From: Eledone cirrhosa
Lineage: Eukaryota
Assembly: GCA_964016885.1 (NCBI GenBank)
Contig: OZ024742.1
Coordinates: forward strand, 11,780,001 to 11,844,000
Reading direction: 5' to 3'
DNA: 64,000 nucleotides
Below the pieces are notes generated by a model. It was not told the origin of the DNA. It ran no database searches and saw only the letters and a program-made list of their open reading frames with translations. Position numbers and translations under genes: made by a program. Each line of letters opens with the position of its first letter. Positions within the stretch are counted from its first letter, which is position 1. Of the stretch, positions 1-64,000 are shown in pieces.

Positions 1-180
1 TATATATGTGTGTGTGTATGTATATATGTGTGTGTGTGTATGTATATATGTGTGTGTATGTATATATGTGTGTGTGTGTATGTATATATATATATATGTG
101 TGTGTGTGTATGTATATATGTGTGTGTATGTATATATGTGTGTGTGTGTATGTATATATATATATATATGTGTGTGTATG

Positions 181-218
<38 letters not shown>
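1..218. repeat. Compound (TA)n/(TG)n microsatellite
   Basis: Alternating TA and TG dinucleotide runs; explains the YI/CV-rich ORFs. Confidence 0.97.
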
Positions 219-219
<1 letters not shown>

Positions 220-307
220 TTATGCATGAGCATAAATATTCGTGGGTCTGAATGGTAATTTTCGGACAACTTGATATTTATCTTGGGAAATAAATATACA
301 GATGTGT

Positions 308-635
308 GTTGAGTGAGAGGGGGGGGGCAGAGGGAGAGAGGGGGGATATGGGGGAGAGGGGGTATATGGGTGGGGAGAGGGGGAGGGGGATATGGAGAGG
401 GGGAAAGAGAGAGAGAGGAGAGGCGAGGGCGAGAGGGGGAGAGGGAGACAGAGAGAAGGGGGAGGCAGAAGGAAGTAGAAGAAATAGATGGAGGAGAGAG
501 AAGGAGAAAGAGAAAAAGAGGAGAGAGAAGGAGTGAGAATGAAGAGAGTGGAGGAGAGGAGTAGAGTTGGTGGACAGAGAAAGAAGAGAGATAAGAAGGA
601 GCGGGGAGAGGTGCGGAGAGGAGGAGAGAGAAGGT
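308..635. repeat. Polypurine (GA-rich) low-complexity tract
   Basis: Almost only G/A on the + strand for ~330 bp. Confidence 0.9.
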
Positions 636-1147
636 GATAACTATAATCATTTTGTGAGTGTAGTATAGTGTATATATTTCAATATAGGTGTCGCTGGTTT
701 ATTAAACGATAATTAGCTGGCAGATAGCGTGTGAGAGATATTCTGACAGGCAACTGACATGAACAGCTAGGGGAGACTTTGGATAAGGGATCAGGTGGTG
801 TTAATGCTGGGAAAGGTAGTAAAATAGCGAGGGACGATATTAGGAAACGTCTAATACGTTCATTGACGTGAGCTTGTCAACACCAGATGTCAGTAAAGAT
901 AGTAGGATATATCTCTAAAGATATAGCAGTTATATATCTGCAACTAACCAACAGAACACGAATCAACAAGGCAGCCTCCGAGTGGGTGCTCCATCTGCTA
1001 GAAATAGCAGCCAAATCTACATCAAATTACGTCGTCTTAAAGAAAATTTTGAATTCATTGCATACAGCATTTTTTATATTTAATATATTTTCTTTTTGTT
1101 TTTAGTTAGCCATTGAAAGAAGGATACGTTAGTGCATCACAAGATAA

Positions 1148-1330
1148 TAATTGTTTCTACTTTTGGCACAAGGCCAGCAATTACCACATTACTGGTACTT
1201 TATTCTATCGACCCCGTAAAGATGAAAGGCAAAGTAACCTCAACGGGATTTAAACTCAGACCGTAAAGAGACGTAACTAGAAAGCTAGAAAGCAAGGCGT
1301 CCGACCCTCTACTGATACTGCCAATTCACC
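1148..1330 (-). mobile_element. SINE family A copy (tRNA-derived head)
   Basis: Reverse complement of the copy at 18912-19097 (shares tgcctttcatc...ggggtcgata...agtaccag and ggccttgtgccaaaagtagaaacaatt). Confidence 0.9.
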
Positions 1331-1799
1331 ATGAATTATTGTGTACAGTGCTTAGGTGCACTACAACACATCAAAGGTGCATGTATATTACATAGAATAA
1401 TGAAGAAATGTGAGGAAAGTGAACATCCACAATTTCAAGCAACATCAACCTCGGCTGTTAGACTTCCAGGTTCCAGTGAGATCAAAGATGGTTTTGATCG
1501 TGGAAAATATTGATTTTTAATTTAAGCAGGAGGCCGGCAATTCTTGAGGAAAGGGTAAAGTTGATTAAATCAGCCCACAACTTGTATTATATTTTATAGA
1601 AACCCTGGAAAGATGGAATATAAAGTTGATCTCAATGAGATTTGAACTGGGATTTAAATTAAAGAACCAGGACAAACATACATGATCTGACCTTCTTCCA
1701 GTTCTGCCAATCCACCAATCTAATCGTGGAACATATTACAACCCTTTGATGAATATTTTCCTTCGTTATTTGACCAAGGCAGGCCCATTCTTTTATCAC

Positions 1800-1965
1800 A
1801 GAGAAAGGGTCTTGCTGCGTATCATTTCCAGCTTCGCAGAAGCAGCCCAGCGCTCTGGACTACAAGTAAGCTTAAAGAAGATGGAGATATTCGACCAGCC
1901 TACACCTCCCGAACAGTACCACCATCCCCATACCACCATTGGCGATACTGAACTGAAAACAGTCC
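1800..1965 (+). pseudogene. RTE-clade LINE reverse transcriptase fragment
   Basis: Peptide LLRIISSFAEAAQRSGLQVSLKKMEIFDQP...PHTTIGDTELKTV matches the region downstream of YADD in RTE/BovB-type RTs (GLxVSLKKTE pattern); interrupted by a SINE. Confidence 0.7.
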
Positions 1966-1968
1966 CTC

Positions 1969-2140
1969 GGTGGAGGGTCGGACGCCATGCTTTGATGCAA
2001 AGAGTTACGGCTCTTTATGGTCTGAGTTCAAATCCCGACGAGGTTAACTTTGCCTTTCATCCTTACGGGGTCGATAAAATAAAGTACCAGTAATGTACTG
2101 GAGTAATTGCTGGCCTTGTGCCAAAAGTAGAAACAATTAT
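1969..2140 (+). mobile_element. SINE family A copy, slightly 5'-truncated
   Basis: gagggtcggacgccatgc...gagttcaaatccc (B box)...gcctttcatccttacggggtcgataaaataaagtaccag...agaaacaatta. Confidence 0.92.
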
Positions 2141-2629
2141 GTAACATATATTCTTGAACATTCTTTGTTGTAACTTGTAACAGCTGATCAGGTGGTCAGG
2201 TGGTCAGGTGGTCATTTATATCCAACGAAGTTGAGTTCATGAATGTTTGGTTGGTTTTGGGAGTATTCTCACAACCTTCAGAATCAGACAGACAACTTCG
2301 AATAAATAACATCAAAAGCTGATTAGGGCTGTCTAATTTGTATGGGGCAGTTCTCAGAAGATGTTTTTGGTATACGGTTTAATCAAGACAGGAAGACGAA
2401 CACCAGTGCCACTATATATATTCATTGGGTCTTAGAAACTCATAGTGCAAATTTCACCTCAAACGAAGGACCTGGTCCAAATGTTTAAAAACGAGCGATC
2501 TACCTAAAAAGCAATTAAGGACTAGGTGTTGGTGTTAAATCCGGGGACGGAATGCATCTACCCGCCTACGAACACAGTAGCCGGAACTAACACTACAAAT
2601 TTAAACCCCTAGCTATTGTTCCTGGTATT

Positions 2630-2925
2630 ACTTTTCAACTGAGTATACTGGAGCAATGTGAAATGAAATGTTTTACCCAGAAACAACACACAATCTAGTC
2701 CAGGAATCGAACCCACGATATCATGAGGACTGGTTTGTGTGTTGTATTCTTGAGTAAAACACTTCATTTCATGTTGCTCCAGTGGTGAGTCTAACACCCT
2801 TACCACTGGGGCAACATGAAATGAAGTGTTTTACTCAAGAATACAACACACAAACCAGTCCAGGAATCGAACACGTGACATGATCGTGAGTCTAACACTC
2901 TTACCACTAGGCCACGCGCTTTCAC
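2630..2925 (-). mobile_element. SINE family B copy with internal duplication and inversion
   Basis: Reverse complement of a tRNA-like head (gtggcctagtggtaagagtg...gttcgattcctggac) plus ttgagtaaaacacttcatttcatgttg core; 2727-2786 is an inverted copy of 2802-2861. Confidence 0.8.
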
Positions 2926-3332
2926 CATGCATATATCACTAAACTAAAACACAATGCAAAGTTTAAAACAAAATAGCGCCGTTTAAAGTGTCTGTAATGC
3001 TGAAACATTTTATGAGATTTTATTAATGAATTCTCTGTTAAGATATCAAATCAGTCGACATAGTAATTAAACATTTCCGGGTTGAACCTAAGTGGGTTAT
3101 ACTTTGTTTCCTTTCAAGTTAGACCTTAATTAGGTGGCAGCCAGTATTTGTCACCTTATAATTCCTTCATCTCCGCTTACATCAACTGCCATGCGTTACA
3201 CTACAAAAACCTTAGCTTTTACAGTTTTTCCTGAATTGTTTAGATTCTTCATAATATGACTTAAATGAATGACTCTATTGTGGCCGTACATAGAACAATA
3301 TATGCACACTCACAACTACACAGCCACACAAG

Positions 3333-3840
<508 letters not shown>

Positions 3841-4445
3841 GGTGTATACGTGACTTATTCATTAGAATTAACCACATTACCATATTCTTTTGTTAACAGT
3901 ATAAAAGCCTGGTTGTTTCGTGACGTACACTTGTAGAATATAACTCTAATATATTAGCTATTCTCTTTATGAATTGTTTTGTTGTATCAATGGCACATCG
4001 ACTTCTTATGACCTGTAGTGACATAAGTGAAACATATTAAACTGTACCCAGGGAACACGTTACATTAGTACACGAATCTAAAGGGGTGTATAAAAACAGA
4101 CCAACATTGTAACCACATCTTACAAGAGGGGGCTGTGATCGCTATTATATGTTTAAAGAAAACAAATTTACAAATTTTGTTAAATCATTCTTCAAAATAA
4201 CATTGTTAAATTGATTTCTACCCACGCGAACTTCAACAAAATGAAAAAAAAAATATATTCCCGGCTAAATCTTTTCTGCAAGAATACTTAACGATATTTT
4301 CCTCTTGAGTATAAACTGGTGACATTCTATCGCAACGATGGCATTGTACCAAATTGTTACTTCCAGATATCTTCTATAACTTCTAAACTAAAATAGGTTT
4401 GTGCGCCATGTATTTCTCATATGACAGAATTTACTTATGGATACA

Positions 4446-4770
4446 GTATGGCTGAATTGTTAAACACTTCCCTTTGCAATCCCAGTCCTACTGTGTGGTG
4501 GTATCTTGGGGAAATGTTGTTTTACCATAATCTTGGTTAGATTCAAGCCATGTGAGGGAGGTTACTGACACGGAAACCGTGTGAAATCTATCGGATGAAT
4601 TGTACCCTTAACATAAAACCTGTTTCATGTCACAGAATTTCTCTTAGTGGATTACTTTCAGGGTACACGTGTCTGTTAACTATTCAACCACTGATACGTT
4701 AATACAATGAGAAGCTGGTTCAATTGATCACACAACTGAATACTCATCGTTGAACCTGACAGAGATAAGT
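4446..4770 (+). mobile_element. Degenerate SINE-like repeat (third family)
   Basis: A-box-like tggctgaattgtt, a remnant cccagtcc and a cttggggaaatg CORE-like segment; heavily decayed. Confidence 0.45.
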
Positions 4771-5235
4771 TGTAGCGTATTTACCAGGGTTTTCTTAAAG
4801 GGAATGTAATTGATATTATCAGCCCACCTCTGCTCCTGGTGTCATCGATAACGAACAATAAATGGTAAATAAATGTACCTCTGTCCAGTTTCATTGCCCA
4901 CTCCAAACAAAAAGAAAGGATGAAAGAAAGAATAAAAGAACTCTTAGAATTCTGAAGCAGTCAATCTTGATAGTGTGAAGTTTACGGTTTCATCTACATT
5001 AACAGACAGTATCAGAAGACCCTTAGATATAAAACCATTATTCACGTACGTAGTTGGTGTATAAGTGTCAGCTTCTGTACTTGATCGTGTCATTTGTTGT
5101 TGTTCTCTTTGTTGTGGTTGCTGCTGTTGTTGTTGTTTAATCCTTAGTTATTTCTGATTCTTACCACTTACACTGGTTGGATAAAATATATGAGAGGGGG
5201 AATAATACAGTAAAGACAGATTTAACAAGATCCCA

Positions 5236-5444
5236 GACCTCAGTCGTTTACCCAATGAGGTGAACCTCGTCATATCGGACCAAGGAAGGAATGTTTCCAT
5301 TGGTCTTTCCATTATTGATACTGTCTACTGGTCTTTCTGGCAGAACTTGCCGTAGATAGTATCAGCAATTGAAACACCAATGGAAGCATCGTTTCCTTGG
5401 TCCGATATGACGAGGTTCACCTCACTGGGTAAACGAAGGAGGTC
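5236..5444. mobile_element. ~210 bp fold-back (hairpin) element, MITE-like
   Basis: gacctc..tcgtttaccca.tgaggtgaacctcgtcatatcggaccaaggaa pairs with ttccttggtccgatatgacgaggttcacctca.tgggtaaacga..gaggtc; pairing continues to a ~23 nt loop; a diverged half copy lies at ~40345-40460. Confidence 0.75.
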
Positions 5445-5453
5445 CATCGTCTT

Positions 5454-5713
<260 letters not shown>

Positions 5714-5951
5714 ATGTGCATGGTTACACATATATGTACTCGTATCTACACATACACACACAAGCACTTCTGTCTGCACACTCGCGCACACATACTTATG
5801 TTACACACACAGACATATGTCTGCACATGCGCACACACTCACATGTATCTGCACACACACACACTTGTGACTACAGACACACACACAATCATGTAGGTGT
5901 ATGTTATGTTAATGTGAAACACAATCAATATTTACGAGAAATACTCTGTGA

Positions 5952-6148
5952 GGGCACATGGCTTAGTGGTTAGAGCACTGGGCTTGCAATTGAGAGGTTG
6001 TGAGTTCGATTCCCGGACCGGGTGATGTGTTGTGTCCTTGAGCAAGTCACTTTATTTCACGTTGCTCCAGTTTACTCAGCTGTAGAAATGAGTTACGATG
6101 TCACTCGTGCCCAGCTGTATCAGCCATTGCCTTTTCCTTGGACACATC
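5952..6148 (+). mobile_element. SINE family B copy (tRNA-derived, CORE-like)
   Basis: A box tggcttagtgg, B box gagttcgattcc, then gtccttgagcaag.cactttatttcacgttgctccag. Confidence 0.88.
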
Positions 6149-6149
6149 C

Positions 6150-8036
6150 TATATAGTGTATATATATATATATATATATACTGTACATACTGTATATATA
6201 TAATGTATATACTCTATATATAATGTACATAGTGTATATGTTATGTACACATCCTCTATAGTGTATATATATATATATACTGTACATATTGTATGTATAA
6301 AATGTACATAGTGTATATATAATGTACGGAGTGTATATATAATGTAACATCCTATATAGTGTATATATATATATACTGTACATGCTGTATATATACTGTA
6401 CATGCTGTATATATATACTGTACATACTGTATATATAATATACATGATGTATATATAATGTACATAGTGTAAATATAATGTACATGCTGTATATATATTG
6501 AACATGCTATATATATACTGTATATGCTGTATATATACTATACATACTGTATATATAATGTATATGGTGTATATATATATACTGTACATGATGTATATAT
6601 ACTGTACATACTGTATATATACTGTACTTACTATATATATATACTGTACATGCTGTATATATACTGTATATGTTGTATATATACTGTACATGCTGTATAT
6701 ATAATCTACATACTATATATATACTATACATGCAGTATATATACTGTACATGCTGTATATATATATACTGTACATGCTGTATATATACTGTACATGCTGT
6801 ATATATACTTTACATGCTGTATATATACTGTAAATGCTGTATATATACCTTACATACTGTATATATACTGTACATGCTGTATATATAATCTACATACTAT
6901 ATATATACTATACATGCAGTATATATAATGTACATGGTGTATATATAATGTACATGGTGTATATATACTGTACATGTTGTATATATACTGTACATGCTGT
7001 ATATATACTGTACATGCTGTATATATTATGTACATTGTGTATATATTATGTACATTGTGTATATATACTGTACAGGCTGTATATATACTGTACATAGTGT
7101 ATATATTATGTACATGCTGTATATATACTGTACATGCTGTATATATACTGTACATACTGTATATATACTGTATATGCTGTATATATGCTGTATATATACT
7201 GTACATGCTGTATATATACTTTACATGCTGTATATATACTGTACATACTGTATATATACAGTATATGCTGTATATATGCTGTATATATACTGTACATACT
7301 GTATATATACTGTACATGCTGTATATATACTGTACATGCTGTATATATACTGTACATGCTGTATATATACTGTACATACTGTATATATACTGTATATGCT
7401 GTATATATGCTGTATATATAATGTACATACTGTATATATACTGTATATGCTGTATATATGCTGTATATATACTGTACATGCTGTATATATACTGTATATG
7501 CTGTATATATACTGTACATACTGTATATATACTGTATATGCTGTATATATGCTGTATATATACTGTACATACTGTATATATACTGTATATGCTGTATATA
7601 TGCTGTATATATACTGTACATACTGTATATATACTGTACATGCTGTATATATACTGTACATGCTGTATATATACTGTACATGCTGTATATATACTGTACA
7701 TACTGTATATATACTGTATATGCTGTATATATGCTGTATATATACTGTACATACTGTATATATACTGTATATGCTGTATATATGCTGTATATATACTGTA
7801 CATGCTGTATATATACTGTAAATGCTGTATATATACTGTACATACTGTATATATACTGTACATGCTGTATATATACTGTACATACTGTATATATACTGTA
7901 CATGCTGTATATATACAGTACATGCTGTATATATACTGTAAATGCTGTATATATACTGTACATGCTGTATATATACTGTACATGCTGTATATATACTGTA
8001 CATGCTGTATATATACTGTACATGCTGTATATATAT
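6150..8036. repeat. TA-rich minisatellite, ~20-bp unit CTGTATATATACTGTACATG
   Basis: Tandem units with 12-bp variants; more degenerate at the left end. Confidence 0.95.
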
Positions 8037-8149
8037 AATTGTTTCTACTTCAGGCACAAGGCCAGCAATTAACCCAGTGTATTACTGGTACTTTATATTA
8101 TCGACCCCGTAAGGAGGAAAGGCAAAGTTAAACTCGGCGGGATTTTAAC
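8037..8149 (-). mobile_element. SINE family A, 3' half
   Basis: aattgtttctactt...ggccagcaatt...tcgaccccgtaagga.gaaaggcaaag; stops at the B box where the next satellite begins. Confidence 0.88.
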
Positions 8150-11100
8150 TTGTCACAGTGGCGGTGGTGGTGGTACATTTGTCACAGTGGTGGTGGTACT
8201 CTTGTCAGAGTGGTGGTGATGGTACACTTGTCACAGTGGCGGTGGTGGTGGTACATTTGTCACAGTGGTGGTGGTACTCTTGTCAGAGTGGTGGTGGTGG
8301 TACACGTGTCACAGTGGCGGTGGTGGTACACTTGTCACAGTGGTGGTGGTGGTACATTTGTCACAGTGGTGGTGGTACTCTTGTCAGAGTGGTGGTGATG
8401 GTACATTTGTCACACTGGTGGTGGTGGTACACTTGTCACACTGGTGGTGGTGGTACACTTGTCACACTGGTGGTGGTGGTGGTACACTTGTCACACTGGT
8501 GGTGGTGGTACACTTGTCACACTGGTGGTGGTGGTACACTTGTCACACTGGTGGTGGTGGTACACTTGTCACACTGGTGGTGGTGGTGGTACACTTGTCA
8601 CAGTGGCGGTGGTGGTGGTACACTTGTCACAGTGGCGGTGGTGGTGGTACACTTGTCACAGTGGCGGTGGTGGTGGTACACTTGTCACATTGGTGGTGGT
8701 GGTGGTGTTACACTTGTCACAGTGGTTGTGGTGGTGGTACACTTGTCACAGTGGTGGTGGTGGTACACTTGTCACAGTGATGGTGATGGTGGTACATTTG
8801 TCACAGTGGTGGTGGTGGTGGTGGTACACTTGTCACAGTTGCGGTGGTGGTACACTTGTCACACTGGTGGTGGTGGTACACTTGTCACAGTTGCGGTGGT
8901 GGTACACTTGTCACACTGGTGGTGGTGGTACACTTGTCACAGTGGCGGTGGTGGTGGTACACTTGTCACATTGGTGGTGGTGGTGGTGTTACACTTGTCA
9001 CAGTGGTTGTGGTGGTGGTACACTTGTCACAGTGGTTGTGGTGGTGGTACACTTGTCACAGTGGTGGTGGTGGTGGTACACTTGTCACAGTGATGGTGAT
9101 GGTGGTATATTTGTCACAGTGGTGGTGGTGGTGGTGGTACACTTGTCACAGTTGCGGTGGTGGTGGTACACTTGTCACATAGGTGGTGGTGTGGCGGTGG
9201 TACACTTGTCACAGTCGTGGTGGTGATGGTACACTTGTCACTGTAGTGGTGGTGGTGGCGGTACACTTGTCACATAGGTGGTGGTGTGGCGGTGGTACAC
9301 TTGTCACAGTCGTGGTGGTGATGGTACACTTGTCACACTGGTGGTGGTGGTACACTTGTCACAGTGGCGGTGGTGGTACACTTGTCACAGTGATGGTGGT
9401 GGTGGTACACTTGTCACAGTGGTGGTGGTGGTACACTTGTCACAGTTGCGGTGGTGGTGGTACACTTGTCACATAGGTGGTGGTGTGGCGGTGGTACACT
9501 TGTCACTGTAGTGGTGGTGGTGGCGGTACACTTGTCACAGTGGTGGTGGTGGTACACTTGTCACACTGGTGGTGGTGTTACACTTGTCACAGTGGCGGTG
9601 TTGGTGGTACACTTGTCACAGTGGTGGTGGTGTGGCGGTGGTACACATGTCACATTGGTGGTGGTGTTACACTTGTCACAGTGGTGGTGGTGGTGGTGGT
9701 ACACTTGTCACAGTGATGGTGGTGGTGGTACACTTGTCACAGTGGTGGTGGTGGTGGTACACTTGTCACAGTGGTGGTGGTGTTACACTTGTCAAAGTGG
9801 TGACGGTGGTACACTTGTCACAGTGGTGCTGGTGGTACACTTGTCACAGTGGTGGTGGTGGTGGTGCTGGTACACTTGTCACAGTGGTGGTGGTACACTT
9901 GTCACAGTGGTGGTGGTGGTGGTTGTGGTGGTACACTTGTCACAGTGGTGGTGGTGGTACACTTGTCCCAATGGTGGTGGTGGTACACTTGTCACAGTGG
10001 TGGTGGTGGTACACTTGTCACAGTTGAGGTGGTGGTGGTACACTTGTCACAGTCGTTGTGGTGATGGTACACTTGTCACTGTAGTGGTGGTGGTGGTACA
10101 GTTGTCACTGTAGTGGTGGTGGTGGTACACTTGTCACAGTGGTGGTTGTGGTGGTGCATTGTCACAGTGGTGGTGGTGGTGGTACACTTGTCACAGTGGT
10201 GGTGGTACACTTGTCACAGTCGTGGTGGTGGTGGTACACATGTCACAGTGGGGGTGGTGGTATACTTGTCACAGTGGTACTGGTGGTGGTAAACTTTTCA
10301 CAGTGGCGGTGGTGGTACACTTTTCACAGAGGCGGTGGTGGTACACATGTCACAGTGGTGGTGGTGGTACACTTGTCACAGTGCCGGTGGTACACTTGTC
10401 ACTGAAGTGGTGGTGGTGGTACACCTGTCACAGTGGTGGTGGTGAGGTGGTACACTTGTCACAGTGGTGGTGGTGTTACACTTGTCACAGTGGTGGTGGT
10501 GGTACACTTGTCACAGTGGTGGTGGTGGTTGTTCACTTGTCACAGTGGTGGTGGTGGTGGTACACTTGTCACAGTGGTGATGGTGGTGGTGGTACACTTG
10601 TCACAGTGCTGGTGGTGGTACACTTGTCACAGTGGTGGTGGTGGTGTTACACTTGTCACAGAGGGGTGGTGGTGGTACACTTGTCACAGTGGTGGTGGTG
10701 GTAGACTTGTCACAGTGGTGGTTGTGTTGGTACATTGTCACAGTGGTGGTGGTGGTGGTACACTTGTCACAGTGGTGGTGGTGGTACACTTGTCACAGTG
10801 GTGATGGTGGTGGTGGTACACTTGTCACAGTGTTGGTGGTGGTACACTTGTCACAGTGGTAGTGGTGGTGGTACACCTGTCACAGAGGGATGGTGGTGGT
10901 ACACTTGTCACAGTGGTGGTGGTGGTACACTTGTCACAGTGGTGGTTGTGTTGGTACATTGTCACAGTGGTGGTGGTGGTGGTGGTGGTACACTTGTCAC
11001 AGTCGTGGTGGTGGTGGTACACTTGTCACAGAGGGGTGGTGGTGGTACACTTGTCACAGTGGTGGTGGTGGTACACTTGTCACATTGGTGGTTGTGTTGG

Positions 11101-14100
11101 TACATTGTCACAGTGGTGGTGGTGGTGGTGGTACACTTGTCACAGTCGTGGTGGTGGTGGTACACTTGTCACAGTGGGGTGCTGGTATACTTGTCACAGT
11201 GTTAGTGGTGGTGGTACACTTTTCACAGTGGCGGTGGTGGTACACTTTTCACAGAGGCGGTGGTGGTACACTTGTCACAGTGGTGGTGGTGGTACACTTG
11301 TCACAGTGGTGGTTGTGTTGGTACATTGTCACAGTGGTGGTGGTGGTGGTACACTTGTCACAGTCGTGGTGGTGGTGGTACACTTGTCACAGTGGGGGTG
11401 GTGCTATACTTGTCACAGTGTTAGTGGTGGTGGTACACTTTTCTCAGTGGTGGTGGTGGTACACTTGTCACGGTGCCGGTGTTACACTTGTCACTGAAGT
11501 GGTGGTGGTGGTACACCTGTCACAGTGGTGGTGGTGGCGGTGGTACACTTGTCACTGAAGTGGTGGTGGTGGTACACTTGTCACAGTGCCGGTGGTACAC
11601 TTGTCACTGAAGTGGTGGTGGTGGTACACCTGTCACAGTGGTGGTGGTGGCGGTGGTACACTTGTCACAGTGGTGGTGGTGGTACACTTGTCACAGTGCT
11701 GGTGGTGGTACACTTGTCACAATGGTGGTGGTGCTGGTACACTTGTCACAGAGGGGTGGTGGGGGTACACTTGTCACAGCGGGGGTGGTGGTACACTTGT
11801 CACAGTGGTGGTTGTGGTGGTACACTTGTCTCAGTGGTGGTGGTGGTGGTACACTTGTCACTGAAGTGGTGGTGGTGGTACACTTGTCACAGTGCCGGTG
11901 GTACACTTGTCACTGAAGTGGTGGTGGTACACCTGTCACAGTTGCGGTGGCGGTGGTACACTTGTCACAGTGGTGGTGGTGGTACACTTGTCACAGTTGT
12001 GGTGGTGGTGGTGGTACACTTGTCACAGCGGTGGTGGTGGTACACTTGTCACAGTGGTGGTGGTGGTGGTGGTACACTTGTCACAGTCGTGGTGGTGGTA
12101 CACTTGTCACAGTGGCGGTGGTGGTGGTACACTTGTCATAGTGGTGGTGGTGTTACACTTGTCACAGTGGTGGTGGTGGTACACTTGTCACAGTGGTGGT
12201 GGTGGTCGAGGTGGTACACTTGTCACAGTGGTGGTGGTGGTACACTTGTCACAGTGGTGGTGGTGGTGCTACACTTGTCACAGTGGTGGTGGTGGTGGTG
12301 GTACACTTGTCACAGTTGCGGTGGCGGTGGTACACTTGTCACAGTCGTGGTGGTGATGGTACACTTGTCACTGTAGTGGTGGTGGTGGCGGTACACTTGT
12401 CACAGTGGTGGTGGTGGTACACTTGTCACACTGGTGGTGGTGGTACACTTGTCACAGTGGCGGTGGTGGTGGTACACTTGTCACTGTGCTGGTGGTGGTA
12501 CACTTGTCACAATGGTGGTGGTGCTGGTACACTTGTCACAGAGGGGTGGTGGTGGTACACTTGTCGCAGTGGGGGTGGTGGTACACTTGTCACAGTGGTG
12601 GTTGTGGTGGTACATCGTCACAGTGGTACTGGTGGTGGTAAACTTTTCACAGTGGCGGTGGTGGTACACTTTTCACAGAGGCGGTGGTGGTACACTTGTC
12701 ACAGTGGTGGTGGTGGTGCACTTGTCACAGTGCCGGTGGTGCACTTGTCACTGAAGTGGTGGTGGTGGTACACCTGTCACAGTGGGGGTGGTGGCGGTGG
12801 TACACTTGTCACAGTGGTGGTGGTGCTACACTTGTTACAGTGGTGGTGGTGGTACACTTGTCACAGTGGTGGTGGTGGTTGTTCACTTGTCACAGTGGTG
12901 GTGGTGGTACACTTGTCACAGTGGTGGTGGTGGTGGTACACTTGTTACAGTGGTGATGGTGGTGGTGGTACACTTGTCACAGTGCTGGTGGTGGTACACT
13001 TGTCACAGTGGTGGTGGTGGTGGTACACTTGTCACAGAGGGGTGGTGGTGGTACACTTGTCACAGTGGTGGTGGTGCTACACTTGTTACGGTGGTGGTGG
13101 TGGTACACTTGTCACAGTGGTGGTGGTGGTTGTTCACTTGTCACAGTGGTGGTGGTGGTACACTTGTCACAGTGGTGGTGGTGGTGGTACACTTGTTACA
13201 GTGGTTATGGTGGTGGTGGTACACTTGTCACAGTGCTGGTGGTGGTACACTTGTCACAGTGGTGGTGGTGGTGGTACACTTGTCACAGAGGGGTGGTGGT
13301 GGTACACTTGTCACAGTGGTGGTGGTGGTACACTTGTCACAGTGGTGGTTGTGGTGGTACATTGTCACAGTGGTGGTGGTGGTGGTGGTACACTTGTCAC
13401 AGTGCTGGTGGTGGTACACTTGTCACAGTGGTGGTGGTACACTTGTCACAGAGGGGTGGTGGTGGTACACTTGTCACAGTGGTGGTGGTGATACACTTGT
13501 CACAGTGGTGGTGGTGGTGGTACACTTGTCACAGTCGTGGTGGTGGTGGTACCCTTGTCACAGTGGGGGTGGTGGTATACTTGTCACAGTGTTAGTGGTG
13601 GTGGTACACTTTTCACAGTGGCGGTGGTGGTACACTTTTCACAGAGGCGGTGGTGGTACACTTGTCACAGTGTTGGTGGTGGTACACTTGTCACAGTGCC
13701 GGTGGTACACTTGTCACTGAAGTGGTGGTGGTGGTACACCTGTCACAGTGGTGGTGGTGGCGGTGGTACACTTGTCACAGTGGTGGTGGTGGTACACTTG
13801 TCACAGTTGTGGTGGTGGTGGTGGTGGTACACTTGTCACAGCGGTGGTGGTGGTACACTTGTCACAGTGGTGGTGGTGGTGGTGGTGGTGGTGGTGGTGG
13901 TTGTACACTTGTCACAGTGGTGGTGGTGCTACACTTGTCACAGTGGCGGTGGTGGTGTTACACTTGTCACAGTGCTGGTGGTGTGGCGGTGGTACACTTG
14001 TCACAGTGGTGGTGGTGGTACACTTGTCACAGTGGTGGTGGTGGTGGTACACTTGTTACAGTGGTGGTGGTGGTACACTTGTCACAGTGGTGGTGGTGGT

Positions 14101-17100
14101 TCTACACTTGTCACATTAGTGGTGGTGGTGGTGGTGGTTCACTTATCACAGTGGTGGTGGTGGTACACTTGTCACAATGGTGGTGGTGGTGGTGGTACGC
14201 TTGTCATATTGGTGGTGGTGGTGGTGGTACACTTGTCGCAGTGGTGGTGGTGGTACACTTGTCACAGTGGTGGAAGGTGATACACTTGTCACAGTGGTGG
14301 TGGTGGTACACTTGTCGCAGTGGTGGTGGTGGTACACTTGTCACAGTGGTGGTGGTGGTACACTTGTCGCAGTGGTGGTGGTGGTACACTTGTCACAGTT
14401 GTGGTGGTGGTGGTATACTTGTCACAGTGGTGGTGGTGGTGGTACACTTGTCACAGTGGTGGTGGTGGTACACTTGTTACAGTGGTGGTGGTGGTACACT
14501 TGTCACAGTGGTGGTGGTGGTTGTTCACTTGTCACAGTGGTGGTGGTGGTACACTTGTCACAGTGGTGGTGGTGGTGGTACACTTGTTACAGTGGTGATG
14601 GTGGTGGTACACTTGTCACAGTGCTGGTGGTGGTACACTTGTCACAGAGGGGTGGTGGTGGTACACTTGTCACAGTGGTGGTGGTGCTACACTTGTTACT
14701 GTGGTGGTGGTGGTACACTTGTCACAGTGGTGGTGGTGGTTGTTCACTTGTCACAGTGGTGGTGGTGGTACACTTGTCACAGTGGTGGTGGTGGTGGTAC
14801 ACTTGTAACATTGGTGATGGTGGTGGTGGTACACTTGTCACAGTGGTGGTGGTGGTGGTACACTTGTCACAGAGGGGTGGTGGTGGTACACTTGTCACAG
14901 TGGTGGTGGTGGTACACTTGTCACAGTGGTGGTGGTGGTTGTTCACTTGTCACAGTGGTACTGGTGGTGGTAAACTTTTCACAGTGGCGGTGGTGGTACA
15001 CTTTTCACAGAGGCGGTGGTGGTACACTTGTCACAGTGGTGGTGGTGGTGCACTTGTCACAGTGCCGGTGGTGCACTTGTCACTGAAGTGGTGGTGGTGG
15101 TACACCTGTCACAGTGGGGTGGTGGCGGTGGTACACTTGTCACAGTGGTGGTGGTGCTACACTTGTTACAGTGGTGGTGGTGGTACACTTGTCACAGTGG
15201 TGGTGGTGGTTGTTCACTTGTCACAGTGGTGGTGGTGGTACACTTGTCACAGTGGTGGTGGTGGTGGTACACTTGTTACAGTGGTGATGGTGGTGGTACA
15301 CTTGTCACAGTGCTGGTGGTGGTACACTTGTCACAGTGGTGGTGGTGGTGGTACACTTGTCACAGAGGGGTGGTGGTGGTACACTTGTCACAGTGGTGGT
15401 GGTGCTACACTTGTTACGGTGGTGGTGGTGGTACACTTGTCACAGTGGTGGTGGTGGTGGTTGTTCACTTGTCACAGTGGTGGTGGTGGTACACTTGTCA
15501 CAGTGGTGGTGGTGGTGGTACACTTGTTACAGTGGTGATGGTGGTGGTGGTACACTTGTCACAGTGCTGGTGGTGGTACACTTGTCACAGTGGTGGTGGT
15601 GGTGGTACACTTGTCACAGAGGGGTGGTGGTGGTACACTTGTCACAGTGGTGGTGGTGGTACACTTGTCACAGTGGTGGTTGTGGTGGTACATTGTCACA
15701 GTGGTGGTGGTGGTGGTGGTACACTTGTCACAGTGCTGGTGGTGGTACACTTGTCACAGTGGTGGTGGTACACTTGTCACAGAGGGGTGGTGGTGGTACA
15801 CTTGTCACAGTGGTGGTGGTGATACACTTGTCACAGTGGTGGTGGTGGTGGTACACTTGTCACAGTCGTGGTGGTGGTGGTACCCTTGTCACAGTGGGGG
15901 TGGTGGTATACTTGTCACAGTGTTAGTGGTGGTGGTACACTTTTCACAGTGGCGGTGGTGGTACACTTTTCACAGAGGCGGTGGTGGCACACTTGTCACA
16001 GTGTTGGTGGTGGTACACTTGTCACAGTGCCGGTGGTACACTTGTCACTGAAGTGGTGGTGGTGGTACACCTGTCACAGTGGTGGTGGTGGCGGTGGTAC
16101 ACTTGTCACAGTGGTGGTGGTGGTACACTTGTCACAGTTGTGGTGGTGGTGGTGGTGGTACACTTGTCACAGCGGTGGTGGTGGTACACTTGTCACAGTG
16201 GTGGTGGTGGTGGTGGTGGTGGTGGTGGTGGTGGTGGTGGTGGTGGTGGTGGTGGTGGTGGTTGTACACTTGTCACAGTGGTGGTGGTGCTACACTTGTC
16301 ACAGTGGCGGTGGTGGTGTTACACTTGTCACAGTGCTGGTGGTGTGGCGGTGGTACACTTGTCACAGTGGTGGTGGTGGTACACTTGTCACAGTGGTGGT
16401 GGTGGTGGTACACTTGTTACAGTGGTGGTGGTGGTACACTTGTCACAGTGGTGGTGGTGGTTCTACACTTGTCACATTAGTGGTGGTGGTGGTGGTGGTT
16501 CACTTATCACAGTGGTGGTGGTGGTACACTTGTCACAATGGTGGTGGTGGTGGTGGTGGTACGCTTGTCATATTGGTGGTGGTGGTGGTGGTACACTTGT
16601 CGCAGTGGTGGTGGTGGTACACTTGTCACACTAGTGGAAGGTGATACACTTGTCACAGTGGTGGTGGTGGTACACTTGTCGCAGTGGTGGTGGTGGTACA
16701 CTTGTCACAGTGGTGGTGGTGGCACACTTGTCGCAGTGGTGGTGGTGGTACACTTGTCACAGTTGTGGTGGTGGTGGTATACTTGTCACAGTGGTGGTGG
16801 TGGTGGTACACTTGTCACAGTGGTGGTGGTGGTACACTTGTCACAGTGGTGGTGGTGGTGGTACACTTGTCACAGAGGGGTGGTGGTGGTACACTTGTCA
16901 CAGTGGTGGTGGTGCTACACTTGTTACTGTGGTGGTGGTGGTACACTTGTCACAGTGGTGGTGGTGGTTGTTCACTTGTCACAGTGGTGGTGGTGGTACA
17001 CTTGTCACAGTGGTGGTGGTGGTGGTACACTTGTAACATTGGTGATGGTGGTGGTGGTACACTTGTCACAGTGGTGGTGGTGGTGGTACACTTGTCACAG

Positions 17101-18811
17101 AGGGGTGGTGGTGGTACACTTGTCACAGTGGTGGTGGTGGTACACTTGTCACAGTGGTGGTACACTTGTCACAGAGGGGTGGTGGTGGTACACTTGTCAC
17201 AGTGGTGGTGGTACACTTGTCACAGAGGGGTGGTGGTGGTACACTTGTCACAGTGGTGGTGGTGGTACACTTGTCACAGTGGTGGTGGTGGTGGTACACT
17301 TGTCACAGTCGTGGTGGTGGTGGTACCCTTGTCACAGTGGGGGTGGTGGTATACTTGTCACAGTGTTAGTGTTGGTGGTACACTTTTCACAGTGGCGGTG
17401 GTGGTACACTTTTCACAGAGGCGGTGGTGGTACACTTGTCACAGTGGTGGTGGTGGTACACTTGTCACAGTGCCGGTGGTACACTTGTCACTGACGTGGT
17501 GGTGGTGGTGGCGGTGGTACACTTGTCACAGTGGTGGTGGTGGTACACTTGTCACAGTTGTGGTGGTGGTGGTGGTACACTTGTCACAGCGGTGGTGGTG
17601 GTACACTTGTCACAGCGGTGGTGGTGGTACACTTGTCACAGTGGTGGTGGTGGTGGTGGTTGTACACTTGTCACAGTGGTGGTGGTGCTACACTTGTCAC
17701 AGTGGCGGTGGTGGTGTTACACTTGTCACAGTGGTGGTGGTGTGGCGGTGGTACACTTGTCACAGTGGTGGTGGTGGTACACTTGTCACAGTTGTTGTGG
17801 TGGTGGTGGTGGTACACTTGTCACAGCGGTGGTGGTGGTACACTTGTCACAGTGGTGGTGGTGGTGGTGGTTGTACACTTGTCACAGTGGTGGTGGTGCT
17901 ACACTTGTCACAGTGGCGGTGGTGGTGTTACACTTGTCACAGTGGTGGTGGTGTGGCGGTGGTACACTTGTCACAGTGGTGGTGGTGGTACACTTGTCAC
18001 AGTGGTGGTGGTGGTGGTACACTTGTTACAGTGGTGGTGGTGGTACACTTGTCACCGTGGTGGTGGTGGTACACTTGTCACAGTGGTGGTGGTGGTTCTA
18101 CACTTGTCACATTAGTGGTGGTGGTGGTGGTGGTTCACTTGTCGCAATGGTGGTGGTGGTGGTGGTACACTTATCACAGTGGTGGTGGTGGTACACTTGT
18201 CACAATGATGGTGGTGGTGGTACGCTTGTCATATTGGTGGTGGTGGTGGTGGTACACTTGTCGCAGTGGTGGTGGTGGTACACTTGTCACAGTGGTGGAA
18301 GGTGATACACTTGTCACAGTGGTGGTGGTGGTACACTTGTCGCAGTGGTGGTGGTGGTACACTTGTCACAGTGGTGGTGGTGGTACACTTGTTGCAGTGG
18401 TGGTGGTGGTACACTTGTCACAGTTGTGGTGGTGGTGGTATACTTGTCACAGTGGTGGTGGTGGTGCTACACTTGTCACAGTGGTGGTGGTGGTACACTT
18501 GTCACAGTGGTGGTGGTGGTACTACACTTGTCACCGTGGTGGTGGTGGTACACTTGTCACAGTGGTGGTGGTGGTACACTTGTCATAGTGGTGGTTGTGC
18601 TGGTGGTGGTGCACTTGTCACAGTGGTGGTGGTGGTGGTACACTTGTCATAGTGGTGGTGTTGGTGGTGGTGGTACACTTGTCACAGTGGTGGTGGTGGT
18701 ACATTTGTCATAGTGGTGGTGGTGGTGGTGGTGGTACTCTTGTCACAGTGGTGGTGGTACACTTGTCACAGTGGTGGTGGTGGTGGTACACTTGTCACAG
18801 TGGTGGTGGTT
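8149..18811. repeat. 10.7 kb compound minisatellite: ACACTTGTCACAGT core + variable (GGT)n
   Basis: Several hundred units, mostly 23-32 bp; all ORFs here (HLSQWWW / YTCHSGGG / TLVTVVV) are its three frames. Confidence 0.98.
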
Positions 18812-18911
18812 AGCTTATCAATAATAAAGGAAGTCACAGGATATTTTTTATAATGACAGATGTTACCAAAAGAGCGCATGCACGTGTGCGTATATTATGT
18901 GTACAAGTATA

Positions 18912-19097
18912 GGGGCGGTGGATTGGCAGTATCGGTAGAGGGTCGGACGCCATGCTTTCCAGCATAGTTACGTCCCTTTACGATCTGAGTTCAAATCCCG
19001 CCGAGGTTGACTTTGCCTTTCATCCTTACGGGGTCGATAAAATAAAGTACCAGTAATGCACTGGGTAATTGCTGGCCTTGTGCCAAAAGTAGAAACA
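18912..19097 (+). mobile_element. Full-length SINE family A copy with 18-bp TSD
   Basis: TSD attatgtgtacaagtata at 18894-18911 and 19098-19115; A box tggcagtatcgg, B box gagttcaaatcc. The central gcctttcatcctt..ggggtcgataaa..gtaccag resembles the Nin/Deu-type conserved SINE domain (from memory). Confidence 0.95.
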
Positions 19098-19372
19098 ATT
19101 ATGTGTACAAGTATATGTGTTTGTGACTATCAATTTATGTATGCTATGTGCATGTATGTGTGTGTGTATGTAAATATATATATATATGGGGATGTGTATA
19201 TTATGTGTGTAAGTTTGCATGTTTTTATAACTATGAATGTATGTATAACATGTACGTGTGTGTGTAAATATATATATATATATATATAGAAAGATTTGAA
19301 TGGATACAGTTTAGTTGAAAGGAATTTATTGACACGTGTTTCTATAACAGTTACATAACCTGAAAACAGCTG

Positions 19373-19442
19373 CTATCTACAAAGTATTATGCAGACAATC
19401 AATATTTCAATGTTATTATTTACTGTCATTTCATCAGAATAA
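19373..19442 (-). ncRNA. Candidate type I hammerhead ribozyme in PLE pLTR (left arm)
   Basis: Mirror copy of 23759-23828. Confidence 0.55.
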
Positions 19443-19992
19443 TATTACTGAGGACCTGTTTGGTTTTTATAGAGAATATTAGGAGAGAGGGGTGAAGTTG
19501 TTAGAAGAATAGTTGAGGGAGTGGTTTTTTGATAGCAGTGAGAATTTTTGGTGGCAGTGAGTAATTAGATTCCCATCTGTTGTTTTGACATCTTTATAGA
19601 ATATATTATTGGTTATTTTTCTAAATCTATAGAGGGATTAGAGATAGTAAAGATATGCGTGGTTGGTTTTGTGTTTGCACTTAATTAACATTCAGACTTA
19701 AATTTTTTCTTTCCAGTGTACGTATCCTTTCACCCACGCATTCTCACACAAACATATTTGCACCCCTCTACAAAATATATATACTCACATTCACATAGTA
19801 ACATGTTCATACTTACATACATATACACATGCATACATATATATATACACACATGTATTCATGTACATACATACGCGTTCACGTGTGTACATTTTCATAC
19901 TCAACTTATCTTTATATACACACGTATAGACACACACATATATACATACATACTCTAGTCTATGTGTATATATATACATATACATATACATC

Positions 19993-20066
<74 letters not shown>

Positions 20067-20356
20067 CATATATATATATAAGCACTTTAATACATGAATA
20101 CACTTACATCTAACTATACACATCAAACATATATATATTTACTTATTTATATACATTTTCACATATATATACATACTTATGGTCGCTTTTAGACACATTC
20201 ATTATCGCATTTTTGCACCTATTCTCATCAGCATATCTATCCATTATTAGTGTGGTAATTTAAGGTTATTAATATACATATATATGTTGAGAAGAAATTG
20301 TTTTTATATTTTTCTAACTAGATTGAGGTTTATATAGTTGGGGGGATGTCCCTCTT

Positions 20357-22480
20357 TTATGTAATATTCGGCTTGTAGTGGGAAAAAAGGGTTTTAGTTC
20401 GGTGACGGCAAAATAATGTTCGTTCAATTCTGTTATTCAGCAATTTCTTCTTGTGTGTGATTATGTAATAAATCTCAAGATTACACAATTTTGCAGAAAT
20501 TTTGGCTCCTGGAAAAGCTTTGGGTTTTAGCTAATTTCTCCCATTTTAGGGTAAAATCTTGATCGCTATCCCTGAGCGTCCAAGCTTTTTCTGCTAAAGT
20601 TGTTACATTTCTTTGGCTCTGGTGTTTTATTGAGTAAGAATGCCTATATAATCGAGATTTAAACGATGTTGCCGTTGATCCCACGTAATACCACTCGTTG
20701 CCTCCGGATTTAATGGTACACTTATAAATAATTTTTTTTTCCAGGCAGTTATTGCCGAGGGGGCAGTTGTCAGGATAGGTGCAGTTACAGTTGTGTACGT
20801 TGGGTTTTCTCTGGAGTAGTATTGCGGACGAACTTAGGTGTGGTTTATTTATGTTCTGTAGTGTATTGTCTACTGTTTTTTTTGTGTTATTTGTACTTAA
20901 GTTTTTAGTGTTTTCGTTTAACCTTCTAGTATTGATCTTTTTTATGTGTTGTTCAAGGTTTAACGCTGTAGAGTATGACAGTCTTATAGTGGTAGGGTTT
21001 AGGATTTTGTGGTATTTGTGTGATGTAGGAAAATGTCTCTTAATTATTTTAAAGAAGAGTACTGGTATATTTGTACTAATAGAACTATTGTATTCGGGGT
21101 TATACTATGAGTACTCTTTGCATCGCTTTCTATTAGTTTTGTTTGTTGGTTTACTGGTGTGCATACTATGGTAGTAAGTGTGGTTTGGTGTTGTGTTATT
21201 ATATCTACCTATGTGGGATTTATTTTGGGTGTTTTGATTGTTCCCATCTATATACTCTATTTTGTTGAGGTGGCCTGCTTTACTAAGGGCGTTATCGTAG
21301 TATTCGGCGTGTTCCTTAAATACTTGTATGTTAGAAGATAGACCCGAGATTCTAGGGGAAATATTTTTAGGGATAGATTTAATTATAGAGATGGGGTGGT
21401 TAGACCCAATATTTACGTATTTGAGATTTTCATTCAATTTATGAAACGGTTTAATCAGACCAGAGTTTAAATTGAGTGTGACATCCAGGAAGTTAACTAC
21501 TTTAAGGTTGTATTCATATGTTATAGTTAGTCCTATTTCGAGTAGTAGTTTTCTTATATCTTTGTGTAGTTTTTCTAGTTTTTGGTTATTTAGGTTTTTA
21601 ACTAGGAGGAGAACATCGTCGCGGTATATTCCGCCGTGGAGATTGCTGAATTTTTCCTGGAGTCTAAAAGCGATAAATAACCCCACAATATCAGTTATTT
21701 CCGCCGAATCATTAGAGCCCATTGTTATGTCAAAGTTAGAGGGTCTATCTTTACGTACCCAATAACTGTTCTCAAATTTGACTATAGTTTTCCTAGCTTC
21801 TAATATAATCTTAATTTCATCGTTTGTAAGGTCAGAGTTATCCTTAGAAAACCTAATGGCTCTATTCAAAGTTTCAGGTGATATCGATGAGTAATATTCA
21901 TCGATATCAAACTGGATAAACTTAGATTTATTCTTATTGCTAATGCTATTAAACCATCTTATTGCTTCTTGGGTCTTCCCCCAGAGTTTAATGTTAACCT
22001 TAGCCTTAATTTGGGAGATAATTCTATCTAAGATATATTTGCTTATTTTACCTATTTAGAGGGGCAGATTTATTTTACCTATTTAGAGGGGCAGATTAAT
22101 CTAATTTTAGGATCATTATCAAAGTTTACCTTATGGTCATTAAGATTGAAGGTGGGTACCGCCGGTAAGAGTGGTCCTGTCCTATCTTCGATTCCGAGAT
22201 TTTTCACTATTTCGCATGCCTCATCATTGATGTGCTTAAGAGTTACTTCATTCGTTTTTCTATATTTTTTATGTAATTCTTTTTGAATGAAGTTGTTGTA
22301 TGTAGTGCAATCCATAGTATACAGGTTTGATGTTTTGTCCGCTTTTACTACAATTCCTTTGGTGTTTTTAAGGTCGTCCAGTAGTTTTTTTATATCTTTC
22401 TGTAATTTGTTGTTGGTGTTACGTCCTTTGAATTTAATTTTAAGGATTAAGTTCATAAGGTCCTGCTCAAATGCATCTAA
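20357..22480 (-). pseudogene. PLE reverse transcriptase + GIY-YIG endonuclease ORF, 5'-truncated and disrupted
   Basis: Motifs in order: ADKTSN, RLICPSK, FIQFDIDEYYSSIS, FDITMGSNDSAE, GIYRDD, VNFLDVTLNL, SNHP, (W>TAG)YNPEY, CNCTYPDNCPLGNNCL, IIYKC..YYVGST..FKSRLYRH, CKLC..E..LLNNRIE..CRH. Lesions: frameshift with a 27-bp tandem duplication at ~22044-22097, TAG at 21105-21107, +1 A near 20490. Confidence 0.92.
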
Positions 22481-22904
22481 TCTTGAGATTTATTACATAA
22501 TCACACACAAGAAGAAATTGCTGAATAACAGAATTGAACGAACATTATTTTGCCGTCACCGAACTAAAACCCTTTTTTCCCACTACAAGCCGAATATTAC
22601 ATAAAAGAGGGACACCCCCCCCCCCCCCCAACTATATAAACCTCAATCTAGTTAGAAAAATATAAAAACAATTTCTTCTCAACATATATATGTATATTAA
22701 TAACCTCAAATTACCACACTAATAATGGAAAGATATGCTGATGAGAATAGGTGCAAAAATGCGATAATGAATGTGTCTAAAAGCGACCATAAGTATGTAT
22801 ATATATGTGAAAATGTATATAAATAAGTAAATATATATATATGTTTGATGTGTATAGTTAGATGTAAGTGTATTCATGTATTAAAGTGCTTATATATATA
22901 TATG

Positions 22905-22946
<42 letters not shown>

Positions 22947-22947
<1 letters not shown>

Positions 22948-23137
22948 GTTATTCCGGGTTGAATCGGAGGTAACCACAGTAAGTAAGGTACTCAATACAT
23001 AGCAGAGTATAACAGTTTTAATATAGATGAGATTCTACAGGACTAGAACTGTTTCATTCATTAGAAATCATCAGGAATCAATGATGATTTCTAATGAATG
23101 AAACAGTTCTAGTCCTGTAGAATCTCATCTATATTAA

Positions 23138-23140
<3 letters not shown>
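22947..23140 (-). mobile_element. ~195 bp HHR-bearing mini-element nested in the (TA)n tract of the PLE right arm
   Basis: Absent from the equivalent TA tract of the left arm (~20000-20062); contains ~58-bp inverted arms around 23074-23081 plus a unique tail; homologous to 61450-61618. Confidence 0.85.
23031..23079 (-). ncRNA. Type I hammerhead ribozyme
   Basis: Minus strand reads GAUUC-CUGAUGA-uUUCuaauGAAu-GAAA-CAGuucuagucCUG-UA/GAAUC: intact core, stems I (5 bp), II and III present, GUA cleavage triplet. Confidence 0.85.
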
Positions 23141-23208
<68 letters not shown>

Positions 23209-23758
23209 GATGTATATGTATATGTATATATATACACATAGACTAGAGTATGTATGTATATATGTGTGTGTCTATACGTGTGTATATAAAGATAAGTTGA
23301 GTATGAAAATGTACACACGTGAACGCGTATGTATGTACATGAATACATGTGTGTATATATATATGTATGCATGTGTATATGTATGTAAGTATGAACATGT
23401 TACTATGTGAATGTGAGTATATATATTTTGTAGAGGGGTGCAAATATGTTTGTGTGAGAATGCGTGGGTGAAAGGATACGTACACTGGAAAGAAAAAATT
23501 TAAGTCTGAATGTTAATTAAGTGCAAACACAAAACCAACCACGCATATCTTTACTATCTCTAATCCCTCTATAGATTTAGAAAAATAACCAATAATATAT
23601 TCTATAAAGATGTCAAAACAACAGATGGGAATCTAATTACTCACTGCCACCAAAAATTCTCACTGCTATCAAAAAACCACTCCCTCAACTATTCTTCTAA
23701 CAACTTCACCCCTCTCTCCTAATATTCTCTATAAAAACCAAACAGCTCCTCAGTAATA

Positions 23759-23828
23759 TTATTCTGATGAAATGACAGTAAATAATAACATTGAAATATT
23801 GATTGTCTGCATAATACTTTGTAGATAG
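23759..23828 (+). ncRNA. Candidate type I hammerhead ribozyme in PLE pLTR (right arm)
   Basis: CTGATGA (23764-70), stem II AATG/CATT, GAAA (23793-96); a possible GTA site at 23821-23 with wobble-rich stem I TTATT/GATAG and outer helix aaacagct/agctgttt. Stem III is weak. Confidence 0.55.
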
Positions 23829-24066
23829 CAGCTGTTTTCAGGTTATGTAACTGTTATAGAAACACGTGTCAATAAATTCCTTTCAACTAAACTATATCCA
23901 TTCAAATCTTTCTATTTTTCTCCGGATTACTTTTGAAATTTCAACTGGAACCGTCGAGCAAACTCTACGTGAGCTGTCAATCTACTGTCTAATATTTATA
24001 TTACAACACAACGGAAAATACTGTATATATATATATATATATATTTACATACACATATATATATAT

Positions 24067-24111
<45 letters not shown>

Positions 24112-24369
24112 AAATAACAAGTGGCTCGACTGGTGTAATTCCTTAAAGGTTTATTATACTATTATATTCGTTTTTTCCCGTTCTTTGCCAGGGAACGTTT
24201 CCACGAACCAAAGTATCGTCTCCCTGTCTTCCTCCGGTTGCAACGTTTTTTTAAATATTCACTTCTGCGTTCACAGATTGACTTTGTTAGTTTCAGAAGA
24301 TCCCGTTAAGGGCGAAAGCAGCGATTCTTTGCTTAAACTTTAACTGTTATTTTAATATATATATATATA

Positions 24370-24441
<72 letters not shown>

Positions 24442-24443
<2 letters not shown>

Positions 24444-24565
24444 TGAAACAGCAAGAGCTCAGCCGTCGGGTCCCGACACTTTCTAGCTTAACCAATCTCT
24501 ACTACCCCAAGTATCGAGTACCCGGTTGAGTAATGGTCTAACTACTTTTAAACTGTTTGTATCCT
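24442..24565 (+). mobile_element. Truncated member of the palindromic HHR-derived family
   Basis: Starts right after (TA)n: GAAAcagcaagagctcagccgTCgggtcc, then ctctactaccccaagtatcgagtac, homologous to 47108-47200. Confidence 0.65.
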
Positions 24566-26071
24566 AGTGGTGATAATGATGGAAGTGTTAGAGATATTGG
24601 TGGTGATGGTAGTTCTGGTGGTGTTGATGGTGGTGGTAGGTTTTTATATTTCATATTGATAACAACGAAGCAGAAAGCAGCCATACGCCAGAACGAGTAA
24701 AACTTGGTAAAACGAATTTGATTTGAGTTGATGCAATAAAATTATGGGCAGATATAGCAGTTATGTATGGCTTTTAGGCAGCAAAATATAATGTGATTCT
24801 TCGCCAAACACTGTAGATACATGACTATAAAGTGGAAAAATATTAATTCCTAATAACTCACACAAGCTACATTATCTCATAAACAGAGAATCAGTGTTAC
24901 AGAAGAGAGCAGAAATTAGAAAATTGATTCGAAGCCAACGATTCGCTGGAAATGAAGAAGACGGAAAGAAAAGCTTGTTGGATTATTTTTCTTTTCTTTC
25001 GTTTGATTTGATTTCATTTTTATTGTCTTTTATTTTAATGGGAAACTAGAGTAAAGGGATGGAATGAAAATGAAAATGAAAATCGGGTTTTGAGCTGTAT
25101 AGAGATTTACGTATTATTGGTAAGTGGGAAGGGCGGGATTGGCTGAATTGTTAGAACGTCGGACATATGCTAGGTAATATATATTCTAGCTGTTTACGAT
25201 CTGAGTTCAAATCTTGCCGAGGTCAACTTTTTTTTCATCCTTCCGAAGTCGATAAAATAAAATAGTATTAATACCATTAGGTAATAAACTTTGTCAGCAA
25301 TTTGATTAGCAGAAACTGTCTTTTACTGAAGTGGAGAATGAACTTTGCTAAAATATTTATTCTAATTCTTTACGATCTAAGTTCAAATCGCGCCGAGATC
25401 AACTTTGCTTTTCATAAAATAAAGTACCATGATCTGCGGCATTTTGAGAGCTTCTTGGGATAAACGTTGCTAGCAATTTGATCTCAAAAGCAGCGAAAAT
25501 TGTCTCTTCCTTAAGCGGAGAATGAGCATTGCTACAATACGGTGTTTCTTGGGAAATGGTACAATGGTCACGTGGTGGTAAGCTACTGAATTGATATTGA
25601 TATATACCTTTCAGGTAAGACATCCCCTCAGCTCATGAAATTTCCATACCACTCCCCATAATCTGCCACGTATCAGTCTTTCTACTGCACACAACTAAAC
25701 TGTTCCCACCATGTTATCCCTACTTGCGAACAGTTCGTTAATGTTTCACTGAAATGCAGCAAACATTCATTAAGAGCTGGGTATCATGTACTCTGCCTGG
25801 ACGATCAAAGAACGTTTTGCGGCTTAGATTTTCACATACTGCCTTAAAAAATTAGTGTCCGTCGAACGTTTGTCTGTCCTAGGGACTCTTTATAAGTAAC
25901 TTGGCCCGGACAATACAACCTTCATGTTTAGCGTTGAATAAATGATTCACCATCACTTTTACTACACAACATAAAATGAGATGCAACACAAAACATCTTC
26001 CAATAAATACCTTATCCATCAGCATGGAATAAGTGAGCCCTTGTGTAGTTGTTTGACTAGGTAGATGTAAT

Positions 26072-27530
26072 AGCTAAGTCTTATCAAAGCGTCTTCTAGA
26101 TGGCATAGCTAAGTCTTAACAAAACGTCTTCTAGATGGCATAGCTAAGACTTAACAAAACGTCTTCTAGATGGCATAGCTAAGTCTTAACAAAACGTCTT
26201 CTAGATGGCATAGCTACGTCTTAACAAAACGTCTTACTTGTAGATATAATAGCTAAGTCTCAACAAAACGTCTTACTAGTAGATATACTTGCTAAGTCTT
26301 AACAAGACGTCTTACTTCTAGATGTCATATCTAAGTCTCAACAAAACGTCTTACTTCCAGATGTGATAGCTAAGTCTTAACAAGACGTCTTACTTCTAGA
26401 TGGCATAGCTAAGTCTGAACAAAACATCTTACGTGTAGATATAATAGCTAAGTCTTAACAAGACGTCTTACTTCTAGATGTCATAGCTAAGTCTCAACAA
26501 AAAGTCTTACTTCCAGATGTCATAGCTAAGTCTTAACAAAACGCCTTACTTGTAGATGTAATAGCTAACTCATAACAAAACCTCTTACTTCTAGATACAA
26601 TAACTAAGTCTTAACAAAACGTCTTACTTCTAGATATAGTAACTAAGTCTTAACAAGACGTCTTACTTCTAGATGTCATAGCTAAGTCTTAAGAAACGTC
26701 TTAATTATAGATGTAATAGCTAAGTCTTAACAAGACGTCTTACTTCTAGGTGTCATAGCTAAGTCTCAACAAAACGTCTTACTTCCAGATGTCATAGCTA
26801 AGTCTTAACAAAAACGTCTTACTTGTAGATGTGATAGCTAAGCCTTAACATAACGTCTTACTTCTAGATATAATAGCTAACAAGACGTCTTACTTCTAGA
26901 TATAATAGCTAAGTCTTAACAAGATGTTTTACTTCTAGATATAATAGCTAAGTCATAACAAAACCTCTTACTTCTAGATACAATAACTAAGTCTTAACAA
27001 AACCTCTTACTTCTAGATATAATAGCTATGTCGTAAGTAAACGTCTTACTTCTAGATGTAATAGCTAAGTCATAACAAAACCTCTTACTTCTAGATACAA
27101 TAACTAAGTCTTAACAAAACCTCTTACTTCTAGATATAATAGCTATGTCGTAAGTAAACGTTTTACTTCTAGATGTAATAGCTAAGTCTTAACAAGGCGT
27201 CTTACTTCTAGATATAATAACTAAGTCTTAACAAAACGTCTTGCTTCTAGATATAATAGCTAAGTCTTAACAAAACGTCTTACTTCTAGATACAATAGCT
27301 AAGTCTTAACAAGGCGTCTTACTTCTAGATATAATAGCTAAGTCTTAACAAAACGTCTTACTTCTAGATATAATAGCTAAGTCTTAACAAGACGTCTTAC
27401 TTCTAGATATAATAGCTAAGTCTTAACAAAACGTCTTACTTCTAGATATAATAGCGAAGTCACAAATAAACGTCATACTTCTAGATATAATAGCGAAGTC
27501 TTAACTAAACGAACTAAACGTCTTACTAGA
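26072..27530. repeat. 39-bp minisatellite TAGATATAATAGCTAAGTCTTAACAAAACGTCTTACTTC (~37 units)
   Basis: Tandem units; the first few are 35-bp variants. Confidence 0.96.
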
Positions 27531-28574
27531 TAATGTAGTTTGGGGTAAAATATGTCTCAAAAAGAAAATATAAGATATTCATGTCTAAAGAACCTTTGGT
27601 CGTGGGTCAGGTCGATCTGGACTGAACTGAAGACAAACAACATTGAACAACAGAGGTATAACTAGCATGGAATTTAAAATCTCATTTGAAAACCCAGAAA
27701 TAATAAAATTTATTTAATTATACCCTTCAGTTATGATCGGGGTTAGATCAACAAATATTTTTCTTTTACTTGTTTTCCACCTCGCGAGGATAAACCTTTT
27801 TGAAGAGAGGTAAACCCCAGATAGATTCCTGATAGTAGGTGTGGAGCAGTATTTCTTATTACGAGGTTGGTTGATGGTCTACCAGAACATTATTTACTGA
27901 TCTGAAGTCAGATTCTAGCTTAACCCCAAAGTCTTCCCATGTTTAACTTTGGACCCGTTTACACCACAGTTAAGTCACGGGAGAACTTTGCTACTTAATC
28001 TACATCCGCTAGAGCACAAGCTGAGATATACAGAGTTATGACCATCATAGCTATGACTGTGAAAGTTATGATGGACACAGGTTTAATGATGATATTTTGG
28101 AAGGATATCAAGTATATATCAATAGCAATTAATTGATTTTGTGTTTGATCATACACCTATGTCTAATTTAGTGATAGAACTGCGTTGAAGATTCGGATTG
28201 TGAAAGCATTTAAAGAGTATGTTTGATTCCATTCCACACTGGGAATTTCTTAATTACAATTAATTCAAGTCATTTTCTTGTCACCGTTTAACATTACAAT
28301 GAATACAACATCTTGGGAGATATTTAATTGCTGCCTACATTCTATACTTTTATTGTTTCATTGTTTTCAGTAATTGGATTGCGGCCATACTGTAGTTCCT
28401 CAGAAAGTGTTTCAGTCAATTTTATCGACCCAGCTTTCTGTCATTAGTAATTAATTCATTATTCTTTCAATGTACGGATAACATTCAGCCATGTTGTAAA
28501 GGTAGATACATGAAAAAGAATTAAATATCTTTAGGTATTTATTGACAAACCCCCTTTATTCGTCTCACAACGAT

Positions 28575-28740
<166 letters not shown>

Positions 28741-28887
28741 GTATGAGGTTAACAGAACAGGGATGTCAGGATCAAATTGTGGTCTGTCGGTTGTGAAGCA
28801 GATAATAAGAAGCGCTCAACGACCTGTATAGATGGTACAAGACAGAGCATTATATATGAGTGGCCTCCGATCTTTTATTAATATATA

Positions 28888-29848
28888 TCATCATCTTCAT
28901 CATCATCATCATTTTACGTCCACTTTTTCCTGCTTGCAAGGGTGCGACGGGTCCTATTCAGCACAGCATCTCTCCACCCGTCACGGTACTTCGTCATCTC
29001 CTCCGTGAGCTTCAGCGATCTGAGGTCTGCTCTCACCACCTCCACCCATGTTTTTCGTGGTCTTCCTCTACTGCGTCTTCCTTCTACTGGGATTTCTTGG
29101 CACTTCTTTGCCCAGTGGTCATCCTCCATGTGCATCACATGTCCATACCATCTCAGTCTTCTCTCTTGCACACCACAACTAATACCTCTTATACACAGTT
29201 TCTTTCTCAACTCATCTATGCTTGGTCGTTCACGCACATTGACATTGCACATCCAACAGAGCATGCTTGCTTCATTTCTCTCCAGCCGTCACATATCCTC
29301 TGCAGTTGCTTCCCATGTCTCACTACCATGCAGCATCGCGCATCTCACATAAGCATCATATAACCGTCCTTTCGTACACAAGGAGAAACCCTTCTTTGTC
29401 AACAGAGGAAGCAGCTCGCTAAACTTCTTCCAACCCGGTCTTATTCTAGATACTATGGCCTCGGAACCCCCCCCCCCCCCCCGCCCCATGCTAATCTGAT
29501 CACCTAGGTACCGGAAGCTATCAACCACTTCTATAGAACTCATCTGCGTTGGAAAAATGCGTCTATTACTGCGATTACTACTGCCAACTTTCCCTGTACA
29601 TCCACTGCATACATAGTTTTCCCTACCTGTTAGTTTGCCTGCTATCCCACTACATCTCATGTGTACCCAAGATCTGCATTGCGTACATTTTATGGAATTT
29701 ATGCCAGTTTCTTTTCTACATATCGAACATGGACATTTCCCTTATGGAATCAGAGTATTGTCCTCTCTTCTACTTATCAACACTTTTGTCTTAGCTTTGT
29801 TCACTCTCAGTCCTCTTGATTCCAACTGCTGTTTCCATAGCCAGAATT
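28888..29848 (-). mobile_element. 5'-truncated RTE-clade LINE (3' end) with (ATG)n tail
   Basis: Peptides GLRVNKAKTKVL, Cys/His finger CSIC..CTQC..WVH.RC..CSGC, EVVDSFRYLGDQIS, MLHGSETW, RRLRWYGHV, GRRSRGRPRKTW; frameshifted; ends ggacgtaaa(atg)n. Confidence 0.92.
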
Positions 29849-29870
29849 TATATATAAATATTTATATATA

Positions 29871-29905
<35 letters not shown>

Positions 29906-30110
29906 TATTAAGGATACTATTTATGGTTATGTATATAATAAAACCTTTTATGGTTATATATTTTTTATACAAGCCCCAAATAGTGAAAGATAGTCATTCA
30001 TTACTATCTTATTACCAGTAAGATAAATAGCTCAATGTAATAACATCAGTTGTTTTACAGAGCAGTTATATAGAGATTACAATAATCAAAGTTCAGTTTA
30101 AATCATTTAT

Positions 30111-30159
30111 TTGCTTACAATTGTTTCCTCCAAACCGAGGTTTCTATTCTTCGGAGCAA
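30111..30159 (-). ncRNA. Degenerate type I hammerhead ribozyme
   Basis: UUGCU-CcGAAGA-...AAACCucGGUUU...-GAAA-CAAUUG-UA/AGCAA: perfect stem I, palindromic stem III, but U>C in the core and an irregular stem II base. Confidence 0.6.
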
Positions 30160-30844
30160 CTATTTAGTGATCTATAACATACTTGACCTCCTTTTCAACA
30201 CAAGAGACATATAAAAACATATGCATATATTGACCCACAGTGGGATGACATCCATCAAAATGATATAGCATGGCAATTTAGATATAAAGGTTAAAGGATA
30301 AAAATAAAAATAAAAATAAAAATGAAACATTGGCAGTTTATGAAGATAAAGCAAGAGGAAAGTTTAGAGTAGTCAGTGTATGAAACAATCTCACGTGTAG
30401 CATGCACGCGTGTCTTATTTATACAGGATTAGAGTGCGGCAAATTGTTACTTGTAGGATCAGGCAGTTAAAGCAGGCAATCGATAGTATTATGTGGGCTG
30501 TATTGTTAAATCATTTTTTGGCATACACCTGTATGATATACAATCCCGAATGTAGAGAAACACCAAAATATCAAAAATATCAAACATATAAAACATATTA
30601 TAACATAGGCAAAAGAGTACCACTGTCTTCGCTCACACCACCACTCACATAGTCCATGAAACGATATTTTTTGCTTAAACTTTAATCTGTTTTTTTAATA
30701 AATATATATATATATATACATATACGATCATGGTATGGCGTCATCATGTACGTATGTATGTATGCATGTAATTATGTATGCATGTATTTATGTATGCATG
30801 TACTTATGCATGCATGCATGTATATATATATATGTATGTGTATG

Positions 30845-30897
<53 letters not shown>

Positions 30898-31385
30898 TGT
30901 TGGGCAATAGTTCCATTCATTGAAACAATTTAAAACTGTAATAGAGTTTATAAATTTATTTGTTCAATCTTTTGATTCAGTCAGAAGCCGCGCATTATTT
31001 TCAATTTCTTCGGGGGTGTATTTTTCCAAACATATCTGCAGGCTAGTTCTTTTTTATATTGAAGAATTGGTGGCATCAAGGAGCAATCTCAAACGAAATA
31101 CTATAATATACCATTGAGTTTTAGAGTGTCTGCAGGTTTATTCGAAAAATGGTGATTATTCAAAATATTGATTTATCTTAAAAGTCAAACTACAGCCTTT
31201 CAAAATTGCCGCAAACCCGAAATATAATATAGCAATTGATGTATATTTAAAGTGGTTGAGACCATTTATTTTTGTTTATCATCTTCACGGCTATGTTGCT
31301 TAAAGTGTGTTGTTTTGTGAGAATGACGATCAAATAGAAACCTGTTTAATGTATACACTCAATCTATAGCTCATTTTTATCACTT

Positions 31386-31428
<43 letters not shown>

Positions 31429-31560
31429 TTGTGTGTGTGTGAGAGTCTGTAACTCTGTGTGTATGTGTTTGTGTATATATTTATATAATGTATATGCAGG
31501 CATACATACACAGACATGCAAACGAATACATGCATTATATATGTGTAAGCGTATATACGG

Positions 31561-31725
<165 letters not shown>

Positions 31726-32399
31726 TGTTTCGACTATTCATTTTTAAGTAGAAAAATAAAAATATCGCATTCTATTGAAGAAGAAATACACTGAACTAAA
31801 TATATATGGAAATGTCACATTGAAGTCGTATTTTTTTTTGGTCGACCGTCTTTAGAAAGGAAAAGACGTCAGTTTAAAGTTCAGTAGAGATATACATGTG
31901 TAGGATAAATATAAAGGAGGTCGGTAATTTAAAGAGATACAGATATATGAAAGAAAGATTGGTCGACATGTCTACTGCTGTGGAATCTTAAGAAGACATG
32001 AAAAAATAAGGAGAGGTTAGTAACAGTAATGGGCTTGCCAAGATACCGGTACACATAGCTGATAATAAGACAGAGAAGACACGGTCTGTTGCATCACATC
32101 TGTTATAACAAGTAAAAAAAAAAGACATTGTTGCATCACAACTGTTATAATAAGACTCCTTCCATGATAGGACACCAGTCCATCACAGGGTTAAAATCTG
32201 TCTTAGTTTCATTGGTATTAAGTGACTGAGAGTACAAGGCAGCCCACCCCTCCGGATAGGACATAAATCTATCGCAGAGTTAACGTCTGTCTTAGTTTTA
32301 TGTGTGTTAAGTGACTGGTTTCTTGTCCAGACGGTGGAAGTCTTGTATTTTAGTTGTTAAATGCCAAAGAAACAGACCTAATGAGTCTCTGGTGGCTTG

Positions 32400-33310
32400 G
32401 AACAGACTTTAGTCCTGTGGTGGACTGATGTCCTGCCGAGGAGAAAGTCTTGTACTCTCAGTCACTTAACACCAATGACATTAAGACAGACTTTAACACT
32501 GTGATGGACTGGTGTCCTGTCCAGGAGGAAGTCTTGTACTCTCAGTCACTTCACACCAATGACATTAAGACAGACTTTAACACTATGATGGATGGTGTCC
32601 TGTCCAGGGGAAGTCTTGTACTCTCAGTCACTTAACACCAATGACATTAAGACAGACATTAACACTGTGATGGACTGGTATCCTGTCCAGGAGGAAGTAT
32701 TGTCCTCTCAGTCACTTAACACCAATGACAATAAGACAGACTATAACACTGTGATGGACTGGTGACCTGTCCAGGGGGAAGTCTTGTACTCTCAGTCACT
32801 TAACACCAATGACATTAAGACAGACTTTAACACTGTGATGGACTGGTGTCAAGTCCATGGGGAAGTCTTGTACTCTCAGTCACTTAACACCAATGACATT
32901 AAGACAGACTTTAACATTGTGATGGCCTGGTGTCCTGCCCAGGGGGAAGTCTTGTACTCTCAGTCACTTAACACCAATGACATTAAGACAGACTTTAACA
33001 CTGTGATGGACTGGTGTCCTGTCCAGGGTGAAGTCTTGTACTCTCAGTCACTTAACACCAATGACATTAAGACAGACGTTAACACTGTGATGGACTGGTG
33101 TCCTGTCCAGGAGGAAGCCTTGTACTCTCAGACACTTAACACCAATGACATTAAGACAGACTTTAATACTATGATGGACTGGTGTCCTCTCCAGGAGGAA
33201 GTCTTGTACTCTCAGTCACTTAAGACCAATGATATTAAGAGAGACTTTAACACTGTGATGGACTGGTGTCCTGTCCAGGAGGAAGTCTTGTACTCTCAGT
33301 CACTTAACAC
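32400..33310. repeat. 84-bp minisatellite (~10.5 units)
   Basis: Unit gtcttgtactctcagtcacttaacaccaatgacattaagacagactttaacactgtgatggactggtgtcctgtccaggrggaa; inverted degenerate units at ~32160-32315. Confidence 0.95.
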
Positions 33311-33682
33311 TGTAGCGGCCCCTTACGGCTATGACTCAGCACGTATAAGACTGACGTTCCTTTGCGACGGGAGCGACTCCCAGCGGTAGATTCATGTAGT
33401 AAGCGGAGTTGCGTCCGCTGGGGACTATATAGTCGAGGACAGTCAAGCCATAAGACACACTCTACTCCTGAACTTCGACGGGACAAGAACACCTGAGCCC
33501 TTGTCAAGAGATGACTCCTGTTTCACTTCCTTCGTACCCAAGAAGAAGAACACCGGCAGCCTAAAGAAACACTTGAACCTTACACACTGCAGTCTGGGAG
33601 TTGTGACCACCTGCACATCAACATGTGGTAACAATTCTTTATAACAATTTATTTGACTTCTGTGAAGTAAAACCATGTTACA
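33311..33682 (+). mobile_element. Probable solo LTR (372 bp)
   Basis: GC-richer island starting TGTAGC and ending GTTACA (TG...CA, short inverted termini), TATA-like tatatag near 33426, AGTAAA near the end; flanks ACAC/ACTC (imperfect 4-bp TSD). Confidence 0.6.
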
Positions 33683-33936
33683 ACTCTCACTTGCATTTAT
33701 TGTCATTTTTGATAATATTTAAATACACTGATACTAATTTCCTAAATTGGTGACCTGACGTTTTAAAAAAAAAAAAAAAAAAAGAATGGGAAACGGTACC
33801 AAATATTAAAAAAAACCCATTTAATATAGAACAACACACTTGATTCTGGTATGGCTGTATTGACCGAGCTAAACATAGTTCTCTGTAACACGTAACATCA
33901 AACTCTTCATATGTGCAAAACGAACAGTATATAGAT

Positions 33937-36712
33937 AAATAAGTTAGAGAAGACAAGGTCCGTTGTATCACATCTGTTATAATAAGTTAGAGAAGACAAG
34001 GTCTGTTGCATCACATATGTTATAATAAGTTAGAGAAGACAAGGTCTGTTGTATCACATCTGTTATAATAAGTTAGACAAGACAGGCTCTGTTGTATCAC
34101 ATCTTTTATAATAAGTTAGAGAAGACAAGGTCTGTTGTATCACATCTGTTATAAGTTAGAGAAAACAAGGTCTGTTGTATCACATCTGTTATAATAAGTT
34201 AGAGAAGACAAGGTCTGTTGTATCACATCTGTTGTAATAAGTTAGAGAAGACAAGGTCTGTTGCATCATATCGGTTATAATAAGTTAGAGAAGACAAGGT
34301 CTGTGGCATCACATCTGTTATAATAAGTTAGAGGAGACAAGATATGTTGTGTCACATCTGTTATAATAAGTTACAGACGACAAGGTCTGTTGTATCACAT
34401 CTGTTATAATAAGTTAGACAAAACAAGGTCTGTTGTACCACATCTGTTATAATAAGTTACAGAAGACAAGGTCTGTTGTATCATCACATCTGTTATAATA
34501 AGTTAGAGAAGACAAGGTCTGTTGTATCAGATTTGTTATAAGTTAGAGAAGACAAGGTCTGTTGTATCTCATCTTTTATAATAAGTTAGAGAAGACAAGG
34601 TCTGTTGTATCACATCTGTTATAATAAATTAGAGAAGGCAATGTCTGTTGTATCACATCTGTTATAATAAGTTACAGAAGACAAGGTCTGTGGCATCACA
34701 TCTGTTATAATAAGTTACAGAAGACAAGGTCTGTTGTAGCACATCTGTTATAATAAGTTAGACATGACAAGGTCTGTTGTATCACATCTGTTATAATTAG
34801 TTCGAGAAGACAAGTTCTCATGTATCACATCTGTTATATTAAGTTAGAGAAGACAAGGTCCGTGGCATCACATCTGTTATAATAAGTTAGAGAAGAAAAG
34901 GTATGTTGCATCACATCTGTTATAATAAGTTATAGAAGACAAGGTCTGTTGTATCACGTCTGTTATAATAAGTTACAGAAGACAAGGTCTGTTGTATCAC
35001 ATCTGCTATAATAAGTTTGAGAAGACAAGGTCTGTGGCATCACATCTGTTATAATAAGTTAGAGAAGACAAGGTCTGTTGTATCACGTCTGTTATAATAA
35101 GTTAGAGAAGACAAGGTTTGTTGTATCACATCTGTTATAATTAGTTAGAGAAGACAAGTTCTGATGTATCACATCTGTTATATTAAGTTAGAGAAGACAA
35201 GGTCCGTGGCATCACATATGTTATAATAAGTTAGAGAAGACAAGGTATGTTGCATCACATCTGTTATAATAAGTTAGAGAAGACAAGGTCTGTTGCATCA
35301 CATCTGTTATAATACGTTAAGAAGACAAGGTCTGTTGTATCACATCTGTTATAATAAATTAGACAAGACAAGGTCTGTTGTATCACATCTGTTATAATAA
35401 GTTACAGAAGTCAAGGTCTGGTGTATCATCACATCTGTTATAATAAGTTACAGAAAACGTGGTATGTTGTATCACATCTGTTATAATAAGTTACAGAAGA
35501 CAAGACCTGTTGTATCACATCTGTTATAATAAGTTACAGAAGACAAGATCTGTTGTGTCACATCTGTTATAATAAGTTAGACAAGACAGGGTCTGTTGCA
35601 TCACAAATGTTATAATAAGTTAGAGAAGACAAGGTCTGTTGTATCACGTCTGTTATAATAAGTTACAGAAGACAGGGTTTGTTGTATCACATCTGCTATA
35701 ATAAGTTTGAGAAGACAAGGTCTGTGGCATCACATCAGTTATAATAAGTTAGAGAAGACAAGGTCTGTTGTATTACGTCTGTTATAATAAGTTAGAGAAG
35801 ACAAGGTCTGTTGTATCACGTCTGTTATAATAAGTTAGAGAAACAAGGTCTGTTATATCATATCTGTTATAATAAATTAGAGAAGACAATGTCTGTTGTA
35901 TCACATCTGTTATAATAAGTTACAGAAGACAAGGTTTGTTGTATCACATCTGTTATAATTAGTTAGAGAAGACAAGGTCTGATGTATCACATCTGTTATA
36001 TTAAGTTAGAGAAGACAAGGTCTGTTGCATCACATCTGTTATAATACGTTAGAGAAGACAAGTTCTGTTGTATCACATCTGTTATAATAAATTAGACCAG
36101 ACCAGGTCTGTTGTATCATATCTGTTATAATAAGTTACATAAGACAAGGTCTGGTATATCATCACATCTGTTATAATAAGTTACAGAAAACTAGGTATGT
36201 TGTATCACATCTGTTATAATAAGTTACAGAAGACAAAATCTGTTGTGTCACATCTGTTATAATAAGTTAGACAAGACAAGGTCTGTTGCATCACATCTGT
36301 TATAATAAGTTAGAGAAGACAAGGTATGTTGTATCACGGCTGTTATAATAAGTTACAGAAGACAAGGTTTCTTGTATCACATCTGCTATAATAAGTTTGA
36401 GAAGACAAGGTCTGTGGCATCACATCTGTTATAATAAGCTAGAGAAGACAGGGTCTGTTGGATCACGTCTGTTATAATAAGTTACAGAAGACAAGGTCTG
36501 TTGTATCACATCTGCTATAATAAGTTTGAAAAGACAAGGTCTGTGGCATCACATCTGTTATAATAAGTTAGAGAAGACAAGGTCTGTTGATCACGTCTGT
36601 TATAATAAGTTAGAGAAGACAAGGTCTGTGGTATCACATCTGTTATAATAAGTTAGAGTAGACAAGATCTGTTGTATCACATCTATTATAATAAGTTAGA
36701 CAAGACAGGGTC
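33937..36712. repeat. 43-bp minisatellite AATAAGTTAGAGAAGACAAGGTCTGTTGTATCACATCTGTTAT (~64 units)
   Basis: Tandem array with recurring variant blocks. Confidence 0.97.
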
Positions 36713-36914
36713 TGGGGCAGGCGCTGAGAGTAGAAACTGAGCCTGTGTGATTGAGACTATTTATATCTTTGATGTAGTTGGGAGTATTTGTTTGTGCAAC
36801 AGTTGTAATAACAGATATAAATATATAAACAGTTCTACATTATGTTTATTAAATCTGTAACTACTGAAGTGTTGTCCGACCTTGTAGGAAACGTTGAGTC
36901 GTTAGAACGAAATA

Positions 36915-37130
36915 TGTGTTCCTACCTTTTGAACAAGGTCAGCAATTTGAAGGGAAAGAAAAAGTCTAAATCGACCCCAGTCCATTACTGGTACTTTATA
37001 TTATCGACCTCGTAAGAAAGAAAGACAAAACTAACCCCGGTGGAATTTGAACCCAGAACGTAAAGAACCATAACTCTATGCCACAAAGCATGTTGAACGA
37101 CGTTCTACCGACTCTACAAATCTACAGACC
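36915..37130 (-). mobile_element. Degenerate SINE family A (long variant)
   Basis: tcgaccccagt..actggtacttta..atcgacc..ggaatttgaacccag. Other decayed copies at about 1525-1720(-), 25130-25430(+), 37330-37480(+), 38060-38200(+), 38730-38890(+), 42685-42890(-), 44225-44368(+). Confidence 0.75.
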
Positions 37131-39049
37131 TTAAGATGAAATATTGACAATGGGAAACAAGGGACTTTTCTATGAGAGTGTTCATCAGATATTGTAAGAT
37201 CTATTATAGTGACATTGATGGACGTTCTTCATACATGGCAGGACTGTGTACTATACAAAATGTTTTATTGAAGCCGTCTAGAACATAAGGCAAAGTCCCA
37301 ATATAATAATTACCTCATACGAGAGGACATTGGCAGAAGTCCTAGACAGTCGGGGCTTTTTTCTCCCACTTTATTATCTGAGTTCAAATCCCACTGGTCA
37401 ACTTTACCAGTCAAATACTGGGGTCAATTTAATGAACTTTGCTCTTCTGTTAAAATGTGCTGGCACTGTGTTTAAATTACGTCACCTGTGTATATATGAA
37501 ACCGAAACATTTTTACAGATATTTGTGTGAGAAAGTATTTAAGTGATAATTTATAAATACTTTATTGTCTTTTAACATGTGAAACACTACGTTTGTAAAT
37601 CTATCTTGGAATGTCTGCATTCAGCAATTCTTATCAAAACAGAAACTAAACAAATAGTTAAGAAAAAAGGGTAAAAGATAATCCACCCATAACAATGTAA
37701 TTATTTTTTCCTAGTCCTTTATTTGTTTTAATTTCCCCACAACATACGGCTTCGTTCTTGTAAACGCCCAGAAAAACCTAAAGATAAAGCTTGGCTGGCA
37801 TTTTTAATACAATCTGATGCTAATCAAACTACTGAAAATACATGTTTTAATTGTCTTTTAAGTGCCAAAATCTTGTTACCTAACACTTGTCTAGGAATTA
37901 GTTCAGAAGGTTTCAAATGCGTCGAAATGTTTGATAATTCTATTTTGTCCTTTAGGAATATGTGTATATGTGTGGTATATTCTTAAGTTGTAAACTACTT
38001 CTTTATATCAAGTAACAATCATGAAAGTAATAATGTGTCTAAAGATTATCCTTTGGGCGGCGTTAGAAGGTCATATAGAATTCGTTAACGCTATCTGTTT
38101 TCTCTCAGTTCAAAATCTCACTGAGATTAACTTTCCTATGCATTATTTCGAGGTCGATAACAAAGAGTACTAGTCTAGTACTGAGTTCGATTCTTCCTCT
38201 ACACCCCCCCCCACTCTCTCATTGTTACGGAATTATAACTCATTGTCATCTTGATATAACCGACTACATATAGACGGCAGTCTTTCGTGTGTTTCACTTT
38301 AAATATATGATACAATATGATGAATGCACTCAGCAGAATATGATCTCTCATACTGACTTTAAAATTAAAAATATTTTCTTTCTTGATCTAAATAGATTGG
38401 TTATAGAAAATAATAGATTTTCTAGCTGGAAATAATCTTAAAATTAAAAATCTTTCTGTAACCTTCTTATTAGATTACATGTATTTTTCCACTTTGATCC
38501 TATATTTCTGGGTATTTTATCTATAAGGCTCCATGAATGCTATTTACACCATGACTATAATACAATTTCCCTCGCCCGTCTCATTTTATTTTCTTGGAGG
38601 GTAGCAACAAGTGGTTGCATCCAAAAGACACGTCCACACAAGAATGGAAGCCTCAATTCTGGCGCTTCATTATTCTTAGGTACGTGTCTTTATAAAACTA
38701 CGTTCAATGACCGTAGAATAAATAATTTCAGGCGGCGAATTGTCCGTTGAACGTCGGATAGAATGCTTTGCCGGGTTTGTCTTGGCTCTCTGCTCTCTCA
38801 GTTCAAATCCTATCGTGGTCAACTTTGGTTTTCATCTATTCTCGGTCGATAAAAAAGTACCAATCAAGTAGTGGGATTAATGTTCCTTCTAAATCTCTTT
38901 CTCACTTCCTTTCTATCACTCTTTATCCTTATCTGCGAGAAATCTACTGCATTCAGATATGGAGATGAGATGGGATCCGCCAAGTTTACAAATTGTCCTA
39001 GAAATGGCACCCCTACCACTCCACCGGGAGTTATAGAACCATACCATAA

Positions 39050-39230
39050 ATAATTGTTTCTACTTTTGGCCCAAGGCCAGTGTATTACTGGTACTTTATT
39101 TTATCGACCCCGTAAGGATGAAAGGCAAAGTTAACCGCGGCGGGTTTTGAACTCAGACCATGAAGAGCCGTAACTCTTTGCTATAAAGCATGGCGTCCGA
39201 CCCTCTACCAATACTGCCAATCCACCACCC
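39050..39230 (-). mobile_element. SINE family A copy whose head seeds the adjacent array
   Basis: Body matches family A and runs without a break into the 41-bp repeat. Confidence 0.9.
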
Positions 39231-40185
39231 ATGGCGTCCGACCCTCTACCAATACTGCCAATCCACCACCCATGGCGTCCGACCCTCTACCAATACTGCC
39301 AATCCACCACCCATGGGGTCCGACCCTCTACCAATACTGCCAATCCACCACCCATGGCGTCCGACCCTCTACCAATACTGCCAATCCACCACCCATGGTG
39401 TCCGACCCTTTACCAATACTGCCAATCCACCACCCATGGCGTCCGACCCTCTACCAATACTGCCAATCCACCACCCATGGCGTCCGACCCTCTACCAATA
39501 CTGCCAATCCACCACCCATGGCGTCCGACCCTCTACCAATACTGCCAATCCACCACCCATGGCGTCCGACCCTCTACCAATACTGCCAATCCACCACCCA
39601 TGGCGTCCGACCCTCTACCAATACTGCCAATCCACCACCCATGGTGTCCGACCCTCTACCAATACTGCCAATCCACCACCCATGGCGTCCGACCCTCTAC
39701 CAATACTGCCAATCCACCACCCATGGCGTCCAACCCTCTACCAATACTGCCAATCCACCACCCATGGCGTCCGACCATCTACCAATACTGTCAATCCACC
39801 ACCCATGGCGTCCGACCCTCTACCAACCCTCTACCAATACTGCCAATCCACCACCCATAGCGTCCGACCCTCTACCAATACTGCCAATCCACCACCCATG
39901 GCGTCCGACCTTCTACCAATACTGCCAATCCACCACCCATGGCGTCCGACCCTCTACCAATACTGCCAATCCACCACCCATGGCGTCCGACCCTCTACCA
40001 ATACTGCCAATCCACCGCCCATGGTGTCCGACCCTCTACCAATACTGCCAATCCACCCACCACCCATGGTGTCCGACCCTCTATCAATACTGCCAATCCA
40101 CCGCCCATGGTGTCCAACCCTCTACCAATACTGCCAATCCACCGCCCATGGTGTCCGACCCTCTACCAATACTGCCAATCCACCG
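39189..40185. repeat. 41-bp minisatellite (~24 units) equal to the SINE A 5' head
   Basis: Unit catggcgtccgaccctctaccaatactgccaatccaccacc is the reverse complement of approximately SINE positions 18914-18954. Confidence 0.96.
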
Positions 40186-42216
40186 TACCATTTATGGATT
40201 TTAGGAATGTTAAATCCCATGTATCCTTGGTAATGGTAGGTAACTCTGTTTTGAAATGGTTAATAAATCTTGTTGAAGGGTGGCTGGTAATGTTTAGTAT
40301 TTTGGTCCCAACTATATATCGGTCGATCAATCGAATCGATCGAGAAGATCCCAGACCTCATTTGCATACCGACAGCAGTGGAACTCGTCAAATCGAACCA
40401 AGGAAATAATGTTTCTATTGGTCTTTCTATTGCTGATACTATCTGTCGGTAGCAACTCCTGTATATAGTTCAGTGCAATATTTATAGCAACGCTATATAT
40501 ATAATTTAAGAGAGCATAGTTTGTTATTTTGTAGAGATTAGTGATTGAATTAGATAAAAATCTGTAGTATGTGTGTTTGGTAATCTCTTATGTGTTTGTG
40601 TTATCAGAATTAATAGGTATGTTTTTGCATGCATTTTTTTTTTTTTTTGTAGTTTCTAATCTTATTTCGAAGCTAGTTTTTTTTTTCCTGAAAACGATTG
40701 ATTTTTCTATTGAATTTTATATTTTTAATCACGAAAAATAAATTCACTTTGAACGGTGTTTGTAAGTTATTAGAAGGAAGAGATATTTACCGTTTAGAAC
40801 CGTATCTGTTTTTCGTTGTATCCTCAGGCAAATGTATTTCATACAACTAAATTTTCCGTTTAATCCTTTTGATGAAATTTTCGATTTTCTGTAGGAAGCA
40901 TTTTAGGTAGACTATATTTGAAGTTATAAGAATATTTTCTTAAGGGAACGTTTATTTGTTGTTGTATATTTAGAATTTCAGTTTATGTTTACAAAAATAT
41001 AATGTCGATGTCTGTTAGCAAAGCAAGAGCTTATTTATTAACATTGGATGTTTGTTTTACGCATGAAAACAAACGCATTAACTACATAAAGAACTCAATA
41101 CATTATCTGGAGTTAAATATATTTAAAACATGACAGTAACTCCTGCTTTGTTAGAGTTAATCTGGCTGTTGAAACCGTGTAAGAAAAAGAACAGATGTTT
41201 ATCATATAGGAAAACACTGAAAGAATCAGAGGTGACAAAAATAGTTGTAATGGTTTATAAATAAAGAAGACGACAAGAAACATCTATAGAAATGATTGAA
41301 GTGAATTTGACGTTAATGTATGTCAGACGAGATGAAAGGTAATAAAATAACAAGATATATAGGGAAAATGTAGGGTGACAATTGAAGTAAGTATAACCAG
41401 AAAACTTGATAAGCTTATATGAATGTATGAATTATGCTAACGACTTATGAAGTTATCAATAGAGAGTTCCAAAACTTGAAAAACGTCAATATTCATTAAG
41501 AACTGATATTGTTGAGGCCTGAAATACAAATAGTATTGTATAGTCAGTGTTAAACAATTTTTGTAAAAACGTATAAAAGAATTTCTTTCAATTCCAACGC
41601 TAATAGTTTCTGTTGTATAAACAAAATTTGCATTATAGTAAATATTATAAATTCAATTAGCCATATAACACAAGGAAATATAAGTGTGTATTATAAATAG
41701 TTTCATATAAACCATGTCATATGATATGACAACAAGAACACGTTAAATCTATATATGAAATATCAACATAGTAACACTGGTAAGAAGTATTTTAATAAAC
41801 ATTGCATTTATTTGCTGTTTGTTTGCATCAAATCGTACGAAAACGACTCTAAAATATACGAGAAGAGACGGAGAAGTTGCTAAGCTGACTATGAAGGAGT
41901 GATGCTAGAATTTCAACTTTTATTAATAACTGCATTGTTTCTTACTAGGAACTATGTTGACAAATAAACCTCATTTCGTCATTCCATGAGTGTATCTTGG
42001 TCAGCCTATAAAAGTTTCAGCCTATGAACTTTTCATTCGACCTTGGTACAATTATGTGATAAGCTCTGTTCATTTAATCAAATAAAATGGCTAAACAAGT
42101 ATTTTTGGTTAGAATAGTAAATAATTATCTTGAAGTTCATCCTAATTTTACTTAGCTAGGGTAAATGTAAAGGCACTAATTCTGAATTACATATGCTTTC
42201 ATATTTCAAAGAAAAG

Positions 42217-42640
42217 TAGGGCGGTGGATTAGCAGTATCGGTAGAAGGTCGGACGCCATGTTTTCCAGCATAGTTACGTCCCTTTACGATCTGAGTTCAA
42301 ATCCCGCCGAGGTTGACTTTGCCTTTCATCCTTACGGGGTCGATAAAATAAAGTACCAGTAATGCACTGGGTAATTGCTAACCTTGTGCCTAAAGTAGAA
42401 ACAATTATTTCAAAGAAAAGTGGATTGGCAGTATCGGTAGTGAGACGGACGCCATGCTTTGCAGCATAAAGTTACGGCCCTTTATGATCGAGTTCAAATC
42501 CCGCCGAGGTTAACTTTGCCTTTCATCCTCACGGGGTCGATAAAATAAAGTACCAGTCACGCACTGGGGGTTGATTTAATCGACCCCCCTCCCCCCAAAA
42601 AAAAAGAAATTGCTAGCCTTGTGCCTATATAAGAAACCAT
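42217..42640 (+). mobile_element. Two tandem SINE family A copies (short then long variant)
   Basis: tatttcaaagaaaag occurs at 42202-16, 42406-20 and 42641-55, bracketing both copies. Confidence 0.93.
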
Positions 42641-44598
42641 TATTTCAAAGAAAAGGATTACCTGACATATGATCAATTATATAATGATTTTCTTAATTTA
42701 GGCACAAAACCTGTTATTTATGGCGAGGCGCAGATCGATTATATCGACCCAATACTTGAATACTATTTTATAATATCGACCCCAGAAAGATGGAAATTAA
42801 AGAAGATGAATTATGCGGGCTTCGAAACCAGAAATTAAAGAACCGCCAGGGAATCCTGCAATGCAACGATTCTGCCAAGTCACCACCCTAAACATGTGTT
42901 AAATAATAAAGATACAAGATATATTTGTTGTTTGATAGCTAATAAAGTCAAGTATACAACACAGGTGAAAATGGTTGGAATGAGAAATTCTATTGGAAAT
43001 AATATGTAAAGTTATAAAGTTATGATTTTCTATAATACACTTCTTAATATTCTATACATATTTCCTTGTATTTTTAATCCAACTTAGATATTGTATATTT
43101 TTATGGCCGTCATCTTTATTTCTAACGACCGAGTGAAAACCTCTCATATCTAACGATATTAAAATGCTACGATTTATGCCTGTTTCAACGTTTTAACCCA
43201 GACTGGTTTACCAGGAACTCTACATAATAACAGATGTTACAGTACTTCCCTAACTGCTTTACTTTTGTCGACCTGCTCATTGCTTAACATTATCTAAGAT
43301 TGGAATTGCTGTGGCATTGTAATATCACTAAGAGACTATAAAATATTATATAAGTATATGTAAAAACCTGTGTATGAGATACTGCAGAAATCGATATATT
43401 TCAGAGAATTCTAGCTCGTTGTGTTCGTGTTAAGAAGCAATACAGTTTGTCATGTCTATAAGGAGATGGAAATAAAACGTGTATCTCTTAAAATGAAATT
43501 GGTAATTACAAGGCTGTTTCAAATTGATAATGTGTATGTAAATTACAATTTGTTATTGAGAACAAAAGTTAAAATATACTACAACGGAAACTTAAAGTAA
43601 AATACGCCACACGTAAAAAATATATCAGATTTAAAAAAATTGACGGGAAATGAAGACAATGGAACCGAGGTAAAAGTATAAAAGATTATATCGTAGAGTG
43701 GATTTAAAGAAAGTAGAAAAATGCTGCAATTTAGCAAAAGATTATAAACACGAACACGTTCACTCAATTTGGTATACAATGAAAAGTAGATAAAGGAAGC
43801 CATCGAATAATTTGGAATAATTGTTGGGTCACAAACTAAATAACTATTTAATTCGAATTAATTTAAGAGCAGTTGATCAAAATAACTAATATATCAACAG
43901 CTTTAGTTGTACATTTAGGGCAGCAATTGATATAATAACCGTAAGAGAAAACATAGAATCTACGTTAAAGCTATTAAACTAATTGAGTAATTGGTGGAAA
44001 TATATTTTAATAAAATATCTGGGTTTATTCCCTGCTATAAGATTCTCTGAAATATATTATATTAAATATATTAGTAGGGAATTTAAAATATATAACCAAA
44101 CATTGGTAATTAGGGAGTATAGCCTGTTGTTTCATATAGTAAATTTCTGTTGAAATTGTAATTTTTGTTACATGCATGTACTGTTATGCTACAGTATATA
44201 TAATTCTAAGAAAGAGTATGTTTGTGTTCAAATCCAGCTGAGGTTAGCTTTGACTTTCATCCTTATTGTGTCGATAAAATAAAGTACCAGTGATGCACTG
44301 GGGTCAATTTAATTAACTTTTCCTTCCTCAAAATTATTGGTCTTGTGCTAAATCAGAAACGATTATTAAACATGTATTTTTGTTCATAATTAGTTATTAT
44401 ACAGATATATTCTCTTATCTTGCTTTGTTTTGTGAGGTGTCGTGTAGAGATTTGCAATTGCCAAATATTGTAAATGCAAGGTGAGCGTTCGTGAGGTTGT
44501 ACTCAAAACGTATAAATTTAACGGTCAAACTTTTAAAATCCTATACCAAGCAATACGTTTGCCTATAATAGAAGAGTCAGGAAAGGTAACACAAGAAG

Positions 44599-44639
44599 AC
44601 TCCTGATGATAAGATTGTGAAATTCTAGAAACGTAGATT
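44599..44639 (+). ncRNA. Degenerate minimal hammerhead motif
   Basis: acTC-CTGATGA-taagattgtgaaattcta-GAAA-C-GTA/GAtt; core intact, stems I and II partly mismatched. Confidence 0.5.
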
Positions 44640-44794
44640 ACATTATGGGCTTAGGTGTGATCTTGTTGCAAACGACCTACAGATGACTTATAGAGGCTTC
44701 TTCTAATAAAGAAGAAGAAACTATGAAACTATAAAATGTCCGTGTCTTTAAAAGATACAGATGTCTGAAAGAAAAGTTGGTCTCCATGTGTGTA

Positions 44795-44946
<152 letters not shown>

Positions 44947-45094
44947 AAGTAATTCCGTCGGAAAAGTCTAGGAAAAAAGAGTGCTCTATGTAGGTAACAG
45001 AGCTTAATAGTTATGTATTAAACAACATAAGGCAATATTTTGCTTTTAAGAAACCACTGGTAAATGGAATAATTGCCTTATGTTGTTTATTACA

Positions 45095-45134
<40 letters not shown>

Positions 45135-45174
45135 TACAAATATTAATAAAATAGATGTTCTTTTGATCAATTAC

Positions 45175-45227
45175 ATTTTATTATACATATTTCGGATGTA
45201 CAACAGTACGTCCTCATCAGACAAAAT
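45175..45227 (-). ncRNA. Type I hammerhead ribozyme
   Basis: AUUUUGU-CUGAUGA-GGAcGUACuguuGUACaUCC-GAAA-UaugUA-UA/AUAAAAU: 7-bp stem I (one GU), long stem II, minimal near-palindromic stem III, AUA site. Confidence 0.82.
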
Positions 45228-45855
45228 ATAATGATACATGACATACCCTGAGATGTTAAATGGTTTAGATTTAATCAAGGTAGTGATTAACCTAAGAGAA
45301 AGTTTAACATTTATACCCTAATAATGAGAAAATGCGAAAACGTAATAAGTTCAATAGAGAATGTGTGAGTAAGAAAAACGTTGGTTAATGTGACAGCTAT
45401 AGAGATTTTAAAATGTATGATACTACTATTTATGTTTATCTAGGAAAACAATCAATGAGAGCCACTGGAATAGGATATATAGAGAGGGAAAGATAAGTGG
45501 TAATATATGTAGAAGGAGATTTTCCGAAAGTTAAACGGTTAAGTTTGAAAATATTTAATTTATGCTATTTTAGGGTGAAGAATCAAGATTTTAGGTTTTT
45601 TTTTTAAATTGCTGGTTATTTATATTTATTAGTTTTGTAAATTCTATATGTGTGTTAACATTTCTAAACTTCGGAATTTTATGAGGATAACTTTTAAAGG
45701 ATTTAGCTGGCCAGCGGAAAGGAAAGTTTACACTGTTGAATATTTTCCTAAATGTAAACTTTACTGAAGATAATCATTGTCAACATATATGGTATCTTAT
45801 GAAGTACTTATTGTTAGAAATATTTAAATAACTATTATGTATATAGATATTTATT

Positions 45856-46042
45856 AATTGTTTCTACTTTAGGCACAAGGCCAGCAATTACCCAGTGCAT
45901 TACTGGTACTTTATTTTATCGACCCCGTAAGGATGAAAGGCAAAGTCAACCTCGGCGGGATTTGAACTCAGGTCGTAAAGGGACGTAACTATGCTGGAAA
46001 GCATAGGGTCCGATCCTCTACCGATACTGCCAATCCACCGCC
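45856..46042 (-). mobile_element. Full-length SINE family A copy with 19-bp TSD
   Basis: tatatagatatttattaat (45840-58) and tatatagatatatattaat (46043-61). Confidence 0.93.
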
Positions 46043-46724
46043 TATATAGATATATATTAATGAGCCAGTATATTTTAGGTAAATGATAACGAAAATAATA
46101 ATAAAATAATAGATTGAGGCATGCTAAAGTTAAATATATACCTATATATAACAGGGTGTAAATGCATTAATTATTCATAGTTCGAAATAAATGATAATCA
46201 ATAAATTTAGAAGTTAACTAAAAATTATGCATAGAAAGATACATGGAGGTATATATGGATATAAATTAGGTATTATTGATATAAATTAGGTATTATTGAT
46301 ACAGTATACTTTAGGTAAATGATAACGGTTATAATTTTATATAATAAAGTTCGAACGTGTTATAGTTAAATACATACATATATATAAGAAAAGCAAGGAA
46401 AGTTTACACTGTTGAATATTTTCCTAAATGTAAACTTTACCGAAGATAATCAATGTCAACATATATGGTATGTAAATCTTATAAAGTACTTATTGTTAGA
46501 AATATTTAAATAACTATTGTGTATATATATATTTATTAATGAGCCAGTATATTTTAGGTAAATGATAAGGAAAAAAAATATAATAGATTGAGGCATGCTA
46601 AAGTTAAATAAATACCTATATATAACAGGGTGTAAATGCATTAATTATTCATAGTTCGAAATAAATAATAATCAAGAAATATAAAACTCATTCTTTGATA
46701 CACTCATTGAATCTTGTTTAACTC

Positions 46725-46771
<47 letters not shown>

Positions 46772-46797
46772 TTCAGCCGTCGGGGTCCTACTCGTTC

Positions 46798-46833
<36 letters not shown>

Positions 46834-46865
46834 GCATATATATATATATATATGTGTGTATGTAC

Positions 46866-46959
<94 letters not shown>

Positions 46960-47021
46960 GTACATACACACATATATATATATATATATGCATTTATATA
47001 TATATATATAAATATATATAA

Positions 47022-47230
47022 AGGAACGAGTAGGACCCCGACGGCTGAATTCAAGCCGTTTCGACGGCTAATTCTGGACTAATTCTGGAAGTCCAGAACT
47101 AGCCGTCGAAACGGCTTGAGCTCAACCGTCGGGGTCCTACTCGTTCCTATTACCCACTCTACTACCCTAAGTATTGAGTACTTTGGTGCGTTATGGTCCA
47201 TCTGGTTCCTTACCACATTTCCTTGGTTAT
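47022..47230 (+). mobile_element. Palindromic mini-element (~59-bp arms + ~80-bp tail) between (TA)n tracts
   Basis: aggaacgagtaggaccccgacggc...gccgtcgaaacggc...gtcggggtcctactcgttcct; homologue in reverse at 62063-62264. Confidence 0.85.
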
Positions 47231-47260
47231 ATATCTATATATATATATATATATATATAT

Positions 47261-47490
47261 AAGTTTTCTGGAGTATAATATTCAATGATATTAAATAAAT
47301 GGAAACTATATTTATAAAACCATATTTATTTTATTAAATTTATTCTATTAATGGTTGGGTTTATAAATATAGTTTCCATTTATTTAATATCATTGAATAT
47401 TATACTCCAGAAAACTTGTCGAGTGCTCTGAATCAGTTATAAACACCTATATTTGTTGAATTACCAACAAATTGAATATCCCTTTTGCTT
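47261..47490 (+). mobile_element. AT-rich fold-back mini-element (56-bp perfect arms + ~70-bp tail) between (TA)n tracts
   Basis: 47261-47316 is the reverse complement of 47362-47417. Confidence 0.7.
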
Positions 47491-47674
47491 ATATATATAT
47501 ATATATATATATAAATATATAGGTTTACATATACATAAACTAGACAGAGCCATAGATATATATATGTGTTATTGGCAACCATCACTTGACCACTGGCCAT
47601 GTGACAGTTCTTAGCCATTTTGAATTCGTTTCTGGCGGGGATCATTTAAGAAAAATCTTTGTCCAATTGAGTTT

Positions 47675-47757
47675 GTTTCCTGATGATTTCGAAATTCATG
47701 AATTTATCCATGATCGGATATTTCCAAAAAGCGAATGAAACCTAATGGGGTAGAAAC
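47675..47757 (+). ncRNA. Type I hammerhead ribozyme, copy 1
   Basis: GTTTC-CTGATGA-tTTCG...CGAAt-GAAA-CCTaatgGGG-TA/GAAAC. Confidence 0.8.
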
Positions 47758-48371
47758 ATAATTTTGGTATGTTTATGTACATTTTTTCTTCTAACTTTGA
47801 TTTTGTACCTAATTGTGTATGGTTAGCTATGTGTCTAGCCAATTTCTACGGGCTATTAGAAAGACGAGGTAAATCCTCTGTGGCTGTTGATCGCAGATAA
47901 AATAGCTATCATTTATTTATCTACTGTTTCTTCATAGGTACATTTTAAACTTATAGCCTCATTTAATTGATTTTTTGTGGTTAATTATGCTGATTGGGAG
48001 GAGAAATACAGTATTCATTTTATCAAATGATTCTATGGACTTACTTTCTTATATATTGCTCTGATTGTTGATTATTTAATTAATTAATTCGTCATTGAGC
48101 CACACCGTGAATGGTTGTCAATAACACATATATCTATCTATGGCTCTGTCTAGTTTATTTATATGTAAACCTATATATTTATATACTCCCATATGGTTGA
48201 GTAACAATTTAAGCAATATTCGGCAGTGCTTTCTAGCAACCAGCCTATTCGCCATCAGGCACCAATCATAAACTTTCTGACTTGACCACTGACTATGTGA
48301 CAGTTCTTAGCCATTTTGAATTCGTTTCTGGGCGGGGATCATTTAAGAAAAATCTTTGTCCAATTGAGTTT

Positions 48372-48455
48372 GTTTCCTGATGATTTCGAAACTCATGAAT
48401 TTATCCATGATCGGATATTTCCAAAAAAGCGAATGAAACTTCATGAGGTAGAAAC
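48372..48455 (+). ncRNA. Type I hammerhead ribozyme, copy 2
   Basis: GTTTC-CTGATGA-tTTCG...CGAAt-GAAA-CTTCatGAGG-TA/GAAAC. Confidence 0.82.
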
Positions 48456-48755
48456 ATAATTTTGGTATGTTTATGTACATTTTTTCTTCTAACTTTGATT
48501 TTGTACCTAATTGTGTATGGTTAGCTGTGTGTCTAGTCAATTTCTATGGGCTATTAGAAATACTAGGTAAATCTTCTGTGGCTGTTGATCGCAGATAAAA
48601 TAGCTATCATTTATTTATCTACTGTTTCTTCATAGGTACATTTTAAACTTATAGCCTCATTTAATTGATTTTTTGTGTGGTTAATTATGCTGATTGGGAG
48701 GAGAAATACTGTATATATTTTATCAAATGATTCTATGGACTTACTTTCTTATACT

Positions 48756-48802
<47 letters not shown>

Positions 48803-49292
48803 CATACGTATACATATGTATATATAGATATGTGTGCGTATGTGTATGTTTGTGTGAGTGTGTGTATAGTGTGTGTGCGAGTGTGTATACACAAACTTTA
48901 GAATTGAATATATGCTACACTTATCTGGCGATGACTGAGTTTATCCTCTGTTTCGGAATAATAACATATAGTGCTTAATAAAATATTTTATTGCGGTTTG
49001 TCTTTGTTTTACATTTTGGTATTAAATAAAATTGAAATTCTGAATTAGTTTTCTTTTATTCATTTAAATAATGTTTCTCATTTCGGAATTGTAAATTAAA
49101 TTCAGAACGAACGGGAACCAGTAAGAAATAAATAGACATGGAAAAGTGGCGAAAAATGTTATTCAATTCAGTAATATTAAGATTAATGGACGTAAGATAT
49201 GGCTAGGATATATGTTTATTGTATAACATTTTACGGGTATATATTCACTGATTGTTTTCTCGGAACAAAGACTTGTACCTAATGACTGACTG

Positions 49293-52200
49293 GAGGTAGT
49301 GTTGTGGTGGTGTGGTGGTGTGGTGGCGGTGTGGTGGTGTGGTGGTGGTGTGGTGGTGGTGTGGTGGTGTTGTGGTGTAGTGTGGTGGTGCAGTGGTGTT
49401 GTGGTGTGGTGTGGTGTGGTGGTGTTGTAGTGTGGTGGTGGTGTGGTGGTGTGGTGATGTGATGATGTGGTGATGTGGTGGTGTGGTGGTGTGGTGATGT
49501 GATGGTGTGGTGGTGTGGTGGTGTGGTGGTGTGGTGGTGTGGTGGTGTGGTGGTGTGGTGGTGTGATGATGTGGTGGTGTGGTGGTGTGGTGGTGTGGTG
49601 GTGTGGTGGTGTGGTGGTGTGGTGGTGGTGGTGTGGTGGTGTGATGGTGTGGTGGTGTGGTGATGTGATGATGTGGTGGTGTGGTGATGTGGTGGTGTGG
49701 TGATGTGGTGGTGTGGTGGTGTGGTGGTGTGGTGGTGTGGTGGTGTGGTGGTGTGATGATGTGGTGGTGTGATGGTGTGGTGGTGTGGTGGTGTGGTGGT
49801 GTGATGGTGTGGTGGTGTGGTGGTGTGGTGGTGTGGTGGTGTGGTGGTGTGGTGGTGTGGTGATGTGTTGGTGTGGTGGTGTGGTGGTGTGGTGGTGTGG
49901 TGATGTGGTGGTGTGGTGGTGTGGTGGTGTGGTGGTGTGGTGGTGTGATGGTGTGGTGGTGTGGTGGTGTGGTGGTGTGGTGGTGTGGTGGTGTGGTGGT
50001 GGTGGTGTGGTGATGTGGTGGTGTGGTGGTGTGGTGGTGGTGGTGTGGTGGTGTGGTGGTGTGGTGGTGTGGTGGTGTGATGATGTGGTGGTGTGGTGGT
50101 GTGGTGGTGTGATGGTATGGTGGTGTGGTGGTGTGGTGGTGTGGTGATGTGATGGTGTGGTGGTGTGGTGGTGTGGTGGTGTGGTGATGTGGTGGTGTGA
50201 TGGTGTGGTGGTGTGATGATGTGGTGGTGTGATGGTGTGGTGGTGGTGGTGTGGTGGTGTGGTGATGTGGTGGTGTGGTGGTGTGGTGGTGTGGTGGTGT
50301 GGTGGTGCGGTGGTGTGGTGGTGTTGTGGTGTGGTGGTGTGGTGGTGTGGTGGTGTGGTGGTGTGATGATGTGGTGGTGTGATGGTGTGGTGGTGTGGTG
50401 GTGTGGTGGTGTGGTGTTGTGGTGGTGTGGTGGTGTGGTGATGTGGTGGTGTGGTGGTATGGTGGTGTGGTGGTGTGGTGGTGTGATGGTGTGGTGGTGT
50501 GGTGGTGTGGTGGTGTGGTGGTGTGGTGGTGTGGTGATGTGATGGTGTGGTGGTGTGGTGGTGTGGTGGTGTGGTGGTGTGGTGGTGGTGGTGTGGTGGT
50601 GTGGTGGTGTGGTGGTGTGGTGGTGTGGTGGTGTGGTGGTGTGGTGATGTGGTGGTGTGGTGGTGTGGTGGTGTGGTGGTGTGGTGGTGTGATGGTGTGG
50701 TGGTGTGGTGGTGTGGTGGTGTGGTGGTGTGGTGGTGTGGTGGTGTGGTGATGTGATATGTGGTGGTGTGGTGGTGTGGTGGTGTGGTGATGTGGTGGTA
50801 TGGTGGTGTGGTGGTGTGGTGGTGTGGTGGTGTGGTGGTGTGGTGGTGTGGTGGTGTGGTGGTGTGATGGTGTGGTGGTGTGGTGGTGTGGTGGTGTGGT
50901 GGTGTGGTGGTGTGGTGGTGTGGTGGATGTGGATGGTGTGGTGTGAGTGGTGGTGTGTGGTGTGTGGTGGTGTGGTGGTGTGTGGTGGTGTGTGGTGGTG
51001 TGAGTGGTGTGGTGGTGTGGTGGTGTGGTGGTGTGGTGTGTGGTGGTTGTGGTGGTGTGGTGGTGTGGTGGTGTGGTGGTGTGTGGGTGTGGTGGTGTGT
51101 GTGTGGTGGGGTGGTGTGGTGGTGTGGTGGTGTGGTGGTGTGGTGGTGATGGTGGTGTGGTGTGTGGTGGTGTGGTGTGGTGGTGTGGTGTTGTGGTGGT
51201 GTGGTGGTGTGGTGGTGTGGTGGTGTGGTGTGTGGTGGTGTGGTGGTGTGGTGGTGTGGTGGTGTGGTGGTGTGGTGGTGGTGTGGATGAGTGTGGTGTG
51301 TGTGTGAGGTGTGGTGGTGTGGTGGTGTGTGTGATGGTGGTGTGGTGGTGGTGGTTGGTGGTGTGTGTGGTGGTGGTGTGGTGGTGTGGTGGTGTGGTGG
51401 TGTGGTGGTGTGGTGGTGGTGGTGGTGTGGTGTGGTGTGTGGTGTGTGGTGGTGTGGTGTGTGGTGGTGTGGTGGTGTGGTGGTGTGGTGGTGTGGTGGT
51501 GTGGTGGTGTGGTGGTGTGATGATGTGGTGGTGTGGTGGTGTGTGGTGTGATGGTGTGATGGTGTGGTGGTGTGGTGGTGTGGTGGTGTGATGGTGTGAT
51601 GGTGTGGTGGTGTGGTGGTGTGGTGGTGTGGTGGTGTGGTGGTGTGGTGGTGTGGTGGTGTGGTGATGTGATGGTGTGGTGGTGTGGTGGTGTGGTGGTG
51701 TGGTGGTGTGGTGGTGTGGTGGTGTGGTGGTGTGGTGGTGTGGTGGTGTGTTGGTGTGGTGGTGTGGTGGTGTGGTGGTGTGATGATGTGGTGGTGTGGT
51801 GATGTGGTGGTGTGGTGGTGTGGTGGTGTGGTGGTGTGGTGGTGTGATGATGTGGTGGTGTGGTGGTGTGGTGGTGTGGTCGTGTGGTGGTGTGGTGGTG
51901 TGGTGGTGTGGTGGTGTGGTGGTGTGGTGGTGTGGTGGTGTGGTGGTGTGGTGGTGTGGTGGTGTGATGATGTGGTGGTGTGGTGGTGTGGTGGTGTGGT
52001 GGTGTGGTGGTGTGGTGATGTGATGATGTGGTGGTGTTGTGGTGTGGTGGTGTGGTGGTGTGGTGGTGTGGTGGTGTGATGGTGTGGTGGTGTGATGGTG
52101 TGGTGATGTGGTGGTGTGATGGTGTGGTGGTGTGGTGGTGTGGTGGTGTGGTGGTGTGGTGGTGTGATGGTGTGGTGGTGTGGTGGTGTGGTGGTGTGGT

Positions 52201-52447
52201 GGTGTGGTGGTGTGGTGGTGTGGTGGTGTGATGATGTGGTGGTGTGGTGATGTGATGGTGTGGTGGTGTGGTGGTGTGGTGGTGTGGTGGTGTGGTGGTG
52301 TGATGATGTGGTGGTGTGGTGGTGTGGTGGTGTGGTGGTGTGGTGGTGTGGTGGTGTGGTGGTGTGGTGGTGTGGTGGTGTGGTGGTGTGATGGTGTGAT
52401 GGTGTGGTGGTGTGGTGGTGTGGTGGTGTGGTGGTGTGGTGGTGTGT
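49293..52447. repeat. 3.15 kb (GTGGTGGT)n octamer satellite
   Basis: 8-bp unit with G>A variants and a disordered middle (~50930-51560); source of the 1085-aa HHHTTTPP ORF. Confidence 0.98.
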
Positions 52448-52559
52448 TTGTTTAACTTGAGTTTAATCTTCTCCAAGAACAATGTCCAATGACGTTCCAG
52501 ACATGACAACTCCGCCTCCGCCAGTCTGTGGAACATCGTGTGTCTAACACATTATTATT

Positions 52560-52945
52560 ATTGGCAGTGTCGGTAGAGGGTCGGACGCCATCTTTGCAGC
52601 ATAGAGTTACAGCCCTTTATGAGCTCAAATCCCGCCGAGGTTAACTTTGCCGTTCATCGTTACGGAGTCGGTAAAATAAAGTACCAGTCATGTACTGGGG
52701 TCGACTTTCCCCTCCTCCCAAATTGCTGGCCTTGTGCCTGTATAAGAAACCCTTATTATTAAGGTCGGTAGATTGGCAGAGTTGTTAGAGTGTCGGAAAA
52801 TATGTCATAATATAGAAATATGGCCCCTTGTCTTCTGAGTTCACATCCCCCCGAGATTAGCTTTGCCTTTCGTCCTCACGGGGGACGATAATATAAAGTA
52901 ACAGTCATACACTAGGGTCGATTTAATCGACTTTCCCTCACCTCA
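52560..52945 (+). mobile_element. Two tandem SINE family A copies (long variants)
   Basis: Two successive heads (ttggcag...) and cores (tttgcc.ttc.tc...gg..gat/gta) separated by an (att)n tail at ~52752-52761. Confidence 0.85.
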
Positions 52946-53024
52946 TTTAATCTGACTGTAACTCTATTCCGCAAAGTATGTTGTCCGACACTCTACTGAT
53001 AATGCCAATCAACTGATTTTAACA

Positions 53025-53597
53025 ATGATAATAATAATGGTTTCATTTATTGGCCACAAGGGCCGACATGTAGGGGACAATACAATAGACGGAGACAGTG
53101 GGGCTTTACATATAAAACGTGTAAGAAAATATAAATAACAATAACAAAATAACAAGAAAAATTCAACAATGAGAATTCTCCAATAGGGAGTGGGGTAACT
53201 ACCCAGGGTCGACTCGGGTACCGGTACCAATCCTGAACCACCCGACTCTTCGAGGGCACTCAGGAAGGGCAACCCTCTCCTCCTCAAATTCACCCAGCCT
53301 ACAGGTCCACTCATACGGGCCATTCTCGCCACCCACCTTTGAACAAATGTACTGGAGTGGGTGAAGCACTTCTCTCTCCATCGTCACCTTCCTTTCCAGG
53401 TGAAACTTGAAAAAGATGATGAGGGATGGGCCGAAGAGAAAAGTGTCTGTCTTCAGTCCTTTCAACCTTGTCCACCATACAACATCTTTCGCTATTGCCA
53501 CCAACAGAGGAAAATTGCCTGCCCTTCCTGGCCAAAAGAAGCCGCGGGTTGTTCTTCACTATGGACTCGGTCGATAGCTGGATCCATTCTACACGCG
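53025..53597 (-). mobile_element. 3' end of a LINE, probably L1/Tx1-like
   Basis: C-terminal peptide AIAKDVVWWTRLK..FFKFHLERKV..ERE, then a U-rich UTR, AATAAA and an (ATT)n tail; clade assigned from resemblance only. Confidence 0.6.
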
Positions 53598-53633
53598 TAA
53601 TAATAATAATAAGTAATAATAATAATAATAATA

Positions 53634-54038
53634 ATTGTTTCTACTTTTGGCACAAGGCCAGCAATTAACCCAGTGCATTACTGGTACTTTATTTTATCGA
53701 CCCCATAAGGATGAACGGCAAAGTTAACCTAGGCGGGATTTGAACCATACAGGGTCGTAACTCTTCGCTGCAAAGCATGGCGTCAGACCCTCTACCGATA
53801 CAGCCAATCCACTACCCTAGCATGGCGTCAGACCCTCTACCGATACAGCCAATCCACCGCCCTAGCATGGCGTCAGACCCTCTACCGATACAGCCAATCC
53901 ACCGCCCTAGCATGGCGTCAGACCCTCTACCGATACAGCCAATCCACCGCCCTAGCATGGCGTCCGACCCTCTATCGACACTGCCAATCCACCGCCCTAG
54001 CATGGCGTCAGACCCTCTACCGATACAGCCAATCCATC
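53634..54038 (-). mobile_element. SINE family A copy with its 5' head amplified as 6 x 45 bp
   Basis: Body 53634-53775 with (TTA)n tail; unit agcatggcgtcagaccctctaccgatacagccaatccaccgccct-like repeated 53774-54036. Confidence 0.93.
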
Positions 54039-55790
54039 CATAATAATAATAATGTAAATCTTTAACTGGAAATTTTACAATATACTTAAGGTTAAAGTTT
54101 TAATAAAAGCAGAGTTCTCAAAACTCCAAGAGAGGAAAACGGAAAATTAGAATGTGATAAGTTTGATTGGTGATCAGTGTACTAACACATTATAGAGATA
54201 ACGACCAACAGGATGAAGGTGAATGTAAGGCTGACCACGGGACACATGACAGAGAACTTGGAGGCTGTGACAACAGACACTGTAAAAACATAACACAACC
54301 AATGTGCCGTCGCAAGTATGAGAAGCCACATTAGAAAAGAGCCTAATCATTGCTAGACTCAATAAGGACTAGCCTGGGTCTAAACACCAATGAATTATAT
54401 TCACACATGAAATCCATTGAAAGGGCCATAAACATACCACTGTCTAATTCACCCCATACTATATAAACCAATATCCTTCGTTTGAAAGATATTAAGTTTT
54501 CTTTTTATATTGTATCACATAAGAATTAGTTTGCCGTCTTTTTCCTTCATTTGACGCTTTGAGAGTCAGGATTCCACACACACGTCTCCTGGTTTCTGTT
54601 TGTTAGGCGAAGTAGAACTAATAAGACATAATCTAAGATACGAATTCGTCACATTGAACGTTGAAACTTGTTGCTATGTTAACGAAATATTTGTTGATTC
54701 ATCAATCATGCAAATAATGTAACGAAATACTGATTACATTTAGAATGTAAGGGTTAAGGGAAAGACATTAGCTTTTGATAACGCTGTTTAATGGATGCAA
54801 AACTGCGATCAACAACAGAAATGTTTAGTTAGGCTGATAGGATTAAGCATAGAAGCTTTTTTTTAATTTTTGCTATTCTGATTAGACTGAAATACATGGG
54901 TTTAATAAAAGAAGAAATATGTTCAATGAAAAGAATTAGCTGAGATGAAGGCGTTTCCAGCCTTATCGTCTGCGTTACAAATGTTCTTTCTACATTAGAT
55001 ATTAACTGTAATCTTCTCGTTATCCAACCTTTTCTTTCCATTATGTTTTCTTCATTCTCGTTTTTATCACATTTGGCATCAATGGAGATTTTCTTCGTGT
55101 CATTGCTCTTGATACAACTAGAATATTCTTTAGCTTTCTTCTTTTTAGAATCTTCATTTTAATACCCCTGTCTTGCTAATTTCATTTATTCTATTTTGTC
55201 GGTTTTCTTAGGTTTTCTTCATATGTTTTCAAGAGATTTTATTCATATACATCTGACTTCTTTAGTTATTTATATTTTTATAATTTGTTCTCTGCTTAAT
55301 ATTGTTAATCAATTTTTTTAATTTGTTGTTTTTATGGTTGATATTATAGTTCTTTCATTTGGTTGTCCAGTATTAATGAACAACAATTTAGAATTATTAA
55401 AGTCATGCAGAAAGTTGTTGCTGGATTAACATGACATATTATTTGTATTCTTCGGATTTCAATGAATTCCAAATAGCGATAAAATTGTCGACTTCTTTCT
55501 AAAGCAACCTATTTACTTTGTGGTAAAAACTGAAGTTTTCAAGCTTTGCCTGCATTCTGCTACAGGTTCGTGTTATAGTAAAAAGAGATAAAGAAATCCT
55601 TCGGTCACAAATCACCAGGGATGTGCACTTAGAAAAATTCCCCTCCGAGGTACAAATCCAAGCAAGGTTGTTTGTGGACGACCAGCAGTCGCCCATGTAT
55701 ACCAGTCTCCTGTCTCCATGCTACCGATATTGTCGGAACTCACGTATACACCATATATACATTGTATACACACTATATACACTATATACA

Positions 55791-55909
<119 letters not shown>

Positions 55910-56077
55910 TGTGTGAGAAAATTTGCTAAGAAAGAATTGCATGTGTCCGAAGGAACCTGCAGCTGTAGAATCAGCCAGATCCATACAGTGATCATGTCTC
56001 GAGCTACCTGCCGGCGAAACAATTGTAACACGCAATAAACTGAGTCCAGATGCATCACTGATTTTTTGTTTTTTTTA

Positions 56078-56132
<55 letters not shown>

Positions 56133-56225
56133 AAAATGGAACGGGAACAAAACAGAGAGGCAGTACGAACAAAGGTTTATTAGTTTCACGCTCTTATATA
56201 TATAGATATATATATATACAATATG

Positions 56226-56448
56226 TAATATGTTGTCCAAGAGAAAGACCATGACCAATACAGCTTGGCAACAGTGAAGTCGCAACTCACATATACACCA
56301 TATATACATTGTATACACACTATATACAGTATATATATATACACTATATAATATGTTGTCCAAGGGAAAGACCATGACCAACACAGGTTGGCACCTGTGA
56401 TATCCCAACTCATTTCTACAGCTGAGTAAACTGAGCAACGTGAAATAA
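56226..56448 (-). mobile_element. SINE family B 3' segment, locally duplicated
   Basis: tgtccaag.gaaagacc..ca..acag.ttggca occurs twice, then ctcatttctacagctgagtaaactg; matches 6050-6145 in reverse. Confidence 0.75.
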
Positions 56449-56810
56449 ATTGTTATAGAATTTTGGCTACAAAATAAAAGGAGCTAACAATATTAGTTTT
56501 AAAATCGGATATTTAAAGAACATAGAATCCACATATCAAATGTATTCTATATCCAGTTATTTCCTTTAACAATAAAATTCTCAGTTAATACCGGTGTATC
56601 GGAAACAATGTTATTCATGGTTTTTTTTTCTGTTTATAATTTGTGATTAGTTTCATTATAGGATTTAAGGTTTTTACATAATTTCTGGAAGATATATTTT
56701 ATATTTGAGCAATGAACAAGATGTGGTAGGCTTTGAATACATAAGGGATGTTTAATCTACTAAAACATTATTGGCAGCAACTAAAACAGCAACAACAAAA
56801 GAAAGGAACT

Positions 56811-56952
56811 GAGGAACCTCTGGGAAACCTCTGGGGAGTCTCTGGGAAACCTCTGGGTAGCCTCTGGGGACCCGCTGGGGACCCTCTGGGAAGCCTCTAG
56901 GAAACCTCTGGGAAACCTCTGGGTAGCCTCTGGTGACCCTCTGGGGAGCCTC
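56811..56952. repeat. Short ~12-bp minisatellite (GAAACCTCTGG-like)
   Basis: About 12 degenerate cctctggg units. Confidence 0.85.
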
Positions 56953-57794
56953 TATGCAGTTGTTCAATCTTCCCTAAATAGCTGTCACATAACATTGAAA
57001 TCCCAATCCTATTTCCTGACGATATATAGTGTAGTGATACACTAAAGCTGAATGGAAGCCCTGGATGATTATCACTAGAATGTCTTTTATAATAGTTCTA
57101 TTAGACCAAGGTTAATCTGTAATATATGTAAAAACTTAACAGACATAACAAACAGTAAACAACACAGTAAATTGAAGAAATATATTTTCATTAAATCACT
57201 CATTGCTGCCATAAATAAGAAAAGATCACACTAAGTAACTTAGTCGTATATACTATTACAAAACTTATGTTAGACATATATTGGTGTTTACCTTGGATCT
57301 GGTTGAGCAGGATAAATTAAAGTTTAACAACAACATTTGATTAATTTGTACAATTCAATATTATTTTAAATTGGTATTTTAATATATATATATGAGCGAT
57401 TTGATCGAAATTGGGTTATTATTTCTAGCAGATCAAAGTGATTTAGATTTGTGGCTGTTTTATTGCCTCATAAGCCTTATCAGTAATAAGAGGTGATGAA
57501 AAGTATTTGAATGAGATCCAACTTTGTCTAAATCAAGACTGTCAGACCCCAAATGTTAAACTCCATATGTATTTAAAATCAATGCTAAATATATATGCCT
57601 ATAGATGATTACTTATTTGCATGCTTGCTGTATTTATTACGTATGTGGATAATATAATAAACATGTATAAGTATATATTATTGTTCTTGTTGTTGTTACA
57701 GTTCACACCTTTGCAGGTTTAGCTGGCCTCCTCCAAGGTATATCTCGTTGGAGGTGTCTTGGATTATTTAATGATAGGGACCCCAGTCCTATCA

Positions 57795-57940
57795 TCTCAT
57801 TTCTACAGCTGAGTAAACTGGAGCAACGTGAAATAAAGTGTCTTGCTCAAGGAAACAACACATCACACGGTCGGAGAATTGAACTCACAACCTTTCGATT
57901 GCAAGCCCAATGCTCTAACCACTAAGCCATGCGCCTTCAC
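57795..57940 (-). mobile_element. SINE family B copy
   Basis: Reverse complement of the 5952-6090 head and core (gcatggcttagtggttagagca..gggcttgcaat..gagttcaattc). Confidence 0.88.
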
Positions 57941-60101
57941 ATATATATATTATTGGGATCATCATAAACGCAAACATTTAAACCTACACGAACATGTAAT
58001 TAATTTATTTATTAATTATCTATGTTGTGCGTAAAGTAGTTTTATCAATGTTGTTACTGGTTAACTCCTTGTTTCGTTATTGTAGCTAGTACATTACAAC
58101 GAGAAACAACTGTTGTGTTTGGCGGAGTTAGCAGTAAATGTGTTTTCCGTAATATTGTTACGAATAGCTTAGAGAATAGGTATGCTAATGTGGGTGGTGA
58201 TTGTGCTTTTCCTATTAATTTTATATTGCCATAAGTTACATCAAGGATTTCTAGTGAAATTGATTCTATTCTCTTTGATCTGTAGAACTCTTGCACTGAA
58301 GTATGTTGCCGAACGAATAACATCAGCAAGTATTTCTTTTTTTTTTTATCTAGGTAAGAATTTCACGTACACTTTATTAAGTTCTAGTCCCGATAAACTG
58401 ACTTTGCTTTTCACTCTAACAGAATAGATAAAACACGATTCCATTCAACAGAATACATCCCTTAAAAACACAAATAAAATCTGGTGAAGATAAAATATTT
58501 CTAGTTTGTTCAATACAAAGGGAAATATATATTTAGATACTCAGATCAAACGACTTGCAACTTGTGGGGATATAAATTTATAGAAATTATCGGAATCTTA
58601 CCCCAAAAATCAATTTTATTTATATAGATGTTTCTAGATTTATACGAATTACATTCGAAATTTAGTAGTTTGTGTTTTTATTACTATTGCTAGTGTTGCT
58701 TTTGCTATTTACAGTTTATTGTCGTTTTTATTGTTGACATTGTCAGCATTGTTGTTGTTGTTGCTGCTGCTGCAGTTCCAGTGTCTCTTATTTTTTTTGT
58801 ATCACTCTGGCAAACAGATTCCTAATCACTCCTTTATTAATCTTCTAATAACAGATCGAATATGTAGTTCTCTTTGGCCTCATCTCCATACTTTAGTGCG
58901 TTCATCCTATAATTGAGACAACGAGTGTTTTTAATTTTCCAAGACAGAGCAGTTAGTTACAAAAACATTTGGTAATGGCTATTGTAAAAACTAACCTCAA
59001 TCATGTACAATAATAGGAAATAAATAACTAGATAAATAAATTGATAGACAGATGAATAAATAAATGAAAACGAAATCGATAATTTAATCCCCATCAATGC
59101 GTTCCACGAGGACAATAGAAGAGATTTATAACTGACCAAAATCATTGACAATCAAAGAAGAGTGAAACAACCGAAGAACACACTATAATTATTTGCAGGC
59201 ATTGGGTATAGAACGTACAATTTATTTCTTACCACCCCTTTCAATAATATTGGTTTCTCCTAACGAACAGCTTAAGATTCTAGAACCTAATGTAAAGAAA
59301 CGAAACAAAAACTAAATAAATATATGAATAAATAAAGAATATATTGTCAGAGAAACGCAGATAAGTCGATGGTTGCGAACAATGTGCAGGCAGTAGCTAA
59401 AAAAAAAACTGAGAAGAAAATAAGAAGAAGGGAGAGAAATACAACACAGCAATGTTTGCAAACAGCAATAATAGCATTTGAAGAAATAAATGAAGAAAGC
59501 GAGAAGGAAAGCAATAAAAGTAAAGAAAGTAATTATTGGCGAGTTACATAATAGATATACGAGTTGTATAAATTATTCAGAACAATGCTTGGTTCTGTCT
59601 TTGTTAGGCTACAATAAATGAAGTTATTTAGAGAACCGATAAATAGCGAGGAGCTTCGAAAGCCATCGACTAGGTGGAATGAAATGGCTGCTTTCTCAAA
59701 TGTGCTGGTCATTCGCCAGTAATTGACCAGTGGCTAATTAAAACTATAGTCGATAACATACCACTCAATCAACACTAGCAATTTACTGCGCGTCGAACGG
59801 GAAGCGTGAAATTCTCGTTCTTCAAATAATAAAGTTGTAGAATTTGATGACATTATCATTGAAGTGTTAACGGGACTAGACGGCAACAAAATAGCCAATA
59901 AGTTTTCATACATTCGATTCTAAATCACGATAAATTGCTTCTGTCTTATTGAATGGTATATTAAACCATTCTCAAAACTAACGCTACTAGCGACATACTA
60001 TAAAGCAATGATCAATTAGTATTGCTTTGCATAGAATGGCTTTCACAAAGAACAAATTTGTTTTAAATAACGGATAGTCTCTTATATAAGTTGACGACTT
60101 A

Positions 60102-61400
60102 TACGAGGGGGGGGGGGGGGGGCTGAAAAGTTACTGGCTTTGGGTAAAATAAAATACACGAGGATCAGTTAAAATACAGGAGGATCAGTTAAAAGACAGG
60201 AGGATCAGTTATAGGATAGGAGGATCAGTTGAAATACTGGACGATCAGTTAAAATACTGGAGGATCAGTTAAAATACAGGAGGATCAGTTAAAATACAGG
60301 AGGATCAGTTAAAAGACAGGAGGATCAGTTGAAATACAGGAGGATCAGTTAAAAGACAGGAGGATCAGTTGAAATACTGGACGATCAGTTAAAATACTGG
60401 AGGATCAGTTAAAATACAGGAGGATCAGTTAAAATACAGGAGGATCAGTTAAAATACTGGAGGATCAGTTGAAACACAGGAGGATCAGTTAAAAGACAGG
60501 AGGATCAGTTAAAATACTGGAGGATCAGTTAACATACAGGAGGAACAGTTAAAATACTGGAGGATCAGTTAAAATACTGGAGGAGCAGTTAAAATACAGG
60601 AGGATCAGTTAAAATACAGGAGGATCAGTTAAAGGACAGGAGGATCAGTTAAAATACTGGAGGATCAGTTAAAGGATAGGAGGATCAGTTGAAATACTGG
60701 ACGATCAGTTAAAATACTGGAGGATCAGTTAAAATACAGGAGGATCAGTTAAAATACAGGAGGATCAGTTAAAAGACAGGAGGATCAGTTGAAATACAGG
60801 AGGATCAGTTAAAAGACAGGAGGATCAGTTGAAATACTGGACGATCAGTTAAAATACTGGAGGATCAGTTAAAATACAGGAGGATCAGTTAAAATACAGG
60901 AGGATCAGTTAAAATACTGGAGGAGCAGTTAAAATACAGGAGGATCAGTTAAAATACAGGAGGATCAGTTAAAGGACAGGAGGATCAGTTAAAATACTGG
61001 AGGATCAGTTAACATACAGGAGGATCAGTTAAAATACTGGAGGATCAGTTAAAATACTGGAGGAGCAGTTAAAATACAGGAGGATCAGTTAAAATACAGG
61101 AGGATCAGTTAAAGGACAGGAGGATCAGTTAAAATACTGGAGGATCAGTTAACATACAGGAGGATCAGTTAAAATACAGGCGGATCAGTTAAAATACTGG
61201 AGGATCAGTTAAAATACAGGCGGATCAGTTAAAATACTGGCGGATCAGTTACAATACTGGAGGATCAGTTACAATACAGGAGGATCAGTTAAAATAAAAT
61301 ACAGGAGGATCAGTTAAAATAAAATATAGGAGAATCAGTTAATTAGGATTTTATTCAACATATTCCCCTGTCAGATTCACACAGTTATTGCAGTGGTCCT
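60102..61400 (-). mobile_element. Right end of a Tc1/mariner element, inflated by an internal minisatellite
   Basis: TA + tacgagggg..gctgaaaagtt mariner-type TIR at 60102; the minus strand of ~61351-61399 encodes DHCNNCVNLTGEYVE*, resembling the mariner transposase C-terminus. Confidence 0.8.
60151..61341. repeat. 20-bp minisatellite AAAATACWGGAGGATCAGTT (~59 units)
   Basis: Exact 20-bp period. Confidence 0.98.
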
Positions 61401-61449
61401 ACCTCCCTTGTAAAGGTAACAGTTCTACTCTTTCGCGATACCTAAGTTT

Positions 61450-61618
61450 GATGGAGAAATGGCTTCTACAGGACTAGAACTGTTTCATTCAAAAGAAATC
61501 ATCAGGAAACAGTTCTAGTCCTGTAGAAGCCATATCTATATTAAACTTGATGTTTACAATCTACTAATGTATTAAGTGACTTATTAAGGATGGTTACCCT
61601 CGATTGAACCCGGGACTC
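61450..61618. mobile_element. HHR-bearing fold-back mini-element abutting (CA)n
   Basis: Inverted arms atggcttctacaggactagaactgtttc / gaaacagttctagtcctgtagaagccat; tail ggttacc.tcgatt.aacccgg homologous to 22947-23000. Confidence 0.8.
61462..61510 (-). ncRNA. Type I hammerhead ribozyme
   Basis: GUUUC-CUGAUGA-uUUCuuuuGAAu-GAAA-CAGuucuagucCUG-UA/GAAGC; differs from 23031-79 only in loop II and stem I. Confidence 0.82.
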
Positions 61619-61950
61619 ACACACACACACACACACACAGATGTATATATACACAGAAAGAGAGAAGTGTATATGAAAACATGTATAAATGTATATATAG
61701 AATAAACATATGGGTAGCCTCGCTGTGGAGAGAAGAGTTTTTTTTTTCTTTAATAACCTCACTTTACCTGGTTTATTGTATTTTATTATATTCTGGCTTC
61801 TCCCTCTCATCTCCCTGTAGCTTACTGTAGTTTTCTATTACTTACTGTTCTTCCCTTGGCATGAACCCCACACACTACAAGCATCTACACAATCCACTAT
61901 ATATATCTATGTACATACATCTATAGACACACACACACACACTCGGACGT

Positions 61951-61983
<33 letters not shown>

Positions 61984-62062
61984 CACACACACACACACAC
62001 ATACACACACACATATATATTTGTGTGTGTGTGTATGTATATATATATATATATATATATAT

Positions 62063-62263
62063 AACGAAGGAAGTGTGGTAAGGAACCAGGGGGACCATAA
62101 CACACCAGAGTACTCAATACTTTGGGTAGTAAAGAGGGTAATAGGAAAATGTTCAAGACCCCCGACGGCAGAGCTCAAGCCGTTTCGACGGCTATTTCTG
62201 AGTCCAGAAATAGCCGTCAAAATGGCTTGAGCTCTGCCGTCAGGGTCTTGCACATTTTCCTGT

Positions 62264-62264
<1 letters not shown>
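62063..62264 (-). mobile_element. Second full copy of the palindromic mini-element, between (TA)n tracts
   Basis: Hairpin ~62140-62264 plus tail gtattgagtactctggtg.gttatggtcc..ctggttccttaccac as at 47171-47218. Confidence 0.85.
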
Positions 62265-62319
<55 letters not shown>

Positions 62320-62514
62320 TGTTCTACCTCTATATCTTTTTATCTTTCTCATTCTCTCTTTAAGGTAGAACCTCATATACACCCCACCATGTATGTTATA
62401 CACAGAAGTATATATACTAAGATATACAACAGAGATAGATTAAAGCTCCATAAAGCCTCAACAGAATTATTTATCTTCCTTATTAACTTGTCTTTCTTTG
62501 GTTTTATATGTTAC

Positions 62515-63124
62515 ATCACCTTCACTATCAATACCATCATCATCACCATCCCCATCATTATCATCATCATAATCATCATCATCATTGTCACCATTATCAT
62601 CATCATCATTTTCATCAGCTTCATCATCATCATCCTCATCATCACCATCACCATCATTATCATCATCATCACCATCATCACAAATTTTAGAATCAATTGT
62701 AATACAGATGATGCCCTAACGGGCACAAACCTCCATAAATGTCTTTGCGAGGTTTTTAAATTGTTAAAGCCCTTCTCGGGACATGTACAGTACCAGTCAA
62801 CACTTTTTTCTGTATCTCTTGCAGAGATAGCTTTCCAGGTAACAAGTCCAAATATTTTTCAGGTCCCTCTTTATCATTCCAAGTGTACCGACTATCTCTG
62901 GTATTGTACAGGCCTTAAGATGCCACATTTTTTCAATTCCAATTGATAGATCCTTATACTTACTGAGCCTCCCGAACACTTTCGAGGAGATCTCACGATC
63001 TCATGGAATGCTCATGTCAATTAAGAAACTTGTTCTCTCTTTATGGTCCTTTACAATTATATCAGGTCTGTTGACCTTGATTGTTCTGTCAGTATCCACA
63101 GGGAAATCACAGCGGATTGCCATG
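62515..63124 (-). mobile_element. 3' fragment of an RLE-type non-LTR retrotransposon (R4/Dong-like) with (TGA)n tract
   Basis: Peptide DFPVDTDRTIKVNRPDIIVKD..FLIDMSIP..LSKYKDL..IEKMW.LK..TIP.IVGTLG carries the RPD..D restriction-like endonuclease signature. Confidence 0.82.
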
Positions 63125-63129
63125 TTCCC

Positions 63130-63247
63130 ACCTTTCATCCTTACGGGGTCCATAAAATACAGTACCAGTAACGCAATGGGGTCGATTTAGTCGACTTTCC
63201 CTTTCCATTCAAATTGTTGGCCTTGTGCCAAAAATAGAAACACGATT
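63130..63247 (+). mobile_element. SINE family A 3' half
   Basis: cctttcatccttacggggtc..aaa..agtaccag..ggccttgtgccaaaaatagaaac. Confidence 0.85.
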
Positions 63248-63296
63248 ATCGTTGTTGTTGTTGTATCATCATTCTGACTGAGATGAATCTTATCGT

Positions 63297-63461
<165 letters not shown>

Positions 63462-63857
63462 CATTGTAAATATTTCTGTTATTGTTTCGGAAAGTTTCTT
63501 TCAAATTGTATCAAAATGTAGTATGTATGTGTGTATATGATGTTTATGTTTTTATATGCGTGTATATGTTTATATGTATGTATGTGTGTATATGATGTTT
63601 GTGTGTGTGTGAGTGTGTCTATTGTATTTTCTATGTGTTTTCGCTATTAATAAAAACAAAAAAAAAATCTATTTTTATAGAGAAGAAAAAAGAAAATAAC
63701 GAAAAAAATATAAGAAAGTTTCAACAACTCAATCTGAGTGTTACGTCTGAAAGTAAATATGACTTTCTTTGTCCGGTTATTCTATTATGATTTTCTATAA
63801 TTGTTAAATACACCCTTTCTGCTCTGCTTCCAATTGTTTTACTTTGAGATTTATTTC

Positions 63858-63860
63858 TTG

Positions 63861-63892
<32 letters not shown>

Positions 63893-63968
63893 GGTGGTGG
63901 TTCTTCTTCTTCTTCTTCTTCTTCTTCTTCTTCTTCTTCTTCTTCTTCTTCTTCGTTGTTGTTGTTGT
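63858..63968. repeat. Compound (TTG)n(GGT)n(TTC)n repeat
   Basis: Directly visible. Confidence 0.95.
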
Positions 63969-64000
63969 TTTCTTGTCTTGCTTTCCTTGATTTATTCAGC

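What the first reader, a model, noticed from the sequence alone, without database searches (positions are those of the whole stretch)
47022..47230. Hammerhead apparently converted into a near-perfect palindrome
Seen: the right arm reads stem-GAAA-CGG(cttgagctcaa)CCG-TC/GGGGTCC, exactly the 3' half of a type I HHR (stem II, GAAA, stem III, GUC site, stem I). Where CTGANGA should lie between GGACCCC and stem II there is instead the complement of GAAA-stem III-TC. The diverged copy at 62063-62264 has the same layout with both arms changed together; 24442 starts near the GAAA. Inference: snap-back synthesis at stem II or quasi-palindrome correction killed the ribozyme, yet the form recurs. It might still be cleavable in trans and would yield long dsRNA. 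I know of no description of this.
Basis: partly seen in the sequence, partly recalled or inferred. Interest (0 to 1): 0.72.

Follow-up and report, generated by a model that had tools for sequence, protein, structure and literature searches.

The report
Mirror-image stubs of a Penelope retroelement
This hairpin is real and is one of thousands of short mirror-image stubs of a Penelope-type jumping gene whose longer copies carry the whole hammerhead-ribozyme motif; it likely formed when two short DNA copies ran off a fixed end of the element's RNA (probably its transcription start) and were joined head to head, rather than by a ribozyme being rewritten in place.

Summary
The palindrome and the half-hammerhead are as described. 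It is the 3' stub of a very abundant Penelope-like retroelement with Hydra-clade motifs (740-aa RT + GIY-YIG ORF, L063), inserted in (TA)n; 4,829 exact palindromic junctions lie in this genome (0 control). Longer copies keep the missing half of the ribozyme, with core UUGANAA or CUGANAA; older relatives have CUGANGA. Nothing was converted in place: each insertion joins one tailless and one 80-nt-tailed copy head to head, junctions differ copy to copy, and the tailless arm is often the longer, which simple snap-back cannot give. Inverted copy plus one-sided tail is published for these elements. Not found in the papers read: 65 of 75 arms reaching loop II stop at a sharp wall there, 0 of 18 long copies on their second pass, at an initiator-like AGTC kept across subfamilies. 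Likely mechanism: two target-primed cDNAs run off the RNA 5' end and prime each other. That the end is a transcription start is untested (no RNA run). This scan reached the same reading earlier on other DNA of this genome and another.

The parts
47022..47082 (-). Left arm: tailless 5'-truncated copy of the element end, from RT start site 1 (CCTAT, at about 47020) to position -62
   Evidence: same end in 50 of 101 arms sampled
47083..47089 (.). Copy-specific junction insert (TTCTGGA; with its neighbours a direct repeat of the last bases of the left arm)
   Evidence: 57 of 94 junctions carry an insert, 70 distinct strings
47090..47150 (+). Right arm: 5'-truncated copy from position -60 (A of AGTC, the common stop) to site 1
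47090..47093 (+). AGTC, core of the initiator-like TTAGTC/TCAGTC at which most arms end; inferred RNA 5' end
   Evidence: end distribution; motif kept in old relatives; function inferred
47100..47135 (+). 3' half of a type I hammerhead: stem II 3' strand, GAAA, stem III with palindromic loop, GTC site (predicted cut after 47130), stem I 3' strand
   Evidence: 5' half present in long copies
47151..47230 (+). 80-nt tail between RT start site 1 and site 2 (GGTTAT); in full-length copies it runs on into the 5' UTR and ORF
46800..47021 (.). (TA)n-rich target, left flank
47231..47260 (.). (TA)n target, right flank
46768..46799 (+). Secondary inverted duplication of 32 nt of the left arm (carries the left arm's private changes), mirror centred in the TA run
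   Evidence: 100% over 32 nt; 256 of 286 self-complementary
62058..62265 (-). Second stub of a sister subfamily: tailed arm 62058-62200, tailless arm 62201-62265, ends -56 and -60
24445..24538 (+). Older relative, single arm starting at -42

Best explanation
The palindrome is a short insertion of a Penelope-like retroelement made of one tailless and one tailed copy of the element's end lying head to head in (TA)n, and it likely arose when both cut target strands primed reverse transcription at two fixed internal RNA sites 80 nt apart, both cDNAs ran off a fixed RNA 5' end inside hammerhead loop II (probably the element's transcription start), and their 3' ends were then joined so that each would template the other's second strand. 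Shown: parent element, two ends, one-of-each pairing, sharp stop, copy-specific joints, shared subfamily variants. Inferred: priming from both strands (by analogy with the Anolis element in vitro), run-off, mutual priming, start site. The CUGANGA half is missing simply because it lies about 45 nt upstream of the stop. Odds by step: Penelope stub 0.97; two cDNAs rather than snap-back 0.85; stop is an RNA 5' end 0.75; that end is a transcription start 0.6.
For: Parent: L063 holds inverted tailed arm + truncated pLTR + 740-aa ORF + 3' pLTR ending at site 1. Ends: 50 tailless, 50 tailed, 1 cut in the tail, of 101 arms picked only by a 23-mer. Pairing: 61 tailless+tailed, 1 tailless+tailless, 0 tailed+tailed of 82 records (20 solo, long or partner not classed); 90 of 94 junctions have exactly one tailed side. 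Against snap-back: tailless arm longer by 5 nt or more in 19 of 61 pairs (tailed longer in 12, within 4 nt in 30); in 4 pairs the tailed arm starts past site 1 and shares nothing with its partner. Wall: 63 of 101 arms end at -55..-66, 2 at -67..-78, 0 at -79..-106, 10 longer, 26 shorter; 0 of 18 ORF-bearing copies stop there on second passage (Fisher p 1.5e-12 on the table 66:10 vs 0:18); 5 solo arms with no partner also end at -55..-66. AGTC kept at that place in 7 of 9 old relatives. Summed contig depth of a public run rises about 20-40 fold across -60 and falls about 300 fold past site 2 (qualitative). Arms share subfamily variants (17:2, 33:1, 32:3 concordant:discordant; 1.45 vs 3.15 mismatches per 44 nt, 0 of 10,000 permutations, 64 copies). 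Two copies jump from the wall into the ORF in the same polarity (L205, L211). Literature: both strands cut and extended, two RT start sites define the tail (PMC11167929); internal promoter in the pLTR (PMC2377424).
Against: No RNA evidence for the start site could be obtained. If capped RNAs start at -60/-64, some full-length copies should end there too; none of 18 does, so long copies need another template (tandem read-through, circle or strand transfer), which is not shown. Ends are spread over -55..-66 with two peaks (-59/-60 and -62..-64), not one base. The extra-C signal expected from cap copying (15 of 32 vs 4 of 82 by tally) is confounded by partner-derived letters. No downstream promoter element is evident by eye. 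In D. virilis the start site lies well upstream of the ribozyme, unlike here. How one RNA serves two primers is not explained.
Confidence: 0.68

Rival explanations
1. Same two-cDNA insertion, but the fixed end is a processed RNA end (nuclease or small-RNA-guided cut in loop II) or a protein-imposed pause, not a transcription start.
For: The wall lies in the loop of a predicted stem; ends spread over about 10 nt; no RNA data.
Against: A pause written in the sequence should also stop long cDNAs on second passage: 0 of 18. The AGTC word is kept while the loop upstream diverges. A 3' splice site after TTTAG/TTCAG is unlikely because most arms include the AG and bases upstream of it.
Confidence: 0.18
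2. One reading: one cDNA stalls at stem II, snaps back and copies itself (or a quasi-palindrome is corrected), replacing the CUGANGA half.
For: Both arms share variants; breakpoints fall next to stem II; 23 of 94 joints have microhomology; tailed arm is the longer in 12 of 61 pairs.
Against: Tailless arm longer in 19 of 61, no overlap at all in 4; tailless end is also the end of long copies with short tailed partners (L063, L081); zero-loop blunt joints with both arms ending at the same base; left GGACCCC is not the parent stem-I strand.
Confidence: 0.07
3. A self-propagating palindromic non-autonomous element (MITE- or SINE-like master).
For: Tens of thousands of near-identical short copies with fixed outer ends.
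Against: Junctions are not inherited: 70 distinct strings in 94, all different among the 27 palindromic top hits; arms are concordant, not fixed for arm-specific differences; ends are asymmetric and belong to an RT-encoding parent.
Confidence: 0.03
4. Long inverted insertions that later collapsed by central deletion, or an assembly artefact.
For: Long inverted pairs exist; palindromes are unstable (general knowledge).
Against: Empty gap at -79..-106 and sharp upstream wall; solo arms and short arms with long partners end at the same place; joints of the same kind appear in independent short-read contigs, though with sides under 30 nt.
Confidence: 0.04

Closest known systems
Hydra clade of C-terminal EN+ Penelope-like elements (Craig et al. 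2021, PMC8557442; passages, section 11, supplement search)
   Same: RT + C-terminal GIY-YIG; DKT; no GxKF/Y; no CCHH; CxCX5C linker; CxxC and CxH around E and N; hammerhead in pLTR; (TA)n target; partial tandem, adjacent inverted 5'-truncated copy, tail on one side.
   Different: Unit 3.57 kb (clade generally under 3 kb); RWR for RWK; tail 80 nt, not 30-40; most insertions are 200-nt stubs with both arms ending at one place, which the passages read do not describe; core U3-A8 or C3-A8.
Poseidon PAc of Anolis carolinensis (Frangieh et al. 2024, PMC11167929; parts 1-2 of 4)
   Same: Both strands cut and extended; two internal RT start sites bound the tail; AT-rich target; hammerhead next to ORF start and dispensable for insertion in vitro.
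   Different: Other clade; the paper does not treat joining of the two cDNAs or a fixed 5' stop.
Adineta vaga Penelope elements (Arkhipova et al. 2013, PMC3846280; parts 1-3 of 5)
   Same: Inverted pLTR overlapping the direct one, optional tail, short palindromes at pLTR 5' ends, initiator-like motif in the pLTR.
   Different: Very few copies; ordinary target-site duplications; no mass of ORF-less stubs.
Minimal hammerheads of metazoan PLEs (Cervera and de la Pena 2014, PMC4209133; parts 1-2 of 4)
   Same: Type I, long helix II, palindromic loop III, U3-A8 covariant, pairs on opposite strands 100-700 bp apart.
   Different: Here most copies are cut inside loop II and hold only the substrate half; helix III is longer.
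L1 twin priming
   Same: Two target strands prime cDNAs that are joined by microhomology, giving a 5' inversion.
   Different: In L1 the inverted part does not duplicate the direct part and the second site is not fixed; here both sites are fixed and the arms overlap.

Membership tests
EN+ Penelope-like element | Single ORF with RT and C-terminal GIY-YIG nuclease in the parent | tested here: met
   740 aa from ATG at L063:5139; YxDD and VIYQ..AYIG motifs; Atlas neighbours with GIY-YIG/RVT_1 at 0.96-0.97; Pfam scan gave 0 families
EN+ Penelope-like element | pLTR partial tandem with adjacent inverted 5'-truncated copy | tested here: met
   L063, L062; many of 30 loci
EN+ Penelope-like element | Tail at one end only | tested here: met
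   90 of 94 junctions with one tailed side, 0 with two; length 80 nt against 30-40 in the papers
EN+ Penelope-like element | Target-site duplication | not testable with these tools
   Insertion in (TA)n hides it
Hydra clade | DKT motif; GxKF/Y not conserved; CCHH absent | tested here: met
   VHSDKTGNL at aa 117; no GxK[FY]; one Cys only inside the GIY-YIG core
Hydra clade | CxCX5C linker; CxxC and CxH around E and N | tested here: met
   CNCPDGSIC in L064 (C to F in L062, L063); CNLC, CKH
Hydra clade | RWK motif | tested here: inconclusive
   RWR at aa 37
Hydra clade | Insertion into (TA)n | tested here: met
Hydra clade | Generally shorter than 3 kb | tested here: not met
   Unit 3,573 bp in L063; the paper says 'generally'
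Hydra clade | Placement in the RT tree | not tested
   No reference proteins held
Type I hammerhead ribozyme (window copy) | CUGANGA box and stem I/II 5' strands | tested here: not met
   Absent from 47022-47230
Type I hammerhead ribozyme (parent family) | Both core boxes with stems I-III and a 3-8 pair | tested here: inconclusive
   First 100 of 2,995 arms, hand tally: 61 U3-A8, 37 C3-A8, 2 U3-G8, 0 C3-G8; older relatives C3-G8; consensus folding of the decayed set did not recover the fold
Type I hammerhead ribozyme (parent family) | Self-cleavage | not testable with these tools
   Needs an assay; junction survey near the cut site was confounded
MITE | Fixed internal sequence between terminal inverted repeats, DNA-transposase partner | tested here: not met
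   Variable centre, one-sided tail, RT parent
Non-LTR retrozyme | Tandem units each with a complete hammerhead | tested here: not met
   Single inverted pair with half a ribozyme; definition from 10.64898/2026.07.22.740005 part 1

The most novel reading that the evidence does not exclude
Penelope integration is a two-primer reaction in which two run-off cDNAs, like retroviral strong-stop DNA, prime each other's second strand. In this family the promoter sits inside hammerhead loop II, so the ordinary mRNA holds only the substrate half of the ribozyme and yields 200-bp palindromic stubs by the tens of thousands, while only read-through, circular or strand-transferred templates give full-length copies; the lineage kept spreading while its core went from C3-G8 to U3-A8 and to a mismatched C3-A8.
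Probability: 0.45. Interest if true: 0.65.

Novelty: new variant of a known kind. Interest (0 to 1): 0.45.

Why it matters
How Penelope-like elements make their inverted repeats, one-sided tail and second strand is named as open in PMC8557442 and PMC11167929. A family in which most insertions are two-arm stubs with fixed ends is a genome-wide record of that reaction and gives sharp predictions (RNA 5' end at -60/-64, two cDNAs of about 60 and 140 nt) for an existing in vitro system. It also means tens of thousands of near-perfect 60-bp hairpins that would give dsRNA if transcribed, and that repeat libraries may misfile as MITEs. The general layout is known, so the gain is mechanistic, not a new kind of element.

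Tried and rejected
Rfam scan of the window: 0 hits. Repeat finder swamped by microsatellites. Pfam on the ORF: 0 families. RNA runs: no RNA holder listed, so nothing on expression or start site; the four runs laid are contigs of unknown kind from one study and cannot show starts. Arm-specific A/G difference seen first suggested a palindromic master; rejected as query bias after the unbiased test. Splice-acceptor reading of TTTAG/TTCAG rejected (arms include the AG and upstream bases). Cap-copied extra C: 15 of 32 vs 4 of 82 by tally (the test was run with 4 of 80, p 7e-7), confounded, not counted as proof. Pile-up of ends at the ribozyme cut site: 379 junctions, first 100 inspected, no clear excess separable from microhomology. 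RNAalifold on 23 decayed hammerhead segments gave no useful consensus; single folds did not give the hammerhead topology except L097. First concordance script had an offset error, redone. The old-family query was contaminated by another repeat; only its alignment and listed palindromes were used. Sequence look-up in earlier findings returned nothing. Seven paper searches found no account of a fixed 5' stop or mutual priming in PLEs; subscription papers are not covered, and the supplements of the bioRxiv preprint were not seen.

Full report
Observation. The right arm 47090-47150 holds stem II 3' strand, GAAA, CGG-cttgagctcaa-CCG, TC/GGGGTCC; the left arm mirrors it with 4 mismatches in 59 nt; an 80-nt unpaired tail follows; both sides are (TA)n. 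The fold is -120.5 kcal/mol, z -14.3. Relatives in the window lie at 62058-62265 (same layout) and 24445-24538 (single arm). Rfam has no hit at gathering score.

Abundance. The window lies in a 3.0-Gb assembly. A search with right arm plus tail gave 1,834 candidates; 27 of the 30 best loci have an inverted left arm starting at the same base, each with a different centre. Exact patterns count 4,829 palindromic junctions, 15,674 arms with one 23-mer and 2,995 arms long enough to hold the ribozyme's 5' core, all with 0 control matches. In 74 stretches of 10 kb taken at round coordinates (739.6 kb) there were 26 hit records, 12 of them short head-to-head pairs, which scales to roughly 50,000 stubs (Poisson range about 25,000-85,000; my estimate).

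Parent. Long copies lead to a full element: L063 has an inverted tailed arm (4439-4811), a truncated pLTR, tail, 5' UTR, a 740-aa ORF, a 1.2-kb 3' region and a second hammerhead ending at CCTAT. The protein has RT and C-terminal GIY-YIG motifs, DKT, CxCX5C (in L064), CxxC and CxH, and lacks CCHH and GxKF/Y, the marks given for the Hydra clade in PMC8557442 section 11; RWK reads RWR, the unit is 3.57 kb and no tree was built. Pfam found nothing; Atlas neighbours carry GIY-YIG, RVT_1 or HTH_animal in part of their members.

The ribozyme. Long copies read ACCCC-(T/C)TGANAA-G..CGGCTA-loop-TAGCCGTC-GAAA. Of the first 100 of 2,995 matches I tallied 61 U3-A8, 37 C3-A8, 2 U3-G8 and 0 C3-G8. U3-A8 is a natural covariant in Schistosoma PLEs (PMC4209133). 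In loci held, 38 of 42 cores linked to the window copy's subfamily marker are C3-A8 (a biased set), a mismatch predicted to be inactive since the 3-8 pair is needed (PMC11167929). Older relatives have CTGATGA/CTGACGA with GAAA: 9 complete matches, 0 control, and 9 more core matches of which 2 are more distant. So the hammerhead is real, but the left GGACCCC of the window copy is not its stem-I strand.

How the palindrome is built. With the last T of CCTAT as 0, arms end either at 0 (site 1) or at +80 (site 2). Of 101 arms picked only by a 23-mer, 50 are tailless, 50 tailed, 1 cut in the tail. Of 82 insertion records 61 pair tailless with tailed, 1 tailless with tailless, none tailed with tailed; 20 were solo, long or had a partner whose end was not classed. 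Of 94 junctions (a set that needs both arms to reach -55 and includes query-picked loci) 90 have one tailed side, 70 strings are distinct, 57 carry inserts, 23 microhomology, 14 are blunt. Both arms share subfamily variants. The tailless arm is longer by 5 nt or more in 19 of 61 pairs, the tailed arm in 12, and in 4 the tailed arm starts past site 1 and overlaps nothing. A strand copied back from the tailed cDNA cannot be longer than it, so snap-back fails as the general rule; inherited palindromes fail because centres are not inherited. This matches the Anolis element, which cuts and extends both strands and starts at two RNA sites that bound the tail (PMC11167929), and the published inverted-copy-plus-tail layout (PMC8557442; PMC3846280).

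The wall. 5' ends of the 101 arms: 26 at -54 or shorter, 63 at -55..-66, 2 at -67..-78, 0 at -79..-106, 10 longer. Five solo arms end there too, and so do stubs of older subfamilies about 83% identical. None of 18 ORF-bearing copies that pass the same sequence a second time stops there, so the stop is not a pause written in the sequence. The place reads TCATTTAGTC or TCAGTC, like an animal initiator (consensus recalled), and AGTC is kept in 7 of 9 old relatives while the loop upstream differs. After -63 all 28 untemplated bases are A. Two copies jump from the wall into the ORF in the same polarity (L205, L211). Contig depth of a public run steps up across -60 and down past site 2 (not a copy number). 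D. virilis Penelope has an internal promoter in its pLTR (PMC2377424), though there the start lies upstream of the ribozyme.

Mechanism. Likely: the protein binds near the ORF start, both nicked (TA)n strands prime at sites 1 and 2 (each ending in UAU), both cDNAs run off the RNA 5' end after about 60 and 140 nt, gain a few bases, anneal by microhomology and template each other. The CUGANGA half is absent because it lies upstream of that end. Against: no RNA data; no full-length copy ends at the wall, so long copies need tandem, circular or strand-transfer templates; cap evidence is confounded; a processed end remains possible.

Novelty and score. The element class and the inverted layout are known; seven searches and the parts of six papers read gave no account of the fixed stop or of mutual priming. 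I stated this reading before the first look-up; earlier AI notes reach the same view on other DNA of this genome and of another, which is agreement, not evidence. Earlier notes call the host a cephalopod; I did not test that. New variant of a known kind; interest 0.45.

Noticed in passing
window 47261-47489: The neighbouring AT-rich 157-bp palindrome with a one-sided extension is a stub of a second, unrelated hammerhead-bearing repeat; its longer copies keep an intact CTGATGA core and also have two 3' ends in (TA)n. Its 5' ends are more spread (several clusters), with no single wall.
   Followed up: partly
window 19286-23915: A decayed Penelope-like ORF of the same protein type (minus strand, 20484-22055) between perfect 775-nt inverted arms, with a CTGATGA motif at 23764.
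   Followed up: partly
window 46768-47053: Local inverted duplication centred in the TA run copies 32 nt of the left arm after it had mutated; similar TA-centred mirrors flank several other loci.
   Followed up: partly
window about 45220, minus strand: CTGATGA-GGACGTAC..GTACATCC-GAAA, a minimal hammerhead of the AT-rich type.
   Followed up: no
L190, L197-L200, L205, L211, L212: Copies in which part of the ORF is joined directly to the element end at -104, about -19 (the predicted cut site), -63, -60 and about -30; possible template jumps or small circles.
   Followed up: partly
junctions L009, L014, L015, L304, L312, window 47083-47089: Inserts that repeat the last 10-17 nt of an arm up to three times; either RT re-copying the template end (telomerase-like) or repair-polymerase templated insertion; not separable in a palindrome.
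   Followed up: partly
G000 matches: Hammerhead core shifted from C3-G8 (old) to U3-A8 and C3-A8 within one spreading lineage.
   Followed up: partly
window about 8000-18000 and 49200-52000: GC-rich, strongly skewed tandem repeats (8-nt period at 49.2-52 kb).
   Followed up: no
window 29292-29741 minus; 32766-33386 plus: A LINE-like RT fragment and a 38-codon tandem repeat open frame.
   Followed up: no
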